Source: Clostridia bacterium (GTDB lineage: Bacteria > Bacillota > Clostridia > Oscillospirales > CAG-272). Taken from it: a stretch of 64,000 bases of DNA. Location of the stretch: the NCBI GenBank assembly GCA_017456905.1, contig JAFTIL010000017.1, forward strand, positions 18,313-82,312. Direction: 5' to 3'. Positions 1 through 64,000 of the stretch are shown piece after piece. Both the position numbers and the translations under genes were made by a program. Under the pieces are notes generated by a model, which worked only from the letters and a program-made list of their open reading frames with translations, was not told the DNA's origin and ran no database searches. Positions within the stretch are counted from its first letter, which is position 1. The number at the start of each line of letters is the position of its first letter.

Positions 1-11
1 GGTACGGGTAC

Positions 12-40
12 AGTATACCATAGATTTATTGAAAATGCAA
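12..40 (-). promoter_or_regulatory. sigma-A promoter firing leftwards out of the window
   Basis: Minus strand TTGCAT-17 bp-TATACT with extended -10 TG. Confidence 0.6.
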
Positions 41-128
41 TATTTTTTTGTTCTGATGTTAGGATTTTTAAACCGTTTGTTCACATTCACTTCACGAACG
101 GTCTCTCAAAATGTAACAATCCCCCCTC

Positions 129-157
129 TTTACAAATGTCGCAAAAGATGGTATACT
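129..157 (+). promoter_or_regulatory. sigma-A promoter of the YwaF-like gene
   Basis: TTTACA-17 bp-TATACT with TGn extended -10. Confidence 0.6.
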
Positions 158-216
158 GATAATTAAGCAAGTTAACGGTCTAAATCAGAAAGAAAATGTC
201 AAAAGGAGATACGACT

Positions 217-972
217 ATGCAGTGGGGTTCTTTTGGTATTGTCCACATCGCTACCCTTGTCATTGCCGCCGCCCTCATCGTGGGGGGCTACTTCCTTCTC
301 AAGATTTTACCCGAAAAGGTCCGATATTTTTCCATCCTGGCTCTGTCTTGCTCAGGCATCGTGGCGATTATCTACAATCTGGTTGCCTGGGGCTCTCCTC
401 TGGAGTATCTGCCCTTTCATATGTGTTCTATTCTTGCCATCATGCTCCCTATCACGGTGCTGACCAAGAATCGTTATATGGGAAATCTGCTGTTGGTTTG
501 GTGCCTCGGGTCGTTGCTGGCGCTGATCATCAACCATGCTTCGGGACATTTTATCATCCCGTCTGCGGCTTTCTTCATTTATTATATCCCCCACGTCTTT
601 GAGTTTGGCGTGGTGATCTATCTCTTTAAGTTTGGCTACATCAAGAAGGATTATAAGTGTATCCCCGTCACTGTAGGCGCTACAGTGGTGATCTATACCG
701 TTGTCCACTTCATCAACGTGGCCCTGACTCACTACGTGGAGGCCAATCAGATCGTGGACTACGCCGGAAATTTGCTGACCTTCAACTATATGTTCTCCAT
801 GACCCCCGACAACCCCGTGCTGGCGCTGTTCTGGAAGGTCATCCCTCACTCCTATTGGTATATGTATATGGCGGTGATCGTGCTGGTTTTGTACCTGGTG
901 GTGTTGTATCTGCCGCAGATCGTGAGGGCCGTGAAGGAGAAAAAAACGGCTAAAACGGATGCCAATGCCTGA
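217..972 (+). CDS. YwaF/TP0381-family integral membrane protein
   Basis: Multiple TM helices, LPFHMC and NYMF motifs; AAGGAG RBS before ATG 217 (ORF track starts at 196). Confidence 0.7.
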   Translation: MQWGSFGIVHIATLVIAAALIVGGYFLLKILPEKVRYFSILALSCSGIVAIIYNLVAWGSPLEYLPFHMCSILAIMLPITVLTKNRYMGNLLLVWCLGSLLALIINHASGHFIIPSAAFFIYYIPHVFEFGVVIYLFKFGYIKKDYKCIPVTVGATVVIYTVVHFINVALTHYVEANQIVDYAGNLLTFNYMFSMTPDNPVLALFWKVIPHSYWYMYMAVIVLVLYLVVLYLPQIVRAVKEKKTAKTDANA

Positions 973-1014
973 TGCTTTCTATGCGTAAAGCCTCACCGAC
1001 GTTATAAAATGACA

Positions 1015-1050
1015 AATACGGTATATCCCAAAAGATATACCGTATTTTTT
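1015..1050 (+). terminator. intrinsic terminator
   Basis: AATACGGTATATC-loop-GATATACCGTATT followed by T run. Confidence 0.75.
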
Positions 1051-1195
1051 AATGATATGCGCTTCACGCGTCTCCCGTTATTTTTTTGCGGAAAGTTTAT
1101 CCCCTGGAGAGTGGTAACCATCTCTACGGACGGTCGTGTTTTGGACTGAACAGCACGATCCGGCGAGAATAACGATGCTACATTGATTAAAACAA

Positions 1196-1229
1196 ACGAA
1201 CCGCAAGGTTAACACCTTGCGGTTCGTTC
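1196..1229 (-). terminator. intrinsic terminator of the alcohol dehydrogenase operon
   Basis: Perfect hairpin AACGAACCGCAAGGT/ACCTTGCGGTTCGTT directly after the stop codon, T-rich tail on minus strand. Confidence 0.75.
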
Positions 1230-1231
1230 AA

Positions 1232-2380
1232 TTACCAGATCTTCTTAAAGATCGCTATGACTTCTTCCTTGGTGGGTACTCTCGGATTGGTAGCTGTGCA
1301 GCCGTCGGCCAGGGCGGCATCGGCCATTCTGTCAATGGCGGCCATGTATTCCTCCTCGGTCAGCTTAGGGCAGGCCTCGGAAACTCGAGAAGGAATCTGC
1401 ATATCGCTGTTGAGGAAGTGCATATAGGAGATGAGGGATCGAACGGTGGTCACCTCGTTCATATTGCTGACACCCAAAATACGGGCCAGGTTGCAGTATT
1501 TGCGAACGCAGGGGTCGTATTCCTTCTGAGAGCGATTTGTGGGTTTGACCCCGCTGTTGTATTCGATGATGTGAGGAAGCAGGATGGCGTTGGCGCGTCC
1601 ATGGGGAATGTGGAAGTTAGCTCCCAACTGGTGGGCCATGCCATGATTGAGACCCAAGGACGCGGAATTAAAGGCCAGACCGGCCAGACAAGAGGCGATG
1701 TGCATCTTTCTGCGAGCGTGGGTGTCCTCGTTACTGCTGTAGGAGCGGATGAGGAATTGGCCCGAGATCTCTACGGCCTTTTCGGCCAAAGCGCCCGAGA
1801 ACTCGTTGTTGGCGGTGGATACGTAAGCCTCGATGGCATGAGTCAATACGTCCATGCCCGTATCGGCGGTAACCGACGCAGGAACGCTCTTGACAAGTTC
1901 TTCGTCAAGGATGGCTTCGTCGGGAATGAGGTCCTCGGATGCCAGGGGATATTTGCGACCCTTTTCGGGATCCGACAGGACGGCGAAGCAGGTCACCTCG
2001 CTACCCGTGCCGCTGGTGGTGGGGATGGCGATCAGATGGGGAAAATAATCCTTTTCAAGCTGGTTGGCAAATTTTCGGATGGCCTTGGCTGTATCAATAG
2101 CAGAACCGCCGCCCACGGCCACCAGACAGGGCGCGTGGAGTTTCAAAGCCACCGAGACGCCTGCGATCACCTTTTCAATGGGGGGATCGGGAACGATATC
2201 GGTAAAAAGCTCGTATTGGATCATTGCGGAGTCCAGGCGGGAGGTGAGAAGCTTGATCATGCCGCTCTTGACTACAAAAGGATCTGAGATGAGCATAACA
2301 TTTTTGTAGGGGAGCTGAGTCAATCTGTCAAGGGCGCGCTCACCGAAGAAAATTTCTGTATTGATGTGAAATTCTTTCAT
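1232..2380 (-). CDS. iron-containing alcohol dehydrogenase (PduQ/EutG-like)
   Basis: GGGSAID, PTTSGTGSE, DVLTHAIEAY, LNHGMAH and HGRANA motifs. Confidence 0.9.
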   Translation of the reverse strand: MKEFHINTEIFFGERALDRLTQLPYKNVMLISDPFVVKSGMIKLLTSRLDSAMIQYELFTDIVPDPPIEKVIAGVSVALKLHAPCLVAVGGGSAIDTAKAIRKFANQLEKDYFPHLIAIPTTSGTGSEVTCFAVLSDPEKGRKYPLASEDLIPDEAILDEELVKSVPASVTADTGMDVLTHAIEAYVSTANNEFSGALAEKAVEISGQFLIRSYSSNEDTHARRKMHIASCLAGLAFNSASLGLNHGMAHQLGANFHIPHGRANAILLPHIIEYNSGVKPTNRSQKEYDPCVRKYCNLARILGVSNMNEVTTVRSLISYMHFLNSDMQIPSRVSEACPKLTEEEYMAAIDRMADAALADGCTATNPRVPTKEEVIAIFKKIW

Positions 2381-2422
2381 TATTATAATAGCCTTTCTCG
2401 TATAGAGGAGTGTATAGCGAAA

Positions 2423-2998
2423 TTATTCGTGAACCTTGAGGATCTTCTCGGCCATATGTAAAAGCTTGTCCCGCAGCCAATCGGGTTCTACGATACGGAT
2501 GGGGGAACGAGCGGTGAATATGGCGCAGAGAAAGCGGTCGATGTTGTGGAATTCGCAGAGGAAGGTACGCTTGCCTTCGTCTGAGATGATATAACTGCGC
2601 ATTTCCAGCACCGTCAGCTTGTCCTTGATCTCCAGGGTAGCGGTGTAAGGGATCTGACTTTGGATGATGACGTGGTCGGCTTCGGGCATATGGAAGGCGG
2701 CACGCCCCGAGACCAAAGTGTCGTCTACGGGACGATACAGGTCATCGTTTTCGCCTGCCACAATGAGGGGGAGGGAGAAGGGGGCTGTATAGATATATCC
2801 GCGGTTATGCTGGTCGAAAACAAGAGGGGCTTCCAACTGCTTGCGGAGATAGTCGATGTCTCTGTGTGCCTGACGCAGGGAAATGTGGAAACGCTCGGCC
2901 ATGCGGGGGGCATTGGGATAGGTGCCCCGCCAAACCTCGTCATGGAACCACTGAATGCGCAGGTTGGCTGATGTTTTATGATTCACGTTGTACCTCAC
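2423..2998 (-). CDS. HTH transcriptional regulator of WYL-protein type, lacking the WYL domain
   Basis: N-terminal wHTH YPNAPRMAERFHISLRQAHRDIDYLR; WCX-like C-terminus EPDWLRDKL; only 191 aa. Confidence 0.65.
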   Translation of the reverse strand: MRYNVNHKTSANLRIQWFHDEVWRGTYPNAPRMAERFHISLRQAHRDIDYLRKQLEAPLVFDQHNRGYIYTAPFSLPLIVAGENDDLYRPVDDTLVSGRAAFHMPEADHVIIQSQIPYTATLEIKDKLTVLEMRSYIISDEGKRTFLCEFHNIDRFLCAIFTARSPIRIVEPDWLRDKLLHMAEKILKVHE

Positions 2999-3873
2999 TC
3001 GCCTATGATGTGATGGGGGTCGGAGTCAGTTTCGTGGGTCTCGGTGTCGGTCGCTTCGAGTTGGGTAATCTCTGGAGATGGGATGGTAAAGTAGTAGACC
3101 AATCTGAAGGCGGCGTATACGCCTGCGCCCAGCAGAGCCAGCGCATAAGCACCGTGAATGGGTCTGTTGAGTATGCCTGCGGCCAGAGCGATCAAGGTGG
3201 GAATGCTGCCTGTCAGGCAGAAGTAAAGCGCGATGGCGTGGAAACAGAGGGCTGCGCGGGGCGTAGATTTGCCCAGACGGAAGCGGAGCTCAGCCACCAT
3301 CGTCAAAGCTACGCTGAGAAAACCGAACTGCAGGCCAAGCTTGATGGGGGAGTTCATGGTGGTGAACTGGTCGGTGTAGGTTTCTGCCACGGACAGGAGG
3401 CTCCAGAAAATAGGTGCGTAGCCTATGGCGGCCAGCGCGTTCACATTGATACCTTTGCCGGCAGACCGGGAAATGAGCAAAAGATCATACAAAGCGGCAA
3501 CCAAGGAGAGGCCACCTGCCAGAAGCAGCAGTATGTTATCTTGACTGTCCGATACATACTGCCACAAGATCCAAACACCGCTTGAGGTGAACAGGGCGAA
3601 GGGAAGAACGGGGGCAAGATCCCGTTTGGGCTCGGGCCAGACGGTGGGAAGTGTGCCCTTGGGGGTAGCGATGGACAGTATCATGGGCAGAAGCGCGGCG
3701 GCGAAGGAGAGAATGGTCACTAAGGTAGTGAGCAGGGAATCGTTGAAATAACCGGTTTCGGTATCAAAGCAGGTAAACATAGCGACTGTGCGCAGGATGA
3801 CTCCAACGAAGGTCAGGACGGCGGAACTCCACAGGCAAAGCCTTGCGGTGATGGGTTTGATCTTCACGGACAC
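2995..3873 (-). CDS. hypothetical multi-pass membrane protein
   Basis: About 8 hydrophobic segments; AAAGGAGG RBS before GTG; 4-nt overlap with the downstream gene. Confidence 0.75.
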   Translation of the reverse strand: MSVKIKPITARLCLWSSAVLTFVGVILRTVAMFTCFDTETGYFNDSLLTTLVTILSFAAALLPMILSIATPKGTLPTVWPEPKRDLAPVLPFALFTSSGVWILWQYVSDSQDNILLLLAGGLSLVAALYDLLLISRSAGKGINVNALAAIGYAPIFWSLLSVAETYTDQFTTMNSPIKLGLQFGFLSVALTMVAELRFRLGKSTPRAALCFHAIALYFCLTGSIPTLIALAAGILNRPIHGAYALALLGAGVYAAFRLVYYFTIPSPEITQLEATDTETHETDSDPHHIIGE

Positions 3874-4084
3874 AGCCTCCTTTCAATTTTTATCTGTAAA
3901 TTTGCATATCCTTCAATATTATAATGCAAATATGTGAACACCTTGTAACGAATTAGGCCAATCTTTTGATAATTTTATAATATTTTTTTGATCGCCTCGT
4001 GGAATTGTGCAAAATAAACAAAAACGGAAAGAAAAAATCTTGCAAATTCATGATTTATTTTGCTCGAAAATTTTCTCAAAGCAC

Positions 4085-4113
4085 TTGCAATTTTGGAAAA
4101 AATCGTGTATAAT
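4085..4113 (+). promoter_or_regulatory. sigma-A promoter of the S10 operon
   Basis: TTGCAA-17 bp-TATAAT with AT-rich upstream region. Confidence 0.75.
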
Positions 4114-4127
4114 TGAAGGGCTTGATA

Positions 4128-4210
4128 TGCGCTGATGCGAGAGGTTGCTTACGGGCTTCACCGAGCCTTGTAAGGTAATTTTCGCGGAGTATGTCCGAAA
4201 ATCGGGCGAA
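4128..4210 (+). ncRNA. Firmicutes S10 ribosomal leader-like RNA
   Basis: GATGCGAGAGGTTGC...TTTTCGCGGAGTATGTCCG...CGGGCGA resembles the conserved rpsJ leader of Bacillus/Clostridia. Confidence 0.6.
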
Positions 4211-4390
4211 CCATCACTCCCCCGTGTCCCCTGGGTCTATAAAGCCGCCGGTCGGCGATTTTTATTGGGCCAAAAAGGAACGCACGGAGCGGTGTTGAGT
4301 CGGTGGCCCCGTCACGAATCGTCGAATAGAGCCTGCCACTTCGGGTTGCGGCGGATCGATTTGACGAAATCTAAAAGGAGGCAAGAAACA

Positions 4391-4702
4391 ATGGCAGTGA
4401 AAGAGAAGATCAGAGTTCGTCTCAAGAGCTACGATCACACCCTGATCGACACCGCGGCTGAGAAGATCGTCGCTGTGGCTAAGGCAAACGGTTCTGAGGT
4501 TTCGGGTCCTATCCCGCTTCCTACCGATCGTGAGATCGTGACCATCCTGCGTGCTGTTCACAAGTACAAGGACAGCCGTGAGCAGTTCGAGACCAGAACT
4601 CACAAGAGACTCATCGACATCATGAAGCCTTCCCAGAAGACTGTGGAAGCTCTCATGAACATCGAGCTCCCCGCAGGCGTTGAGATCGAGGTTAAACTGT
4701 AA
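4391..4702 (+). CDS. rpsJ: 30S ribosomal protein S10
   Basis: [29 protein letters not shown]; AAGGAGG RBS. Confidence 0.98.
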
Positions 4703-4920
4703 TATCAAGCCCTCGAAGCAAACAAATGCAAAAAACGCGCCCCGGCCGCGTAAGCGGAAGTAACCCTACATATTATATAGGGTTGCGACAAAGACAACAG
4801 CCGACACCTGCAAACATGCGTGCGGATGGCTCGGTAACTTTGTAAGTCATGTTGACCGAAGGATGTCGGATCTCGACTGAAAACCTCGGCCAACCAATAA
4901 TTTACAGGAGGAAAACTCAA

Positions 4921-5550
4921 ATGCAAAAGGGAATTATCGGCAAGAAGATCGGTATGACTCAGATCTTCGATGAGAATGGCAATGTCATTCCCGTAACCCT
5001 CATCGAAGCCGGCCCCTGTGTTGTCGCACAGAAGAAGACCGGTGAGAACGACGGCTACGACGCCGTCCAGCTTGGCTTCATGGAGATGAAGGCCAAGCAC
5101 GTCAACAAGCCTCGCGCAGGCCACTTCGCAAAGAATGGCATCAGCGTGAAGAAGCACCTCAAGGAGTTCCGCCTTGATGACTGCGCCAAGTACAATGTCG
5201 GCGACGTCATTACCGTCGATACCTTCGCCGCTGGCGAAAAGGTCGATGTAACCGGTATGACCAAGGGACATGGTTACAGCGGTGTCGTTAAGCGCTGGAA
5301 TCACCACAAGCTTCGTATGACCCACGGTGTGGGCCCTGTGCACCGCCAGCCCGGTTCCATGGGTTCCATCGACCCCGCCAGAATCTTCAAGAATCACAAG
5401 ATGCCTGGCCAGTACGGTAACGAAAAGGTCACCGTGCAGAACCTCAAGGTTGTTAAGATCGACAGCGAGAGAAACATCCTCGCCGTGAAGGGTGCCATTC
5501 CCGGCGCCAAGGGCGGCATCGTGTTCGTTCGCAACTCGGTCAAAGCATAA
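4921..5550 (+). CDS. rplC: 50S ribosomal protein L3
   Basis: [18 protein letters not shown]; operon position. Confidence 0.98.
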
Positions 5551-5570
5551 GCGGAAGGAGGAAATAAAAC

Positions 5571-6194
5571 ATGCCTAACGTAAAAGTGTTTAACATGGCC
5601 GGCGAGGCTGTGGGCACCATGGTCCTGTCCGATATGATCTTCGGCGCAGAGATCAATGCTGCTGTCCTCCATGCCGCAGTCAGAGCATATCTGCTCAACC
5701 AGAGACAGGGCACTCAGTCCACTCTGACCCGCACCGAGGTTTCCGGTGGCGGCAGAAAGCCCTGGAGACAGAAGGGCACCGGTCGTGCTCGTCAGGGTTC
5801 TACCCGTTCTCCTCAGTGGACTCACGGTGGTATCGCACTGGGCCCCAAGCCCCGTTCCTACCGCACCGATATGAACAAGAAGACCAAGAGAGTCGCTCTG
5901 TTCTCCGCTCTCTCTGCTAAGGTTGCAGAGGGCAAGCTCATCATCGTTGATGAGATCAAGTGCAACGAGTACAAGACCAAGACCATGGTTGGTATGCTCA
6001 AGGCACTGGGTGCTGAGAATCGCACTCTGGTGGTTCTCCCCGAAGTGAACCACTACACCATTAAGAGCTGCGCTAACATCGAGCGCGTCGAGACCTGCCT
6101 CGCTTCCACGATCAACGTGTACGAGATCATGAAGGCCGACAAGCTGGTGATCGCTGCTGCAGCCGTGAAGATGCTCGAGGAGGTGTACGCATAA
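5571..6194 (+). CDS. rplD: 50S ribosomal protein L4
   Basis: KPWRQKGTGRARQGS. Confidence 0.98.
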   Translation: MPNVKVFNMAGEAVGTMVLSDMIFGAEINAAVLHAAVRAYLLNQRQGTQSTLTRTEVSGGGRKPWRQKGTGRARQGSTRSPQWTHGGIALGPKPRSYRTDMNKKTKRVALFSALSAKVAEGKLIIVDEIKCNEYKTKTMVGMLKALGAENRTLVVLPEVNHYTIKSCANIERVETCLASTINVYEIMKADKLVIAAAAVKMLEEVYA

Positions 6195-6499
6195 TGAAAA
6201 TGCTTGAAGATATCATCATTAAGCCCGTGATCACCGAGGCGAGCATGGATATGCTGAATGACGAGAACCATAAGAAGTACGTCTTCAAGGTTCTGCCTTC
6301 TGCAACCAAGCCCGAGATCGCTAAAGCCGTTGAGGCTATCTTCCCCGGCACTAAGGTGGAGAGCGTCAACGTCATCAACATGAAGAGAAAGCCCAAGAGA
6401 ATGGGTGTGCACTTCGGCTACACTTCCGCTTGGAAGAAGGCCATCGTCACCCTGACTGCTGACTCTAAGCCCATCGAGTTCTTCGAAGGCCTGAACTAA
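6194..6499 (+). CDS. rplW: 50S ribosomal protein L23
   Basis: PVITE, ATKPEI, WKKAIVTL. Confidence 0.97.
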   Translation: MKMLEDIIIKPVITEASMDMLNDENHKKYVFKVLPSATKPEIAKAVEAIFPGTKVESVNVINMKRKPKRMGVHFGYTSAWKKAIVTLTADSKPIEFFEGLN

Positions 6500-6517
6500 T
6501 GAAGGAGGTTGAAGTAA

Positions 6518-7351
6518 ATGCCTACGATTAAGTATAAGCCTACGACCCCTTCCAGAAGAAATATGTCCGTGCCCGCTTACAAGCAGGTCATCACCAAGGA
6601 CACTCCCGAGAAGAGCCTGGTCGTTATTAAGAAAAAGCACGCAGGTCGTAATAGCTACGGCCGCATCACCGTTCGTCATCGCGGCGGCGGTAACAAAGTT
6701 AAGTACAGAATTATCGACTTCAAGCGTCTTGACAATGCTCCTGCAACTGTCATCGCTATCGAGTACGACCCCAACCGTTCCGCTTTCATCGCTCTCCTTG
6801 AGAACGAGGCCGGCGTCAGAAGCTACATCGTAGCTCCCGAAGGCCTGCAGGTCGGCGACGTGGTTCGCTCCGGTGCGGACGCTGATATCAAGGTTGGTAA
6901 CACTCTGCCCATCGCTAACATCCCCACCGGTACCTTCATCCACAACGTGGAGCTGTATCCCGGTAAGGGCGCTCAGCTGGCTCGCTCCGCAGGCGTTATG
7001 GCTCAGCTGATCTCCAAGGACGGCGGCATCGCTCAGGTGCGTCTGCCTTCCGGTGAAGTTCGTATCATCCGTCTGGACTGCGTGGCTACCATCGGTCAGG
7101 TCGGTAACTTCGAGCACAACACCATCAAGGTCGGTAAGGCCGGTAAGACCCGCCACAAGGGCATTCGTCCTACTGTTCGCGGTTCCGTTATGAACCCCTG
7201 CGATCACCCCCACGGTGGTGGTGAGGGCCGTTCTCCCATCGGTCATCCTTCGCCTGTTACCCCTTGGGGTAAGCCCGCTCTGGGTTATAAGACGAGAAAC
7301 AAGAAGGCTCGCACCGACAAGTTTATCGTCAAGCGTAGAAACGCTAAGTAA
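6518..7351 (+). CDS. rplB: 50S ribosomal protein L2
   Basis: [21 protein letters not shown]. Confidence 0.98.
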
Positions 7352-7365
7352 GGAGGGAATATAAC

Positions 7366-7641
7366 ATGAGTAGAAGTTTGAAAAAGCCTCCTTTTGTGGA
7401 AGCAAAACTGTACGCAAGAATTTGCGCCATGAACGAAAATCATGAAAAGAAGGTGCTCAAGACCTGGTCCAGAGCATCCACGATATTCCCGGAATTTGTC
7501 GGTCACACGATCGCCGTTCACGACGGTAGAAAGCACGTTCCGGTGTATATCACCGAAGAAATGGTCGGCCACAAGCTGGGCGAGTTTGCCCTGACCCGCA
7601 CTTTCAAGGGTCACGCCGGCTCCAAGACTTCTAACAAGTAA
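7366..7641 (+). CDS. rpsS: 30S ribosomal protein S19
   Basis: MSRSLKK, KTWSRAS, GHKLGEF. Confidence 0.98.
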
Positions 7642-7660
7642 TTAAGAGGAGGATATAAGA

Positions 7661-7996
7661 ATGCAAGCAGTAGCACATCTGAAGCATGCTCGGATCTCTC
7701 CTCGCAAGGTGCAGATCGTCCTCGACCTCATCAGAGGTAAGGATGCGGACATGGCCATGGCTATTCTGAAGAACACCCGCCGCGGTGCTTCCGAGTATCT
7801 CATCAAGCTCCTGAAGAGCGCCATCGCCAACGCCGAGAACAACAATCACATGGACGCCTCGAAGCTTTACGTTTCCGAGTGCTTCGTAACCCCCGGCCCT
7901 ACCATGAAGAGAATCATGCCCCGTGCAAAGGGAAGCGCAGACCGCATCCTGAAGAGAACGAGCCATGTGACCATCGTGGTTAAGGAAAGAGACTAA
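7661..7996 (+). CDS. rplV: 50S ribosomal protein L22
   Basis: [22 protein letters not shown]. Confidence 0.98.
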
Positions 7997-8013
7997 GAAA
8001 GGAGACCAGAACA

Positions 8014-8886
8014 ATGGGACAAAAGGTAAATCCCCACGGTTTGCGCGTGGGTGTCATTAAGAACTGGGATTCCAGATGGTTCGTGAAGGACGAAGTCTTC
8101 GGCGATACCCTGGTTTCCGACTACAACATCAGAAAGTATCTGAAGAAGGCTCTGCAGGACGCAGGCGGTCCTAAGATCGAGATCGAGCGTGACAGCCGTC
8201 GCGTTCGCGTATTCGTCCACTGCGCTAAGCCCGGTATGGTAATTGGCCGCGGCGGTGAGCAGATTGACAAGTACAAGAAGGAACTGGAAGCTATGGTTGG
8301 TATGCCTGTGGCCCTCAACGTGGTTGAGGTTCGCCAGCCCGACCTGAATGCTCAGCTCGTCGCCGAGAACATCGCCGGCCAGCTGGAGCGCCGCGCTTCC
8401 TTCCGTCGTGCCATGAAGATGGCCATTCGTAACACCATGAAGAGTGGTGCCAAGGGTATCAAGATCTCCTGCGGCGGCCGTCTGGGCGGCGCTGAGATCG
8501 CTCGTTCCGAGCACTACCACGAGGGTACCATTCCGCTGCAGACTCTGCGCGCTGACATCGACTACGGTTTCTGGGAGGCTAACACCACCTACGGTAAGAT
8601 CGGCGTGAAGGTCTGGATCTTCAAGGGCGAAATCCTCAACGAAGTGAACCGCCCCGAAGCCCGTGAGGCTGCTCGCCCCGACCGCCGTCAGGGTGACCGC
8701 CGTCAGGGTGATCGCCGTCAGGGTGACCGCCGTCAGGGTGGCGACCGCCGTCAGGGTGGTGACCGCCGTCAGGGTGGCGACCGCCGTTTCGGTGACCGCA
8801 AGCCCGGTGCACCTGCAGCCGCTCCTCGTCCTGTCGAGAGACTGCCCAGAACACCTAAGGCTCCCAAAGAAGGAGGCGAGAACTAA
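8014..8886 (+). CDS. rpsC: 30S ribosomal protein S3 with C-terminal repeat extension
   Basis: [22 protein letters not shown]; 290 aa. Confidence 0.98.
8680..8799 (+). repeat. coding tandem repeat GACCGCCGTCAGGGT(GGN), encoding DRRQG(G)
   Basis: Six DRRQG(G) units plus DRRFG and DRK, in 15- and 18-nt units. Confidence 0.95.
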
Positions 8887-8888
8887 TT

Positions 8889-9302
8889 ATGTTGATGCCT
8901 AAGAGAGTTAAGTTCCGTCGCGTACAGCGCGGTAGAATGAAGGGTAAGGCCTCCAGAGGTACTACCCTCGCCTACGGTTCCTACGGTCTGGTGGCTACTG
9001 AGCCCGCATGGATCTCCAGCGTACAGATCGAGGCAGCCCGTATTGCAATGACCCGTTACATCAAGCGTGGCGGTAAAGTTTGGATCAAGATCTTCCCCGA
9101 CAAGCCTATCACTGAGAAGCCTGCCGAGACTCGAATGGGTTCCGGTAAGGGTGCAGTTGAGTACTGGGTTGCCGTTGTGAAGCCCGGCCGCATCATGTTT
9201 GAGATGGAAGGTGTTGCAGAGGACGTGGCAAGAGAGGCTATGCGTCTCGCAAGCCACAAGCTCCCCGTCAAGACTAAGTTCATCACCAAAGAGGAGGCGT
9301 AA
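8889..9302 (+). CDS. rplP: 50S ribosomal protein L16
   Basis: [17 protein letters not shown]. Confidence 0.98.
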
Positions 9303-9307
9303 GAGCA

Positions 9308-9496
9308 ATGAAGGCAGCAGAACTGAGAAATATGACTTCTGAAGAGCTGATGGCTAAGCTCCAGGAGCTGAAGAGCGAGCTTCGCAACCTTCGCTTCCAG
9401 CATGCGATCAACCAGCTTGACAACCCTCATCAGATGACTGAGGTCAAGCACGACATCGCAAGAGTAATGACCGTTCTCAATGAGAAGAACGCGTAA
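9308..9496 (+). CDS. rpmC: 50S ribosomal protein L29
   Basis: LRFQHAINQLDNP, DIARVMT. Confidence 0.97.
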   Translation: MKAAELRNMTSEELMAKLQELKSELRNLRFQHAINQLDNPHQMTEVKHDIARVMTVLNEKNA

Positions 9497-9508
9497 GGAG
9501 GAACAGTC

Positions 9509-9769
9509 ATGACAGAAGCAAGAGCACTGAGAAAGACCCGTGTCGGTATGGTTGTCAGCGACAAGATGGATAAGACCATCGTCGTTGCTATCGAGGACAA
9601 CGTAAAGCATCCCGTCTACGGCAAGATCATTAAGCGCACCCTGAAGGTCCACGCTCATGACGAAAACAATGAGTGCGGCGTGGGTGACCGCGTTGAGATC
9701 ATGGAAACCAGACCTCTGTCCAAGACCAAGAGATGGAGACTGGTCCAGATCATCGAAAAGGCTAAGTAA
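9509..9769 (+). CDS. rpsQ: 30S ribosomal protein S17
   Basis: [23 protein letters not shown]. Confidence 0.98.
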
Positions 9770-9868
9770 GTCCGCTATCGGCAACCCGAAGGCCACACGG
9801 GCATTTGTGGCCGGAATTCGAATAGTAGGTACGCCGTTGCGTATTGAAACAGTAGGAGGAAAAACAAC

Positions 9869-10237
9869 ATGATTCAACAGGAATCTATGATGAAGGTTGC
9901 CGACAACACCGGTGCTAAGGAGCTCCTTTGCATCCGCGTGCTGGGCGGCACCGGTCGCCGCTATGCTAACATCGGCGACGTAGTCGTGTGCGCAGTCAAG
10001 AAGGCTGCTCCCGGCGGCATGGTCAAGAAGGGCGATGTCGTAAAGGCAGTTATCGTTAGAAGCGTACACGGTGTTCACCGTGCTGACGGCTCTTATATCA
10101 AGTTCGACGAGAACGCAGCCGTCATCATCAAGGAAGATAAGACCCCCAGAGGCACCCGTATCTTTGGGCCTGTGGCAAGAGAGCTTCGTGAGAAGGATTA
10201 TCTGAAGATCCTGTCTCTGGCTCCCGAAGTACTGTAA
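9869..10237 (+). CDS. rplN: 50S ribosomal protein L14
   Basis: [20 protein letters not shown]. Confidence 0.98.
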
Positions 10238-10253
10238 TAGGAGGTATCGCGAA

Positions 10254-10601
10254 ATGGCTATGCATATTAAGAAGGGCGATATCGTCCAGGTTATCTCCGG
10301 CAGTTCCAAGTACAAGAAGTTGCCCGACGGTACTGAGAGAGGCGTTAAGAAGGGCGAAGTTATCGCCGTGTCTCCCGAAGAGAAGAAGGTCATCGTGAAG
10401 GACGCTAACGTCATTCACAAGCACGTTAAGCCTCGCCGTCAGGGCGAGACCGGTGGCATCGTAGACGCCGAGGGCGCTATGTATGCTTCCAAGGTTGCTC
10501 TTTATTGCCCCAAGTGCGATAAGGGCGTCCGCACCCACATCGAGGTTGTCGATGGCAAGAAGGTCCGTGTCTGCGCCAAGTGCGGCCACAAGTTTGATTG
10601 A
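10254..10601 (+). CDS. rplX: 50S ribosomal protein L24 (C-terminal Zn ribbon)
   Basis: HIKKGDIVQVISG KOW motif; CPKC...CAKC. Confidence 0.95.
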   Translation: MAMHIKKGDIVQVISGSSKYKKLPDGTERGVKKGEVIAVSPEEKKVIVKDANVIHKHVKPRRQGETGGIVDAEGAMYASKVALYCPKCDKGVRTHIEVVDGKKVRVCAKCGHKFD

Positions 10602-10615
10602 GGAGGTAGATTGCA

Positions 10616-11158
10616 ATGGCAAGAATGAAAGAACTCTATACCAGCGAGATCGCTCCCTCTCTCATGACTAAGTTCGCTTACAAGAGCGTGATGCAGATCC
10701 CCAAGCTGGACAAAATCGTTATCAACGTCGGTTGCGGCGACGCTAAGGAAAATTCCAAGGTTATCGACTCCGTAATCGCTGATCTGACCCTCATCACCGG
10801 TCAGAAGGCTGTCCCCACTTACGCTCGTAAGTCCGTGGCAAACTTCAAGCTCCGTGAGGGTATGAAGATCGGTGCCAAGGTCACCCTCCGCGGCGAGATC
10901 ATGTATGAGTTTGTTGACAGACTCTTCAACTTCGCTCTGCCCCGCGTTCGTGACTTCAAGGGCATCAACCCCAACGCCTTCGACGGCCGTGGTAACTACT
11001 CCCTCGGCCTGAAGGAGCAGCTGATCTTCCCCGAAATCGAGTACGATAAGGTCGAGAAGATCCGCGGTATGGATATCTGCTTTGTGACGACCGCCAACAC
11101 CGACGAGGAAGCTCGCGAGCTTCTGAAGCTGATGGGCGCTCCCTTTGCAAAGGATTGA
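10616..11158 (+). CDS. rplE: 50S ribosomal protein L5
   Basis: [18 protein letters not shown]. Confidence 0.98.
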
Positions 11159-11172
11159 GGAGGTATTGAAAG

Positions 11173-11358
11173 ATGGCAAAGAAGGCTATGATCAACAAGC
11201 AGCAGGCAGAACCTAAGTTCTCTACCCGCCGCTACAACCGCTGCAAGATTTGCGGCCGTCCTCACGCATACCTCCGCAAGTACGGTATCTGCCGTATCTG
11301 CTTCCGCGAGCTCGCATACAAGGGCGAGATCCCCGGCGTGAAGAAGTCCTCTTGGTAA
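11173..11358 (+). CDS. rpsZ: 30S ribosomal protein S14, Zn-binding type Z
   Basis: 61 aa; RCKICGR...CRICFRE. Confidence 0.97.
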
Positions 11359-11604
11359 TTCAGACTTAAATAGAATTACCCCCACACCTGTCCGATGGCG
11401 AAATGCGTCGGACGGGACCCCCACCTATCGGTAGGAAGTCGAGCCGGATATGGCAGGCTCGAGGACAAAAGGATGTCCAAGATGATCTGTCGGTGTCTGC
11501 GCTGTGCGCGGATCGCCCGGTCACACTTAACCCCCGATATGCCGCCGCCCGAAGTTAAGGGTGGCAGCAAGATAATGATAAACTTGCATCAGGAGGAAAA
11601 TAAA

Positions 11605-12003
11605 ATGCAAATGTCAGACGTTATTGCCGATATGCTCACAAGAATCAGAAATGCTAACACTGCAAAGCATGCTACTGTAGACATTCCGGCATCCAACATG
11701 AAGAAGTCCATCGCTGAGATCCTCGTTGAGGAAGGCTACATCAAGAGCTACACCGTGGTTGACGACGGTAAGCAGGGTATCATCCGTGTTACTCTGAAGT
11801 ACCTGCCCGGTAAGCAGAAGGTCATCCGTGGGATCAAGCGTATTTCCAAGCCCGGTCTGCGTATCTACGCAAGCTGCGAGGATATGCCCAAGGTTATGAA
11901 CGGTCTCGGTATCGCGATCGTTTCCACCTCTAAGGGCGTCATGACCGATAAGAAGGCTCGCTCCCTCAACGTTGGCGGCGAAGTCCTTGCTTTCGTCTGG
12001 TAA
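11605..12003 (+). CDS. rpsH: 30S ribosomal protein S8
   Basis: [21 protein letters not shown]; AGGAGG RBS before ATG 11605. Confidence 0.98.
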
Positions 12004-12024
12004 TGAAACGGGAGGTACAAAGAT

Positions 12025-12648
12025 ATGTCAAGAATTGGTAGAATGCCCGTGGTCATCCCCGCAGGCGTAAGCATCACTATCGCTGACGGTAACGTGGTTA
12101 CCGTTAAGGGCCCTCTCGGCACCCTCGTTAAGCAGTTCTCCGAAAGAATGACCATCACCGTCGAGGGCAACCAGGCTCTGGTTACCCGTCCCACTGATGA
12201 AAAGGAAGACCGTAGCGTTCACGGCCTGACCCGTGCCCTTCTGCAGGACATGGTTACCGGTGTTTCCGAAGGCTACAAGAAGGTCCTCATGATCGTGGGT
12301 GTCGGTTACAAGGCTGCAAAGCAGGGCAAGAACCTGCTCCTGTACCTCGGTCACTCTCTCATGCCTAAGACCGGCATGCCCCAGGATAAGTTCATCATCC
12401 CCGAGACTGACACCGTTAAGCTGGAGGTTCCCTCTGAGGATGAGATCAAGAAGCAGGGTATCGACAAGATGACCACCGAGAAGGTGAGCTCCACCATGAT
12501 CATCGTGGTCAAGGGTATCGACAAGCAGGAAGTCGGCCAGATGGCAGCTGTGATCCGCAGCAAGAGACCTCCCGAGCCCTACCATGCTAAGGGCGTTCGT
12601 TATATCGACGAAACTGTCCGCCGCAAGGCCGGTAAGACCGGTAAATAA
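12025..12648 (+). CDS. rplF: 50S ribosomal protein L6 with internal insertions
   Basis: MSRIGRMP, RPPEPYHAKGVRY; 207 aa versus the usual ~178-180. Confidence 0.96.
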   Translation: MSRIGRMPVVIPAGVSITIADGNVVTVKGPLGTLVKQFSERMTITVEGNQALVTRPTDEKEDRSVHGLTRALLQDMVTGVSEGYKKVLMIVGVGYKAAKQGKNLLLYLGHSLMPKTGMPQDKFIIPETDTVKLEVPSEDEIKKQGIDKMTTEKVSSTMIIVVKGIDKQEVGQMAAVIRSKRPPEPYHAKGVRYIDETVRRKAGKTGK

Positions 12649-12667
12649 TTGAAAGGAGTGGATCAAC

Positions 12668-13027
12668 ATGGTAACGAAAAAGGATAAGAACCAAGCCCGT
12701 CTGAAGAGACATGTTCGCATCAGAAGCAAGATCTCCGGTACTGCCGAGCGTCCCCGCCTGGCCGTCTACCGTTCCAACGCTAACATCAGCGCTCAGATCA
12801 TTGACGATGTGAAGGGTGTTACTCTGGTTGCCGCTTCTACTTACGGCGCCGGTTTTGAGGGTGTTGGCAGCAACAAGGCTGCCGCAAGAGCGGTCGGTAA
12901 AATGATCGCTGAAAAGGCTATCGCACAGGGAATCACCGAAGTCGTTTTCGACAGAGGCGGCTACCTTTACCACGGACGTGTATCGGAATTGGCTGAAGGC
13001 GCTCGCGAGGGCGGCCTGAAGTTCTAA
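12668..13027 (+). CDS. rplR: 50S ribosomal protein L18
   Basis: [21 protein letters not shown]. Confidence 0.98.
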
Positions 13028-13098
13028 TCCCTCAGGGATTAGTCCGGTTTGTACACTGTTCAAACAATGTTTGAGCATTCAATTAGGAGGAAACAAAA

Positions 13099-13602
13099 AT
13101 GGCTAACAAGTTTAATCCGGGAGAGCTGAAGCTGAAAGAAACGCTCGTCTCCCTGAACCGTGTTTCCAAGACCGTTAAGGGTGGTCGTATCGCTCGCTTC
13201 GCCGCACTCATGGTAGTCGGTGATGAGCAGGGTCACGTTGGCGTTGGTCTTGGCAAGGCAGCAGAGGTTCCCGAGGCTATCCGCAAGGGTATCGAAGATG
13301 CCAAGAAGAATATGATCGAGGTTTCCCTGAAGGGAACCACCATCCCCCACGAGGTCACCGGTGTGTTTGGCGCAGGTAAGGTCCTGCTCAAGCCCGCAGC
13401 TCTTGGTACCGGTATTATCGCCGGTGGCAAGGTCCGTGCCGTTCTGGAGTGCGCCGGTATCTCCAACATTCGTGCAAAGTGCCTGCGTTCTGACAATCCC
13501 ACCAACGTAGTTAAGGCTACCATGGCAGGTTTGGCAGAGCTGCGCACCGCAGAGGAAGTCGCTAAGATCCGCGACATCCCTGTGGAGCAGGTCAAGGCTT
13601 AA
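13099..13602 (+). CDS. rpsE: 30S ribosomal protein S5
   Basis: [18 protein letters not shown]. Confidence 0.98.
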
Positions 13603-13615
13603 GGAGGCGACGGAA

Positions 13616-13795
13616 ATGAAAAAGGTAACACTTAAGAAGAGTCTGATCGCTGCAAAGCCCAATCAGAAGGCAACTGCTCAGTCCCTGGGTCTCCGTAAGA
13701 TCGGCGACAGCATCGTTCACGCTGACGACGCAGTGCTCGCCGGTAAGGTTAAGGTTCTCGCTCACCTGGTTACGGTCGAGACCGTCAACGACTAA
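13616..13795 (+). CDS. rpmD: 50S ribosomal protein L30
   Basis: Hand-translated MKKVTLKKSLIAAKPNQKATAQSLGLRKIG...; AAGGAGG RBS; between rpsE and rplO; below the ORF-track length cutoff. Confidence 0.95.
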   Translation: MKKVTLKKSLIAAKPNQKATAQSLGLRKIGDSIVHADDAVLAGKVKVLAHLVTVETVND

Positions 13796-13810
13796 AAGGA
13801 GGGTACGAGA

Positions 13811-14254
13811 ATGAAACTGAATGAATTGAGACCCGCTGAGGGTTCCAGAAAAGACTCCTACCGTAAGGGTAGAGGCCCCGGCTCCGGTAACGGTAAGACC
13901 GCCGGTAAGGGCCACAAGGGTCAGAATGCCCGTTCCGGCGGCGGTGTCCGTCCCGGCTTCGAGGGCGGCCAGCTCCCCTTGTACAGAAAGCTTCCCAAGA
14001 GAGGCTTCCACAACAAATTCGCTACTATCTATGCAATCGTCAATGTTGGTCAGCTTGAGCACAAGTATAACGACGGTGACGTTGTCACCATCGAAAATCT
14101 GTGCGAGAAGAAGCTCGTTCGCAAGCTCTGCGACGGCGTTAAGATTCTCGGCAATGGCGAGCTCACCAAGAAGTTGACTGTTCAGGCTACCGTTTTCTCG
14201 GCAGCTGCTAAGGAGAAGATTACAGCAGTAGGTGGACAGGCAGAGGAGGTATAA
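13811..14254 (+). CDS. rplO: 50S ribosomal protein L15
   Basis: [21 protein letters not shown]. Confidence 0.98.
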
Positions 14255-14256
14255 GA

Positions 14257-15612
14257 ATGTTTCAGACGTTAAAGAACGCGTGGAAAATTCCCGAGCTTAA
14301 GAGCAAGCTCCTCTTTACCCTGTTTATCATCGTGCTGTACCGTATCGGTGCCAACATTCCCATGCCTTGGGTCACTCCCGAGGTGCTTGAACAGCAGTTC
14401 AATATGAACGGCGGCAACGCTTTCACCTGGCTGAACCTTCTGTCCGGTGGTGCTCTGTCCCGTGGTACTCTGTTCGCTCTGTCCGTCTCGCCTTACATCA
14501 CTGCATCCATCGTTGTTCAGCTCTTGACCATCGCGTTCAAGACCCTGGCCGAGTGGCAGAAAGATGGCGAGCGCGGCCGCAAGAAGCTCTCCACTCTGAC
14601 CCGCAGTATCACCGTGGCTCTGGCACTGGTCACCAGTATTGGTTACTCCATGTTCCTCAGCACCTACGGTATGCTGACTTACACCAGCGCCGACGGTTTC
14701 TCCTTCTGGCTCCAGATGATCACCCTGGTGGTCTGCTTCTGCGCAGGCGCATCCCTGATCATGTGGCTGGCTGAGAGAATCAATGAGTATGGTATCGGTA
14801 ACGGTATCTCCATCATCCTGTTCGCTAACATCATCACTCGTCTGCCCGCTATGTGCGGCAGCCTCTACAGCCGTTGCTTCGTCAGCCGTTGGGACGTGTT
14901 CGCCAAGGTTGAGAACTGGCAGGTTCCCCAGTACATCATTGGTGCTGTACTGTGCCTCCTGTTCGTTGCAGTTCTGCTGCTCTTCACCGTCCTGGTGGTC
15001 TGGTTCTCCAACTCCGAGCGCCGCATTCCCGTGCAGTACGCTAAGCGCGTTGTCGGCCGTAAGATGTATGGCGGTCAGTCCTCTAACCTGCCCCTGAAGC
15101 TGGATATGACCGGCGTTATGCCCATCATCTTCTCCAGCTCCATCGTCAGCATTCTGCCCACCGTTGCGGGCTTCATTCCCAATACGGCCTTCGGTAAGTT
15201 TGTTAACAACTATCTGGGCATGAACAGCTTCCCCTATCTTGCAATCTATCTGATCCTTGTGGTTGCATTCGCTTACTTCTACGTCATGATTTCCTTCAAC
15301 CCTGTAGAAGTGGCTAACAACCTGCAGAGCAACGGCGGTGCCGTTCCCGGCATCCGTCCCGGCAGACCTACCGTTGAGTATATCACTAAGATCCTCAATA
15401 GAATCACCCTGCTGGGCGCGCTCTTCCTCTGCGTGCTGTCCGGTGTACCCATGATCATCAATGCGGTCTGGTATGCCATCGACGGTGTCGGCCTTGCCGA
15501 CCTGGCCTTCTCCGGCTCCTCCCTCCTCATCGTGGTTGGTGTCGCTCTGGAGACCTACCGTCAGCTTGAGGCTCAGATGACCCTGCGTAACTACAAGGGC
15601 TTCCTTGATTGA
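14257..15612 (+). CDS. secY: preprotein translocase SecY
   Basis: PYITASIVVQLL, GIGNGISIILF, PGIRPG. Confidence 0.98.
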   Translation: MFQTLKNAWKIPELKSKLLFTLFIIVLYRIGANIPMPWVTPEVLEQQFNMNGGNAFTWLNLLSGGALSRGTLFALSVSPYITASIVVQLLTIAFKTLAEWQKDGERGRKKLSTLTRSITVALALVTSIGYSMFLSTYGMLTYTSADGFSFWLQMITLVVCFCAGASLIMWLAERINEYGIGNGISIILFANIITRLPAMCGSLYSRCFVSRWDVFAKVENWQVPQYIIGAVLCLLFVAVLLLFTVLVVWFSNSERRIPVQYAKRVVGRKMYGGQSSNLPLKLDMTGVMPIIFSSSIVSILPTVAGFIPNTAFGKFVNNYLGMNSFPYLAIYLILVVAFAYFYVMISFNPVEVANNLQSNGGAVPGIRPGRPTVEYITKILNRITLLGALFLCVLSGVPMIINAVWYAIDGVGLADLAFSGSSLLIVVGVALETYRQLEAQMTLRNYKGFLD

Positions 15613-15696
15613 TGCGCGGACGCAAGATTTCTATGAAAAAACCTTATATGAAGCAACTCAATCCCCTTTTCCATTGATCAGAGGAGGAATAACGAC

Positions 15697-16341
15697 ATGA
15701 AACTCATTTTATTGGGCGCTCCCGGCGCAGGTAAAGGTACTCAGGCGGCTAACATCACCGCTAAGTACAACATCCCCGTTGTGGCTACCGGAGATATCCT
15801 CCGCGCAGCCAAGAGCGAAGGCACCGAGCTTGGCCTTTTGGCCAAGAGCTATATGGATGCCGGTAAGCTGGTTCCCGATGAGGTCATCATTGGTCTCATC
15901 AAGGAGAAGCTGGCAAGCGACTCCTGCAAGAACGGCTATATTCTCGATGGTTTCCCCAGAACCATTCCTCAGGCCGAGGCGCTTGACGCCATGGGCGCTG
16001 AGGTGGACGCAGTCCTGTCTCTGGAGGTCGCCGACGAGAAGATCATCGAACGTATGAGCGGACGCAGAGTTTGCAAGTGCGGCGCATCCTATCATGTGGT
16101 TTACCTTCCTTCCAAGGTGGACGGCGTGTGCGATAAGTGCGGCGATGCTCTCTATATCAGAGACGACGACGCAGAAGCCACCGTTCGCAAGAGACTGGAA
16201 ACCTTCCACGCACAGACCGAACCCCTGAAGGACTACTACGGTGCCAAGGGTCTCCTTGTCACGGTTCAAGGTCGTGAAGAGGTCGAAGACACCACCGCTG
16301 CTGTTCTGGCAGCCCTGGAAGGCGTCGAGTGCGGGAAATAA
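15697..16341 (+). CDS. adk: adenylate kinase
   Basis: [17 protein letters not shown], Cys-containing LID. Confidence 0.98.
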
Positions 16342-16363
16342 CTTCCTCTGAGGTATCCTGCTT

Positions 16364-17125
16364 ATGATACAACTTAAAAACGGTGATCAGATCAGGATCA
16401 TGAAAGAAGCCGGACGAATCACGGGCGAGGCTTTGCTCGTCGCCCGTGACCACGTTCGCCCCGGTATCAGTACCTATGAGCTGGATCGCTTGGTGCGTGA
16501 ACACATTGAGAAGTCAGGCGCAATACCTTCCTTCCTTGGCTATGGCGGATTTCCCGCCAGCGCGTGTATCAGCATCAACGATGAGGTCATCCACGGCATC
16601 CCTTCCAAGAAAAGATTTCTTGAAGAAGGGGATATCGTGAAGATCGACGTGGGTGCCTTCTACAGAGGCTTCCACGGTGACAGCGCACGGACGATCCCTG
16701 TGGGAAGGGTCAGCGATGAAGCACAGAAGCTCATCCAAGTGACCCGTGACAGCTTCTACGCAGGCCTTGCCATGCTACAGATCGGCAATCGGCTGGGTGA
16801 TCTTGGCCATGCCATCGATCAGTTGGTGGTCAGCAACGGCTATTCCACCGTTAAGCGCTATATCGGACACGGTGTGGGGCAGATGCTCCACGAGTCTCCC
16901 GACGTGCCGAACTACGGCACCCCCGGCAGAGGCACACGCCTTTGCATGGGTATGACCCTGGCCATTGAGCCCATGGTCAACGTGGGCGGCGAGGCAGTCC
17001 GAGAGCTTTCCGACGGCTGGACGGTCAAGACCGCAGACGGCTCGCTGTCTGCACACTACGAAAATTCTGTAGCGCTGACACAGGACGGCGTGATCAATCT
17101 GACCTGCATCGACCCCGATTTTTGA
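16364..17125 (+). CDS. map: methionine aminopeptidase type I
   Basis: HGIPS, GHGVG, AIEPM, SAHYE. Confidence 0.97.
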   Translation: MIQLKNGDQIRIMKEAGRITGEALLVARDHVRPGISTYELDRLVREHIEKSGAIPSFLGYGGFPASACISINDEVIHGIPSKKRFLEEGDIVKIDVGAFYRGFHGDSARTIPVGRVSDEAQKLIQVTRDSFYAGLAMLQIGNRLGDLGHAIDQLVVSNGYSTVKRYIGHGVGQMLHESPDVPNYGTPGRGTRLCMGMTLAIEPMVNVGGEAVRELSDGWTVKTADGSLSAHYENSVALTQDGVINLTCIDPDF

Positions 17126-17175
17126 TGGGCGATGCACCGAAACAATGAAAAAATCAATCAAAGGGAGGGATTCTT

Positions 17176-17394
17176 CTGTCTAAGGACGATGTTATTGAGT
17201 TTGAAGGTGTGGTAGAAGAGGCACTGCCCAACGCCACCTTCAAGGTGAGACTTCCCAACGGCCACGTGGTGACCGCTCACATCTCTGGGAAGCTCCGTAT
17301 GAATTATATCCGTATTTTGCCGGGCGACCACGTAACCATCGAGGTGTCTGTTTACGACCTCGATAAGGGCCGCATCACCTGGCGTTCCAAGTGA
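17176..17394 (+). CDS. infA: translation initiation factor IF-1 (CTG start)
   Basis: (M)[19 protein letters not shown]...HISGKLR; GGGAGG RBS then in-frame CTG gives the canonical 72 aa. Confidence 0.95.
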
Positions 17395-17437
17395 TACGAT
17401 AAAAACCTAATTCTCAAGAAAGGTATGGTAATCACAA

Positions 17438-17551
17438 ATGAAAGTGAAGCCGTCCGTTAAGAAGATCTGCGAAAAGTGCAAGATCATCAAGAGAAAAGGC
17501 AAGGTCATGGTCATCTGCGAGAACCCCAAGCACAAGCAGAGACAGGGCTAA
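17438..17551 (+). CDS. rpmJ: 50S ribosomal protein L36
   Basis: Hand-translated [37 protein letters not shown]. Confidence 0.98.
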
Positions 17552-17675
17552 TTGCTGATTCTGATTAAATAAGACCGCTGAAAACCACGGCTCGGACGTC
17601 GCAGGTTTCAGCCATCCGCTCCAAAAGGAGCCGCTCCTAAGAGAGCAACAAAATCACACAGAGAGGTGTAAAGAA

Positions 17676-18044
17676 ATGGCTCGTATAGCTGGTGTTGATA
17701 TTCCCAACAACAAGCGCGTTGAGATCGCTTTGACCTACATCTACGGAATCGGCCGCAAGAGCGCTAACGACATCCTCGCTGCTACCGGTATCAATCCCGA
17801 TACCCGTGCAAAGGATCTGTCCGAGGACGAGATTGCTAAGCTCCGTGATGAGATCGAAAACTCTTATAACGTGGAAGGTGACCTTCGCCGTGAGGTTTCT
17901 CTGAACATCAAGAACCTGGTTGAGATCAACTGCTACCGCGGTATCCGTCACAGAAAGGGTCTGCCTGTGAGAGGTCAGCGCACCAAGACCAACGCAAGAA
18001 CCCGCAAGGGTCCTGCAAAGACCATCGCAAACAAGAAGAAGTAA
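17676..18044 (+). CDS. rpsM: 30S ribosomal protein S13
   Basis: [24 protein letters not shown]. Confidence 0.98.
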
Positions 18045-18060
18045 AGGAGTGGCATGAACA

Positions 18061-18462
18061 ATGGCAAAGAATGATAAAGCCTCCAGAGGCATCAAGAAGC
18101 GCCGCGAGAGAAAAAATATCGAAAAGGGCGCAGTTCATATCCAGTCTACCTTCAATAACACGATCGTTACCATCACCGATGTGAACGGCAACGCTATTTC
18201 CTGGGCTTCTGCCGGTGAGCTCGGCTTCAAGGGCTCCCGTAAGTCCACCCCCTTCGCTGCTCAGTCCGCTTCCGAGACCGCTGCTAAGATCGCAGTTGAT
18301 CACGGCCTGAAGAGCGTTGAGGTGTACGTGAAGGGCCCCGGCTCGGGACGTGAGTCCGCAATCCGTGCACTGGAGACTGTTGGTCTGCAGATCACTCTGA
18401 TCCGCGACGTGACCCCCATTCCCCACAACGGCTGCAGACCCCCCAAGCGCAGACGTGTTTAA
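18061..18462 (+). CDS. rpsK: 30S ribosomal protein S11
   Basis: [19 protein letters not shown]. Confidence 0.98.
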
Positions 18463-18481
18463 TTCATAGGAGGATAGAAAC

Positions 18482-19108
18482 ATGGCAAGATATACAGGAC
18501 CTGCGTGCAAACTGTGCCGCAGAGAAGGTAAGAAGCTGTACCTCAAGGGCGATCGCTGCATCAGCGGCAAGTGCGCACTTGAGCGCAGAACGTCTCGTCC
18601 CGGTCAGCATGGTGCTGATGTCAAGAAGATGAGAGAATATGGTATGCAGCTCAGAGAGAAGCAGACCACCAAGAGATACTACGGTGTTCTCGAGAAGCAG
18701 TTCAGAAACCTCTATGAGGAGGCTGCCCGCAAGGAGGGTATGACCGGTGAGAACCTGCTGATCCTGCTCGAGAGAAGACTTGACAACGTCGTTTACCGCA
18801 TGGGTATGGCCGAGTGCCGCCGTGATGCCCGTCAGCTCGTTCTGCACGGTCACTTCACTGTTAACGGCAAGAAGGTCAACATTCCTTCCTTCGTCGTGAA
18901 GCCCGGTGACGTGATCTCCGTTAAGGAGTCCAGCCGCGCATCCGTGAAGTTCAAGGGCCTGGCAGAGTCCGAGGGCGGCGCAAGAGTGCCCAAGTGGCTG
19001 GAGTCCGACAAGGCTAACTTCACCGCTAAGGTGATCGCTATGCCCGCTCGTGAGGATATCGACTTCGAATTCAACGAGCAGCTGATCGTCGAGCTCTATT
19101 CCAAGTAA
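18482..19108 (+). CDS. rpsD: 30S ribosomal protein S4 (Zn type)
   Basis: [27 protein letters not shown]. Confidence 0.98.
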
Positions 19109-19255
19109 TACCCAAAGGATTCATGTGGGTACTGCTTGGGATAGATCCAAGACCAGCACCCCCGAGCGCCTTCGGGCACCGCTGTGGATCCCAAGATGGA
19201 TACACGGCATCGGAAACTTGTTTTCCCCAAATAGCAGAAGGAGGTTTTATTTGGA

Positions 19256-20230
19256 ATGATCGAGATTGAAAAGCCTAATATCACGACTGCGAACCTCAGC
19301 AATGACGGTACCTGCGGTACCTTTATCGTAGAGCCCTTGGAAAGAGGCTACGGTATTACCCTCGGTAACTCTCTGCGCCGCGTTTTGATGAGCTCTCTGC
19401 CCGGTGTGGCTGTGACCTCCATCAAGATCGACAACGTGCAGCACGAGTTCTCTACTGTTCCCGGTATCCTTGAGGATGTTACCGAGATCGTACTGAACGT
19501 GAAGGGTATCACCGCTAAGCTGATGACCCCCGGCCCTAAGACGGTCACCATTGACGTTACCGGTGATCATGAGATCACTGCCGGCGACATCAAGCAGGAC
19601 GCTGACATCGTTATTCTCAACCCTGACCACCACATCGCCACCCTGTCTGGCAACGATCGCTTCTACATGGAGCTGACCTTTGACAACGGCCGCGGCTACG
19701 TGTCTCAGGAGAGAAACAAGCAGATCCATAACGAACAGCCCGGGATGACCACATCCGCTCCCATCGGCACCATCTTCACCGACTCTATCTATACCCCCGT
19801 GTATAAGGTAAGCTACGATGTGGAGAACACCCGTGTGGGCAACATCACGGACTACGATAAGCTGACCTTGGATGTGGTGACCAACGGTACCATTTCCGCA
19901 AAGGAAGCGATTTCTCTTGCAGCCAAGATTCTCAACGAGCATCTCAACTTGTTTGTGGATTTGTCTGATGAAGCAAAGAAGGCTGAAATCATGATTGAGA
20001 GAGAAGAGACCAAGAAAGAAAAGGTTCTTGAGATGACCATTGAGGAGCTTGACATGTCTGTCCGCAGCTTCAACTGTTTGAAGCGCGCAGGCATTGATAC
20101 TGTCGAGGATCTGACCAACAAGACCGAGGAAGAGATGATCAAGGTTCGCAACCTCGGTAAGAAATCGCTGGAAGAAGTTATCCAGAAGCTGCACTCCCTC
20201 GGCCTTGATCTGAAGAAGGTCGAAGAGTAA
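19256..20230 (+). CDS. rpoA: RNA polymerase alpha subunit
   Basis: [29 protein letters not shown]. Confidence 0.98.
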
Positions 20231-20340
20231 GCACATCGTTGCGAGACGCAACTTAGCATTAACGTTTTCGGTCTGCGGGGACGGGAAAGTCCCCGAGGCC
20301 ATGCATAAAACAGCTACACAAACAACAGCAGAAGGAGGCA

Positions 20341-20763
20341 ATGAAAATGCCCGGAACCAGAAAACTCGGCAGACCTACCGACCAGAGAAAAGCAATGCTC
20401 CGCGGTATGGTTACTCTGCTTCTTGAGAACGGCCAGGTCATCACTACTGTGACCAGAGCTAAGGAAGTCCGTTCCATCGCAGAGAAGATGATCACCCTTG
20501 GTAAGGAGAACACCCTGGCAAGCTATCGTCAGGCTCTCGCTTACATCACCAAGGAGAGCGTTGCTAAGAAGGTGTTCACCGATTACGCTTCCCTTTACGC
20601 AGATCGTAAGGGCGGCTACACCCAGATGTATAGACTGGGCGCTCGCAGAGGCGACGGTGCAGAGACCGCTGTCATTAAGATGGTGGACTATGTAAAGGCC
20701 GCTCCTGTAGAGGAGAACAGCAAGAAGGCAGCCAAGAAGGCTGACAAGGCAGACGCTGAGTAA
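20341..20763 (+). CDS. rplQ: 50S ribosomal protein L17
   Basis: RKLGR, TTVTRAKE, RRGDGAE; short Ala/Lys tail. Confidence 0.97.
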   Translation: MKMPGTRKLGRPTDQRKAMLRGMVTLLLENGQVITTVTRAKEVRSIAEKMITLGKENTLASYRQALAYITKESVAKKVFTDYASLYADRKGGYTQMYRLGARRGDGAETAVIKMVDYVKAAPVEENSKKAAKKADKADAE

Positions 20764-20775
20764 TTGATCAGATCC

Positions 20776-20808
20776 AGCCCTCCTCCGAGGATTTCGGGGG
20801 AGGGCTTT
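20776..20808 (+). terminator. intrinsic terminator ending the alpha operon
   Basis: AGCCCTCCTCCGA/TCGGGGGAGGGCT hairpin with short T tail. Confidence 0.65.
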
Positions 20809-20912
20809 GGACTTTGATAAAGCAGGCGTGGTTTTAGATGAATAAAGCGTCATTTGAGAACAAAATATTTCGTTCAAGTGGCGGTTTATGGATTTAAAAC
20901 ACGGGAGGCAAT

Positions 20913-21869
20913 ATGATGTATATCACACAACAATTTGACGTAAAGCCTGTTACCGACTTTTATAATCGCATGAGAAACACCTCGAAAGACGGACTTTGCC
21001 TGCGCCCCATCACCGAGGAGACCGCCGCTTGGTGGTTTTTTGGCAGGGATCGCGTCAGCTTTGCCGCCGTGGACGAGAATGAAATGGTTGGCTTTGTTTC
21101 GGGTGTTTATCTACCCGAACGAAAGACGGGCTACCTGTCCTATCTTTGTATTGCACCCGAGCATCGTGGTCAGGGAATTGCCCGAAATTTGATGGATAGA
21201 GCGGAGGAAGGTTTGCTTGCCTTTGACGGATGCGAAAAGCTGGATGTGGTGTTCCACAATCCCGTCAATCTCCCGTGGTACGTAGCAGAGGACGGCGGAC
21301 ATTACCATCCCTGTGTGCCGGGAGTGGACGCATCTTCAGGATTGTTTGATTTCCTTGCCCACCGTGGTTGGAATGAATTCGTCAGACAAAATGCCTATTA
21401 CCGCCCGCTGGAAGGCTATACGGATCCGCCTCAGATGGCGGAGGTTCGGGCAGGGCTTGGGGCAGCGGGGATCGAGGTGACTCTGTATAATCCCGACAAA
21501 CATCATGGTCTGGCTGAGCTGTTTGACAATATTGGCAACCCCGGTTGGAAGGCACAGGTTATGGCCAACACAGACAAGCCCATCGTGGTAGCGGTGGATC
21601 ACAACGCCAACGATCTGGTGGTAGCCTATACGGGTCCGCTGTCGGTTAGCGAAGGCCGAGGCAATTTCTGCGGTATCGGCACACGCAAAGAATATCGCGG
21701 GCGAGGCATCGGTAAAGTGGTGTTTTGTGAAATGTGCACCCGCCACGCGCAAAACGGTGGAGAATTCATGTCTCTGTATACCGGTGCGAACAACCCCGCA
21801 CGGAATATTTACGAGGCCGCCGGGTTCTACGTGGTCAGGAGCTTTGCGAATATGAGAAAAATGAAATAA
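20913..21869 (+). CDS. tandem GNAT N-acetyltransferase
   Basis: Two acetyl-CoA motifs HRGQGIA and YRGRGIG; NPARNIYEAAGF. Confidence 0.85.
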   Translation: MMYITQQFDVKPVTDFYNRMRNTSKDGLCLRPITEETAAWWFFGRDRVSFAAVDENEMVGFVSGVYLPERKTGYLSYLCIAPEHRGQGIARNLMDRAEEGLLAFDGCEKLDVVFHNPVNLPWYVAEDGGHYHPCVPGVDASSGLFDFLAHRGWNEFVRQNAYYRPLEGYTDPPQMAEVRAGLGAAGIEVTLYNPDKHHGLAELFDNIGNPGWKAQVMANTDKPIVVAVDHNANDLVVAYTGPLSVSEGRGNFCGIGTRKEYRGRGIGKVVFCEMCTRHAQNGGEFMSLYTGANNPARNIYEAAGFYVVRSFANMRKMK

Positions 21870-21877
21870 ATTATTGC

Positions 21878-22010
21878 TTGAAGGAGTACGGGCGAAGGAA
21901 ACTTTTTGAAAAAAGTTTCCCTTGGAGTCTCGTTTCGGTTCGGTCACGCCACGGCTCTGACTGCCACTGGCAGTCATTCACTACCGCGTCGTTTCTTCGC
22001 TACCCTTCAA
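21878..22010. repeat. MITE/REP-like palindromic intergenic element
   Basis: Imperfect terminal inverted repeats TTGAAGG..GCGAAGGAAAC / GTTTCTTCGC..CCTTCAA; inner hairpins GGAAACTTTT/AAAAGTTTCC and TGACTGCCA-C-TGGCAGTCA. Confidence 0.6.
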
Positions 22011-22067
22011 AAACCTTTAAAACAAATAAAATTTGCAAACAATGCTAGGAAAGGGTCAACAGAAAAA

Positions 22068-22787
22068 ATGAAACGGATTTTGATCAGCGGCGGTTCACGC
22101 GGGATTGGTCGGGGCTTAGTAGAAGCCTTTGGCCGAAACGGTGACAAGGTCGCGTTTATCTATAAAAATAACCATGAGGCCGCCGAGGAAGTAGCCAAGA
22201 CCACAGGGGCTGTAGCCATCTGTGCGGACGTATCAGATCCCAACCAGGTCCGCCGCGCCGTGAAGGAAGCAGAGCAGGCCTTGGGTGGCTCTGTTGAAAT
22301 GCTTATCAACAATGCGGGTATCTCTCTCATTTCGGTCATGCAGGACGTGACCGACGCACAATGGCGCGAGATATTGGACACCAATCTGTCGGGGGCGTTT
22401 TATCTTTCCCGCGAGGTGCTGTCGGGGATGATCTCGGCGAAAAAGGGACGAATCATCCACATCGGTTCCATGTGGGGGAAGGTAGGCGCTTCGTGCGAGG
22501 TAGCATATTCTGCGGCAAAGGCGGGCTTGCGGGGCTTGACTTTGTCCATGGCGAAGGAACTGGCACCTTCGGGAATTACGGTCAACTGTGTGGAGCCTGG
22601 GGTCATTGATACCGCCATGAACGCCAAGCTGGGCAAAGAGACCCTCGCAGCCCTTGTGGACGAAACCCCTGTGGGTCGTCTCGGAACCCCTGAGGACGTC
22701 AGTGCGGCTGTCTTGTTCCTGGCTTCCGATGCAGCTTCCTTCATCACGGGCCAATTCCTCACCGTGGATGGCGGATTTGCATTGTAA
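22068..22787 (+). CDS. SDR oxidoreductase, FabG/YmfI-like
   Basis: SGGSRGIG, NNAG, YSAAK; SMWGKVGASCEVAYS resembles the YmfI subfamily. Confidence 0.85.
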   Translation: MKRILISGGSRGIGRGLVEAFGRNGDKVAFIYKNNHEAAEEVAKTTGAVAICADVSDPNQVRRAVKEAEQALGGSVEMLINNAGISLISVMQDVTDAQWREILDTNLSGAFYLSREVLSGMISAKKGRIIHIGSMWGKVGASCEVAYSAAKAGLRGLTLSMAKELAPSGITVNCVEPGVIDTAMNAKLGKETLAALVDETPVGRLGTPEDVSAAVLFLASDAASFITGQFLTVDGGFAL

Positions 22788-23234
22788 AAGAAAAACGTAT
22801 GGACACGGTCAAGTTTGACAAAGTGAACAACCCCGTGAAAATGGTGGAACGTCAAGGTCTTTATGGTCCGGAGACAGGCAACACCTGTGCGGGCTTTGTG
22901 TCGGCAGAAAACCGCTCCTGCAGGGGCGAATGTGATGTGCACGTCACGGGTGACAGTCAGCTTGCGGTCATTCACCATGACAATCCCATGAGTATCAGTG
23001 GCGAAAACTTCCAATCTTAAAAAAATAAAAATTTTTTCTGTTTGGTGTAAGATTTGCCATAAAAAAGGTGTCTATATATATGAGGGGCTTTTATCCAATG
23101 GCGTTTAGCTCTTGGTTTTTCGACATTTATCCCAAAATCGCACCAATTATCCCAATTTTTCTTCAAGGCGGCTATTTTGTGGTATGATATGATCAAATCA
23201 AGAGTCACGATTATATTTCAAGGAGGATCTTCAT

Positions 23235-24668
23235 ATGAAACAAACCATTAAGAGAATGCTTTGCGGTCTGCTGATTGCCACTCTTGTACTCCCTATTGCC
23301 ATAAGTTTAACTTCCTGCTCGGATACCCTTCGTTTAAATACTTTGAAGGAACCAGAACGCGCGGTGGAGTTTGTGAACATCCTGAACAAGCGTATGGAGA
23401 GCCAGAATTCTTATGTTGCCGAAATGGAGGCGAATATTGTCATGGAACTCTATCGCACGGAGATCTCCATGACTGCTACAGGTACTGAGATCGTCTATGG
23501 ACAGGGATCGAGTGACTATTTCACCCAAACCGAGACTCATCAGGTCATGACGGTGAACGGTTCCAAGACCGAAATGACCACTATAGAGGGCTTTGCTGAC
23601 GGGAAAATGTTCTATTATTCCGCAGGAAACGGTGTGAGGACCGTCAAGCTTTGGTCGGCGCTGTCTTGTGACGATTACGTGGCTTTTGATAAGACTTATA
23701 ACACGACTGACGGCTTGGACGATGACATCATGGCCTCTGAAGCCGCTACCCGCACGTGTATACAGAACGACGATAAGACCTGGACTGCTACCTATACGGA
23801 TTACACAGCGGAGGGACTCAAGGCCTTTGAAAGTATCATGAGCGGTTTGGATTCTTACATGAAAGACGTCCGCATGGCAGACGTGATGGTGACGGTGACG
23901 GCAAGTGCGGATCTGCTTCCGTCGTCTATGGAGATGGAATTTGTCTTTGAGCCTGTGGAAGAGGGCGATGACGTGGAGCTTCCCACCATGAGCGCCAAGG
24001 CCGTTTATAAGGACATCGGTACCACCGAGGCCGTTGAAGTGGATTTGACCAACTACGACGAGGTCGTTGACCTGCGAGTGGTTACCATTGTGGAAAAGTC
24101 TCTTCAGGACTTCCTCAATGCGGACACAGCGGAATTCAAGGTCGTGACGACACAGAACGTCAAAGTTTCCGGACAAACGAGCAACAGCACTGAGACCGAC
24201 GAGGGTAGCTTTGAAATGGGTGAGAGTGGCTATACCTTTGATATTGATGCCCGCGTTGGTTTTACAAAATATGACATTACTTACAAGGACGAGGTCTATC
24301 GCATTATGAAGGGTGACCAAAAGCAGTCCCAAAAGTATTGGACCGAAGCTGAGGCCAGGGCTTATATCAAGGGCCTTCTGGATCCCTCCTCGTTCTCTGA
24401 TTCCATCGTGCGAAATATTGAAAAGGACGAGGAGGCTTCGACGGACGGTAAGGCGGTATACCTGATCAAGATAAAGACCCCGGATCTGACCCAGTACGAA
24501 AGTGCGCTGGGTGGAGTGAATCTGTCGGGTGTGGCGACGATGAAGGTAACCATTGAGGATGGCCGCATGACCGAACAATACTACGAGCTCAGTATGTCCG
24601 CAGGGAACCAGTATAAGATCGTGGTCACCGCCACCTGTACCTATATCAGTTACACCGAAACCGATTGA
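23235..24668 (+). CDS. lipoprotein of unknown function (paralog 1)
   Basis: Signal peptide with LTSC lipobox; AAGGAGG RBS; homologous to the next gene. Confidence 0.8.
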   Translation: MKQTIKRMLCGLLIATLVLPIAISLTSCSDTLRLNTLKEPERAVEFVNILNKRMESQNSYVAEMEANIVMELYRTEISMTATGTEIVYGQGSSDYFTQTETHQVMTVNGSKTEMTTIEGFADGKMFYYSAGNGVRTVKLWSALSCDDYVAFDKTYNTTDGLDDDIMASEAATRTCIQNDDKTWTATYTDYTAEGLKAFESIMSGLDSYMKDVRMADVMVTVTASADLLPSSMEMEFVFEPVEEGDDVELPTMSAKAVYKDIGTTEAVEVDLTNYDEVVDLRVVTIVEKSLQDFLNADTAEFKVVTTQNVKVSGQTSNSTETDEGSFEMGESGYTFDIDARVGFTKYDITYKDEVYRIMKGDQKQSQKYWTEAEARAYIKGLLDPSSFSDSIVRNIEKDEEASTDGKAVYLIKIKTPDLTQYESALGGVNLSGVATMKVTIEDGRMTEQYYELSMSAGNQYKIVVTATCTYISYTETD

Positions 24669-24682
24669 AAGGAGTATCACTC

Positions 24683-26155
24683 ATGAAAAAACTGATGAAA
24701 AGAGCCATCAGCGGACTTCTTGTCGCCGTGCTCATTCTGCCCCTTGCGCTGGGGCTGACCTCGTGTTCTGAGGGTTTCCGTCTCAACTGCATGGATGAGC
24801 ATGAGCGCGCGGCGGAGTTTATGAACGTGCTGAATATGAACATGGGCCAACAAGATAGTTATACCGCGGTAACAGAAAACGAGTTGCTTTTTGAAACCTA
24901 CGGCGTAGAAATGAGTATCAAGGGAACGATGACCTCCCTCGTCGTGTACGGTGAAAATCCCGAAGACTATTTTATCCACGAGGAGACTCACAGTGTCATG
25001 ACCATGGGAGACGAGTCCGAAGAAATGACGATCATCGAGGGTTTTGCCGACGGTAAAATGTTTTCTTTCTACGACACGGACAAGCAGAAGGCCATCAAGC
25101 TGTGGTCGCCCCTGACCGCAGAAGATCACGTCGCTCACGAGAGGGAGATCAGTGGCGTGGAAAGCGTGGACGATAACGATATGGTGGAAACGGCCGCTAC
25201 CCGTACCTGTGTACAGAACGAGGATAAGACCTGGACGGCCACGTATACCGATTACTCCGAAAAAGGTTTGGATTATTTCAGAGGTAATTTGGGCGGTGTG
25301 GAGACCATGCTGTCCTATGCGACTTTGACCGACGTGGTTCTGACCATGCACGCGACCGAGGATCTTTATCCGACCACCATGGAAATGACCTTCGAGTTTG
25401 AACTTTCCAAGGATGCCGAGGCAGGAGCTGAGCTCCCCACCTTCGTTGCCAAAGTGACCTATCAGGATATTGGCACCACGAAAGCCATTGAAATGGACTT
25501 CACGGGATACAAGGAGGTGGCGGATCTTCGGGTCGGTGCCATCATGGAAAAATCCTTGCTGGATTTCATAGACGCAGATCAAGCTGAATTCAAGGTGAAC
25601 GTGTCCCAAAGAGCAACCTACAACGGAAAGACCGAAGGATATGCTGAAAGCAACGAGGGGCGCTTTGAAGTGACTTCTCAGGGGTATACCTTTGATATTC
25701 AATCCGAAATCGGAGACGAGAAATATACCCTGCGTTACCGTGACGGTGTCCGTCGTGTTATGGACGAAAAGGGCAAGGAAATGGGGCAGGATGAGTTCAC
25801 GGATGCTGAGGCCGAAGCATTTATCAGATCCCTTCTGGATCCTGCCTCCTTCAGCAGCACCATGGTGATGGATATGGAAAAGGACGAGATCCTCAGCAAA
25901 AACGGAAAATCCGTTTATCATCTGACGCTGCAGACGCCCGATCTGACTGAGTATGAGGATATGCTGGGGGGGATCCGTTTGTCGGGCGAATGTAAAGCCA
26001 AGGTCACCATCGAGAATGGAAGAATGACCCAGCAGACCGTGACCCTAACCATGACCAGTCGCGAAGGCCTGGAATTTGTGGTGACGCATAAGTGCTATTA
26101 TAATAGCTTTTCAAATGCCCAAGGCAACGCCGGCGACGTGGCGTCCGATATGTAA
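24683..26155 (+). CDS. lipoprotein of unknown function (paralog 2)
   Basis: LTSC lipobox; shares IEGFADGKMF, AATRTC.QN.DKTWTATYTDY and LLDP.SFS with paralog 1. Confidence 0.8.
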   Translation: MKKLMKRAISGLLVAVLILPLALGLTSCSEGFRLNCMDEHERAAEFMNVLNMNMGQQDSYTAVTENELLFETYGVEMSIKGTMTSLVVYGENPEDYFIHEETHSVMTMGDESEEMTIIEGFADGKMFSFYDTDKQKAIKLWSPLTAEDHVAHEREISGVESVDDNDMVETAATRTCVQNEDKTWTATYTDYSEKGLDYFRGNLGGVETMLSYATLTDVVLTMHATEDLYPTTMEMTFEFELSKDAEAGAELPTFVAKVTYQDIGTTKAIEMDFTGYKEVADLRVGAIMEKSLLDFIDADQAEFKVNVSQRATYNGKTEGYAESNEGRFEVTSQGYTFDIQSEIGDEKYTLRYRDGVRRVMDEKGKEMGQDEFTDAEAEAFIRSLLDPASFSSTMVMDMEKDEILSKNGKSVYHLTLQTPDLTEYEDMLGGIRLSGECKAKVTIENGRMTQQTVTLTMTSREGLEFVVTHKCYYNSFSNAQGNAGDVASDM

Positions 26156-26176
26156 AAAATTATCAAATGATATAGA

Positions 26177-26211
26177 AACGGCACTTCCTTCATTCGAAGG
26201 AAGTGCCGTTG
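26177..26211. terminator. hairpin terminator between convergent genes
   Basis: AACGGCACTTCCTTC/GAAGGAAGTGCCGTT perfect stem. Confidence 0.75.
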
Positions 26212-26215
26212 TGAT

Positions 26216-28705
26216 TTATTTGAGGATCTCCACACCCTTGGGGATCTCCATGTCCTCGTAAGCGGGGCATTTGTTGAAGGAGTCGTCGTACATGGATTTC
26301 AGCGTGGTCGGGAGATTTACCTCCACCAGCTTGGTGCAGTACGAAAATGCACTGTCCCCGATGGCCTCACAGCCTTCGGGAAGGGTGATGACATAAAGAT
26401 TGGTGCAACCGTAAAAGGCATATTCACCTACCGCCTTAAAGGGACGGTCGAAGGCGAGGATATTTTGACCGTTACCCCAGACGAGGGTCTCGGTCATAGC
26501 GTCCACAAGAGAGCCGCTGGAGAGATAGAAGTGCGGATTGTCCTCCGATAGGGTAACGGTCTCAATGGTCTTCGGCAGAGAATTGTGGCAGACTTCTGCA
26601 AGCCCGCTGCCGATGTGAAGCTTTTGGATGCTTGAGAAGGTGACCTGACCCAGCGTGACAAGGCTGTTGGGGAAAATAACCTCGTTCAGCTTTTTGCAGT
26701 CGAAAAACGCGCCGTATTCAATGGTTTGCAGACCTTCTTTGAAGATCACATTGTGCAGGGTGTTACAGCCGTCGAAGCACGAAACGGGAATGGTCTTTAT
26801 TTTACTGCTGAACTCCACAGTCTCCAGAGATGTGCAGCCCGAAAAGGCGGAGTTTCCCAGAATTGACACGGCTTCGGGCATAACGACCGTCGTGATCTTG
26901 GCGCATCCCTCAAAGGCAGATTCTGCGATGGTTTTCAGTTGCGTAGCGGTTTCATCCCATGGTACAGCTTGCAGGTTACGGCAGGAGAGGAAGGCCTTGG
27001 CGGACACCCCCTTGAGGGAGGGCATGGGTTCTACCGTCAAAAGCCCTGTGCAACCGCTGAAAGCGCTGGCTCCGATCCACTCGATGCCGGCACCGCCATA
27101 GACACGGGTCAGCTTGGTGCATTCCGAAAACGCACCTTCACCGATGCTCGTCAGGGCTGCAGGCAGAGTCAGCTCACAGAGATTCGTGTTGTTGGCAAAG
27201 GCATTTTTTTCAATGCGAACGACGGAATCGGGAATGACTAAAGTCTGCTGTGTATAACAGCCTGCAAAGGCACTCTCGCCAATCTCCAAAAGTGTGCCGT
27301 CGGTGGGAAGGACGGTGTTCTTGTTAGCCAGGATGATCTTCGTGCCTTCTTTGTTGTAAAACGTGCCGTCCTCGCGGAGAGAGAAATAGGGATTTTCTTC
27401 ATCAAGAGTGATGGTCACACCCGTGGGCAGATTGGCTAAGGTTTGTGCCTTTTTGCCGAGATGAAGGGTCTTGAGCTTTTTGCAACCGTTGAAGGCAAAC
27501 TTGTCAATGGAGGTGACACCTTCAAGGTTGATGGTCACCAAATTCTTGCAGTTCCAAAATGCGTAATGGAGCACCTTGCCGCCTGTGACGGTGACTTCTT
27601 TGAGGGAAGGCGGGACGGTAGTTTCATTTTGATCGTGATAATGTGCGCCGAAAATGGTACCCAAATGCCCGTCGTCGTTTTCGTTGATGGCATATCCCAA
27701 GAAGGGAATTGTCAGCTTTTCAAGGTTATCCCAGCCGGAGAAGGCGCTTCCGCCGATCTCTTTGATGCAGTCGGGAATCACCAGCTCTTTGTAAAGATCC
27801 AATCCCGAAAAGGCACCCCGTCCGATGGCGGTGATCGAGCCGTCATTTGGGATGACTGCCCCTGCGCCGGCCGCTACGATCTTTTTGTTTGCTTTATTGA
27901 TCAGGCAGTTGTTTTCTACGTAGAAGAAAGGATTATTCTCATCAATGATGATGTTTTTGAGGGATATGCAACCGTTGAAGGCAAAGGCTTCCACCTCCTT
28001 CAATTCGGCGGGGAGATAAACGGTTTCCAGATAGTCGCAACTACCGAAAATGCCCTCGAACAGCTTGGTTGTACCGGAGGAAAGATAAAGGGTGGTCAGG
28101 TTTTTCTTGCTTTCCTCATCCAGTAGCCAGCCAAAGTTCCGATCCAGATAGCTGTTGGCGACAAGAGAATTGAGGGACAGGCGGAGGGTTTTCAGGTTGG
28201 GACAGCCTCCGATTGCAGAGTTCGAGACGTAGATCGAGTCGGGGATGGTCAGGTCGGTCAGGGTATCGGAATCCTTGATGGCACCGCTTCTGATCCATTT
28301 GACAGGGGCGCCGTTATAGGTATCGGGGATGGTCAGCACTGCGGGCAATGTACCTTGGGTGCCGTAAATCTCATATGATACCCCGGAGGCGAGGGACTCT
28401 TGCTTAGAAAACAGAAAGAGTGCGGTGGTGTCAGACCCGCAAAGGGTACAGAGACCGTCTTCAAAGACATGATCACAGATCGTGACCTCGGAAGTTTCCG
28501 TCTCGTCGTTGTCTTCCGTAGGTGTTTCGTCTGTGACGTCATCGGGGGCATCAGTAGGGGGGACACTCTCGTCTTGTGTGACTGTGCCCGAATCTTGGGA
28601 GTCGGTAGCGGATGGATTTTTTACTGAATCGTCTCTGTCACAGGAGACAGCAAACATCAGCAGAAGCGAACTGAGGACAACGGTTATCAAAATTTTGATT
28701 TTCAT
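26216..28705 (-). CDS. BspA/TpLRR (LRR_5) leucine-rich repeat lipoprotein
   Basis: AVSC lipobox, Asp/Thr-rich linker, many IG..AF.GC..L repeats. Confidence 0.9.
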   Translation of the reverse strand: MKIKILITVVLSSLLLMFAVSCDRDDSVKNPSATDSQDSGTVTQDESVPPTDAPDDVTDETPTEDNDETETSEVTICDHVFEDGLCTLCGSDTTALFLFSKQESLASGVSYEIYGTQGTLPAVLTIPDTYNGAPVKWIRSGAIKDSDTLTDLTIPDSIYVSNSAIGGCPNLKTLRLSLNSLVANSYLDRNFGWLLDEESKKNLTTLYLSSGTTKLFEGIFGSCDYLETVYLPAELKEVEAFAFNGCISLKNIIIDENNPFFYVENNCLINKANKKIVAAGAGAVIPNDGSITAIGRGAFSGLDLYKELVIPDCIKEIGGSAFSGWDNLEKLTIPFLGYAINENDDGHLGTIFGAHYHDQNETTVPPSLKEVTVTGGKVLHYAFWNCKNLVTINLEGVTSIDKFAFNGCKKLKTLHLGKKAQTLANLPTGVTITLDEENPYFSLREDGTFYNKEGTKIILANKNTVLPTDGTLLEIGESAFAGCYTQQTLVIPDSVVRIEKNAFANNTNLCELTLPAALTSIGEGAFSECTKLTRVYGGAGIEWIGASAFSGCTGLLTVEPMPSLKGVSAKAFLSCRNLQAVPWDETATQLKTIAESAFEGCAKITTVVMPEAVSILGNSAFSGCTSLETVEFSSKIKTIPVSCFDGCNTLHNVIFKEGLQTIEYGAFFDCKKLNEVIFPNSLVTLGQVTFSSIQKLHIGSGLAEVCHNSLPKTIETVTLSEDNPHFYLSSGSLVDAMTETLVWGNGQNILAFDRPFKAVGEYAFYGCTNLYVITLPEGCEAIGDSAFSYCTKLVEVNLPTTLKSMYDDSFNKCPAYEDMEIPKGVEILK

Positions 28706-28850
28706 ATGGCTTGTTTCCTTTCTTTGGGGGTATGGTCTGTGCTTATCTTTACAGACGATACCTCGGAGGAAATCTTACAATTTTTTTGAAAAAAGTTGAA
28801 AAATTTTTGCCCTTTCCCGAACAAACGTGGGAAAGGGCGGTGACGGGGGA

Positions 28851-30029
28851 TCATCCCCGTAATTTTTTCGTAAAGGTCTCCATACGTTCCAAAGCTTGGT
28901 TGATGTGTTTGATGGAGTAGGCGTAGGAAATACGGGCGAAGCCCTCACCGCCGGCGCCAAAGGCGGTGCCGGGGACGATGGCGCATTTATGTTCGTAGAG
29001 CAGGCGCTCGCAAAATTCCTCGCTGGAAAGTCCGAATTTGCCGATCTCGGGATAGATATAGAAGGCACCCTCGGGCTCAAAGGAATCAATGCCAATGCTT
29101 TTGAGACCGTTGTAAATATGATGACGGCGGCGGTCGTACTCGGCGGTCATCATGGCCACGTCCTCATCGCCGTTCTTCAGTGCCTCAATGGCGGCGAGCT
29201 GGGCGGTGGTGGGGGCGCACATGATGGCGTACTGGTGGATCTTAAGCATCTGCTTTGCCAGAGGTGCGGGAGCGCAGAGATAACCCAGACGCCAGCCGGT
29301 CATAGCGTAGGCCTTGGAAAATCCGCTGGCGATGATGGTGCGCTCCCTCATCCCCGGCAGGGAGGCGATGGACACGTGGCGCTTGCCGTAGGTCAGCTCG
29401 CCGTAGATCTCGTCGGACAGGACGATGATCTGCTTTTCTCGCAGAATTTGCGCAATCTTTTTCAGATCTTCGGCGTCCATGATGGCGCCTGTGGGATTGT
29501 TGGGATAGGCCAACACCAGCATTTTTGTCTTTTCAGTGATGGCGGCTTCCAAAAGCTCGGGGGTCAGCTTGAATTTATCCTCGTTTCTTGTTTCCACAAT
29601 GACAGGAACGCCGCCTGCCATGCGGGCCAGGGGCTCATAGCAAACGAAGCAGGGTGTGGGGATGATGACCTCGTCTCCGGGGGCCAAAAGGGTACGCATG
29701 GCGATGTCAATGGCCTCGGAGCCGCCCACGGTGACGATGACCTCGCGGAGAGGGTCATAGGACAACCCAAAACGGCGGGTCATGTAGGCGTCGATCTCTT
29801 TGCGAAGCTCTAAGGTGCCTGCGTTGGAGGTATAGTAGGTCTTGCCTTTTTCCAGACTTTCAATGCCTGCCTCGCGGATGTGCCAGGGCGTCACGAAGTC
29901 AGGCTGACCCACCGTGAGACCGATGACGTCGTGCATGGTCTCCAGTATATCAAAGAATTTGCGTATGCCCGAGGGTGGCATATCCACCACGTGGCGAGGC
30001 AGTACGCGGTCGTAGTCTATCTGTGCCAT
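28851..30029 (-). CDS. PLP-dependent class I/II aminotransferase (YugH/AlaT-like)
   Basis: YPNNPTG, SDEIY, SKAYAMTGWRLG. Confidence 0.93.
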   Translation of the reverse strand: MAQIDYDRVLPRHVVDMPPSGIRKFFDILETMHDVIGLTVGQPDFVTPWHIREAGIESLEKGKTYYTSNAGTLELRKEIDAYMTRRFGLSYDPLREVIVTVGGSEAIDIAMRTLLAPGDEVIIPTPCFVCYEPLARMAGGVPVIVETRNEDKFKLTPELLEAAITEKTKMLVLAYPNNPTGAIMDAEDLKKIAQILREKQIIVLSDEIYGELTYGKRHVSIASLPGMRERTIIASGFSKAYAMTGWRLGYLCAPAPLAKQMLKIHQYAIMCAPTTAQLAAIEALKNGDEDVAMMTAEYDRRRHHIYNGLKSIGIDSFEPEGAFYIYPEIGKFGLSSEEFCERLLYEHKCAIVPGTAFGAGGEGFARISYAYSIKHINQALERMETFTKKLRG

Positions 30030-30505
30030 CAGTTACAGTTTCCTCTCTCGTCGATCTCTTCAGCACCGTAGATGACACCCTTGTCTTTATATTTACGCAG
30101 AACGAAATGGGTGGCGGTGGAAATAACGGCATCAATGGGTGCCAGCTTTTGTGCCACGAAGTAGGCAACCTCCTTCATGGTGCGGCCCTCTATGAGCAGG
30201 CACAGGTCAAAACCGCCCGACATGAGGTAAACGCTCTGCACCTCGGGGTAGTTGTAGATCTTTTCGGCGATGCGGTCAAAGCCTCGGTCGCGTTGAGGGG
30301 TCATTTTGACCTCGATCATAGCGGTGACATACTCGCGGTCGGTCTTGTCCCAGTCCACGAGGGTCTTGTAGCCTACGATCACACCTTCGGATTCGTATTT
30401 TTGAATGAGCGCACGGATGTCACCCTCTTCCTTGTTCATCATGACCGCCAGCTCGGCGGGAGTCAGGGTGGCGTTATCTTCCAAAATTTTCAACAGCTTA
30501 TCCAT
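30029..30505 (-). CDS. Lrp/AsnC regulator (YugG/AlaR-like)
   Basis: N-terminal HTH, YLMSGGFDL, TATHFVLRKYK; paired with the aminotransferase. Confidence 0.9.
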   Translation of the reverse strand: MDKLLKILEDNATLTPAELAVMMNKEEGDIRALIQKYESEGVIVGYKTLVDWDKTDREYVTAMIEVKMTPQRDRGFDRIAEKIYNYPEVQSVYLMSGGFDLCLLIEGRTMKEVAYFVAQKLAPIDAVISTATHFVLRKYKDKGVIYGAEEIDERGNCN

Positions 30506-30525
30506 ATTTGGTTCCTCTACTTTTC

Positions 30526-32148
30526 TTACTTGATTTTCTTCATAATACTCTCATAGGTCAAGCCATATCTCTCGGCAATATCTCTTGCATAGGATTTGCC
30601 GTCGGGTTTGGCGCGAACGATCTTGAAGGAGCGCTTGCCCTCGCCCAGAATGCCCGCCACCAGAGTGTCGATGCGAACGCCACCCGAGGAAAGGGCTTGC
30701 TGATTGATTCGGTCAAGCTCGGCCGCTAGCTCGTGCAGGTGGGTGGAGAAGAGACAGCGGCAACCCACGTGGGCAAGACCTGTCAGCACCTCTGCGGCAA
30801 TGTAGGAGGCCTCGTAGGAGCCCGTCGATGACAGAGACTCATCCAAAAGCACCAGACTTTGGGAGGTCACCACGTCGAAGATCTCGCCGAGACGAGCACA
30901 TTCCTCGCCCAGACGGCCCTTGTCAATGGTGTCATCGGCACCCGTGGGGAAGTGGGTGTAAATACCGTCGGCGGGGCTGATCTCGCAGGTCTTGGCGGGG
31001 AGATACATACCCAACTGTAACATCACTTGGCAAAGTCCGATGGCGCAGGTGATGACCGATTTACCGCCGCGGTTGGGGCCTGTCAGTACGTAAATGAGCG
31101 CGTTTTCGGGGGTCGTGTCCATGACCACGTCGTTGGGAACGACCTCTTCCCCCTCGGCCAGCTTCAGGGCCACGGCGGGATTGTATAGCTCCGATGCTCT
31201 GAACACCCGCGCTTCGGCAGGGAAGAGGGTAGGGGAGCACAAAGGACAACCACGATCCAAAAGGCTCTGCTGGAGCTGAGTGCCCTTGACGATAAACTCG
31301 ATCTCGGGCATGAGGGAGAGCAGAAATTCCGTATTGTCCAACACGTAGCTCTGCACGATCTTCTTCCAGGAGCGCAGCGAAGAGCGATACACATCGTTGA
31401 TGGCGGAGTTGAAGGCCAAGGACAGGGCGGTTTTCTGATTGTCGGATTGCTTCTTGCCAAAGGGAACGAGCTGAGCGATGCAGGTGTACTCGTCGTCCTT
31501 GAAGTTGAGACGCAGAATCTTGTCCAGGGTCTCGCCCGAGCGGAAGGGCTTGGCGTTGACCGACAGCACACCCGCCTGCGCAGGTCGGAGCTGTGCGTCC
31601 AGATTAACGCCGATGGTCACGCTGCGGATCTCGCGTACCCGCTGGGTCAGCTCGGTGAGCTTTTTGTTCAGCTCAGCGTAGTATTCGGACTCGGCGAGCT
31701 CGATAACGCAATCGCAGAGACGGCGGAAGGCGGTTCCTTTGATACCGTCACGGGCGGCTACCATACCCTTGTGGAGGATGTCTACACAGGTGATGTAAAG
31801 CTCGATCTCTGTCATACTGGAAAGATAGGAGGCGGTATCCTCACCGCCTGCATCCTGCTCCAGACGGCGCAACTCGGTGATGTCCTGCAGGACGGGAACA
31901 AGGCGGCGGAGCGTATCTGCCAGCACAGGATTGTTCAGCATATCCGAAAAGGTCTCGTTTCGGTAAGCGATGACTGCAGGATCGGTGGTGAAAAACTCCG
32001 ACAGTGGAGTGGCTTTGGGATTAAAGATCTCAAGCATCCCAAGCTCCTGCAGGGTATACATATCAATATCGGGAACGTTCTTGCCCGACAGATGTGCTCG
32101 TTGAGTCTCACCATCGGGATAAAGCAGGCTGAAATTTTCCAGTTTCAT
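30526..32148 (-). CDS. MutS-related ATPase (domain V only)
   Basis: Walker A TGPNRGGKS, GRLGEE, LLDES, STHLHEL, SYARDIA. Confidence 0.85.
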   Translation of the reverse strand: MKLENFSLLYPDGETQRAHLSGKNVPDIDMYTLQELGMLEIFNPKATPLSEFFTTDPAVIAYRNETFSDMLNNPVLADTLRRLVPVLQDITELRRLEQDAGGEDTASYLSSMTEIELYITCVDILHKGMVAARDGIKGTAFRRLCDCVIELAESEYYAELNKKLTELTQRVREIRSVTIGVNLDAQLRPAQAGVLSVNAKPFRSGETLDKILRLNFKDDEYTCIAQLVPFGKKQSDNQKTALSLAFNSAINDVYRSSLRSWKKIVQSYVLDNTEFLLSLMPEIEFIVKGTQLQQSLLDRGCPLCSPTLFPAEARVFRASELYNPAVALKLAEGEEVVPNDVVMDTTPENALIYVLTGPNRGGKSVITCAIGLCQVMLQLGMYLPAKTCEISPADGIYTHFPTGADDTIDKGRLGEECARLGEIFDVVTSQSLVLLDESLSSTGSYEASYIAAEVLTGLAHVGCRCLFSTHLHELAAELDRINQQALSSGGVRIDTLVAGILGEGKRSFKIVRAKPDGKSYARDIAERYGLTYESIMKKIK

Positions 32149-32231
32149 ATGTTTTGACTCCCTTTCTTTGCGGAAAGTGCGCGTTTTGTTTGAAAATAAA
32201 CAAAATATTTATAAATTAACGAATTGTAGAA

Positions 32232-33050
32232 TTAAATAATACTGACCATGGCGTGTTGTCCGCCCTCCATGACCATTACCTCGGAGAAACCCGCAGTCTG
32301 TAACAGGGCATAGCCCTTGCGGATGCACTTGCCCACGTTCTCGGGGCTGTGTGCGTCGGAGCCTACGGTGATAAGACGACCGCCCTGATCCTTGTATAGC
32401 TTGAGAAGCTCCAGTGTGGGCATGGCGATACCCAGCCCCTTCCACAGAGTGGAGACGTTCAGTTCCAGCGCTATGTCTCGGCGGATCAGCTTTTGGTAGA
32501 CCGCTGTGATCTTGTCGTAATGATGCTTGAAGTCAAAGGGCTTCTTGGCCAGCGTCACATAGCGGTGAATGTAGGTCAGATGTCCCAGGGTGTGAAGTCC
32601 GTCAAAGGATAGCATCTCTAATGTCTCGTCCAGCATCCGATTAAAGAGACTGTGCACGTGGGCCTCGGTCATCATATCGTAGCGAAGCATACAGAAATCG
32701 GGGACGCTTGTGAGATTGTGGAGGGAGCCGATGACGAATTCGTAGGGGTGCTTTTTCAATACGGCTGCGGCCTCAGCGGGATACTGATGGGCGTTGCCCA
32801 ATTCGATGCCCAGAGACAGATGCAGCCGACCCGTATATTTTTCCTTGGCGGCGGCCATGGCCTCCCAGGCTTCGTCAGCGGCGTAGGGGGTGTAGATGCC
32901 CTCTACCTCCCCGTTGATATCGCAATGGTCGGTGATGGCCAAATGGCTGACTCCCGTTTCCAATGCGCGACGGCACAGGGCGTCGGGGGTGGCGTCGGGG
33001 GCACCATCAAAGGAGAATTTCGTATGGGTATGTAAATCGCAGATGATCAT
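32232..33050 (-). CDS. PHP-family histidinol-phosphatase (HisJ/HisK-like)
   Basis: DLHTH, ITDH, GSLH, GSDAH. Confidence 0.85.
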   Translation of the reverse strand: MIICDLHTHTKFSFDGAPDATPDALCRRALETGVSHLAITDHCDINGEVEGIYTPYAADEAWEAMAAAKEKYTGRLHLSLGIELGNAHQYPAEAAAVLKKHPYEFVIGSLHNLTSVPDFCMLRYDMMTEAHVHSLFNRMLDETLEMLSFDGLHTLGHLTYIHRYVTLAKKPFDFKHHYDKITAVYQKLIRRDIALELNVSTLWKGLGIAMPTLELLKLYKDQGGRLITVGSDAHSPENVGKCIRKGYALLQTAGFSEVMVMEGGQHAMVSII

Positions 33051-33202
33051 GATAAACCTCGAGAAAAAACATATATTCCATTATATTATAGCACACTTCG
33101 GTGAATTTGTATAGGGGGTTGGAGAAAATTTTGAAATTTGTTCGTTTAGATTTGACCAACAACAATTTGTCGTTCCTGCTCCACAATTTTCTTCCCCACC
33201 TA

Positions 33203-33231
33203 TTGACAAAATCCTCCGTTGTAGGTATAAT
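33203..33231 (+). promoter_or_regulatory. consensus sigma-A promoter of the GH2 gene
   Basis: TTGACA-17 bp-TATAAT. Confidence 0.8.
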
Positions 33232-33277
33232 AAGAACTGGTAATTTACCCCAAAATATCAAAAGAGAGGTTACAGAT

Positions 33278-34999
33278 ATGAGCCACAACATCCCCCGTCC
33301 CGAATACCCCCGCCCTCAATTCGTGAGAGATCAATGGATCAACCTCAACGGCGCCTGGGAATACCAGACTGACCGCGGTATGAGCGGCGATCAAAGAGGC
33401 TATCAGAACGGCGCTGTATTCACCGAGACCATCACTGTCCCCTTCTGCCGTGAAAGCGAGCTTTCAGGAATCAACGATAAGGATTTCTGCGATTGCGTCT
33501 GGTACCGCAAGAAGCTGACTTTGCCCGAGGGCTGGCAGAACGGCCGCCGCACCATTCTTCATATCGGTGCCTGCGACTATATTACCCATGTCTGGGTCAA
33601 CGGTAAGTTTATCGGCGACCATATCGGTGGTTACGTGGCTTTTTCCTTTGATATTACTGAGGCTTTGGTCGAAGGCGAGAACGCCATCACCATCCGTGCC
33701 ATCGACCACACCCGCACGGGAGATCAGCCCGTGGGCAAGCAGTGTCAGCAATATCATTCTGCAGGCTGCTCCTACACCCGTACCACGGGTATCTGGCAGA
33801 CCGTGTGGCTGGAGAACGTGGCCAATGATTATATCGCAAGCACCAAGTACTATCCCGATATTGACAACAAGAAGCTGGTCATCGAGGCTCATGTAGTGGG
33901 CGGCGAGGGCATGACTCTGTCTGCCGACGCCTCCTTCGTGGGCGTTCCTCAGGGCCACGGCGAGGCTATTGTCCACGGCGGCAAGGCGACCCTTGAAATT
34001 CCCTTGGAGGAACTGTATCTGTGGGAAACCGGGAAGGGAAGACTCTATGATCTGACCCTGACTCTCGGTGAGGATCGCGTGGCTTCTTACTTTGGTATGC
34101 GCCGTGTGGAAGCCCGTGACGGTATCCTTTACATCAACCATAAACCCGTGTTTCAACGCCTGATCCTTGACCAGGGCTTCTATCCCGACGGTATTTACAC
34201 CGCCTCCTGTGAGGGCGAGCTGATTGCTGATATCGACCGCTCCATGGCTATGGGCTTTAACGGCGCACGTCTCCACCAGAAGGTCTTTGAGCCCCGCTTC
34301 CTCTACTGGTGCGACGTGAAGGGCTATATCGTTTGGGGTGAGCACGCAAACTGGGGCCTGGATATTTCCCGCCAGACCGCTTACGAGAACTTCCTCCCCG
34401 AGTGGTGTGAGATCATGGCACGCGACTTCAACCATCCCGCCATTGTCGGTTGGTGCCCTCTGAATGAGACCCAGCCCAACCAGAATCCCCGCTTTGTACG
34501 TCTGCTGGCTACCATTACCCGCCAGTACGATAACACCCGTGCCTACATTGATTCCTCGGGATGGGTGCATATCAAGGGCGTGACCGATATCATGGATATC
34601 CATGACTACGAGCAGAACCCCGAGGTCTTTGCCAAGAAGCTGGCCCCCCTGGCAGAGGGCGGCACTTATGACGTTCATTGGCACTGCCCCTCTATGTCTA
34701 TGCCCGAGCATCCCACCTTCGTGTCCGAGTACGGCGGCATCCGTTGGGCATCCAAGGAAGACGCGGGCTGGGGCTACGGCGTAGCGCCTATGTCCGAGGA
34801 AGAATTCCTGAACCGCTTCAAGGGGCTCACCGAGGCCATCCTGTTCCATCCTGCCATGGGCGGTCTTTGCTACACCCAGCTCACCGACGTTGAGCAGGAG
34901 GTCAACGGCCTTTATACTTATGAAAGACAGGCCAAGTTCGACCCCGAATTTTTCCGCAACGTATTGGAGCAGCCTGCTGCTATCGAAAAAGAAAATTGA
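33278..34999 (+). CDS. glycoside hydrolase family 2
   Basis: PRPEYPRPQF, GIWQTVWLE, LDQGFYPDG, NE and SEYGG catalytic motifs, YTQLTDVEQEVNG. Confidence 0.92.
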   Translation: MSHNIPRPEYPRPQFVRDQWINLNGAWEYQTDRGMSGDQRGYQNGAVFTETITVPFCRESELSGINDKDFCDCVWYRKKLTLPEGWQNGRRTILHIGACDYITHVWVNGKFIGDHIGGYVAFSFDITEALVEGENAITIRAIDHTRTGDQPVGKQCQQYHSAGCSYTRTTGIWQTVWLENVANDYIASTKYYPDIDNKKLVIEAHVVGGEGMTLSADASFVGVPQGHGEAIVHGGKATLEIPLEELYLWETGKGRLYDLTLTLGEDRVASYFGMRRVEARDGILYINHKPVFQRLILDQGFYPDGIYTASCEGELIADIDRSMAMGFNGARLHQKVFEPRFLYWCDVKGYIVWGEHANWGLDISRQTAYENFLPEWCEIMARDFNHPAIVGWCPLNETQPNQNPRFVRLLATITRQYDNTRAYIDSSGWVHIKGVTDIMDIHDYEQNPEVFAKKLAPLAEGGTYDVHWHCPSMSMPEHPTFVSEYGGIRWASKEDAGWGYGVAPMSEEEFLNRFKGLTEAILFHPAMGGLCYTQLTDVEQEVNGLYTYERQAKFDPEFFRNVLEQPAAIEKEN

Positions 35000-35006
35000 T
35001 CTTCCC

Positions 35007-35036
35007 AAGGGCATCTTCGGATGCCCTTTTCTTTTT
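35007..35036 (+). terminator. intrinsic terminator
   Basis: AAGGGCATC-TTCG-GATGCCCTT plus T run. Confidence 0.8.
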
Positions 35037-35143
35037 CAACTGGCCTATGAGCTTTCTTTATGAAATTTGGATGAAATTCGAGTGAAGTGTTCTTGCTTTG
35101 GCGATATTGTCAAATATTTTTAAAATTTGTGCAATTTGAGTGC

Positions 35144-35172
35144 TTTACAATTTGGAAAGATTGTGCTATAAT
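35144..35172 (+). promoter_or_regulatory. sigma-A promoter
   Basis: TTTACA-17 bp-TATAAT, extended -10. Confidence 0.7.
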
Positions 35173-35227
35173 AACAATAAGATGACCGCTCAGGGCGATC
35201 ACAATTATCCTAAAAGGAGAGAAAACT

Positions 35228-36865
35228 ATGAAAAAAGTGCTTGCACTGATCATTGCCGCTATGATGATCGTTTCCATGATCCCCGTAATGGCAATCACCT
35301 CTTCCGCCGCTGACGTAGACGGCGATTGGATCACCTATCGTTTTTCCGATGGCTACAAGGAGCCCGAACCCGGCGAGGAGCCTTCCTATACCCCTGCCCC
35401 CGGCTTCGAGTATAACGATGAGGGCTTCCACATGACCTCCGCTGACTACACGGGTATCACCCCCTCCGGTACCATCCAGTCCAAGGACAAGGTGAACATC
35501 AAGGACGGCGTTTACATGGAGCTGCGTATCGACCAGTATCCCTACGGCGGCGAAAAAGGTGTCGACCACTGGATCTGCTTCAGCATCATGGACAGCCAGA
35601 AGGTCCATCCCGGTAACACCACGGATGGCTACGGCCAGGGCTGGCAGAGCCTTTGCCGCACCCCCGGCAACGGCGGTGCAGGTCCTCTGCAGAGCTTTGT
35701 CGTCGGTGAAGGCACGGCAGGCTGGATGCAACAGACCCCCGACCTTTCCGTCGCTCCTGCGACGGACGAGAACGGCAAGGAGATCTATACCTTTGAGATC
35801 GCTTACGACGGTTCTAACTACACCATTTCTATCGGCGGTGTTGTTGTCAGCGGTTGTGAAAACATCACCAAGCACCTCAACTCGCTGAATCCCAACGGCG
35901 AGTTCTACATCGGCGTGTCCTTCCACGCAGCTGTTGCCGATGCTCCCATGGAGGCTACCATGCTGAAGTTCGGTACCTCTAAGGAAACTGCCGAGAAGCC
36001 CGTCGGCTCCGACTCCGCGCTGCCTGAGGAGAACATCAACGTAAAGGCTCCCATCGCTGATTCCAGCAAGATCGAGACCAATATGCCTTGCCTGCTGTTC
36101 GACGCCACCGGTACCTCCTATGCCGGCGAGGTTCCCGTTTCCGGTTTGGATATGTCCGCTCAGGGCGATAACTCTTTCAAGGTTGCGCCCGCAGTTACTT
36201 CCGGCTACTTTACCTGGAACATCAGAAACTCCCTCTCTTACGAAGCATCCGATTTCCCTGTCATCGGTTTCTTCATGCACGACCCCAATGAGATCCTCTC
36301 TGCCACGGAAATTTACTATTGCGCAGGCGAAAATATGTCCGCAGGCGCCAATGTTCTGATGAGCTACTCTATTTATGATGAGGCTAACAAGCACTGGGGC
36401 GAAAATGAAGAGTACACCTTCGTGGTCATCGATATGAAGGAAATGCTGGGTGAGGAAGGCTTTGCTGAGGGTTGGTCCGGCCGTATCAACAACCTGCGCT
36501 TTGACTTCAGAGAGTTGTATCTCAACGAGCCCGTTGATCCCGAGACCGACTACTTTACCTTCCACTATGCAGGTATCTTCCGCTCCGTAGAGGAAGCTTA
36601 CGCTTACCAGGATGCTTACGCTGAGAAGCTCAACCTGGGCGAGGCTGCGACCGAGGAGCCCACCGAGGAGCCCACCGATGCTCCCACCGATGCTCCCACC
36701 GAGGAAGCTACCGATGCTCCTACCGGCGAGGCCGGCACCAAGACCGAGGACAAGACCGACGCTTCCAACACCGGTGACGGTGAGGGCTGCGCTTCCGTTG
36801 TCGGCTCTGTGGCCGTTCTGATGGCTGCTGCCGTTGCCGCTGTCGCTCTCAAGAAGAGAGACTGA
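35228..36865 (+). CDS. secreted acidic surface protein with PT linker and Gly-Cys C-terminal anchor (paralog A)
   Basis: Sec signal peptide (..TSSA/A), TEEP/TDAP repeats, tail GCASVVGSVAVLMAAAVAAVALKKRD; strongly biased codon usage. Confidence 0.85.
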   Translation: MKKVLALIIAAMMIVSMIPVMAITSSAADVDGDWITYRFSDGYKEPEPGEEPSYTPAPGFEYNDEGFHMTSADYTGITPSGTIQSKDKVNIKDGVYMELRIDQYPYGGEKGVDHWICFSIMDSQKVHPGNTTDGYGQGWQSLCRTPGNGGAGPLQSFVVGEGTAGWMQQTPDLSVAPATDENGKEIYTFEIAYDGSNYTISIGGVVVSGCENITKHLNSLNPNGEFYIGVSFHAAVADAPMEATMLKFGTSKETAEKPVGSDSALPEENINVKAPIADSSKIETNMPCLLFDATGTSYAGEVPVSGLDMSAQGDNSFKVAPAVTSGYFTWNIRNSLSYEASDFPVIGFFMHDPNEILSATEIYYCAGENMSAGANVLMSYSIYDEANKHWGENEEYTFVVIDMKEMLGEEGFAEGWSGRINNLRFDFRELYLNEPVDPETDYFTFHYAGIFRSVEEAYAYQDAYAEKLNLGEAATEEPTEEPTDAPTDAPTEEATDAPTGEAGTKTEDKTDASNTGDGEGCASVVGSVAVLMAAAVAAVALKKRD

Positions 36866-36875
36866 TTTTAAATCT

Positions 36876-36906
36876 AAGCTCCTCCGCTTTGGCGGGGGAG
36901 CTTTTC
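36876..36906 (+). terminator. intrinsic terminator
   Basis: AAGCTCCTCCGC/GCGGGGGAGCTT plus T tail. Confidence 0.75.
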
Positions 36907-36998
36907 TGCTGATGCGTGTAAGTGAACATTCCTTGTTCTCTGAAAAAGGTTGTGCAACAAGACCATATTTCACCCGAATATTTGTTCATTTTGCACGA

Positions 36999-37027
36999 TT
37001 TACATTTCAAGAAATCTGTGGTATAAT
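36999..37027 (+). promoter_or_regulatory. sigma-A promoter
   Basis: TTTACA-17 bp-TATAAT, extended -10; same architecture as the paralog A promoter. Confidence 0.7.
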
Positions 37028-37093
37028 TAACCCACGAATGACCATCGAAAGGTGGTCATGATTTTCCCAAAAACAAAAAAGGAGAGAAACACC

Positions 37094-38749
37094 ATGAAAA
37101 AAGTGCTTGCACTGATCATTGCCGCTATGATGATCGTTTCTATGATCCCCGTAATGGCAATCACTACTTCGGCTGCTGACGTGGAAGGCGACTTTATGAC
37201 CTACCGCTTCGCAGGCGGCTACGACGAGCCTGAAGAGGACGAGGAGCCTTCCTACATCCCCGCTTCCGGCTACGAGTACACCGCTGATGGTTTCCAGACC
37301 ATCCCCCCCAGCTTTAAGAACACTAACCCCAACCTCTGCATCCAGACCAAGGATAAGGTTTCCCTTAAGGATGGCGTATACATGGATCTTCGTATCGATG
37401 AGTACGCTTACCGTGGCACCGACGGAACCGCCGATGCTTGGATCGCCTTCTCTATCTGGGATAGCCAGACCCTTTCTCCCGGTTCTCTGAACTACGGTCA
37501 GGGTTGGCTCTGCCTGCTCCGCCGTCCTCAGGGTGTTGCTGACACCCAGCCCGGTCATGCTGCTACCGTTGAGAGCTATATCTCCAGCGATAAGGCCTTT
37601 GCTCACCAGGGTGGCGTTTTCACCCCTGTAACTCCTACTGTTGACGACGCAGGCTTTGAGCACAACACCCTCCAGGTGACCTACGACGGCACCAACTACC
37701 ACATCCTGGTTGACGGTGCTGAGGTTGCCGGCTCCGAGGCTATCACCGCTCACTTCAACAACCTGGATCCCAACGGCGAGTTCTACATCGGCGTTTCCAT
37801 CCAGTCCGGTGTGTTTGAGAGCAACATCAAGACCACCATTACCAAGTGGGGTACTGATCCCGAGAGTGCTGAGACTCCTACCGGTTCCGACTCTGAGGTT
37901 CCTGAGGAGAACATCCTGTGGGTAGCCGATATGATGGACTCCTCTACTGTTGAAGAGGGTCAGCCCGCTCTGCTGTTTGATGCAGAGGGCAAGTACTACA
38001 GCGGTAAGCTGGGTACCATGAACCTGGATCTCGAGCCTCAGGGCGACAATTCCTTCAAGGTAAATGCTTCCAGCCACGTTGGTTATTTCACTTGGGGTAT
38101 TAAGCGCGACTATTCCTATGAGGCCGCTGATTTCCCTGTTATCGCTATGCTCGTTAAGGATGAGCACGCGCTCTTTGATACCGGTGTTCTGCGTTACTCC
38201 GCAGGTAAGTATCAGAGTGCTGATGATACTCATATGCTCACCTACACCTACTGGGATGAGGATTGCCTCTACTTCGGTGAGGATGAGGAGTACACCCTGA
38301 TCGTTATCGACCTGAAGACGCTTCTTGACGAGGCCGCCTTTGCTGATGGCTGGTCCGGTCGTATCAACTCCTTCCGTTTCGACTTCAACGCTCTGGACGT
38401 TGATGAAACTAACGTTGATCCCGAGACCGACTACTTCAACCTGCACTGGGCAGGCGTGTTCCGCTCCGTGGAAGACGCTCAGAACTACGGTACTACCTAC
38501 ATGAAGGAAAAGCTCAACCTCGAGCAGAGCACCGAGAGTCCCACCGAGGAGCCCACTGACGCTCCCACCGAGGAACCCACCGACGCTCCCACCGAGGAAG
38601 CTACCAAGGCTCCCGAGGCCGGCACTAAGACTGAGGACAAGACCGACGCTCCCGACACTCAGGAGTCCGGTTGCGCTTCCGTTGTCGGTTCCGTTGCAGT
38701 TCTGATGGCTGCCGCTGCTGCCGCTGTCGTTCTGAAGAAGAGAGACTAA
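37094..38749 (+). CDS. secreted acidic surface protein with PT linker and Gly-Cys C-terminal anchor (paralog B)
   Basis: Near-identical signal peptide to paralog A; tail GCASVVGSVAVLMAAAAAAVVLKKRD. Confidence 0.85.
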   Translation: MKKVLALIIAAMMIVSMIPVMAITTSAADVEGDFMTYRFAGGYDEPEEDEEPSYIPASGYEYTADGFQTIPPSFKNTNPNLCIQTKDKVSLKDGVYMDLRIDEYAYRGTDGTADAWIAFSIWDSQTLSPGSLNYGQGWLCLLRRPQGVADTQPGHAATVESYISSDKAFAHQGGVFTPVTPTVDDAGFEHNTLQVTYDGTNYHILVDGAEVAGSEAITAHFNNLDPNGEFYIGVSIQSGVFESNIKTTITKWGTDPESAETPTGSDSEVPEENILWVADMMDSSTVEEGQPALLFDAEGKYYSGKLGTMNLDLEPQGDNSFKVNASSHVGYFTWGIKRDYSYEAADFPVIAMLVKDEHALFDTGVLRYSAGKYQSADDTHMLTYTYWDEDCLYFGEDEEYTLIVIDLKTLLDEAAFADGWSGRINSFRFDFNALDVDETNVDPETDYFNLHWAGVFRSVEDAQNYGTTYMKEKLNLEQSTESPTEEPTDAPTEEPTDAPTEEATKAPEAGTKTEDKTDAPDTQESGCASVVGSVAVLMAAAAAAVVLKKRD

Positions 38750-38780
38750 TTCTTCTTTTCGGCGAATAAAAGTATCTTTT

Positions 38781-38810
38781 ACCCCCGATGCTGCGGCATC
38801 GGGGGTTTTT
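38781..38810 (+). terminator. intrinsic terminator
   Basis: ACCCCCGATGC/GCATCGGGGGT plus T run. Confidence 0.8.
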
Positions 38811-38929
38811 CTATGAAAAATACGGCAAAAATGAAAAAATCCTTCGGTTATTTACATTTAGTTTACAAAATGGTGGTATAGTAAGCCATGTGAAAATCGT
38901 ACAGTAGAATACTGTGCAGGGGGGATATC

Positions 38930-39709
38930 ATGCTTCGTTTAATCTACGTCATCATCATGCGGATCGGATCTATCATGTACTTCGTTCCCAAGATGAGAAA
39001 ATATGCCCGCCACCCCGAGATCTATACCGAGGAGGACTGTCATGAGTTGGCCAAGGTCATGATCCGCAAGGTGGCTAAAACTGCCCGTATCACGACGAAA
39101 GTCTACGATGCGGAAAACCTGCCCTCCGAGGGCGGCTTCGTGCTGTTCTCCAATCACCAAAGCAAATTCGATGCCTTGGGGATCATGGAGGCCTTGCCCC
39201 GACCCTGTCGTGTCCTGATGGATTTGAAACGTTCAAAAATGCCGCTGGCCAACGAATACGTGGCTCTTGTCAGAGGAAAACGCCTGGACAAAAGCAACAT
39301 TCGCCAGCAGGTCACCTGCTTCCGCGAGATCTCCGAGGAGGTGGCAGATGGCAAGGTATATCTTGTCTTCCCCGAGGGCGGTTACGTCAAGGGGCAGACC
39401 AATCGCATGGGCGTGTTTCACGGCGGCTGCTTCCGTACGGCCGTGCGTGCCAAGGCTCCCATTGTCCCCGTGGCACTGGTTGATCTCTACAAGACCTTTG
39501 GGCGCAATTCTCTCCGAAAGGTGTCCTGTCAGGTTTATTTTCTGCCCGCTATCCCTTACGAGGAGTATCAGCATATGACGAGTGCTGCGCTGGCTGGGCG
39601 GGTACAGGCTGATATCGCACAAAAGATCCGGGAGGTCACGGGGGAGGACGTCATGCCTGCTTCGAGCGACACGGGCGTCAACCTGCAGAATATTTCTATG
39701 GGAGCATGA
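38930..39709 (+). CDS. plsC: 1-acyl-sn-glycerol-3-phosphate acyltransferase
   Basis: NHQSKFD and FPEG motifs, APIVPV. Confidence 0.85.
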   Translation: MLRLIYVIIMRIGSIMYFVPKMRKYARHPEIYTEEDCHELAKVMIRKVAKTARITTKVYDAENLPSEGGFVLFSNHQSKFDALGIMEALPRPCRVLMDLKRSKMPLANEYVALVRGKRLDKSNIRQQVTCFREISEEVADGKVYLVFPEGGYVKGQTNRMGVFHGGCFRTAVRAKAPIVPVALVDLYKTFGRNSLRKVSCQVYFLPAIPYEEYQHMTSAALAGRVQADIAQKIREVTGEDVMPASSDTGVNLQNISMGA

Positions 39710-39720
39710 TCCCAATCATA

Positions 39721-39778
39721 AAGAACATCAAAGGGCGGTTCGCTTGAGAGCGGATGGTGATTTGGTGTTCTTTTTTTG
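39721..39778 (+). terminator. probable intrinsic terminator
   Basis: AAGAACATCAAA...TTTGGTGTTCTT stem followed by T runs. Confidence 0.55.
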
Positions 39779-39821
39779 CTTTTTTGCATATGATGAGATA
39801 ACCAGATCGGGAGGTAGATCC

Positions 39822-40322
39822 ATGAAGCAACCTTATATTTCTGCGCCTGTGAGAGCCTATACACTTTTCGAAAATACCCTTTGCCGCCGTTTGCGGGTGG
39901 GTGCTTGCCCTGTTTTGACCGTCAAAGTCATCTATCCTACTTTGGAGCCGAGGGAAGGAGAGACAGGAAAAAATGGCGTGGTGCAGGCTACGGAACGCGC
40001 CGCTGAACGGTTTAATTCCTGTTATATCAACGCCGCCGAGGCTTTTGCCGAAGGATGTCTCAACCGTTGGGGACCCGACATGGAGGCGGATTATCTTGCT
40101 CTTCCCGTGGACGGACGGTATCTGTATGCCCGCCGCGTGGTGACTTGTATGATGGCTCCGAAGGAATTATCGTCTTTAGGCGACGCCTTGCGGGTGGAGA
40201 TCATCCAAACCGATGGTCGGGGGAAAGGGCGGGATACTGCTGTTCGCGTGGTGACAGAGCACCTGTGGCAGTTTCCTCACGGCACCTTCAAAAGACCGCC
40301 GAAATTCTTAAAAAAATTATGA
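39822..40322 (+). CDS. hypothetical protein
   Basis: GGGAGG RBS before ATG 39822; 166-aa open frame; no motif recognised with confidence. Confidence 0.6.
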   Translation: MKQPYISAPVRAYTLFENTLCRRLRVGACPVLTVKVIYPTLEPREGETGKNGVVQATERAAERFNSCYINAAEAFAEGCLNRWGPDMEADYLALPVDGRYLYARRVVTCMMAPKELSSLGDALRVEIIQTDGRGKGRDTAVRVVTEHLWQFPHGTFKRPPKFLKKL

Positions 40323-40329
40323 AAAACTA

Positions 40330-40358
40330 TTGAAAAATCACGGCTATTGTGGTACAAT
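40330..40358 (+). promoter_or_regulatory. sigma-A promoter of the V-ATPase operon
   Basis: TTGAAA-17 bp-TACAAT with extended -10. Confidence 0.6.
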
Positions 40359-40529
40359 AAATAATAAAAGTTTGTCGGCTTTTTCAATGATCCGCTTTTT
40401 GCGGTCATGTGATGACACAAAATGAGATCGTGTGACAAAATACACCAAAAAGAGACAGACAAAATTACAATTGTGCTTCCGACCGAGGGGAGATCCCTTC
40501 GGCATCGAAAACGAAAGAAGGTGAGATCC

Positions 40530-40850
40530 TTGTCAAAAGAAGCCATGATGCGTATCCGCGAGGCTGAAGCAGAGGCAAAGGCCATGAAAGAGGCCGCCGA
40601 GCAGGAGGCCGCCGCACGGATCGAGCAAAATGAAAAGGCCTTAGCCGCCGAAGAGGAAAAGGCGGTCAGCGCCGCTGATGAAGCCCTCAAGGCTAAGCTG
40701 GCCTCTGTGAGAAAGAGAGCGGACGAGCTCATCGAGCAGAGCCGCAAGGAGGCCGCTGAGGACGTAACAGCCATGGAGACCGAGGCTCGCGCGCATATGC
40801 GTGAAGCCGTTAAGCTCATCGTATGGGAGATGTTTGATCAATGTCAATAA
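40530..40850 (+). CDS. ntpF: V/A-type ATPase stator subunit G/H (NtpF-like)
   Basis: Glu/Ala/Lys coiled coil IREAEAEAKAM; TTG start after GAAGGTGA; first gene of the operon. Confidence 0.75.
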   Translation: MSKEAMMRIREAEAEAKAMKEAAEQEAAARIEQNEKALAAEEEKAVSAADEALKAKLASVRKRADELIEQSRKEAAEDVTAMETEARAHMREAVKLIVWEMFDQCQ

Positions 40851-42871
40851 GTACAATGAAACGGTTGACCGTGTTGACCCCCAAGGTGGATGCGGATGCC
40901 CTCATTCGTCGCCTCATGAAGCTGAAATGCGTAGAGATCAGTACCTCTTCATTAGACGAGGGCGGCGATCTTTACCGCAACGATTGCGACACCGCCCGAG
41001 TCGAGGCGGAGAAGCGGGTGGCGAATATTGCCGAGGCAATTCCCATTTTGGATAAATACACGGTTGGAAAATCCCCCTGGAGGGACAAGCCCATCAATAC
41101 CAGCACGGGGCTGTTCCGTAAAACGGGAAGCTACCACGCCGCCTGGGCGGTGGTAGACGAAGTGCTGGAGATCCGTGATACTATGACGGAATGTTATCAC
41201 GAGGACAACCGTATGGCGGCGCGCATCGCCATGCTGTGTCCCTGGCTTGAATACGATCTGCCCCTGGAGATCAATGCAACGGATGCCGCATATCTGTGGC
41301 TGGGAACCTTCCCGTCTGCCGTCCGCATTGAATCTGTGCAGGCAGCGCTTTCGGATCTGAATGCGGGGATAGAAGAGGTTTACCGAGATAAGGCAGGCCT
41401 TTATGCTTCTGTTGCTCTTCATCAGGGAGACGAGGAGGCCGTGAACCGTGTTTTAGCGGGCATGGGCTTTGTGAAAGCCAATTTCAAGGACCTCACGGGT
41501 ACGGCCAAGCAGGTTGCCCGCGCGGCTGAGCGTCGAATGGATGCCATTGATAACGAGCTGCAGGCTTGTATCGACCGCCTTTGCGAGCTATCGCCGCTTC
41601 TCGAGGATCTTCAGGTTCTTTACGACGTGGAAATGACCACTCTTACGGCCATCAAGCAGAAACAAAAGCTGGCCGCTACAGAGTCCTGTGTGCTTCTCAC
41701 GGGCTGGATTCCCGTTGAGAAAAGCGAGAAGGTCAAGCATGCTCTGCATCATTTGAATTGCGCATATGATCTGACTGATCCCGCTGAGGATGAGGAGCCG
41801 CCCATTCTGCTCAAGAACAACGGCTATGCCTCCAACTTCGAGTGGGTGGTGGGTATGTATTCCTATCCCAAGTACGGCACGTACGACCCCACCTTTATCA
41901 TGAGTATCTATTACTTCGTGATCTTCGGCCTAATGTTTGCCGACGTAGGCTACGGCTTGCTTCTGATCCTGGGTGCCTTCCTCGGTGTCAAGTTCATGAA
42001 GCTTTCCCCCGGCATGAAGCGGATGTTTACCATGTTTGGCTATTGCGGTATCGCCTGTGTGATCTTGGGCGCCGTGTTCGGCGGCTGGTTTGGCGATCTG
42101 CCCTATGCCATCATGACCACCTATATGGGCTACGAAAGCGCTGAGGCCGCTAAAGCCGCCGCTCCCATCTTCAACGGTGTGACCTTGACCTTGAACGGCG
42201 AGCCCCTGTCCCTTAATCCTCTGGAAAATCCCATTCCCTTCCTGATCATTTCCCTTGCTATGGGTCTCATCCACATCCTGGGCGGTATGGCGGTCAAGTT
42301 TTATCTGCTGTGCAGAGAAGGGAAGATCTTCTCGGCCATCTTTGATATTGGTTCTTATTGGATCCTTTTCGGCGGTATCGGATTGATCTTCGTGGATTCC
42401 ACCGTGGGCCTGGCGGTGACTGTCATGGGTGTGCTCATGATCGTGCTCACCCAGGGACGGGAAAAGAAGAATATCTTCGCCAAGCTTGTCTTTGGTCTCA
42501 AGGGCCTTTACGATCTGATCAGCTACGCCTCCGATCTTCTCTCCTACAGCCGTATTCTGGCGCTGGGTCTGGCGGCGGGCGTTATGGCTCAGGTGTTCAA
42601 CCTCTTGGGTACCTTGGGCGGCCCTACCATCCCCGGCTTCATCCTGTTGATCCTGGTTATGCTGATAGGACACGGTCTGAACATGGCTATCAATATCCTC
42701 GGTGCCTTCGTTCATACCTGCCGTTTGCAATATCTTGAATTTTTCAGCCGATTTTACGAGGACGGCGGTACGCCCTTTGATCCCGCCCTCCCCAGCGAAA
42801 AATATTCCACCGCAGAGTCGGAAAAAACAAAAAATAAAACAAATTCTTATCATAAAGGAGTCATCTCATGA
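40841..42871 (+). CDS. ntpI: V-type ATPase subunit I (a)
   Basis: DPT, FGLMFADVGYG, SYSRILALGLA, HTCRLQYLEFF. Confidence 0.96.
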   Translation: MSISTMKRLTVLTPKVDADALIRRLMKLKCVEISTSSLDEGGDLYRNDCDTARVEAEKRVANIAEAIPILDKYTVGKSPWRDKPINTSTGLFRKTGSYHAAWAVVDEVLEIRDTMTECYHEDNRMAARIAMLCPWLEYDLPLEINATDAAYLWLGTFPSAVRIESVQAALSDLNAGIEEVYRDKAGLYASVALHQGDEEAVNRVLAGMGFVKANFKDLTGTAKQVARAAERRMDAIDNELQACIDRLCELSPLLEDLQVLYDVEMTTLTAIKQKQKLAATESCVLLTGWIPVEKSEKVKHALHHLNCAYDLTDPAEDEEPPILLKNNGYASNFEWVVGMYSYPKYGTYDPTFIMSIYYFVIFGLMFADVGYGLLLILGAFLGVKFMKLSPGMKRMFTMFGYCGIACVILGAVFGGWFGDLPYAIMTTYMGYESAEAAKAAAPIFNGVTLTLNGEPLSLNPLENPIPFLIISLAMGLIHILGGMAVKFYLLCREGKIFSAIFDIGSYWILFGGIGLIFVDSTVGLAVTVMGVLMIVLTQGREKKNIFAKLVFGLKGLYDLISYASDLLSYSRILALGLAAGVMAQVFNLLGTLGGPTIPGFILLILVMLIGHGLNMAINILGAFVHTCRLQYLEFFSRFYEDGGTPFDPALPSEKYSTAESEKTKNKTNSYHKGVIS

Positions 42872-43497
42872 AAATCGCATCTGTAAAGAAATTTTTGGCC
42901 GTTATTCTGTCCGTGTTCGCTATCCTGACCCTGACCGTTGTTGTAGCTTCCGCTACCGACGGCGCTGAAACGCCCGCCAAAAATCCCATCGCTGATATGT
43001 TTTTGGGTCTGTTCTCCGGCACGAACCTTGCCCTTTTGGGTGTGGCGCTGGCTGTTACTCTCCCTTGTATCGGTTCCGCCAAGGCTGTTGGTATCGTTGG
43101 TGAAGCTGCTGACGGTCTGCTCTCCGAGCAGCCCGGTATGTTCGGTAAGGCATTCCCCATGATGGCTCTGCCTATGACCCAGGGTGTATACGGCCTGGTT
43201 GCGTCCTTCCTGATGCTCATGGCCCTCGGCCTTTTCGGTAATCCCGACAACCTCATGAACCTGACCTTTGCACAGGGCGGTTACTTCGTCATGGCTGCTC
43301 TTCCCATCGCCATCGCAGGTTATCTGTCTGCCATCCGTCAGGGCCGCGTAGCTGCCGCAGGTATCAACCTCATCGGCAAGCGCCCCGGTTCTCTGGGTCA
43401 GGCTATCACCACCGCCGCACTGGTGGAGACTTATGCGATCTTCTCCCTGCTCATCACCATCATGCTGGTCTTCCTCTGCCCCTTCTCCGTACTCTGA
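42868..43497 (+). CDS. ntpK: V-type ATPase subunit K (c), 4-TM Na+-type, with N-terminal signal-like extension
   Basis: IGSAKAVG, TQGVYG, RQGRVAAAG, VETYA. Confidence 0.95.
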   Translation: MKIASVKKFLAVILSVFAILTLTVVVASATDGAETPAKNPIADMFLGLFSGTNLALLGVALAVTLPCIGSAKAVGIVGEAADGLLSEQPGMFGKAFPMMALPMTQGVYGLVASFLMLMALGLFGNPDNLMNLTFAQGGYFVMAALPIAIAGYLSAIRQGRVAAAGINLIGKRPGSLGQAITTAALVETYAIFSLLITIMLVFLCPFSVL

Positions 43498-43533
43498 TAC
43501 AAAGGAATTCCAAGGAAGGAAACTTAAAAAGCT

Positions 43534-44202
43534 ATGACCGGAATTGAAAAAGTCACGGGCAAGATCATTGCCGATGCGCGTGAAGAGGCCGACGCCATCC
43601 TTCAAAGGGCTGACGAGACCTGTGCCGCTGTTCGAGCAGAATATTCAGCCCGTATCCAGGCCGAGCGGGACAAGCTGGAGGAGCAGGCCAACCGGGAGTG
43701 TGAGTCTATCATCACCCGTGCCAAATCCTCGGCGGCTATGGCCAAACGCAACGTAGTGCTTGAAAGCCGCGCTGCCCTCATCAGCGAGGCCTACGCTACT
43801 GCCGAAAAGGAGCTTCGCGAGCTCCCTGTGGACGAGTATCTGGATCTACTCGTCAAGATGCTGAGAGGCGCCCTCCTGCGTCAGCTTGAGAGTGAGCGGG
43901 AGAGCTTGGCGCTTTACGGCGAGAATATTACTCCCGATAAATACGAGGTGCTCCTCAACCGCAATGACCGCGATATGTTCGGCACCCGTCTCATGGAGAC
44001 GATCAAGCGCACTCAAGTGGGTAAGATCAGCATGAGCGTGCTGGACCGCGTGGTGTTGTCCAACCAGATCGCTAAGATCGATGGCGGTCTCGTCCTCCGA
44101 TGCGGGGACGTGGAGGCGAATTGCGCGCTCGGTATGATGATGGCGCAGGTGCGCCGCGCTACAGAGGTCAAGGTGAACCAAACGCTGTTCGGCAATACTT
44201 GA
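43534..44202 (+). CDS. ntpE: V-type ATPase subunit E
   Basis: MTGIEKVTGKIIADA coiled coil; IDGGLVL. Confidence 0.9.
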   Translation: MTGIEKVTGKIIADAREEADAILQRADETCAAVRAEYSARIQAERDKLEEQANRECESIITRAKSSAAMAKRNVVLESRAALISEAYATAEKELRELPVDEYLDLLVKMLRGALLRQLESERESLALYGENITPDKYEVLLNRNDRDMFGTRLMETIKRTQVGKISMSVLDRVVLSNQIAKIDGGLVLRCGDVEANCALGMMMAQVRRATEVKVNQTLFGNT

Positions 44203-44248
44203 TCCTCGACCTAATCCGTCCCCTGCGAGGGGACACACGGAGGCATGA

Positions 44249-45292
44249 ATGAAAAAATTACAAGCCACAGAATATACCTATGCCTCTGCCCGTATCCGCG
44301 CCATGGAAAACAGACTGGTGGGCAGAGAGCGTGTGGACGTGCTGGTTGATCTGAAGTCAAGCGAGGACGTGATGGTAAAGCTTTCGGAGTATGGCGTTCT
44401 GTCCGCCGCTGAGGGGGAGGGAAGTGCTCCTGCCTCAGGGGAGACCTTAGGCTATAAGCGAGAGGAGATGCTCACATCTCTCCTTTGTGCCGCCTGCAAT
44501 GAAGTCTACGAGGCTGTGCCCGAGCCCGAATTTTTTGCTTGGTTCCGCTATCCCTACGATTGTAACAATATCAAGACCGTGATCAAATGCCATATCAGAG
44601 GTATCGACCCTATGGATATGCTCTTTGATTTTGGTACGGTATCGGCAGAGGAAACGGTGCGGCTTCTGACAGAAGGAAAGTGCGATGCATTCCCCACGGC
44701 TATGGCCGCAGCCATTGGCGAGGCCAAGGAAGCCTACGCCAAAACCAATGATCCCCAGCAGATCGATGCTATTTTAGATAAGGCCTGTTACGCGGATATG
44801 CTGACCTCGGCCAAAGCATCGGGGAACGAGACCATCCTGGGCTGGATCACCACCAAGATAGATCTCGTCAATATCATGATGTGTTTGCGCATTCTCCGCA
44901 TGAAACGCGGAGAGACGGGCAAGATCTTTATGGATACCTGCCTTCTGGAAGGCGGAGACCTGCCCCTTGCTTTTTTTGACGCGGCCTACGAGGGCGGCGA
45001 AGAAATGCTTTGGAGTGGTCTTTCTTCGAGCCAATACAGCAAGTACAACCGCTTCGTCAGTGCTGTGGAAAGAACGGATAAGTCTCTTTCTGCCATAGAG
45101 CGCTGTGCCGACAACCACTGGATGTTGATCGTCCGTGAGGGTGCCCGTGTGCCCTTTGGCGCAGAGGTGGCAGGCGGTTACCTCGTTGCCTGCGAAGTGG
45201 CGGTGAAGAATATCCGCATCATACTGGCCGCCAAGGACGCAAAGCTGTCCTCCGACGTGCTGAGGGAAAGAATCAGGGATAGCTATGTATAA
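44249..45292 (+). CDS. ntpC: V-type ATPase subunit C (d)
   Basis: YASARIRAMENRL, YDCNNIK, IDLVNI, RERIRDSYV. Confidence 0.92.
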   Translation: MKKLQATEYTYASARIRAMENRLVGRERVDVLVDLKSSEDVMVKLSEYGVLSAAEGEGSAPASGETLGYKREEMLTSLLCAACNEVYEAVPEPEFFAWFRYPYDCNNIKTVIKCHIRGIDPMDMLFDFGTVSAEETVRLLTEGKCDAFPTAMAAAIGEAKEAYAKTNDPQQIDAILDKACYADMLTSAKASGNETILGWITTKIDLVNIMMCLRILRMKRGETGKIFMDTCLLEGGDLPLAFFDAAYEGGEEMLWSGLSSSQYSKYNRFVSAVERTDKSLSAIERCADNHWMLIVREGARVPFGAEVAGGYLVACEVAVKNIRIILAAKDAKLSSDVLRERIRDSYV

Positions 45293-45605
45293 GATTGGTA
45301 TCATTGGCGAGCGCGATAGCGTGCTCGGATTTATGGCCATCGGCTTTTCCGTCCACGAGGCTCCTAATGCCGAAAGCGCCAGAGATATTTTGCATACACT
45401 TGCAAAAGATGACAGCTACGCCATCATCTTTATCGTGGAAAATTATGCGGAGGCGATTGCCGAAGATATTGCCCGTTATAATGACGTTCCCATCCCTGCG
45501 GTGATCACCATCCCGGGACGCGGAGGCTCAACGGGATACGGTATGGCCGCCATCAAGAGTGCCGTGGAACGAGCCGTCGGCGCAGATATTATTTTCAAGG
45601 AGTGA
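45285..45605 (+). CDS. ntpG: V-type ATPase subunit F
   Basis: KIGIIGERDSVLGF, VERAVGADI. Confidence 0.93.
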   Translation: MYKIGIIGERDSVLGFMAIGFSVHEAPNAESARDILHTLAKDDSYAIIFIVENYAEAIAEDIARYNDVPIPAVITIPGRGGSTGYGMAAIKSAVERAVGADIIFKE

Positions 45606-45617
45606 GGAGCAACTACA

Positions 45618-47387
45618 ATGGTAGAAGGAAAGATTTTAAAGGTATCCGGCCCTCTGGTCATTGCCGAGGGTATGAGAAATGCCAATATGTTTGACGTGGT
45701 GCGTGTCGGTGAAAACCGTTTGATCGGTGAGATCATCGAAATGCACGGTGACCGCGCCTCTATCGAGGTCTACGAGGAAACTGCAGGCCTTGGCCGCGGC
45801 GATAAGGTGGTGTCTACGGGTGCCCCTCTATCCGTGGAGCTTGGCCCCGGTCTGATCACCTCCATTTACGACGGCATCCAGCGCCCGCTGGAAGCCATGA
45901 GAATCAAATATGGCTCCAACATCCAGAAGGGTATCGACGAGGCCGCGCTGGACAGAGACAAGCGCTGGAGATTCGAGCCCGCGCTTTCGGTGGGTGACAC
46001 CGTCAGCGGCGGCGACGTGTACGGTACCGTGCAGGAGACCGAGATCATTACCCACAAGATCATGTGCCCTCCTAAGAAGAAGGGTACCATCGTGGAGCTG
46101 ATCCCCGGTGAATACCGTGTCACCGATCGTATTGGCCGTATCCGTCTTGATGACGGTACTCTGGAGGATATCACCCTCATGCAGAAATGGCCCGTCCGCG
46201 TGGCCCGTCCCTATGCCGAAAAGCTGCCTCCCGTGGAGCCTATGATCACGGGTCAGCGTCCCATCGACGCCCTGTTCCCCATCGCCAAGGGCGGTACTGC
46301 TTGCGTCCCCGGCCCCTTCGGCTCGGGTAAGACCGTGGTGCAGCACCAGCTTGCTAAATGGAGTGACGTGGATCTGGTGGTCTACATCGGTTGTGGCGAG
46401 CGCGGTAACGAGATGACAGACGTTCTCCGTGAGTTTCCCGAGCTGACCGACCCTCGTACGGGCAAGTCCCTCATGGAGCGTACCGTGTTGATCGCCAACA
46501 CCTCGGATATGCCCGTGGCCGCTCGTGAGGCGTCTATCTATACGGGTATCACCATTGCCGAATATTTCCGTGATATGGGTTATTCGGTGGCTGTTATCGC
46601 TGACTCTACCTCCCGTTGGGCTGAGGCGCTCCGCAAAATGTCGGGCCGTCTTGAAGAAATGCCCGGTGAGGAAGGTTATCCTGCATACCTTACCTCTCGT
46701 TTGGCTCAGTTCTACGAGCGTGCGGGTAAGGTGGTCTGCATCGGTTCCGATAAGCGCGAGGGCGCTCTGTCTGCCATTGGTGCCGTATCTCCCCAGGGCG
46801 GTGATATCTCCGAGCCTGTGACCCAGGCGACTCTGCGTATCGTTAAGGTCTTCTGGGGTCTGGACGCATCTTTGGCTTACCGCCGTCATTTCCCCGCCAT
46901 CAACTGGCTCAATTCCTATTCTCTCTATCGTGACCGCCTGGACGGCTGGTTCGGTGAGCACGTGTCACGCAAGTGGACCGAATATACGGGCCGTTGCCTC
47001 AAGACTCTCCAGCTTGAATCCAATCTGGACGAGATCGTCAAATTGGTTGGTATGGACGCTCTCTCCTCTGAAGATAGACTTATCATGGAGTCCGCCCGTT
47101 CTATCCGTGAGGACTTCCTCCAGCAGAACGCCTTTGAGGACGAGGACTGCTACACAGCCCTGGACAAGCAGTACGCCATGATGGATCTGGTGTTCTTCTT
47201 TGAGGACAAGGCCAAGGCCGCCGTCGCCGAGGGCGTGGATGTGGAGGATATCTCCAACCTGCCCGTTCGTGAGCGCATCGGCCGTTTCAAGGCTGTACCC
47301 TATGCTTCCTACCAGGCCGAGCTGGCATCTGTGAAAGAGCAGATCAACGCAGAACTGGGTCAGCTCATTTCTGCTGTGCGCGCCTGA
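45618..47387 (+). CDS. ntpA: V-type ATPase catalytic subunit A
   Basis: P-loop [25 protein letters not shown]. Confidence 0.97.
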
Positions 47388-47415
47388 TCCTGCCACCATT
47401 TGAAAGGAGATTCAC

Positions 47416-48798
47416 ATGATTAGAGAATACAAAACCATCGAAGAGGTGGCCGGTCCTCTTATGCTTGTCAAGCAGGTGGAGGGCGTCAAATACGATGAGC
47501 TGGGCGAGATCCAGCTCCCGAACGGTGAAGTGCGCCGCTGCCGTGTCCTTGAGGTCAACGGCAGAAATGTGCTGGTTCAGCTTTTTGAGTCCTCTGCGGG
47601 ACTGAACCTGGCTGAATCCAAGGTGAGATTTACAGGTCACGGCGTTGAACTGCCCGTGTCCGAAAATATGTTGGGGCGCGTGTTCAACGGTATGGGCGAG
47701 GCCATCGACGGCGGTGCGGATATCATCCCCGTCAAGTCTTTGGATATCAACGGCTCCCCTATCAATCCCGCCGCTCGTTACTATCCCTCTGAGTTTATCC
47801 AGACGGGTGTTTCTACGATCGACGGTCTGAACACCCTGGTCAGAGGTCAGAAGCTGCCCATCTTCTCGGGCTCGGGTCTGCCCCATGCCAATCTGGCCGC
47901 TCAGATTGCAAGACAGGCTAAGGTCAGAGGCTCTGACTCTAAGTTCGCAGTGGTTTTTGCCGCTATCGGTATTACCTTTGAGGAAGCAGATTTCTTTATC
48001 TCCGACTTTAAGAAAACAGGCGCCATTGACCGCACGGTTCTGTTCATCAACCTGGCCTCCGACGCAGCCATCGAGCGTATTTCTACGCCTCGTATGGCCC
48101 TGACCGCCGCCGAGTACCTGGCGTTCGAGTGTGATATGCACGTGCTGGTCATTCTGACCGATATTACCAACTACGCAGAGGCACTTCGCGAGGTGTCTGC
48201 CGCCCGAAAGGAAGTCCCCGGCCGTCGTGGCTATCCCGGTTACCTTTATACCGACTTGGCCACCATGTACGAGAGAGCAGGCAGAAAGATGGGCTCCGAG
48301 GGCTCCATCACCATGATCCCCATCCTCTCCATGCCCGAGGATGACAAGACCCACCCCATCCCCGACCTAACCGGCTATATTACCGAGGGTCAGATCATCC
48401 TGTCCCGTGAGATGTACCGCAAGGGCTATATGCCTCCCGTGGACGTCCTGCCTTCTCTGTCCCGTTTGAAGGACAAGGGTATCGGCGTTGGTAAGACCCG
48501 CGAGGATCACGCAGGTACCATGAACCAGCTCTTCTCCTCTTACGCAAGAGGTAAAGAGGCAAAGGAACTGATGGTGGTGCTGGGTGAAGCCGCGCTGACC
48601 CCCATCGACAGACTTTACGCTAAGTTTGCCGATGCCTTTGAGGAAAGATATATCAACCAGGGCTTCAACGAGAACAGAACCATTGAAGAGACCCTTGACC
48701 TCGGCTGGGAGCTGCTTTCCATCCTGCCCAGATCCGAAATGAAGCGTATCAAACCCGAATTCGTGGAGAAATATTGGCCTAAAAAAGATGAAAACTGA
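47416..48798 (+). CDS. ntpB: V-type ATPase subunit B
   Basis: [36 protein letters not shown]. Confidence 0.97.
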
Positions 48799-48809
48799 AA
48801 GGTGATCTT

Positions 48810-51179
48810 ATGAGAAAAAATCAGCTTTTCGCTCTGCTCTGCGGGATGCTGGTCATGCTCCTGCTTCTTGTGAGCTGTGGTGGCGACGATCCCGCCGAGA
48901 CCACCCCCGAGACCGATACTCCGGTTGAGACTGTGACCGATGCCCCTGAAACTCCCACCGATCCCATGGAGACGGAGCCTTCCGGCTCTGAGGAGACCAC
49001 CGAAGCGGCTACGGATTATTTCGAGGCTAACCGTATTGAAATCGTAAAACCCGATGAATTGAAGTCCCCCGACGTGGCTATCGCCGGTGATGGCTACGAT
49101 ATCTTCCAGATGAAGGAAGATACCGATTGGGGCTATCGCTACGGTTGCACCTACCTCTATAACGACGATGGTACCATCGACGCTTATTTTGCGTCCCCCG
49201 GCGCCGACGGCGAATGGGACTGGATCGCCTACCGTCATTCCCCCGACGGCGGTGAGACCTGGACCCCCGAGAAGATGGTGCTGAACCCCACCCAGGGCTC
49301 CATGGACTTCTATTCCAACTGTGACCCCGGCGTGGTCTACTTCAACGGCTATTACTATCTGGGTTACACCTCTACCTTGAATTCTACGGGTGCTTGCAAT
49401 AACCTGTTTGTGGCACGCTCCAAGAATCCCGACGGGCCCTTTGAAAAGTGGAACGGCTCGGGTTGGGGCGGTGAGCATCCCCAGCCTATCGTGTACTACA
49501 CCACCGACTACAGCAAGTTCGGTATGGGTGAGCCTTCCTTCGTGGAGCTGAACGGTACCCTGTATATCTACTATACCGATATTTGTCCCTCGGGCGACTA
49601 CACCATGGTCGCCACGGCTGATGCCACCAACGAAAATTGGCCTGCTACCATGCAGTTCCACGGTGTGGTCGTGGAGAAGAACACCGACTCCATTGACATT
49701 AAGTACGTGGAGGAGTGGGGCAAGTTCGTGGGCGTGGCTACGGGCGACCGTATGGGCGCCGCCAGTTGGCTGGGCTTCTATGAGTCCAACGACGGTATCC
49801 ATTTTGAACTGGTGGACATTGTCCGTAAGGATACCTATTCTCACCTGCACAACGCAGGCTTGTCCTCTCGCAGAAACGGTCACATCAATCTGACCGAGGA
49901 CGCTGATAAGCTCCGCGTGATCTATGCATACGGTGAGGGCTGGGGTACGTGGAACACCCGTGTCCAGCCCATTACCCTGACCCTGACCGACAAGGAAGGC
50001 TATCTGGAGCGCATGGCCGCCGAAAAGAAGGTGGCATGCTTGCCCGATCCCGTCAACCGTGCTCCTGCTGTGGCTGAGGGCGAACGTAACTATATCATGG
50101 TGCGTACACAGCGTGATGTATACGAATATGGCTTGGCCAAGAAGAGCTTCCCCATTATTGTTCGCGTTTATGACGAATATTTCCAAAGCATTCAGCTTGA
50201 CCGCCGTGATGAGAACGTCAGCTTCAAGGTTTATGATGAGAGCGTCATTACCATTGAAGGTATCATGGCAACCATCCGCGGTGTTGGCTCTACTGTGGTG
50301 GAGGTGCACTACGGCGATGAACTGCTCAACGTGTTCTACGTAAACATCACCGAGGTGGCCGAGGAGGAGGTTCCCGGTAATCCTCCCGTGGCCTTTGAGC
50401 CTGTATACGACAGTTATACCATTTACATGGGTGAGCGCGGCGATTACCGTCCCCAGATTCGCACCAAGTTGTGGTTCAGCGACGGTTCCTTCGAGGAGCA
50501 TTACGTGGACGAGCCCAAGATCAATCTGACCTTTACGGGCTATGACACCAATATCATAGACGTAAACGCCAAGGGTATCGTGACTGCAAAGGCTAAGGGC
50601 GAGACCACCGTGACCGTGACCTACAAGGATATGTCCTGTGATGTCAAGATCACTGTTTCGGACGACCCGGAGGACGCTTACTATAAAACGGGCGATGGTG
50701 CCGTATTGGATTATACCAATATTGATTTCACAAAGCCCGAGTCGTCGGAGGTGCTTAACGGCACGAACAACGCCAGCGCATCTGTGACCTCCGAGGGTCT
50801 GATGCTGGTGGTCAATGATGTGGGCAAGACTCCTGATATGACCGATGCGATCGTACGCTTGAATTACGGTAAGTCCCTGGACACGCTGAAGGCCGAGGAT
50901 TACGATTATTTGGAGATCACTTATAAGGTTTCTGTCGATAACTCCCAGCACGCAACGCGCACTCAGGTCTTTGTGTGCGCGGGTAACGTGACCAGCGAGA
51001 CAGCTGATTGCCAGGTAATGGCCAATCTGGAAACTGATGGTGAATTCCATACCCTGAAGATCAAGTTGTCGGATTACACTTGGTGGACGGGCACCATCAA
51101 TTCCTTGCGCTTTGATTTCTTTGACTACTCCGTTGGTGGTGACACCATGATCGTCTCCTCCATTAAGCTTACGAAATAA
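48810..51179 (+). CDS. lipoprotein with beta-propeller glycoside-hydrolase-like domain, Ig-like domains and C-terminal CBM-like domain
   Basis: LVSC lipobox; Asp-box SPDGGETW; CDPGV and GEPS motifs of GH43/clan-J style; Big_2-like GIVTAKAKGETTVTVTY; WTGTINSLRFD. Confidence 0.7.
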   Translation: MRKNQLFALLCGMLVMLLLLVSCGGDDPAETTPETDTPVETVTDAPETPTDPMETEPSGSEETTEAATDYFEANRIEIVKPDELKSPDVAIAGDGYDIFQMKEDTDWGYRYGCTYLYNDDGTIDAYFASPGADGEWDWIAYRHSPDGGETWTPEKMVLNPTQGSMDFYSNCDPGVVYFNGYYYLGYTSTLNSTGACNNLFVARSKNPDGPFEKWNGSGWGGEHPQPIVYYTTDYSKFGMGEPSFVELNGTLYIYYTDICPSGDYTMVATADATNENWPATMQFHGVVVEKNTDSIDIKYVEEWGKFVGVATGDRMGAASWLGFYESNDGIHFELVDIVRKDTYSHLHNAGLSSRRNGHINLTEDADKLRVIYAYGEGWGTWNTRVQPITLTLTDKEGYLERMAAEKKVACLPDPVNRAPAVAEGERNYIMVRTQRDVYEYGLAKKSFPIIVRVYDEYFQSIQLDRRDENVSFKVYDESVITIEGIMATIRGVGSTVVEVHYGDELLNVFYVNITEVAEEEVPGNPPVAFEPVYDSYTIYMGERGDYRPQIRTKLWFSDGSFEEHYVDEPKINLTFTGYDTNIIDVNAKGIVTAKAKGETTVTVTYKDMSCDVKITVSDDPEDAYYKTGDGAVLDYTNIDFTKPESSEVLNGTNNASASVTSEGLMLVVNDVGKTPDMTDAIVRLNYGKSLDTLKAEDYDYLEITYKVSVDNSQHATRTQVFVCAGNVTSETADCQVMANLETDGEFHTLKIKLSDYTWWTGTINSLRFDFFDYSVGGDTMIVSSIKLTK

Positions 51180-51225
51180 TTATCTCTTATAAATTTTTGT
51201 TCTGTAAACAGAAAGGACTGTTCCC

Positions 51226-51894
51226 ATGGCTGAACTCAGAGTAAATCCCACCAGAATGGAACTGAAAAAGGTGCAGGCTCGCTACGTAACTGCCCGCCGC
51301 GGTCACAAGCTGCTGAAGGACAAGCGCGACGAGCTGATGAAGCGCTTTCTCGAAGTGGTACGCGAGGACAAGGAGCTTCGTATTCGCGTCGAGGCGGCGT
51401 TGGGTGCCGTGCACAACAGCTTCAGCATCGCCAGCGCGGTGAGCAGTCCTCAAATGCTCAAGGAGGCCATGCTTCTTTCTAAAAGGGAAGGGCGGTTGGA
51501 CGTATCCTACAAGAACCTCATGAGCGTGACCGTTCCTGTATACTCCTTGGAGGTTACGGGCGAGGGCGGTTCCGATAGCTATAACTACGGCATGGCCTTT
51601 ACTTCTGGCGAATTGGATGCATCTCTGAGGGAATTGAACGGGATCCTCACGGATCTCGTCCGCATGGCGGAGCTGGAAAAGACCGCGCAAATGCTGGCGG
51701 AGGAGATCGAAAAGACCCGCCGCCGTGTCAATGCTCTGGAGTATATCATGATGCCCCGCTACCTTGAGACCATCAAGACCATCAAGATGAAGCTTGAGGA
51801 AAATGAACGCGGTAACACCACGCGGCTCATGAAGGTTAAGGATATGATGCTCGCGGCACAACTGAAAACGCAGAATACTGAAGAAGATGAATAA
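51226..51894 (+). CDS. ntpD: V-type ATPase subunit D
   Basis: VNPTRMEL, GHKLLKDKRDEL, TRRRVNALE. Confidence 0.97.
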   Translation: MAELRVNPTRMELKKVQARYVTARRGHKLLKDKRDELMKRFLEVVREDKELRIRVEAALGAVHNSFSIASAVSSPQMLKEAMLLSKREGRLDVSYKNLMSVTVPVYSLEVTGEGGSDSYNYGMAFTSGELDASLRELNGILTDLVRMAELEKTAQMLAEEIEKTRRRVNALEYIMMPRYLETIKTIKMKLEENERGNTTRLMKVKDMMLAAQLKTQNTEEDE

Positions 51895-51896
51895 TC

Positions 51897-51935
51897 AAAG
51901 GGCGCACTCTTTTTTGAGTGCGTCCTGCTTTTTTA
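51897..51935 (+). terminator. intrinsic terminator of the ATPase operon
   Basis: AGGGCGCACTC/GAGTGCGTCCT plus T run. Confidence 0.75.
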
Positions 51936-51948
51936 CCCCCAAATCATC

Positions 51949-51977
51949 TTGATTTTTATCGTATTATGTGGTATACT
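51949..51977 (+). promoter_or_regulatory. sigma-A promoter
   Basis: TTGATT-17 bp-TATACT, extended -10. Confidence 0.55.
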
Positions 51978-52091
51978 TAACCATGGATTATTGTGTTCAG
52001 CACGATTCTCCCCGAACGTGGAGTTTGATCTAGCAACACGGGCGAATTGAAAAATATCTTTGTGCTGCCGAGAGGCAGGTTGGAGATGAAT

Positions 52092-55000
52092 ATGCAATTA
52101 TTGATACATAGACGGAAAACTCGCAGCGGAGCATCCGTTTCGCTGAAAAATCATATAGCACGTTGGGTGCTTTTGACGCTTTCTCTCGCTTTGAGCATCA
52201 CCTGCTTTTTGAACCCTGTCGCAGCAGAGACAAGGGATGAAACGCTGTCTTACTATTTTACAGATCCCGAGGGTACTGATACCGTCATGCCGCAAGGTGA
52301 GGTGGTGGCGGGACTGTTAGGCGGTATTCCCGCTTCAGAGATTGATTATCTGAACAACCATAGCCGATACGTTTTGTATACTGCCGCCATCCCCCGCGAC
52401 AAGACCTACGCTCACGTGAGCGGTGACGGCGTGTTGGTGTTGGCGTACGACTATGTCTATACCACAACTGATGGCATTACCGTCATGTGGATGCCCTTGC
52501 TTGCCGAGAATACCGAAACGGGCGAAATCACGGATATGAGTTATGATTCTGATCTGGAACTGTACCGCGGTTATCTGGCAGGCGAGGAAGACCAGTCCAT
52601 CAAGGTCTATTTTGCCGCGTCCTTCACGCTTTCCGAGGATGTTGCCTTGGAGATGGTCAACGAGGCTCACAAGGCCGCCGTATCGCTGATGGCTGCCATG
52701 GAGTTCTATGAAACTGCGTTGGGATTGTGGACGCCCCAAAAAGAAGCGTATGATGCTTATCTTTCGGCGTACGATGCGTGGGTGACGGCTACCAAAGCCT
52801 ACGAAGACTATTTGAAAGAGAAGGCTGTGTATGACGCATGGTGGGAGGATCACGACGCGAAGGAAGCCGCCATGAATGCCTATCTGGAGCAGAAGGCTGC
52901 CTATGAGGCGTGGACAAAATATCAAAGTGATCTGGAAGCCTACGAGGCTTATATGGCATTGGTCAACGCCAGTCCTGAATTGAAGGCACAGTATGAAGCG
53001 GATATGGCGATCGTGCTGTCACAGCTCGCCGTCATGGATCGGATGTTTATCAAGTCGCATATTTCGGGCTATAGCTTTGAGGGCGTTCTTAACAGTGGAG
53101 CCGTTGATTATATTTTGAATAACAAGGATGAGCTTTTGAACGTACCCGATATCCAAAACAAGGAGGATGTCTATACGTCGGTGGATGCTACAAGGGCTCT
53201 CCGCAAGCTGGTCGATGCTTATAAGGCTCTTACAAGCAGAGAAGAGCAATACGAATTCTATATTGCCAATCGTGACGAGATGACCACTTGGATGAAGGCG
53301 CTGTACCGTAGCATGGTCGCACTTGGCGAGGTGGAATTCGTATACGATACCCTCCAAAGCAAAGGCGCTTTAGACACGTATTTACAATTCCTTGGCAATC
53401 TTTACGTCCAGGGATGGCTCATGGACGATGCTGCGACGTTGGATATAGATACGGCTATTTTCGGCAGAAATCTGACCGAATTAGTGGAGTCTGAACTGAT
53501 CCTTGAGGATAAAAACCAAATGGCTCCGTTGGAGGCTTATCCCCATCCGCCCCAAACCTCCGATGACGTGCCGGAGGTACCCTATCCCGGCGATCCCCCT
53601 GCTGAAGCGGAACATCCGGGTGAGATGCCCGATGAAGTGCCTGACACCTATTATGCGCCCGATCTGCCCGCTGAGATCTCCCCTGCAGGTGATGCTCCCG
53701 AGGTTGTGGAGGATCCCGGAGAGGCTCCCTCCGCACCCGAGATGACGGAAGCCGAAAAGGGATTGTATGATGCTTATGTGGCGGGGGAGATCACCGCACG
53801 CGATGCTGATGCGCTTCCTGAGGGTGGTACCTTTTCCACCCTCATGAGTGGTGAGACCCGGGTAGTTTCTGGTAAGACTGTCAAGATCAACTTCTATACC
53901 CACGCAGGAGATCTGATCTCCGGCAAGCGTCTGATCTTTGGCTCGTCTTTGCTTGACAACCAAAATGTGAAACTGCCGAAGGTCTATGCTGAAAACGGTG
54001 CGCTCTTGACCTTTGTGGGCTGGTCTCTAACCCCCATGCCGCTTCCTCAATCGGTGGAGGATGTATACCCTGTCCTGGAAACTACCGAAGTTGTCAAGGA
54101 GCTTTCCCTGTATCCCGTATATCGCCTGTATCATACGTCTGCCAACAAGGCTACTTGCACAGAGGCAGAGGTCTGTAAATATTGTAATGCCGTGCTGACC
54201 CCTGCTTTAGGTCATACTGAAGAAGAGATCCCGGCCGTTGCACCCACCTGTACTGAAACGGGTCTGACCGCAGGAGTTAAGTGCTCCGTTTGCAAAGAGA
54301 TCTTGATCGCCCAGGAAGAGGTTGCGGCTAAGGGCCACACCCCCGGCGACGAGGCCACCTGTACCACCGCTCAGATCTGTACCGAATGTACTGCCGTGGT
54401 GAAACCGGCTATGGGACACGAATGGGACGAAGGCAAGATTACCACGGAGCCCGGCTGTGAGACAGATGGTGAAAGGACATATACTTGTCGGCATGACGAA
54501 ACCCATACGCGCACCGAACCTGTGCCTGCCTTCGGTCATACTGAAGCCGAGGCAATCGAAGAGAACAGAATAGAGGCCAAGTGTGAAGAAGACGGCTCTT
54601 ATGATAGTGTTGTTTATTGTTCTGACTGTTCCAAGGAATTGCGCCGAAAAGTCCAAACCATCCCCGCGCTGGGACACGAATGGGACGAGGGCACGATGAC
54701 CACGAAGCCCAGCTGTGAGACACAAGGCGAAAAGACCTACACCTGTCAGCATGATGAAACTCATACTTACACCGAGCCTGTCGATCCCGTCGGTCATACT
54801 GAAGCCGAGGCAATCGAAGAGAACAGAATAGAGGCCAAGTGTGAAGAAGACGGCTCTTATGATAGTGTTGTTTATTGTTCCGATTGTTCCAAGGAATTGC
54901 GCCGAGAAGTCCAAACCATCCCCGCGCCGGGACACGAATGGGACGAGGGCGAAGTGACCACAGCACCTACTTGTACCGAGTCCGGTATCAGAACACACGG

Positions 55001-56696
55001 ATGTATCCGTTGCGTCGCAACTAAGACCACAGTTGAAGATGCCCTGGATCATGATATGATTTATGAAACCGAGGTGAATCCCACCTGTACGACTCCCGGA
55101 CAAGCTGCAGGAAGTTCTTGCTCCCGTTGTGACTTCTATATGGGTGAAGGTGAGATTCCCGCTTTGGGGCATGATTGGGATGAAGGTGTCGTTGACGTTG
55201 CCCCTACCTGTACTGAAGAAGGATCGCTCAAGTATACTTGCGAGCGAGAGAATTGCGGAGAGATCAAAACTCAGGTTTTGTCTGCTGTAGGACACACCGA
55301 GGAGGAAATCCCCGCCGTTGCATCCACCTGTACCGAAACGGGTCTGACCGCAGGAGTTAAGTGCTCCGTCTGCGGCGAGGTCTTGGTTGCTCAAATCAAA
55401 GTGGATGCTCTCGGTCACAGCTATGAGACTGAGGAGACCGAGCCTACTTGCACCGAGGACGGTTACACCACCTACACCTGTTCGAGATGTGAAGATACTT
55501 ATATTGCCGACGAGATCGAGGCTGCAGGCCACGATTACGAGTCGGTGGTGACTGAACCTACTTGCACCAAGGACGGCTATACCACCTATACCTGCTCGGT
55601 ATGTCATGATGCGTACGTGGGTGACGAGACTGAAGCTACGGGGCACGATTATGAGTCGGTGGTGACTGAGCCCACCTGTACCGAGAATGGCTACACCACT
55701 TACACCTGTGCTGTCTGTCAAGACAACTATATCTCTGACGAGGTCGCAGCTGAGGGACACGATTACGAGTCGGTGGTGATCCCGCCTACCTGTACCGAGG
55801 ATGGGTATACTACCTACACCTGTCCGAAATGTGAAGATACTTATATCGCCGACGAGATCGAGGCCGCAGGGCACGATTATGAGTCGGTGGTGACTGAGCC
55901 TACCTGTACCGAGAACGGTTATACGACCCATACCTGTTCTGTTTGCTATGATACCTATACCGATCACAAGGTAGAGGCTGAGGGGCACACGCCCAATGGC
56001 GATGCTACCTGCACGCAGGATTCCGTCTGTACCGTTTGTGATAGATTGCTGGCGGAAAAGACAGGGCATCATTATAAGCACACGGTCACCCGTCCGACTT
56101 GTGTGGAGGAAGGCTATACTACTCATACCTGTACCCGTTGCGGCGACAGCTACCGAGACAGCGAGACACAGGCCGTGGGACATATCTATGGCTCATGGAT
56201 CGTAGACGTTCAGCCCGCACCTGAGGTAGAGGGTCATCGCTACGCTGAATGTAAGACCTGCGGGTATCGAAGCGAGGAGACCTTGCCTGCTCTTCCCCCC
56301 GTGGAAACAACACCCGACACCGAGCCCGATACCGAGGAGCCGACGGATACGGAAGAGCCTTCAGAAACTGAAGAGCCCACAGATACCGTCGAACCTGACA
56401 CCGAGGAAAGTACCGAGCCTGTGACTGATCCCGAAACCGATACACAACCCATCCCAGAGACAGAGAGAGACACCATGCCCGAAAGTGAGCGTCCTACCGA
56501 GCCTGAGACACGGAGCGAAGAAACAGTGACACTCCCCGGTATTGATATCCCTGAAGTCAAGTGGTATGCCCGATTGTTGGGTGCTGTGGGATTGCCCGGG
56601 TTAGCTATAATCTCCGGCGGTTTCCTTGGCGGTGCTGCGTCTGGTATTGCCATACTGATCATGAAAACCCTGCGAAAAAAACGTCTTAAGAAATGA
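52092..56696 (+). CDS. large surface protein: signal peptide, helical coiled-coil, Pro-rich linker, Cys/His repeats, TE/P linker, C-terminal TM anchor
   Basis: Long ORF; many GH...PTC...G...CxxC units; C-terminal hydrophobic helix plus KTLRKKRLKK; start uncertain (52047/52086/52092). Confidence 0.85.
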   Translation: MQLLIHRRKTRSGASVSLKNHIARWVLLTLSLALSITCFLNPVAAETRDETLSYYFTDPEGTDTVMPQGEVVAGLLGGIPASEIDYLNNHSRYVLYTAAIPRDKTYAHVSGDGVLVLAYDYVYTTTDGITVMWMPLLAENTETGEITDMSYDSDLELYRGYLAGEEDQSIKVYFAASFTLSEDVALEMVNEAHKAAVSLMAAMEFYETALGLWTPQKEAYDAYLSAYDAWVTATKAYEDYLKEKAVYDAWWEDHDAKEAAMNAYLEQKAAYEAWTKYQSDLEAYEAYMALVNASPELKAQYEADMAIVLSQLAVMDRMFIKSHISGYSFEGVLNSGAVDYILNNKDELLNVPDIQNKEDVYTSVDATRALRKLVDAYKALTSREEQYEFYIANRDEMTTWMKALYRSMVALGEVEFVYDTLQSKGALDTYLQFLGNLYVQGWLMDDAATLDIDTAIFGRNLTELVESELILEDKNQMAPLEAYPHPPQTSDDVPEVPYPGDPPAEAEHPGEMPDEVPDTYYAPDLPAEISPAGDAPEVVEDPGEAPSAPEMTEAEKGLYDAYVAGEITARDADALPEGGTFSTLMSGETRVVSGKTVKINFYTHAGDLISGKRLIFGSSLLDNQNVKLPKVYAENGALLTFVGWSLTPMPLPQSVEDVYPVLETTEVVKELSLYPVYRLYHTSANKATCTEAEVCKYCNAVLTPALGHTEEEIPAVAPTCTETGLTAGVKCSVCKEILIAQEEVAAKGHTPGDEATCTTAQICTECTAVVKPAMGHEWDEGKITTEPGCETDGERTYTCRHDETHTRTEPVPAFGHTEAEAIEENRIEAKCEEDGSYDSVVYCSDCSKELRRKVQTIPALGHEWDEGTMTTKPSCETQGEKTYTCQHDETHTYTEPVDPVGHTEAEAIEENRIEAKCEEDGSYDSVVYCSDCSKELRREVQTIPAPGHEWDEGEVTTAPTCTESGIRTHGCIRCVATKTTVEDALDHDMIYETEVNPTCTTPGQAAGSSCSRCDFYMGEGEIPALGHDWDEGVVDVAPTCTEEGSLKYTCERENCGEIKTQVLSAVGHTEEEIPAVASTCTETGLTAGVKCSVCGEVLVAQIKVDALGHSYETEETEPTCTEDGYTTYTCSRCEDTYIADEIEAAGHDYESVVTEPTCTKDGYTTYTCSVCHDAYVGDETEATGHDYESVVTEPTCTENGYTTYTCAVCQDNYISDEVAAEGHDYESVVIPPTCTEDGYTTYTCPKCEDTYIADEIEAAGHDYESVVTEPTCTENGYTTHTCSVCYDTYTDHKVEAEGHTPNGDATCTQDSVCTVCDRLLAEKTGHHYKHTVTRPTCVEEGYTTHTCTRCGDSYRDSETQAVGHIYGSWIVDVQPAPEVEGHRYAECKTCGYRSEETLPALPPVETTPDTEPDTEEPTDTEEPSETEEPTDTVEPDTEESTEPVTDPETDTQPIPETERDTMPESERPTEPETRSEETVTLPGIDIPEVKWYARLLGAVGLPGLAIISGGFLGGAASGIAILIMKTLRKKRLKK
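54413..54950 (+). repeat. 258-nt near-identical coding tandem duplication
   Basis: GGGACACGAATGGGACGA recurs at 54413, 54671 and 54929; the TCGGTCATACTGAAGCCGAG block at 54532 and 54790. Confidence 0.9.
55413..55982 (+). repeat. five 114-nt (38-aa) coding repeats
   Basis: GHDYESVVTEPTCTExGYTTYTCxxC units. Confidence 0.9.
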
Positions 56697-56701
56697 ACCC
56701 G

Positions 56702-56733
56702 GCGGGAGAAAGGTTATCTTTCTCCCGCTTTTT
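56702..56733 (+). terminator. intrinsic terminator
   Basis: GCGGGAGAAAG/CTTTCTCCCGC plus T run. Confidence 0.8.
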
Positions 56734-56758
56734 ACTACGGACAAATGTGCATATCCCC

Positions 56759-56787
56759 TTGACAGAATCCAGGATCAAGGGTATAAT
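56759..56787 (+). promoter_or_regulatory. consensus sigma-A promoter
   Basis: TTGACA-17 bp-TATAAT. Confidence 0.8.
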
Positions 56788-56816
56788 GAAACCATTACGT
56801 AAGAAAAGGAGATACC

Positions 56817-57944
56817 ATGATGCGGGAACAGATCCCTTTGTGGACACTTATGAAAACAGAAGGACTCACGGGTTATGCCGAGAGCAGGACGTTTCTTGAC
56901 GAAAGCCCGCTGTCAAATCTGTCCGAGCTTTTGGGCCTGGGTACCCACGCGGGCTTGAACCGCATGATGCGAATGTCCGGAGTGGAGGAACCCTTGATCA
57001 CGGGCGGGGCATCGGATTACGATAAGGCGGAGGCCTTGTGCCGTGTGATGCCCCTATGGGGCGGTCATCCTTATGTGGGAGCTGTCAAGTGTTTGCTGTC
57101 CCGAGCCTTCGGCGCTGAAATGCCGCTGTGCTCTGATACTTTGCCAACGCTTTGGGAGAGAACAGGGAAAGCTTTGCGGGAAAGCCCGCTCACGGTAGCA
57201 GATCTGCCGAGTTTTTTCGGAATTCAGCGTATCATCCTGCCACTGACGGTGACCGAATTGATGGCTTTGCCCGTAGGGGAGAGCCCCTATGGAGGAAAGG
57301 CCATGACCCTGTATATTGACGATCCCTCGGGAAAAACTCTTTGGGCCTCTCCCCTGTGTCAGCCCTTGAATCTTCAGGAGGGCGGAAAGCTTATGAGTGA
57401 AGCCGTGGAACGGTTGGCTGACGCTTGCGTGGCACGGGGAATTTTAGAGATGACTGTCAATTTGCAGTCCTTGGCCTCCTTTGTTCGCCCCAATGCCTAT
57501 ATGTCCGCGCTGTCGGTGGCCGCTTTGCAAAAAGGGGAACACCTGGACGCTGATGCTCATGCTCTGCTCATCTGCCAGCTTTTGCGTTTGCTGGGGGAGG
57601 CTTGTGTCAAGCACGGCATGGCGTTGACACTTGCAGATATGCCGTCTCATGCCATTTGCCCTCTTCGAGATTATCTTGATTCCTGCGGCCGTCTGCCTCG
57701 TTTGACTGTTGTGGGAGATGACCCCGCTGCCTACCTGGAGGCAGGTGTGTCATCGCTCCTGCACGTAGACCTCCCCGTGTCTCGCGGGGCTTACCTTGCA
57801 CGATTAGAGGCGGCGGCTTCTCGCGCACCTTTGGGATGCATTCGCGGGCTTTACGCTCCCTTGCAGGGACCGCTGGATCTGCCTCTGTACGCCGAGCTAT
57901 GCCACATCTTTTGTCAACAAGCCGAGGCGTGGTCGGCAGAATGA
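56817..57944 (+). CDS. degenerate uronate isomerase (UxaC)-like protein
   Basis: RMMRMSGVEEPLITGGASDYDK...MPLWGGHPY..LLSRAFG resembles the UxaC helical domain; metal-ligand motifs not seen. Confidence 0.55.
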   Translation: MMREQIPLWTLMKTEGLTGYAESRTFLDESPLSNLSELLGLGTHAGLNRMMRMSGVEEPLITGGASDYDKAEALCRVMPLWGGHPYVGAVKCLLSRAFGAEMPLCSDTLPTLWERTGKALRESPLTVADLPSFFGIQRIILPLTVTELMALPVGESPYGGKAMTLYIDDPSGKTLWASPLCQPLNLQEGGKLMSEAVERLADACVARGILEMTVNLQSLASFVRPNAYMSALSVAALQKGEHLDADAHALLICQLLRLLGEACVKHGMALTLADMPSHAICPLRDYLDSCGRLPRLTVVGDDPAAYLEAGVSSLLHVDLPVSRGAYLARLEAAASRAPLGCIRGLYAPLQGPLDLPLYAELCHIFCQQAEAWSAE

Positions 57945-57951
57945 GGTGGAT

Positions 57952-58914
57952 ATGACCCAAAAAGAATTAAATCCCTACCCCTTGAGTGACAGCCATAAAC
58001 GGTATCAAACGTATGATTATTGGTTGAAAAAGACCTTCGGCGGGAAGTGCGCCAAGATCCCTTTGGACGGCGGCTTTACCTGCCCCAATATGGATGGCAC
58101 CTGCGGAGTGGGCGGCTGCATTTATTGCTCAATTCGGGGAAGCGGAGACTTTGCCTTGCCTGCCGACCTTCCCTTACGAGTGCAATACGAAACCCAGCGG
58201 GCGCGGTTGTCGGGGAAGTGGGCCACGGATCGCTGTATCGCCTATTTCCAAGCGCGCACCAATACCTATGCTCCTGCGCGTATTCTGCGGGAAAAATTTG
58301 AAGAGGCTCTTTCGTTTGAAGGTGTGGTGGGGTTGAATATTGCCACGCGCGCCGATTGTCTGCCGCCTGAGACTGTAGACTATCTGGCAGAGCTGGCCGA
58401 GCGCACCGTGCTTACCGTGGAGCTTGGTCTCCAAACAGCCCACGACATTACGGCCGCATATATCAACCGAGGCCACAGCTTTGCGGATTTCAAAGATGGC
58501 TATACACGTTTGATTCGGGCTTCCTCTAAGATCAATACCTGTGTCCATATGATCCTGGGACTGCCGGGAGAGGATCTTTCCATGATGCTGGACAGCATGA
58601 GAGAGGTGGCTCGCCTCCGCCCCACCATGGTCAAGCTCCATCTGCTTCACGTTCTGCGTGGGACGGTGTTGGGGGAGCTGTACGAGCAGGGGGCATACAC
58701 GCCCATGACCCGCGAAGAATACGTTGCAGCCGTGGTCGGGTGTCTGGAGGTGCTTCCGCCGGAGACCGTGATTGCCAGACTCACGGGGGATGGTAACGGC
58801 AAAGAGCTGTTGGCCCCCCTATGGAGTATCAAAAAGATGGCGGTTATCAACGACATCGATAAGCTGATGTTCCGCGAAAATACGTGGCAGGGTCGATGGT
58901 ATGAATGTAAATAA
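57952..58914 (+). CDS. TIGR01212 (YtqA/YhcC) radical SAM protein
   Basis: GFTCPNMDGTCGVGGCIYC, AYFQARTNTYA, ELGLQT, INRGH. Confidence 0.9.
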   Translation: MTQKELNPYPLSDSHKRYQTYDYWLKKTFGGKCAKIPLDGGFTCPNMDGTCGVGGCIYCSIRGSGDFALPADLPLRVQYETQRARLSGKWATDRCIAYFQARTNTYAPARILREKFEEALSFEGVVGLNIATRADCLPPETVDYLAELAERTVLTVELGLQTAHDITAAYINRGHSFADFKDGYTRLIRASSKINTCVHMILGLPGEDLSMMLDSMREVARLRPTMVKLHLLHVLRGTVLGELYEQGAYTPMTREEYVAAVVGCLEVLPPETVIARLTGDGNGKELLAPLWSIKKMAVINDIDKLMFRENTWQGRWYECK

Positions 58915-58961
58915 AAAAGTGTAGCTGTGAGGGATACCTCATCGCTACACTTATCTTTTTT
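58913..58961. terminator. bidirectional terminator
   Basis: AAGTGTAGC..TGAGG/CCTCA..GCTACACTT stem flanked by A and T runs, between convergent genes. Confidence 0.7.
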
Positions 58962-58971
58962 GCTTTGGGTT

Positions 58972-59490
58972 TTATTTCGTGATCTTGATCGCACCTTCAA
59001 AGGCGTTCTCGGCCGCCTCGGTGCGGGCCTCGGAGAGAATAGAGTAGTAGATATAGTTGCCGCAGACCTCTACCTCGGCCTCGTCCAGTTTGGGAAGCTC
59101 GTCGGGATTATAGCTGATCAGCAGGTCGCGGAAGCGGAGCGTCTGCCCCTCCACGTATGCTTCTACAATGGCTTTGAGCTCTGCTACCTTTGCGCTGTCC
59201 TTAACGTGGAACACGCCCACTTCGTCGATATTCACGTCGGATTTTTCAGATACGATGATGCAGTGGTCGGTGATGTTCTCAAGAAGAACGGTGTAATTCT
59301 CTCCCCACATGGAGGCGGAGATATAACTTTCGCTGACCTGACGGTAGCCTTCCTCGGAGGGGATGGCGGTTTTGATCTTTTCCATCACCTGGGCGGAGGT
59401 CAAATCGTCGCGGTATTCGTCACCGCCGCAGGCGGTGAGCAGGGAGAGGATCATGATAACGGCGAGGGAGAGAAGAAGAATTCTTTTCAA
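58972..59490 (-). CDS. DUF4358-like lipoprotein
   Basis: LTAC lipobox; DEVGVF, YNPDELPKL, GNYIYY; GGAGG RBS before TTG 59490. Confidence 0.7.
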   Translation of the reverse strand: MKRILLLSLAVIMILSLLTACGGDEYRDDLTSAQVMEKIKTAIPSEEGYRQVSESYISASMWGENYTVLLENITDHCIIVSEKSDVNIDEVGVFHVKDSAKVAELKAIVEAYVEGQTLRFRDLLISYNPDELPKLDEAEVEVCGNYIYYSILSEARTEAAENAFEGAIKITK

Positions 59491-59516
59491 CGTGTGTTCC
59501 TCCAAATCATTTTTAC

Positions 59517-60365
59517 TTATTTTGTGTAGGCATGGGTGCGGATATACTGCAAAATAACGACGTAAGCCTCTTTATGGAGGTGGATGCCGTCGGAGCTGTT
59601 ACAATATTCAGGCTTGAGTGCATTATCTTCACCTTTGAGCACGGTTTGTGTGTCCAGATAAGGGCAACCGCACTCGGCGGCGATCTCTCGTACCCAACCG
59701 TTGCAGACGTCGATCTTTTCGTTGGTCAGTTTTGTGCTTTGGCAATAGGTGGTCACGGGGAAGATGGATTGCAGGATCACGGTCGTTTCGGGAGAAGCGG
59801 CCTGAATATCACGGATGAGGGCGGTATAACAAGATTTGAAATCGGCCTCGGTGAGGAAGGACACGCCCCAGTCGGTACCAAGGGTGACGATCATGATCTC
59901 GGGCTTGGCCTTGCCTGCGGCCTCCGCAATGGTCATGCTCTCTCCCGTCTCGGGGTAGATGATCTTGGCGGCAGTGACCTCACTGTTGAGGTTGAGCATA
60001 TTATTTTCGGTGCGCCAGACTTGCTTGGTCATCTTTCCTGCCGTCAGGACCTCGCGGGCTACCAAATGAGCGGTGAGGGAATCGCCAACGAAGATCAGCT
60101 TGTCCTGGTACTCGATACCCGCGTCGGGGGTCTCGGGCAGGGGTGTTTGACCCACGTTGGGGTTGACCACAGGGGCACTTGTATCAGCGGGATCGGAGAC
60201 AGAGGCGCCTTCTTTCACGGTATCTTTGGGATTGGCGGGATCCTTGGGGGACGATGCCACCAGGAAGCTGATAAGGCAAATGACTGTTACCAATAGCAAA
60301 ACACCTGTGGCCATGAGCAGACCCATCAAAATTTTATAATAATTTTTGGGAGAAGTGATATTCAT
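59517..60365 (-). CDS. SGNH/GDSL hydrolase with N-terminal membrane anchor
   Basis: FVGDSLT, LGTD, DGIH. Confidence 0.85.
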   Translation of the reverse strand: MNITSPKNYYKILMGLLMATGVLLLVTVICLISFLVASSPKDPANPKDTVKEGASVSDPADTSAPVVNPNVGQTPLPETPDAGIEYQDKLIFVGDSLTAHLVAREVLTAGKMTKQVWRTENNMLNLNSEVTAAKIIYPETGESMTIAEAAGKAKPEIMIVTLGTDWGVSFLTEADFKSCYTALIRDIQAASPETTVILQSIFPVTTYCQSTKLTNEKIDVCNGWVREIAAECGCPYLDTQTVLKGEDNALKPEYCNSSDGIHLHKEAYVVILQYIRTHAYTK

Positions 60366-60383
60366 GAAACAGTGATCCTTCCG

Positions 60384-60854
60384 TTATTTTTTGTCGAGAT
60401 TGAATTGAGATTTATAGGGTATAGGCTCTTTCTTTTCCTTCTTTTTGCCCATAGCCATGGTGATCAGGCAAACGGTAGCGGTAACCACGCCATACACAGC
60501 CGCGAAGAATACCATGTGGACAAGCACCGTGCTTGCCGAGAAATCATTGGCGATCATATAGGGCAGGTAGGCCAGAAAAATACCGCCGAGGCAGAGCAGG
60601 GGGTGAAGGATGATCTTGCTGCCCGTGGGGAGTTTGTCGGTTTTGCGGATCATATCCGCACCGGCAATGCAGAGAGACAGGGGCAGTAGCATAAGAAAGA
60701 CCTTGGCGTTTATGGATTTATCCAGATTTTGCTCAATCAGCCATTGAATAAGAAGCAGAAGCATGGTCAGCGCGGTAAAGACACAGCAGGCGGTGACCGT
60801 CAGCTTGCGTAGCAGAGTCAGCGCTGGGTGAGCACTTTTAGGGGATTGATTCAT
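60384..60854 (-). CDS. 4-TM hypothetical membrane protein
   Basis: Four hydrophobic segments, basic tail; AAGGAA RBS. Confidence 0.7.
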   Translation of the reverse strand: MNQSPKSAHPALTLLRKLTVTACCVFTALTMLLLLIQWLIEQNLDKSINAKVFLMLLPLSLCIAGADMIRKTDKLPTGSKIILHPLLCLGGIFLAYLPYMIANDFSASTVLVHMVFFAAVYGVVTATVCLITMAMGKKKEKKEPIPYKSQFNLDKK

Positions 60855-60906
60855 GGAGGATTCCTTTCCTTCCGTCCAAACGGACAGAGTTATACATCAT
60901 ATAATT

Positions 60907-60935
60907 ATTATAATATATAAAGCGGCGAAATGCAA
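60907..60935 (-). promoter_or_regulatory. sigma-A promoter of the reverse-strand 3-gene operon
   Basis: Minus strand TTGCAT-17 bp-TATAAT. Confidence 0.65.
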
Positions 60936-60948
60936 GGGGTAATTGTAA

Positions 60949-64000
<3,052 letters not shown>

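Follow-up and report, generated by a model that had tools for sequence, protein, structure and literature searches.

The closest described counterpart of the C-terminal signal analysed here is MYXO-CTERM (TIGR03901; TIGR03382, GC_trans_RRR), a tripartite tail with an invariant cysteine after a glycine. It is found in Myxococcota on dozens of unrelated clients per genome and is paired with MrtX, a housekeeping protease of the CPBP/Rce1 kind in which EExxxR and HxxxN-type motifs are found. In the published model the cysteine receives a lipid before the tail is cleaved, and cleavage by MrtX requires this cysteine; the acyl-transferase is unidentified, and Lgt, the leading candidate, is a guess (PMC11980579). 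Three other signals, Synerg-CTERM (TIGR04564, with MrtS), JDVT-CTERM (NF033191, with MrtJ) and CGP-CTERM (TIGR04288, with MrtA), also place an invariant cysteine directly before the helix, and their cognate CPBP proteases were found by neighbourhood and profile. The system described below shares the layout of the tail, the many unrelated clients and the cognate CPBP protease, with lipidation before cleavage proposed here as well, and its linker resembles the Thr/Ser-rich one of CGP-CTERM. It can also be compared with LPXTG/sortase A, which has the same order of signal peptide, linker, motif, helix and basic end, and with the Lgt and LspA pathway, where a cysteine at the outer face adjoins a helix that is afterwards cut off.

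The window, i.e., the whole stretch of 64,000 nucleotides of a Clostridia genome that was analysed, contains ORFs for two secreted paralogues with 55% identity, both on the forward strand. Protein 1 (545 aa, 35228..36865) has a signal-like N-terminus, and the gene of protein 2 (551 aa, 37094..38749) starts with an ATG preceded by an AGGAGA site. The initial annotation had pointed to a shared ending made of Gly-Cys-Ala-Ser, a helix and KKRD, and had placed it correctly: the tail of protein 1, with an Ala/Val helix and the stop, spans 36785..36865 (cysteine codon at 36788-36790) and that of protein 2 spans 38669..38749 (cysteine codon at 38672-38674), both on the forward strand. The PT-rich spacer that it described is also present, as a Pro/Thr/Glu/Ala/Asp-rich linker in protein 1 (36641..36784, forward strand, borders approximate) and a PT-rich linker in protein 2 (38522..38668, forward strand, borders approximate), with a weak Pfam PT match under the cut-off. 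It had stated that LPXTG and SLH motifs are lacking, and neither model matched the two proteins.

The predicted structure of protein 1 (mean pLDDT 85.4, below 50 in the tail region) comprises two putative beta-sandwiches, which we compared with the PDB by VIA-align search. The first (around residues 30-251) is L-type lectin-like and best matches the lectin region of the adhesin SraP, another likeness to LPXTG/sortase A (Z 12.2, rmsd 3.7, 182 aligned); the second (around residues 284-465) is CBM-like and matches CBM29 (Z 10.8, rmsd 3.1, 142 aligned). A PDB sequence search with the family gave no match, and its Atlas matches are unnamed or low-share leads. Upstream of gene 1 there is a promoter-like site, TTTACA-17-TATAAT with TG (35144..35172, forward strand), and a site with the same two hexamers lies upstream of gene 2 (36999..37027, forward strand); both are consensus matches only. 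Since gene 2 has its own promoter-like site, the two genes are probably transcribed separately. A terminator-like hairpin follows gene 2 (38781..38806, forward strand). We considered the PlsC-type acyltransferase gene beyond it (38930-39709) as a linked gene and rejected it, because the hairpin lies between them and no homologue occurs in any fetched locus.

On sequence evidence, the G-C-x-[SA] motif, helix and Lys-rich end make up a C-terminal signal that secreted proteins carry throughout the genome, beyond what chance would give. We made an HMM of the tail from 31 distinct seed tails and searched the 11,016 ORFs of at least 60 aa in the genome with it. There were matches in 39 ORFs, of which 37 are distinct, with scores from 17.4 bits upwards and always at most 7 residues from the stop; the next-best match (10.9 bits) was internal. 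The signal is thus not confined to the paralogue pair from which it was proposed: the 37 distinct proteins form 20 homology clusters of mutually unrelated families (35 of 666 pairs are homologous), and the cysteine is present in all 37, an invariance that is partly circular because 33 of the 39 matches are seeds picked for Gly-Cys. A search blind to the cysteine (linker, helix and basic end) added, besides two duplicates, only two proteins without it. Among the 120 homologues listed for the window protein, the cysteine is kept in 117 of the 117 with a complete C-terminus, twice without the glycine. Signal-like N-termini, called by a simple charge and hydropathy rule rather than SignalP, occur in 34 of the 37 tail proteins, and the three without one are ORFs that run off the end of a contig. 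The tail therefore shows these attributes from Haft's list for sorting signals: it is C-terminal, multi-copy and tripartite, with a signal-like N-terminus and clients that are mostly non-homologous.

In 96 non-redundant tails, the glycine is present in 92, the cysteine in 96 and Ser or Ala at +2 in 82; the cysteine, single as a rule, precedes the basic cluster by 20-26 aa, and the end has 265 Lys to 77 Arg. C-[GAS]-[SA] occurs in 72% of these tails and in 15% of in-helix control windows. Tail helices are 30% Ala. A strict mirror lipobox was rejected, since it fits 29 of 96 tails against 12.6% of control windows and is a partial match only; L, V or I stands at +3 in 37 of 96.

No existing CTERM model covers the window's tails, as the initial annotation had supposed: the score was 10.4 bits for Synerg-CTERM (cut-off 22.5) and 18.9 for GVDTG-CTERM (cut-off 29), and the window tails passed no NCBIfam cut-off. 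By E-value, TIGR03382 matched 4 of 58 tails, those of the window not among them (best E 0.015), and TIGR03901 was absent from the 25 of 36 families listed for the tails. Whereas MYXO-CTERM has an Arg-rich end and frequently a second cysteine, the tail is Lys-rich, with a shorter helix. It differs from Synerg-CTERM (best E of 58 tails 0.001) by the absence of a proline, which there lies in a Leu-rich helix, and from JDVT-CTERM and CGP-CTERM by the absence of the Asp-Pro and Cys-Gly-Pro motifs. In contrast with LPXTG/sortase A, there is no LPXTG-like motif, and the 120 homologues listed for one client include none with LPXTG or SLH. Sortase, rhomboid and exosortase were rejected as processing enzymes because none was found in the genome (94.7% complete).

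The CPBP protease whose co-occurrence had been suggested was found outside the window, together with a coupled Lgt paralogue that had not been foreseen. On contig C15 of the same genome, lgt2 (54742-55605), which encodes a second, divergent Lgt, lies directly behind a tail gene and shares an ATGA overlap with cpbp2 (55602-56462), which encodes an Rce1-type CPBP protease. The genome also encodes a canonical Lgt, accompanied by LspA and about 100 lipobox-like ORFs. The other CPBP matches of the genome (7 in all) were rejected as candidates, none having an Lgt neighbour in its ORF list. CPBP2 scores 60.4 bits against PF02517 (cut-off 22.4), the family of CPBP/Rce1-like glutamic intramembrane proteases, and its motifs EExxxR, H and HxxxD/N are kept in 81 of 81 sequences. 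Against the myxosortase models it stays below the cut-offs: it scores 20.8 bits on Mrt_core (NF040914, cut-off 100; the best E among 23 members is 1.9e-5), 18.1 on MrtS (NF040589, cut-off 130) and 21.5 on MrtJ (cut-off 75), and the MrtA model gave no match to it. CPBP2 may have been separately recruited, because its MrtS and MrtJ scores are lower than those of a generic CPBP that the genome also encodes.

Lgt2 scores 108 bits against PF01790 (cut-off 24.9) and 72.9 against the canonical equivalog TIGR00544, under the cut-off of 118.9, and its fold matches PDB 5AZB (E 2e-11). The published Lgt motif has 13 residues, of which 68 of 68 sequences keep 10, and the departures are H103Y/L/F, N146C and E151C. 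Against a role of Lgt2, N146 is essential in the E. coli enzyme, and low activity is presumed for a mycobacterial homologue with N146C. The comparison with the Lgt and LspA pathway is therefore one of shared fold and most motif residues, with these substitutions in Lgt2, the helix after the cysteine instead of before it, a reversed lipobox that is only partial, and a CPBP that would stand in for LspA.

The coupling is conserved across genomes. Each of 30 Lgt2 loci taken from relatives has the CPBP2 gene directly downstream, and an lgt lies directly upstream in 67 of 80 GTDB CPBP2 loci, with an overlap of at most 20 nt in 33 of them. A single branch sets the coupled Lgts apart from the others (19/19, SH-aLRT 98; both Lgt trees are quick trees). 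A fusion of Lgt2 and CPBP2 was not upheld, because the one apparent case spans a stretch of N and none of the 80 GTDB loci is fused. The gene directly upstream of lgt2 can be a tail gene, from four families without homology to one another, and at three loci the pair is flanked by tail genes on either side; four tail families among 11 upstream-gene families give a rough binomial P of 1.5e-5 at a base rate of 1.5%. A tail gene is at most 5 kb away in only 18 of 80 CPBP2 loci, and the commonest gene upstream of the pair (33 of 80 loci) is one that we take to be ftsK-like.

Among 61 relatives, 32 have multi-copy tails, and 31 of these have both Lgt2 and CPBP2, a combination that does not occur in the remaining 29; in G018 (88% complete) there are 33 tails, yet neither protein was found. 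Kinship confounds much of this profile, because an unrelated CPBP from the genome under study was likewise found only in tail-positive relatives (21 of 61), in an imperfect control that sets a single protein, one of the genome's other CPBPs, against a profile. In a class sample of 399 genomes, four others have CPBP2 at E <1e-50; they belong to three other families, and inspection showed Cys tails in every one, whereas the matches inspected in four weak-scoring genomes are sortase-type or plain tails without the cysteine. Weak tail matches in five genomes were set aside, those inspected being of EETG- or PQTGD-type or plain helices; four more genomes have a single weak match each. Among 36 additional genomes in which the pair is coupled, 34 have a tail match and two have none, as do 5 of 12 genomes with uncoupled CPBP2. 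Overall, the presence of CPBP2 follows that of the tail more closely than Lgt2 does. The proposed restriction to Clostridia stands as far as we searched, other classes being covered solely by a whole-GTDB pattern scan with the protease: the 80 kept matches have Clostridia-type record titles, unlike the Myxococcota of MYXO-CTERM, and one of them is from Erysipelotrichaceae.

Because the tail travels with a protease gene that is usually joined to an Lgt gene, we infer that it is likely lipidated and clipped as an anchor. In the reading that we favour (with a probability of about 0.62), the tail cysteine would be lipidated by the Cys-Cys-type Lgt2, the helix cut by CPBP2 and the protein retained at the surface by its lipid. 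After Sec export, the helix would act as a stop-transfer sequence, with the Lys cluster inside and the cysteine at the outer membrane face. Lgt2 or, in genomes that lack it, a related Lgt of the Cys-Cys type would then attach a diacylglyceryl to the cysteine by a thioether, and CPBP2 would cleave just after the lipidated residue, by analogy with Rce1 and MrtX. The protein would be held in the outer leaflet by the lipid alone. Clostridia have a single membrane, so that no T2SS step is expected, unlike in the hosts of MYXO-CTERM. The processing of the tail by CPBP2 is very probable, lipidation by some Lgt-family enzyme is probable, and lipidation by the coupled Lgt2, where present, is a little less so. 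The tail system would thereby work like MYXO-CTERM and its myxosortase, with a coupled Lgt paralogue where the myxobacterial acyl-transferase is unidentified.

The strongest alternative, although improbable, is that CPBP2 is the dedicated component and that any Lgt at hand, canonical or of a generic Cys-Cys type, or another acyltransferase lipidates the tail, the coupled Lgt2 being an accessory that raises capacity. It agrees with the closer tracking of the tail by CPBP2 and with six genomes that have both without the coupled Lgt clade: G193 (94% complete, 18 tails) has only a canonical and a distant Cys-Cys-type Lgt, and G475 (21 tail matches), G498, G503, G266 and G429 are similar. Further in its favour, MrtX processes its substrate in E. 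coli, without its cognate partner there (PMC11980579). Against a dedicated Lgt, Cys-Cys-type second Lgts also occur in ten genomes without a tail match. Yet lgt2 stays coupled in most CPBP2 loci, as one clade, and the exceptional genomes are drafts, each with some Cys-Cys-type Lgt. It is still less probable that the tail is an uncleaved membrane anchor, its cysteine perhaps acylated or in a disulfide, and that the gene pair acts elsewhere, e.g., on N-terminal lipoproteins. The abundance of lipobox-like ORFs and the contribution of kinship to the co-occurrence would fit, as would one client family in which, among 120 homologues listed, 110 have the Gly-Cys tail and four a plain helix. However, the tail helices are weakly hydrophobic, with a median of -0.68 against -1.7 to -5.8 in the four motif-less homologues (a small sample), four unrelated tail families directly precede the pair, and the co-occurrence extends to other families. 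A precedent for this alternative is LnsB, a CPBP-like protein with a part in lipoprotein N-acylation in Staphylococcus (PMC7387801), but it lacks the CPBP catalytic motifs that all CPBP2 sequences keep. Finally, it is very unlikely that CPBP2 cuts without a lipid (for release or hand-over to the cell wall or S-layer) or lipidates by itself in one step, since this, although lipid-independent cleavage or a dual-function protease is not excluded by PMC11980579 and N146 is lost in Lgt2, leaves unexplained both the coupling to an Lgt whose remaining motif residues do not vary and an invariant cysteine with small neighbours.

Lipidation by Lgt2 and cleavage by CPBP2 would also fit a wider view, which we hold slightly more probable than its contrary: a mirror-image lipoprotein pathway, in which a dedicated Lgt clade acts on a C-terminal cysteine with a reversed helix, an Rce1-type protease replaces LspA, and dozens of clients per genome, enzymes and lectins, are anchored at the surface mainly by this route instead of by sortase, with Cys-Cys-type Lgts as the missing lipidating enzymes. 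If so, myxosortase-like sorting would extend to a single-membrane bacterium, Lgt-family activity to a reversed helix, and some second Lgts would acquire a role. The proteins would be lipoproteins of a so far unrecognised class, with the lipid at the C-terminus, and such lipids might be recognised by TLR2. For uncultured gut Clostridia, up to 60 surface proteins in each genome would have their annotation corrected. Because the Lgt and CPBP are coupled and have substrates of their own, the question of the lipidating enzyme becomes directly testable, and the pair would supply a candidate for the one still missing in related systems.

The tail, a Gly-Cys-x-[SA] motif followed by a hydrophobic helix and a Lys-rich end at the protein C-terminus, is a real Cys-type sorting signal. 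On the window DNA, the two tandem genes (35228-36865 and 37094-38749, plus strand) and both tails were found at the places indicated in the initial annotation. The tail extends well beyond this pair: a pattern scan and an HMM built on 31 distinct seeds found it in 39 of the 11,016 ORFs of the genome (37 distinct proteins), never more than 7 residues away from the stop and with a score gap from 17.4 to 10.9 bits. The Cys is invariant in the 37 distinct tails, 35 of which have Gly before it. These clients sort into 20 clusters, so the Cys, which the initial annotation had placed at the core of an undescribed signal, is conserved in the tails of unrelated proteins. Because the seeds had been picked for Gly-Cys, we also made a Cys-blind search of the genome, which added just two linker-helix-basic proteins. 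Among the 120 listed of 152 homologues of the window protein, all 117 with a complete C-terminus keep the Cys. Two homologues (P0030, P0033) keep it with the preceding Gly changed to Glu or Arg, behind an acidic linker.

A simple rule assigned a signal-like N-terminus to 34 of the 37 clients. Pfam domains beyond the PT repeat occur in 16 of the 35 scanned, and comprise GH2, GH92, glycerophosphodiesterase, amidase, CHAP, NAGPA, carbohydrate-binding and Ig-like domains. One CHAP-domain client (L027, C27:3093-5138) combines a lipobox-like N-terminus (simple rule) with the Cys tail and may therefore be anchored at both ends. Identical tail genes are duplicated between contigs (C19/C109 and C30/C123), in line with the 8.8% contamination of the assembly or a duplicated assembly.

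As a sorting signal, the tail is apparently uncatalogued. The initial annotation knew of no named equivalent. For the window's tails, every NCBIfam model stayed below its cut-off. When 58 tails were aligned and compared, the top matches among the 25 of 36 families listed had E-values of 1e-4 to 1e-2 and were to assorted helix-plus-basic models (GVDTG, NPXTG, Synerg-CTERM, GC_trans_RRR); Pfam gave weak LPXTG-anchor matches only. We found neither this tail nor a coupled lgt-CPBP pair described in the literature, mainly that outside subscription journals. The main text of Haft (10.1101/2023.06.07.544157), whose supplements could list more, contains no mention of Firmicutes, Clostridi-, Bacillota or Lgt.

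Which enzymes could process the tail? In this assembly (94.7% complete) sortase, rhomboid and exosortase gave no match, and the inventory comprises seven Rce1-like matches, one LspA and two Lgts. The second, divergent Lgt (lgt2, C15:54742-55605) lies 3' of a tail gene and overlaps by ATGA the gene of a CPBP protease (cpbp2, C15:55602-56462). When Lgt2 residues were mapped via E. coli Lgt onto the 13-residue motif of 10.1101/2025.03.27.645668, 10 positions were unchanged in 68 coupled Lgts, i.e., those encoded directly upstream of CPBP2; H103 is replaced by Y, L or F, and Cys stands at both N146 and E151. Since the E. coli enzyme depends on N146 as an essential residue, this exchange counts against a dedicated Lgt. 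The catalytic motifs are all intact in 81 CPBP2 sequences. CPBP2 is a strong candidate for the tail protease and Lgt2 a good, but not obligatory, candidate for the lipidating enzyme.

The gene order is largely conserved. The CPBP2 gene directly follows lgt2 in all 30 Lgt2 loci taken from relatives. We then analysed the best 80 of 131 CPBP2 relatives in GTDB; by their titles, all come from assembled genomes of bacteria of Clostridia type (one labelled Erysipelotrichaceae), and many from animal gut samples. An lgt lies directly upstream in 67 of these 80 loci, another one, next to a contig edge, is likewise coupled, and 12 are uncoupled, several of them labelled Christensenellaceae. A tail gene lies within 5 kb in 18 of the 80. 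Those directly upstream of the pair represent four families without mutual homology (13 GTDB loci and our genome; 4 loci; L213; G033), and three loci have tail genes on both sides. In L167, L172 and L180, the pair sits between two large paralogous tail-protein genes (about 1,200-1,500 aa). Neither lgt nor a tail gene was present at eleven further CPBP loci, for which the flanks were shorter.

Tail and enzymes co-occur across genomes. At least two tails are present in 32 of 61 relatives, 31 of which carry both genes (the exception is G018), and the remaining 29 have neither at orthologue level. This profile is weak by itself, because most of the sample belongs to a single genus and another, unrelated CPBP is likewise confined to tail-bearing genomes. 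In a class-wide sample of about 400 genomes, CPBP2 was found at E < 1e-50 in four others, with 15-20 tails in two and 1-2 in two, all real on inspection. Six more had weak tail matches, lacking the Cys in the four inspected; scoring was limited to 19 candidates for the tail and 6 for the proteins per genome, so misses are possible. Among 48 of the 80 GTDB genomes (excluding the closest 30, one duplicate and one already counted), tail matches occur in 34 of the 36 that carry the coupled pair and in 7 of the 12 in which CPBP2 is uncoupled. The control genomes without CPBP2 gave no tail match (12) or weak non-Cys matches only (5). The top match has the Cys in all 30 genomes inspected.

In a quick, midpoint-rooted tree, all 19 coupled Lgts included group on the same side of a branch (SH-aLRT 98), within a broader Cys-Cys-type subfamily. 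Two results speak against a dedicated Lgt. Six genomes (G193, G475, G498, G503, G266, G429) have tails and CPBP2 with a second Lgt outside the coupled clade, and ten genomes without a tail match encode Cys-Cys-type Lgts, so CPBP2 is the better marker of the tail. Lgt2 is usual in tail genomes and a candidate, though not an obligatory, partner. An uncoupled sister clade of Cys-Cys-type Lgts comprises L124, L127, L139-L143 and L286. In L124 and L127, from genomes without a tail match, the Lgt precedes a gene pair that we take to be chromate-transporter-like.

Small residues follow the Cys: C-[GAS]-[SA] occurs in 72% of 96 non-redundant tails versus 15% of control windows from the same helices. 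Compared with the reversed lipobox consensus, these tails are alike at two positions and not at the third. The helices contain 30% Ala and are weaker than motif-less anchors (n=8 versus n=4), weak evidence for what would be expected if the helix is later removed. We propose that the protein would be exported, with the helix acting as a stop-transfer; Lgt2 would lipidate the Cys, CPBP2 would cut after it, and the protein would stay by its lipid. The same lipidation-then-cleavage scheme was proposed for MYXO-CTERM, where, according to PMC11980579, cleavage by the myxosortase MrtX is demonstrated and the acyl-transferase unidentified. The tail system works alike, yet belongs to neither the MYXO-CTERM nor the myxosortase family: it is a new variant alongside them. 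Other tails were seen in tandem arrays of surface-protein genes in G139 and G166 (L264, L265, L269, L270, L273, L274), where EETG/EPTG directly precedes an Ala/Val helix and KK[KR]EF; they would be short sortase-type tails without spacer.

The two window proteins are 55% identical, and two more tailed paralogues occur in the genome (C7:85764-87347 and C2:40332-41885). AlphaFold predicts for the first protein (mean pLDDT 85.4) two beta-sandwich domains, which resemble the L-type lectin regions seen in surface adhesins (for SraP, Z 12.2 and rmsd 3.7 with 182 aligned) and CBM29 (Z 10.8 and rmsd 3.1 with 142 aligned). Given these matches, the window pair are likely glycan-binding surface proteins, fold likeness alone proving no function. 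Directly upstream on the same strand lies a GH2 glycoside hydrolase (33101-34999). Long minus-strand ORFs opposite both paralogues (35210-36973, 587 aa; 37007-38446, 479 aa) probably result from codon bias. From 40422-47387 onward follows what we take, by eye, to be a V/A-type ATP synthase-like operon, with subunit I-, K-, E-, C-, F- and A-like ORFs.
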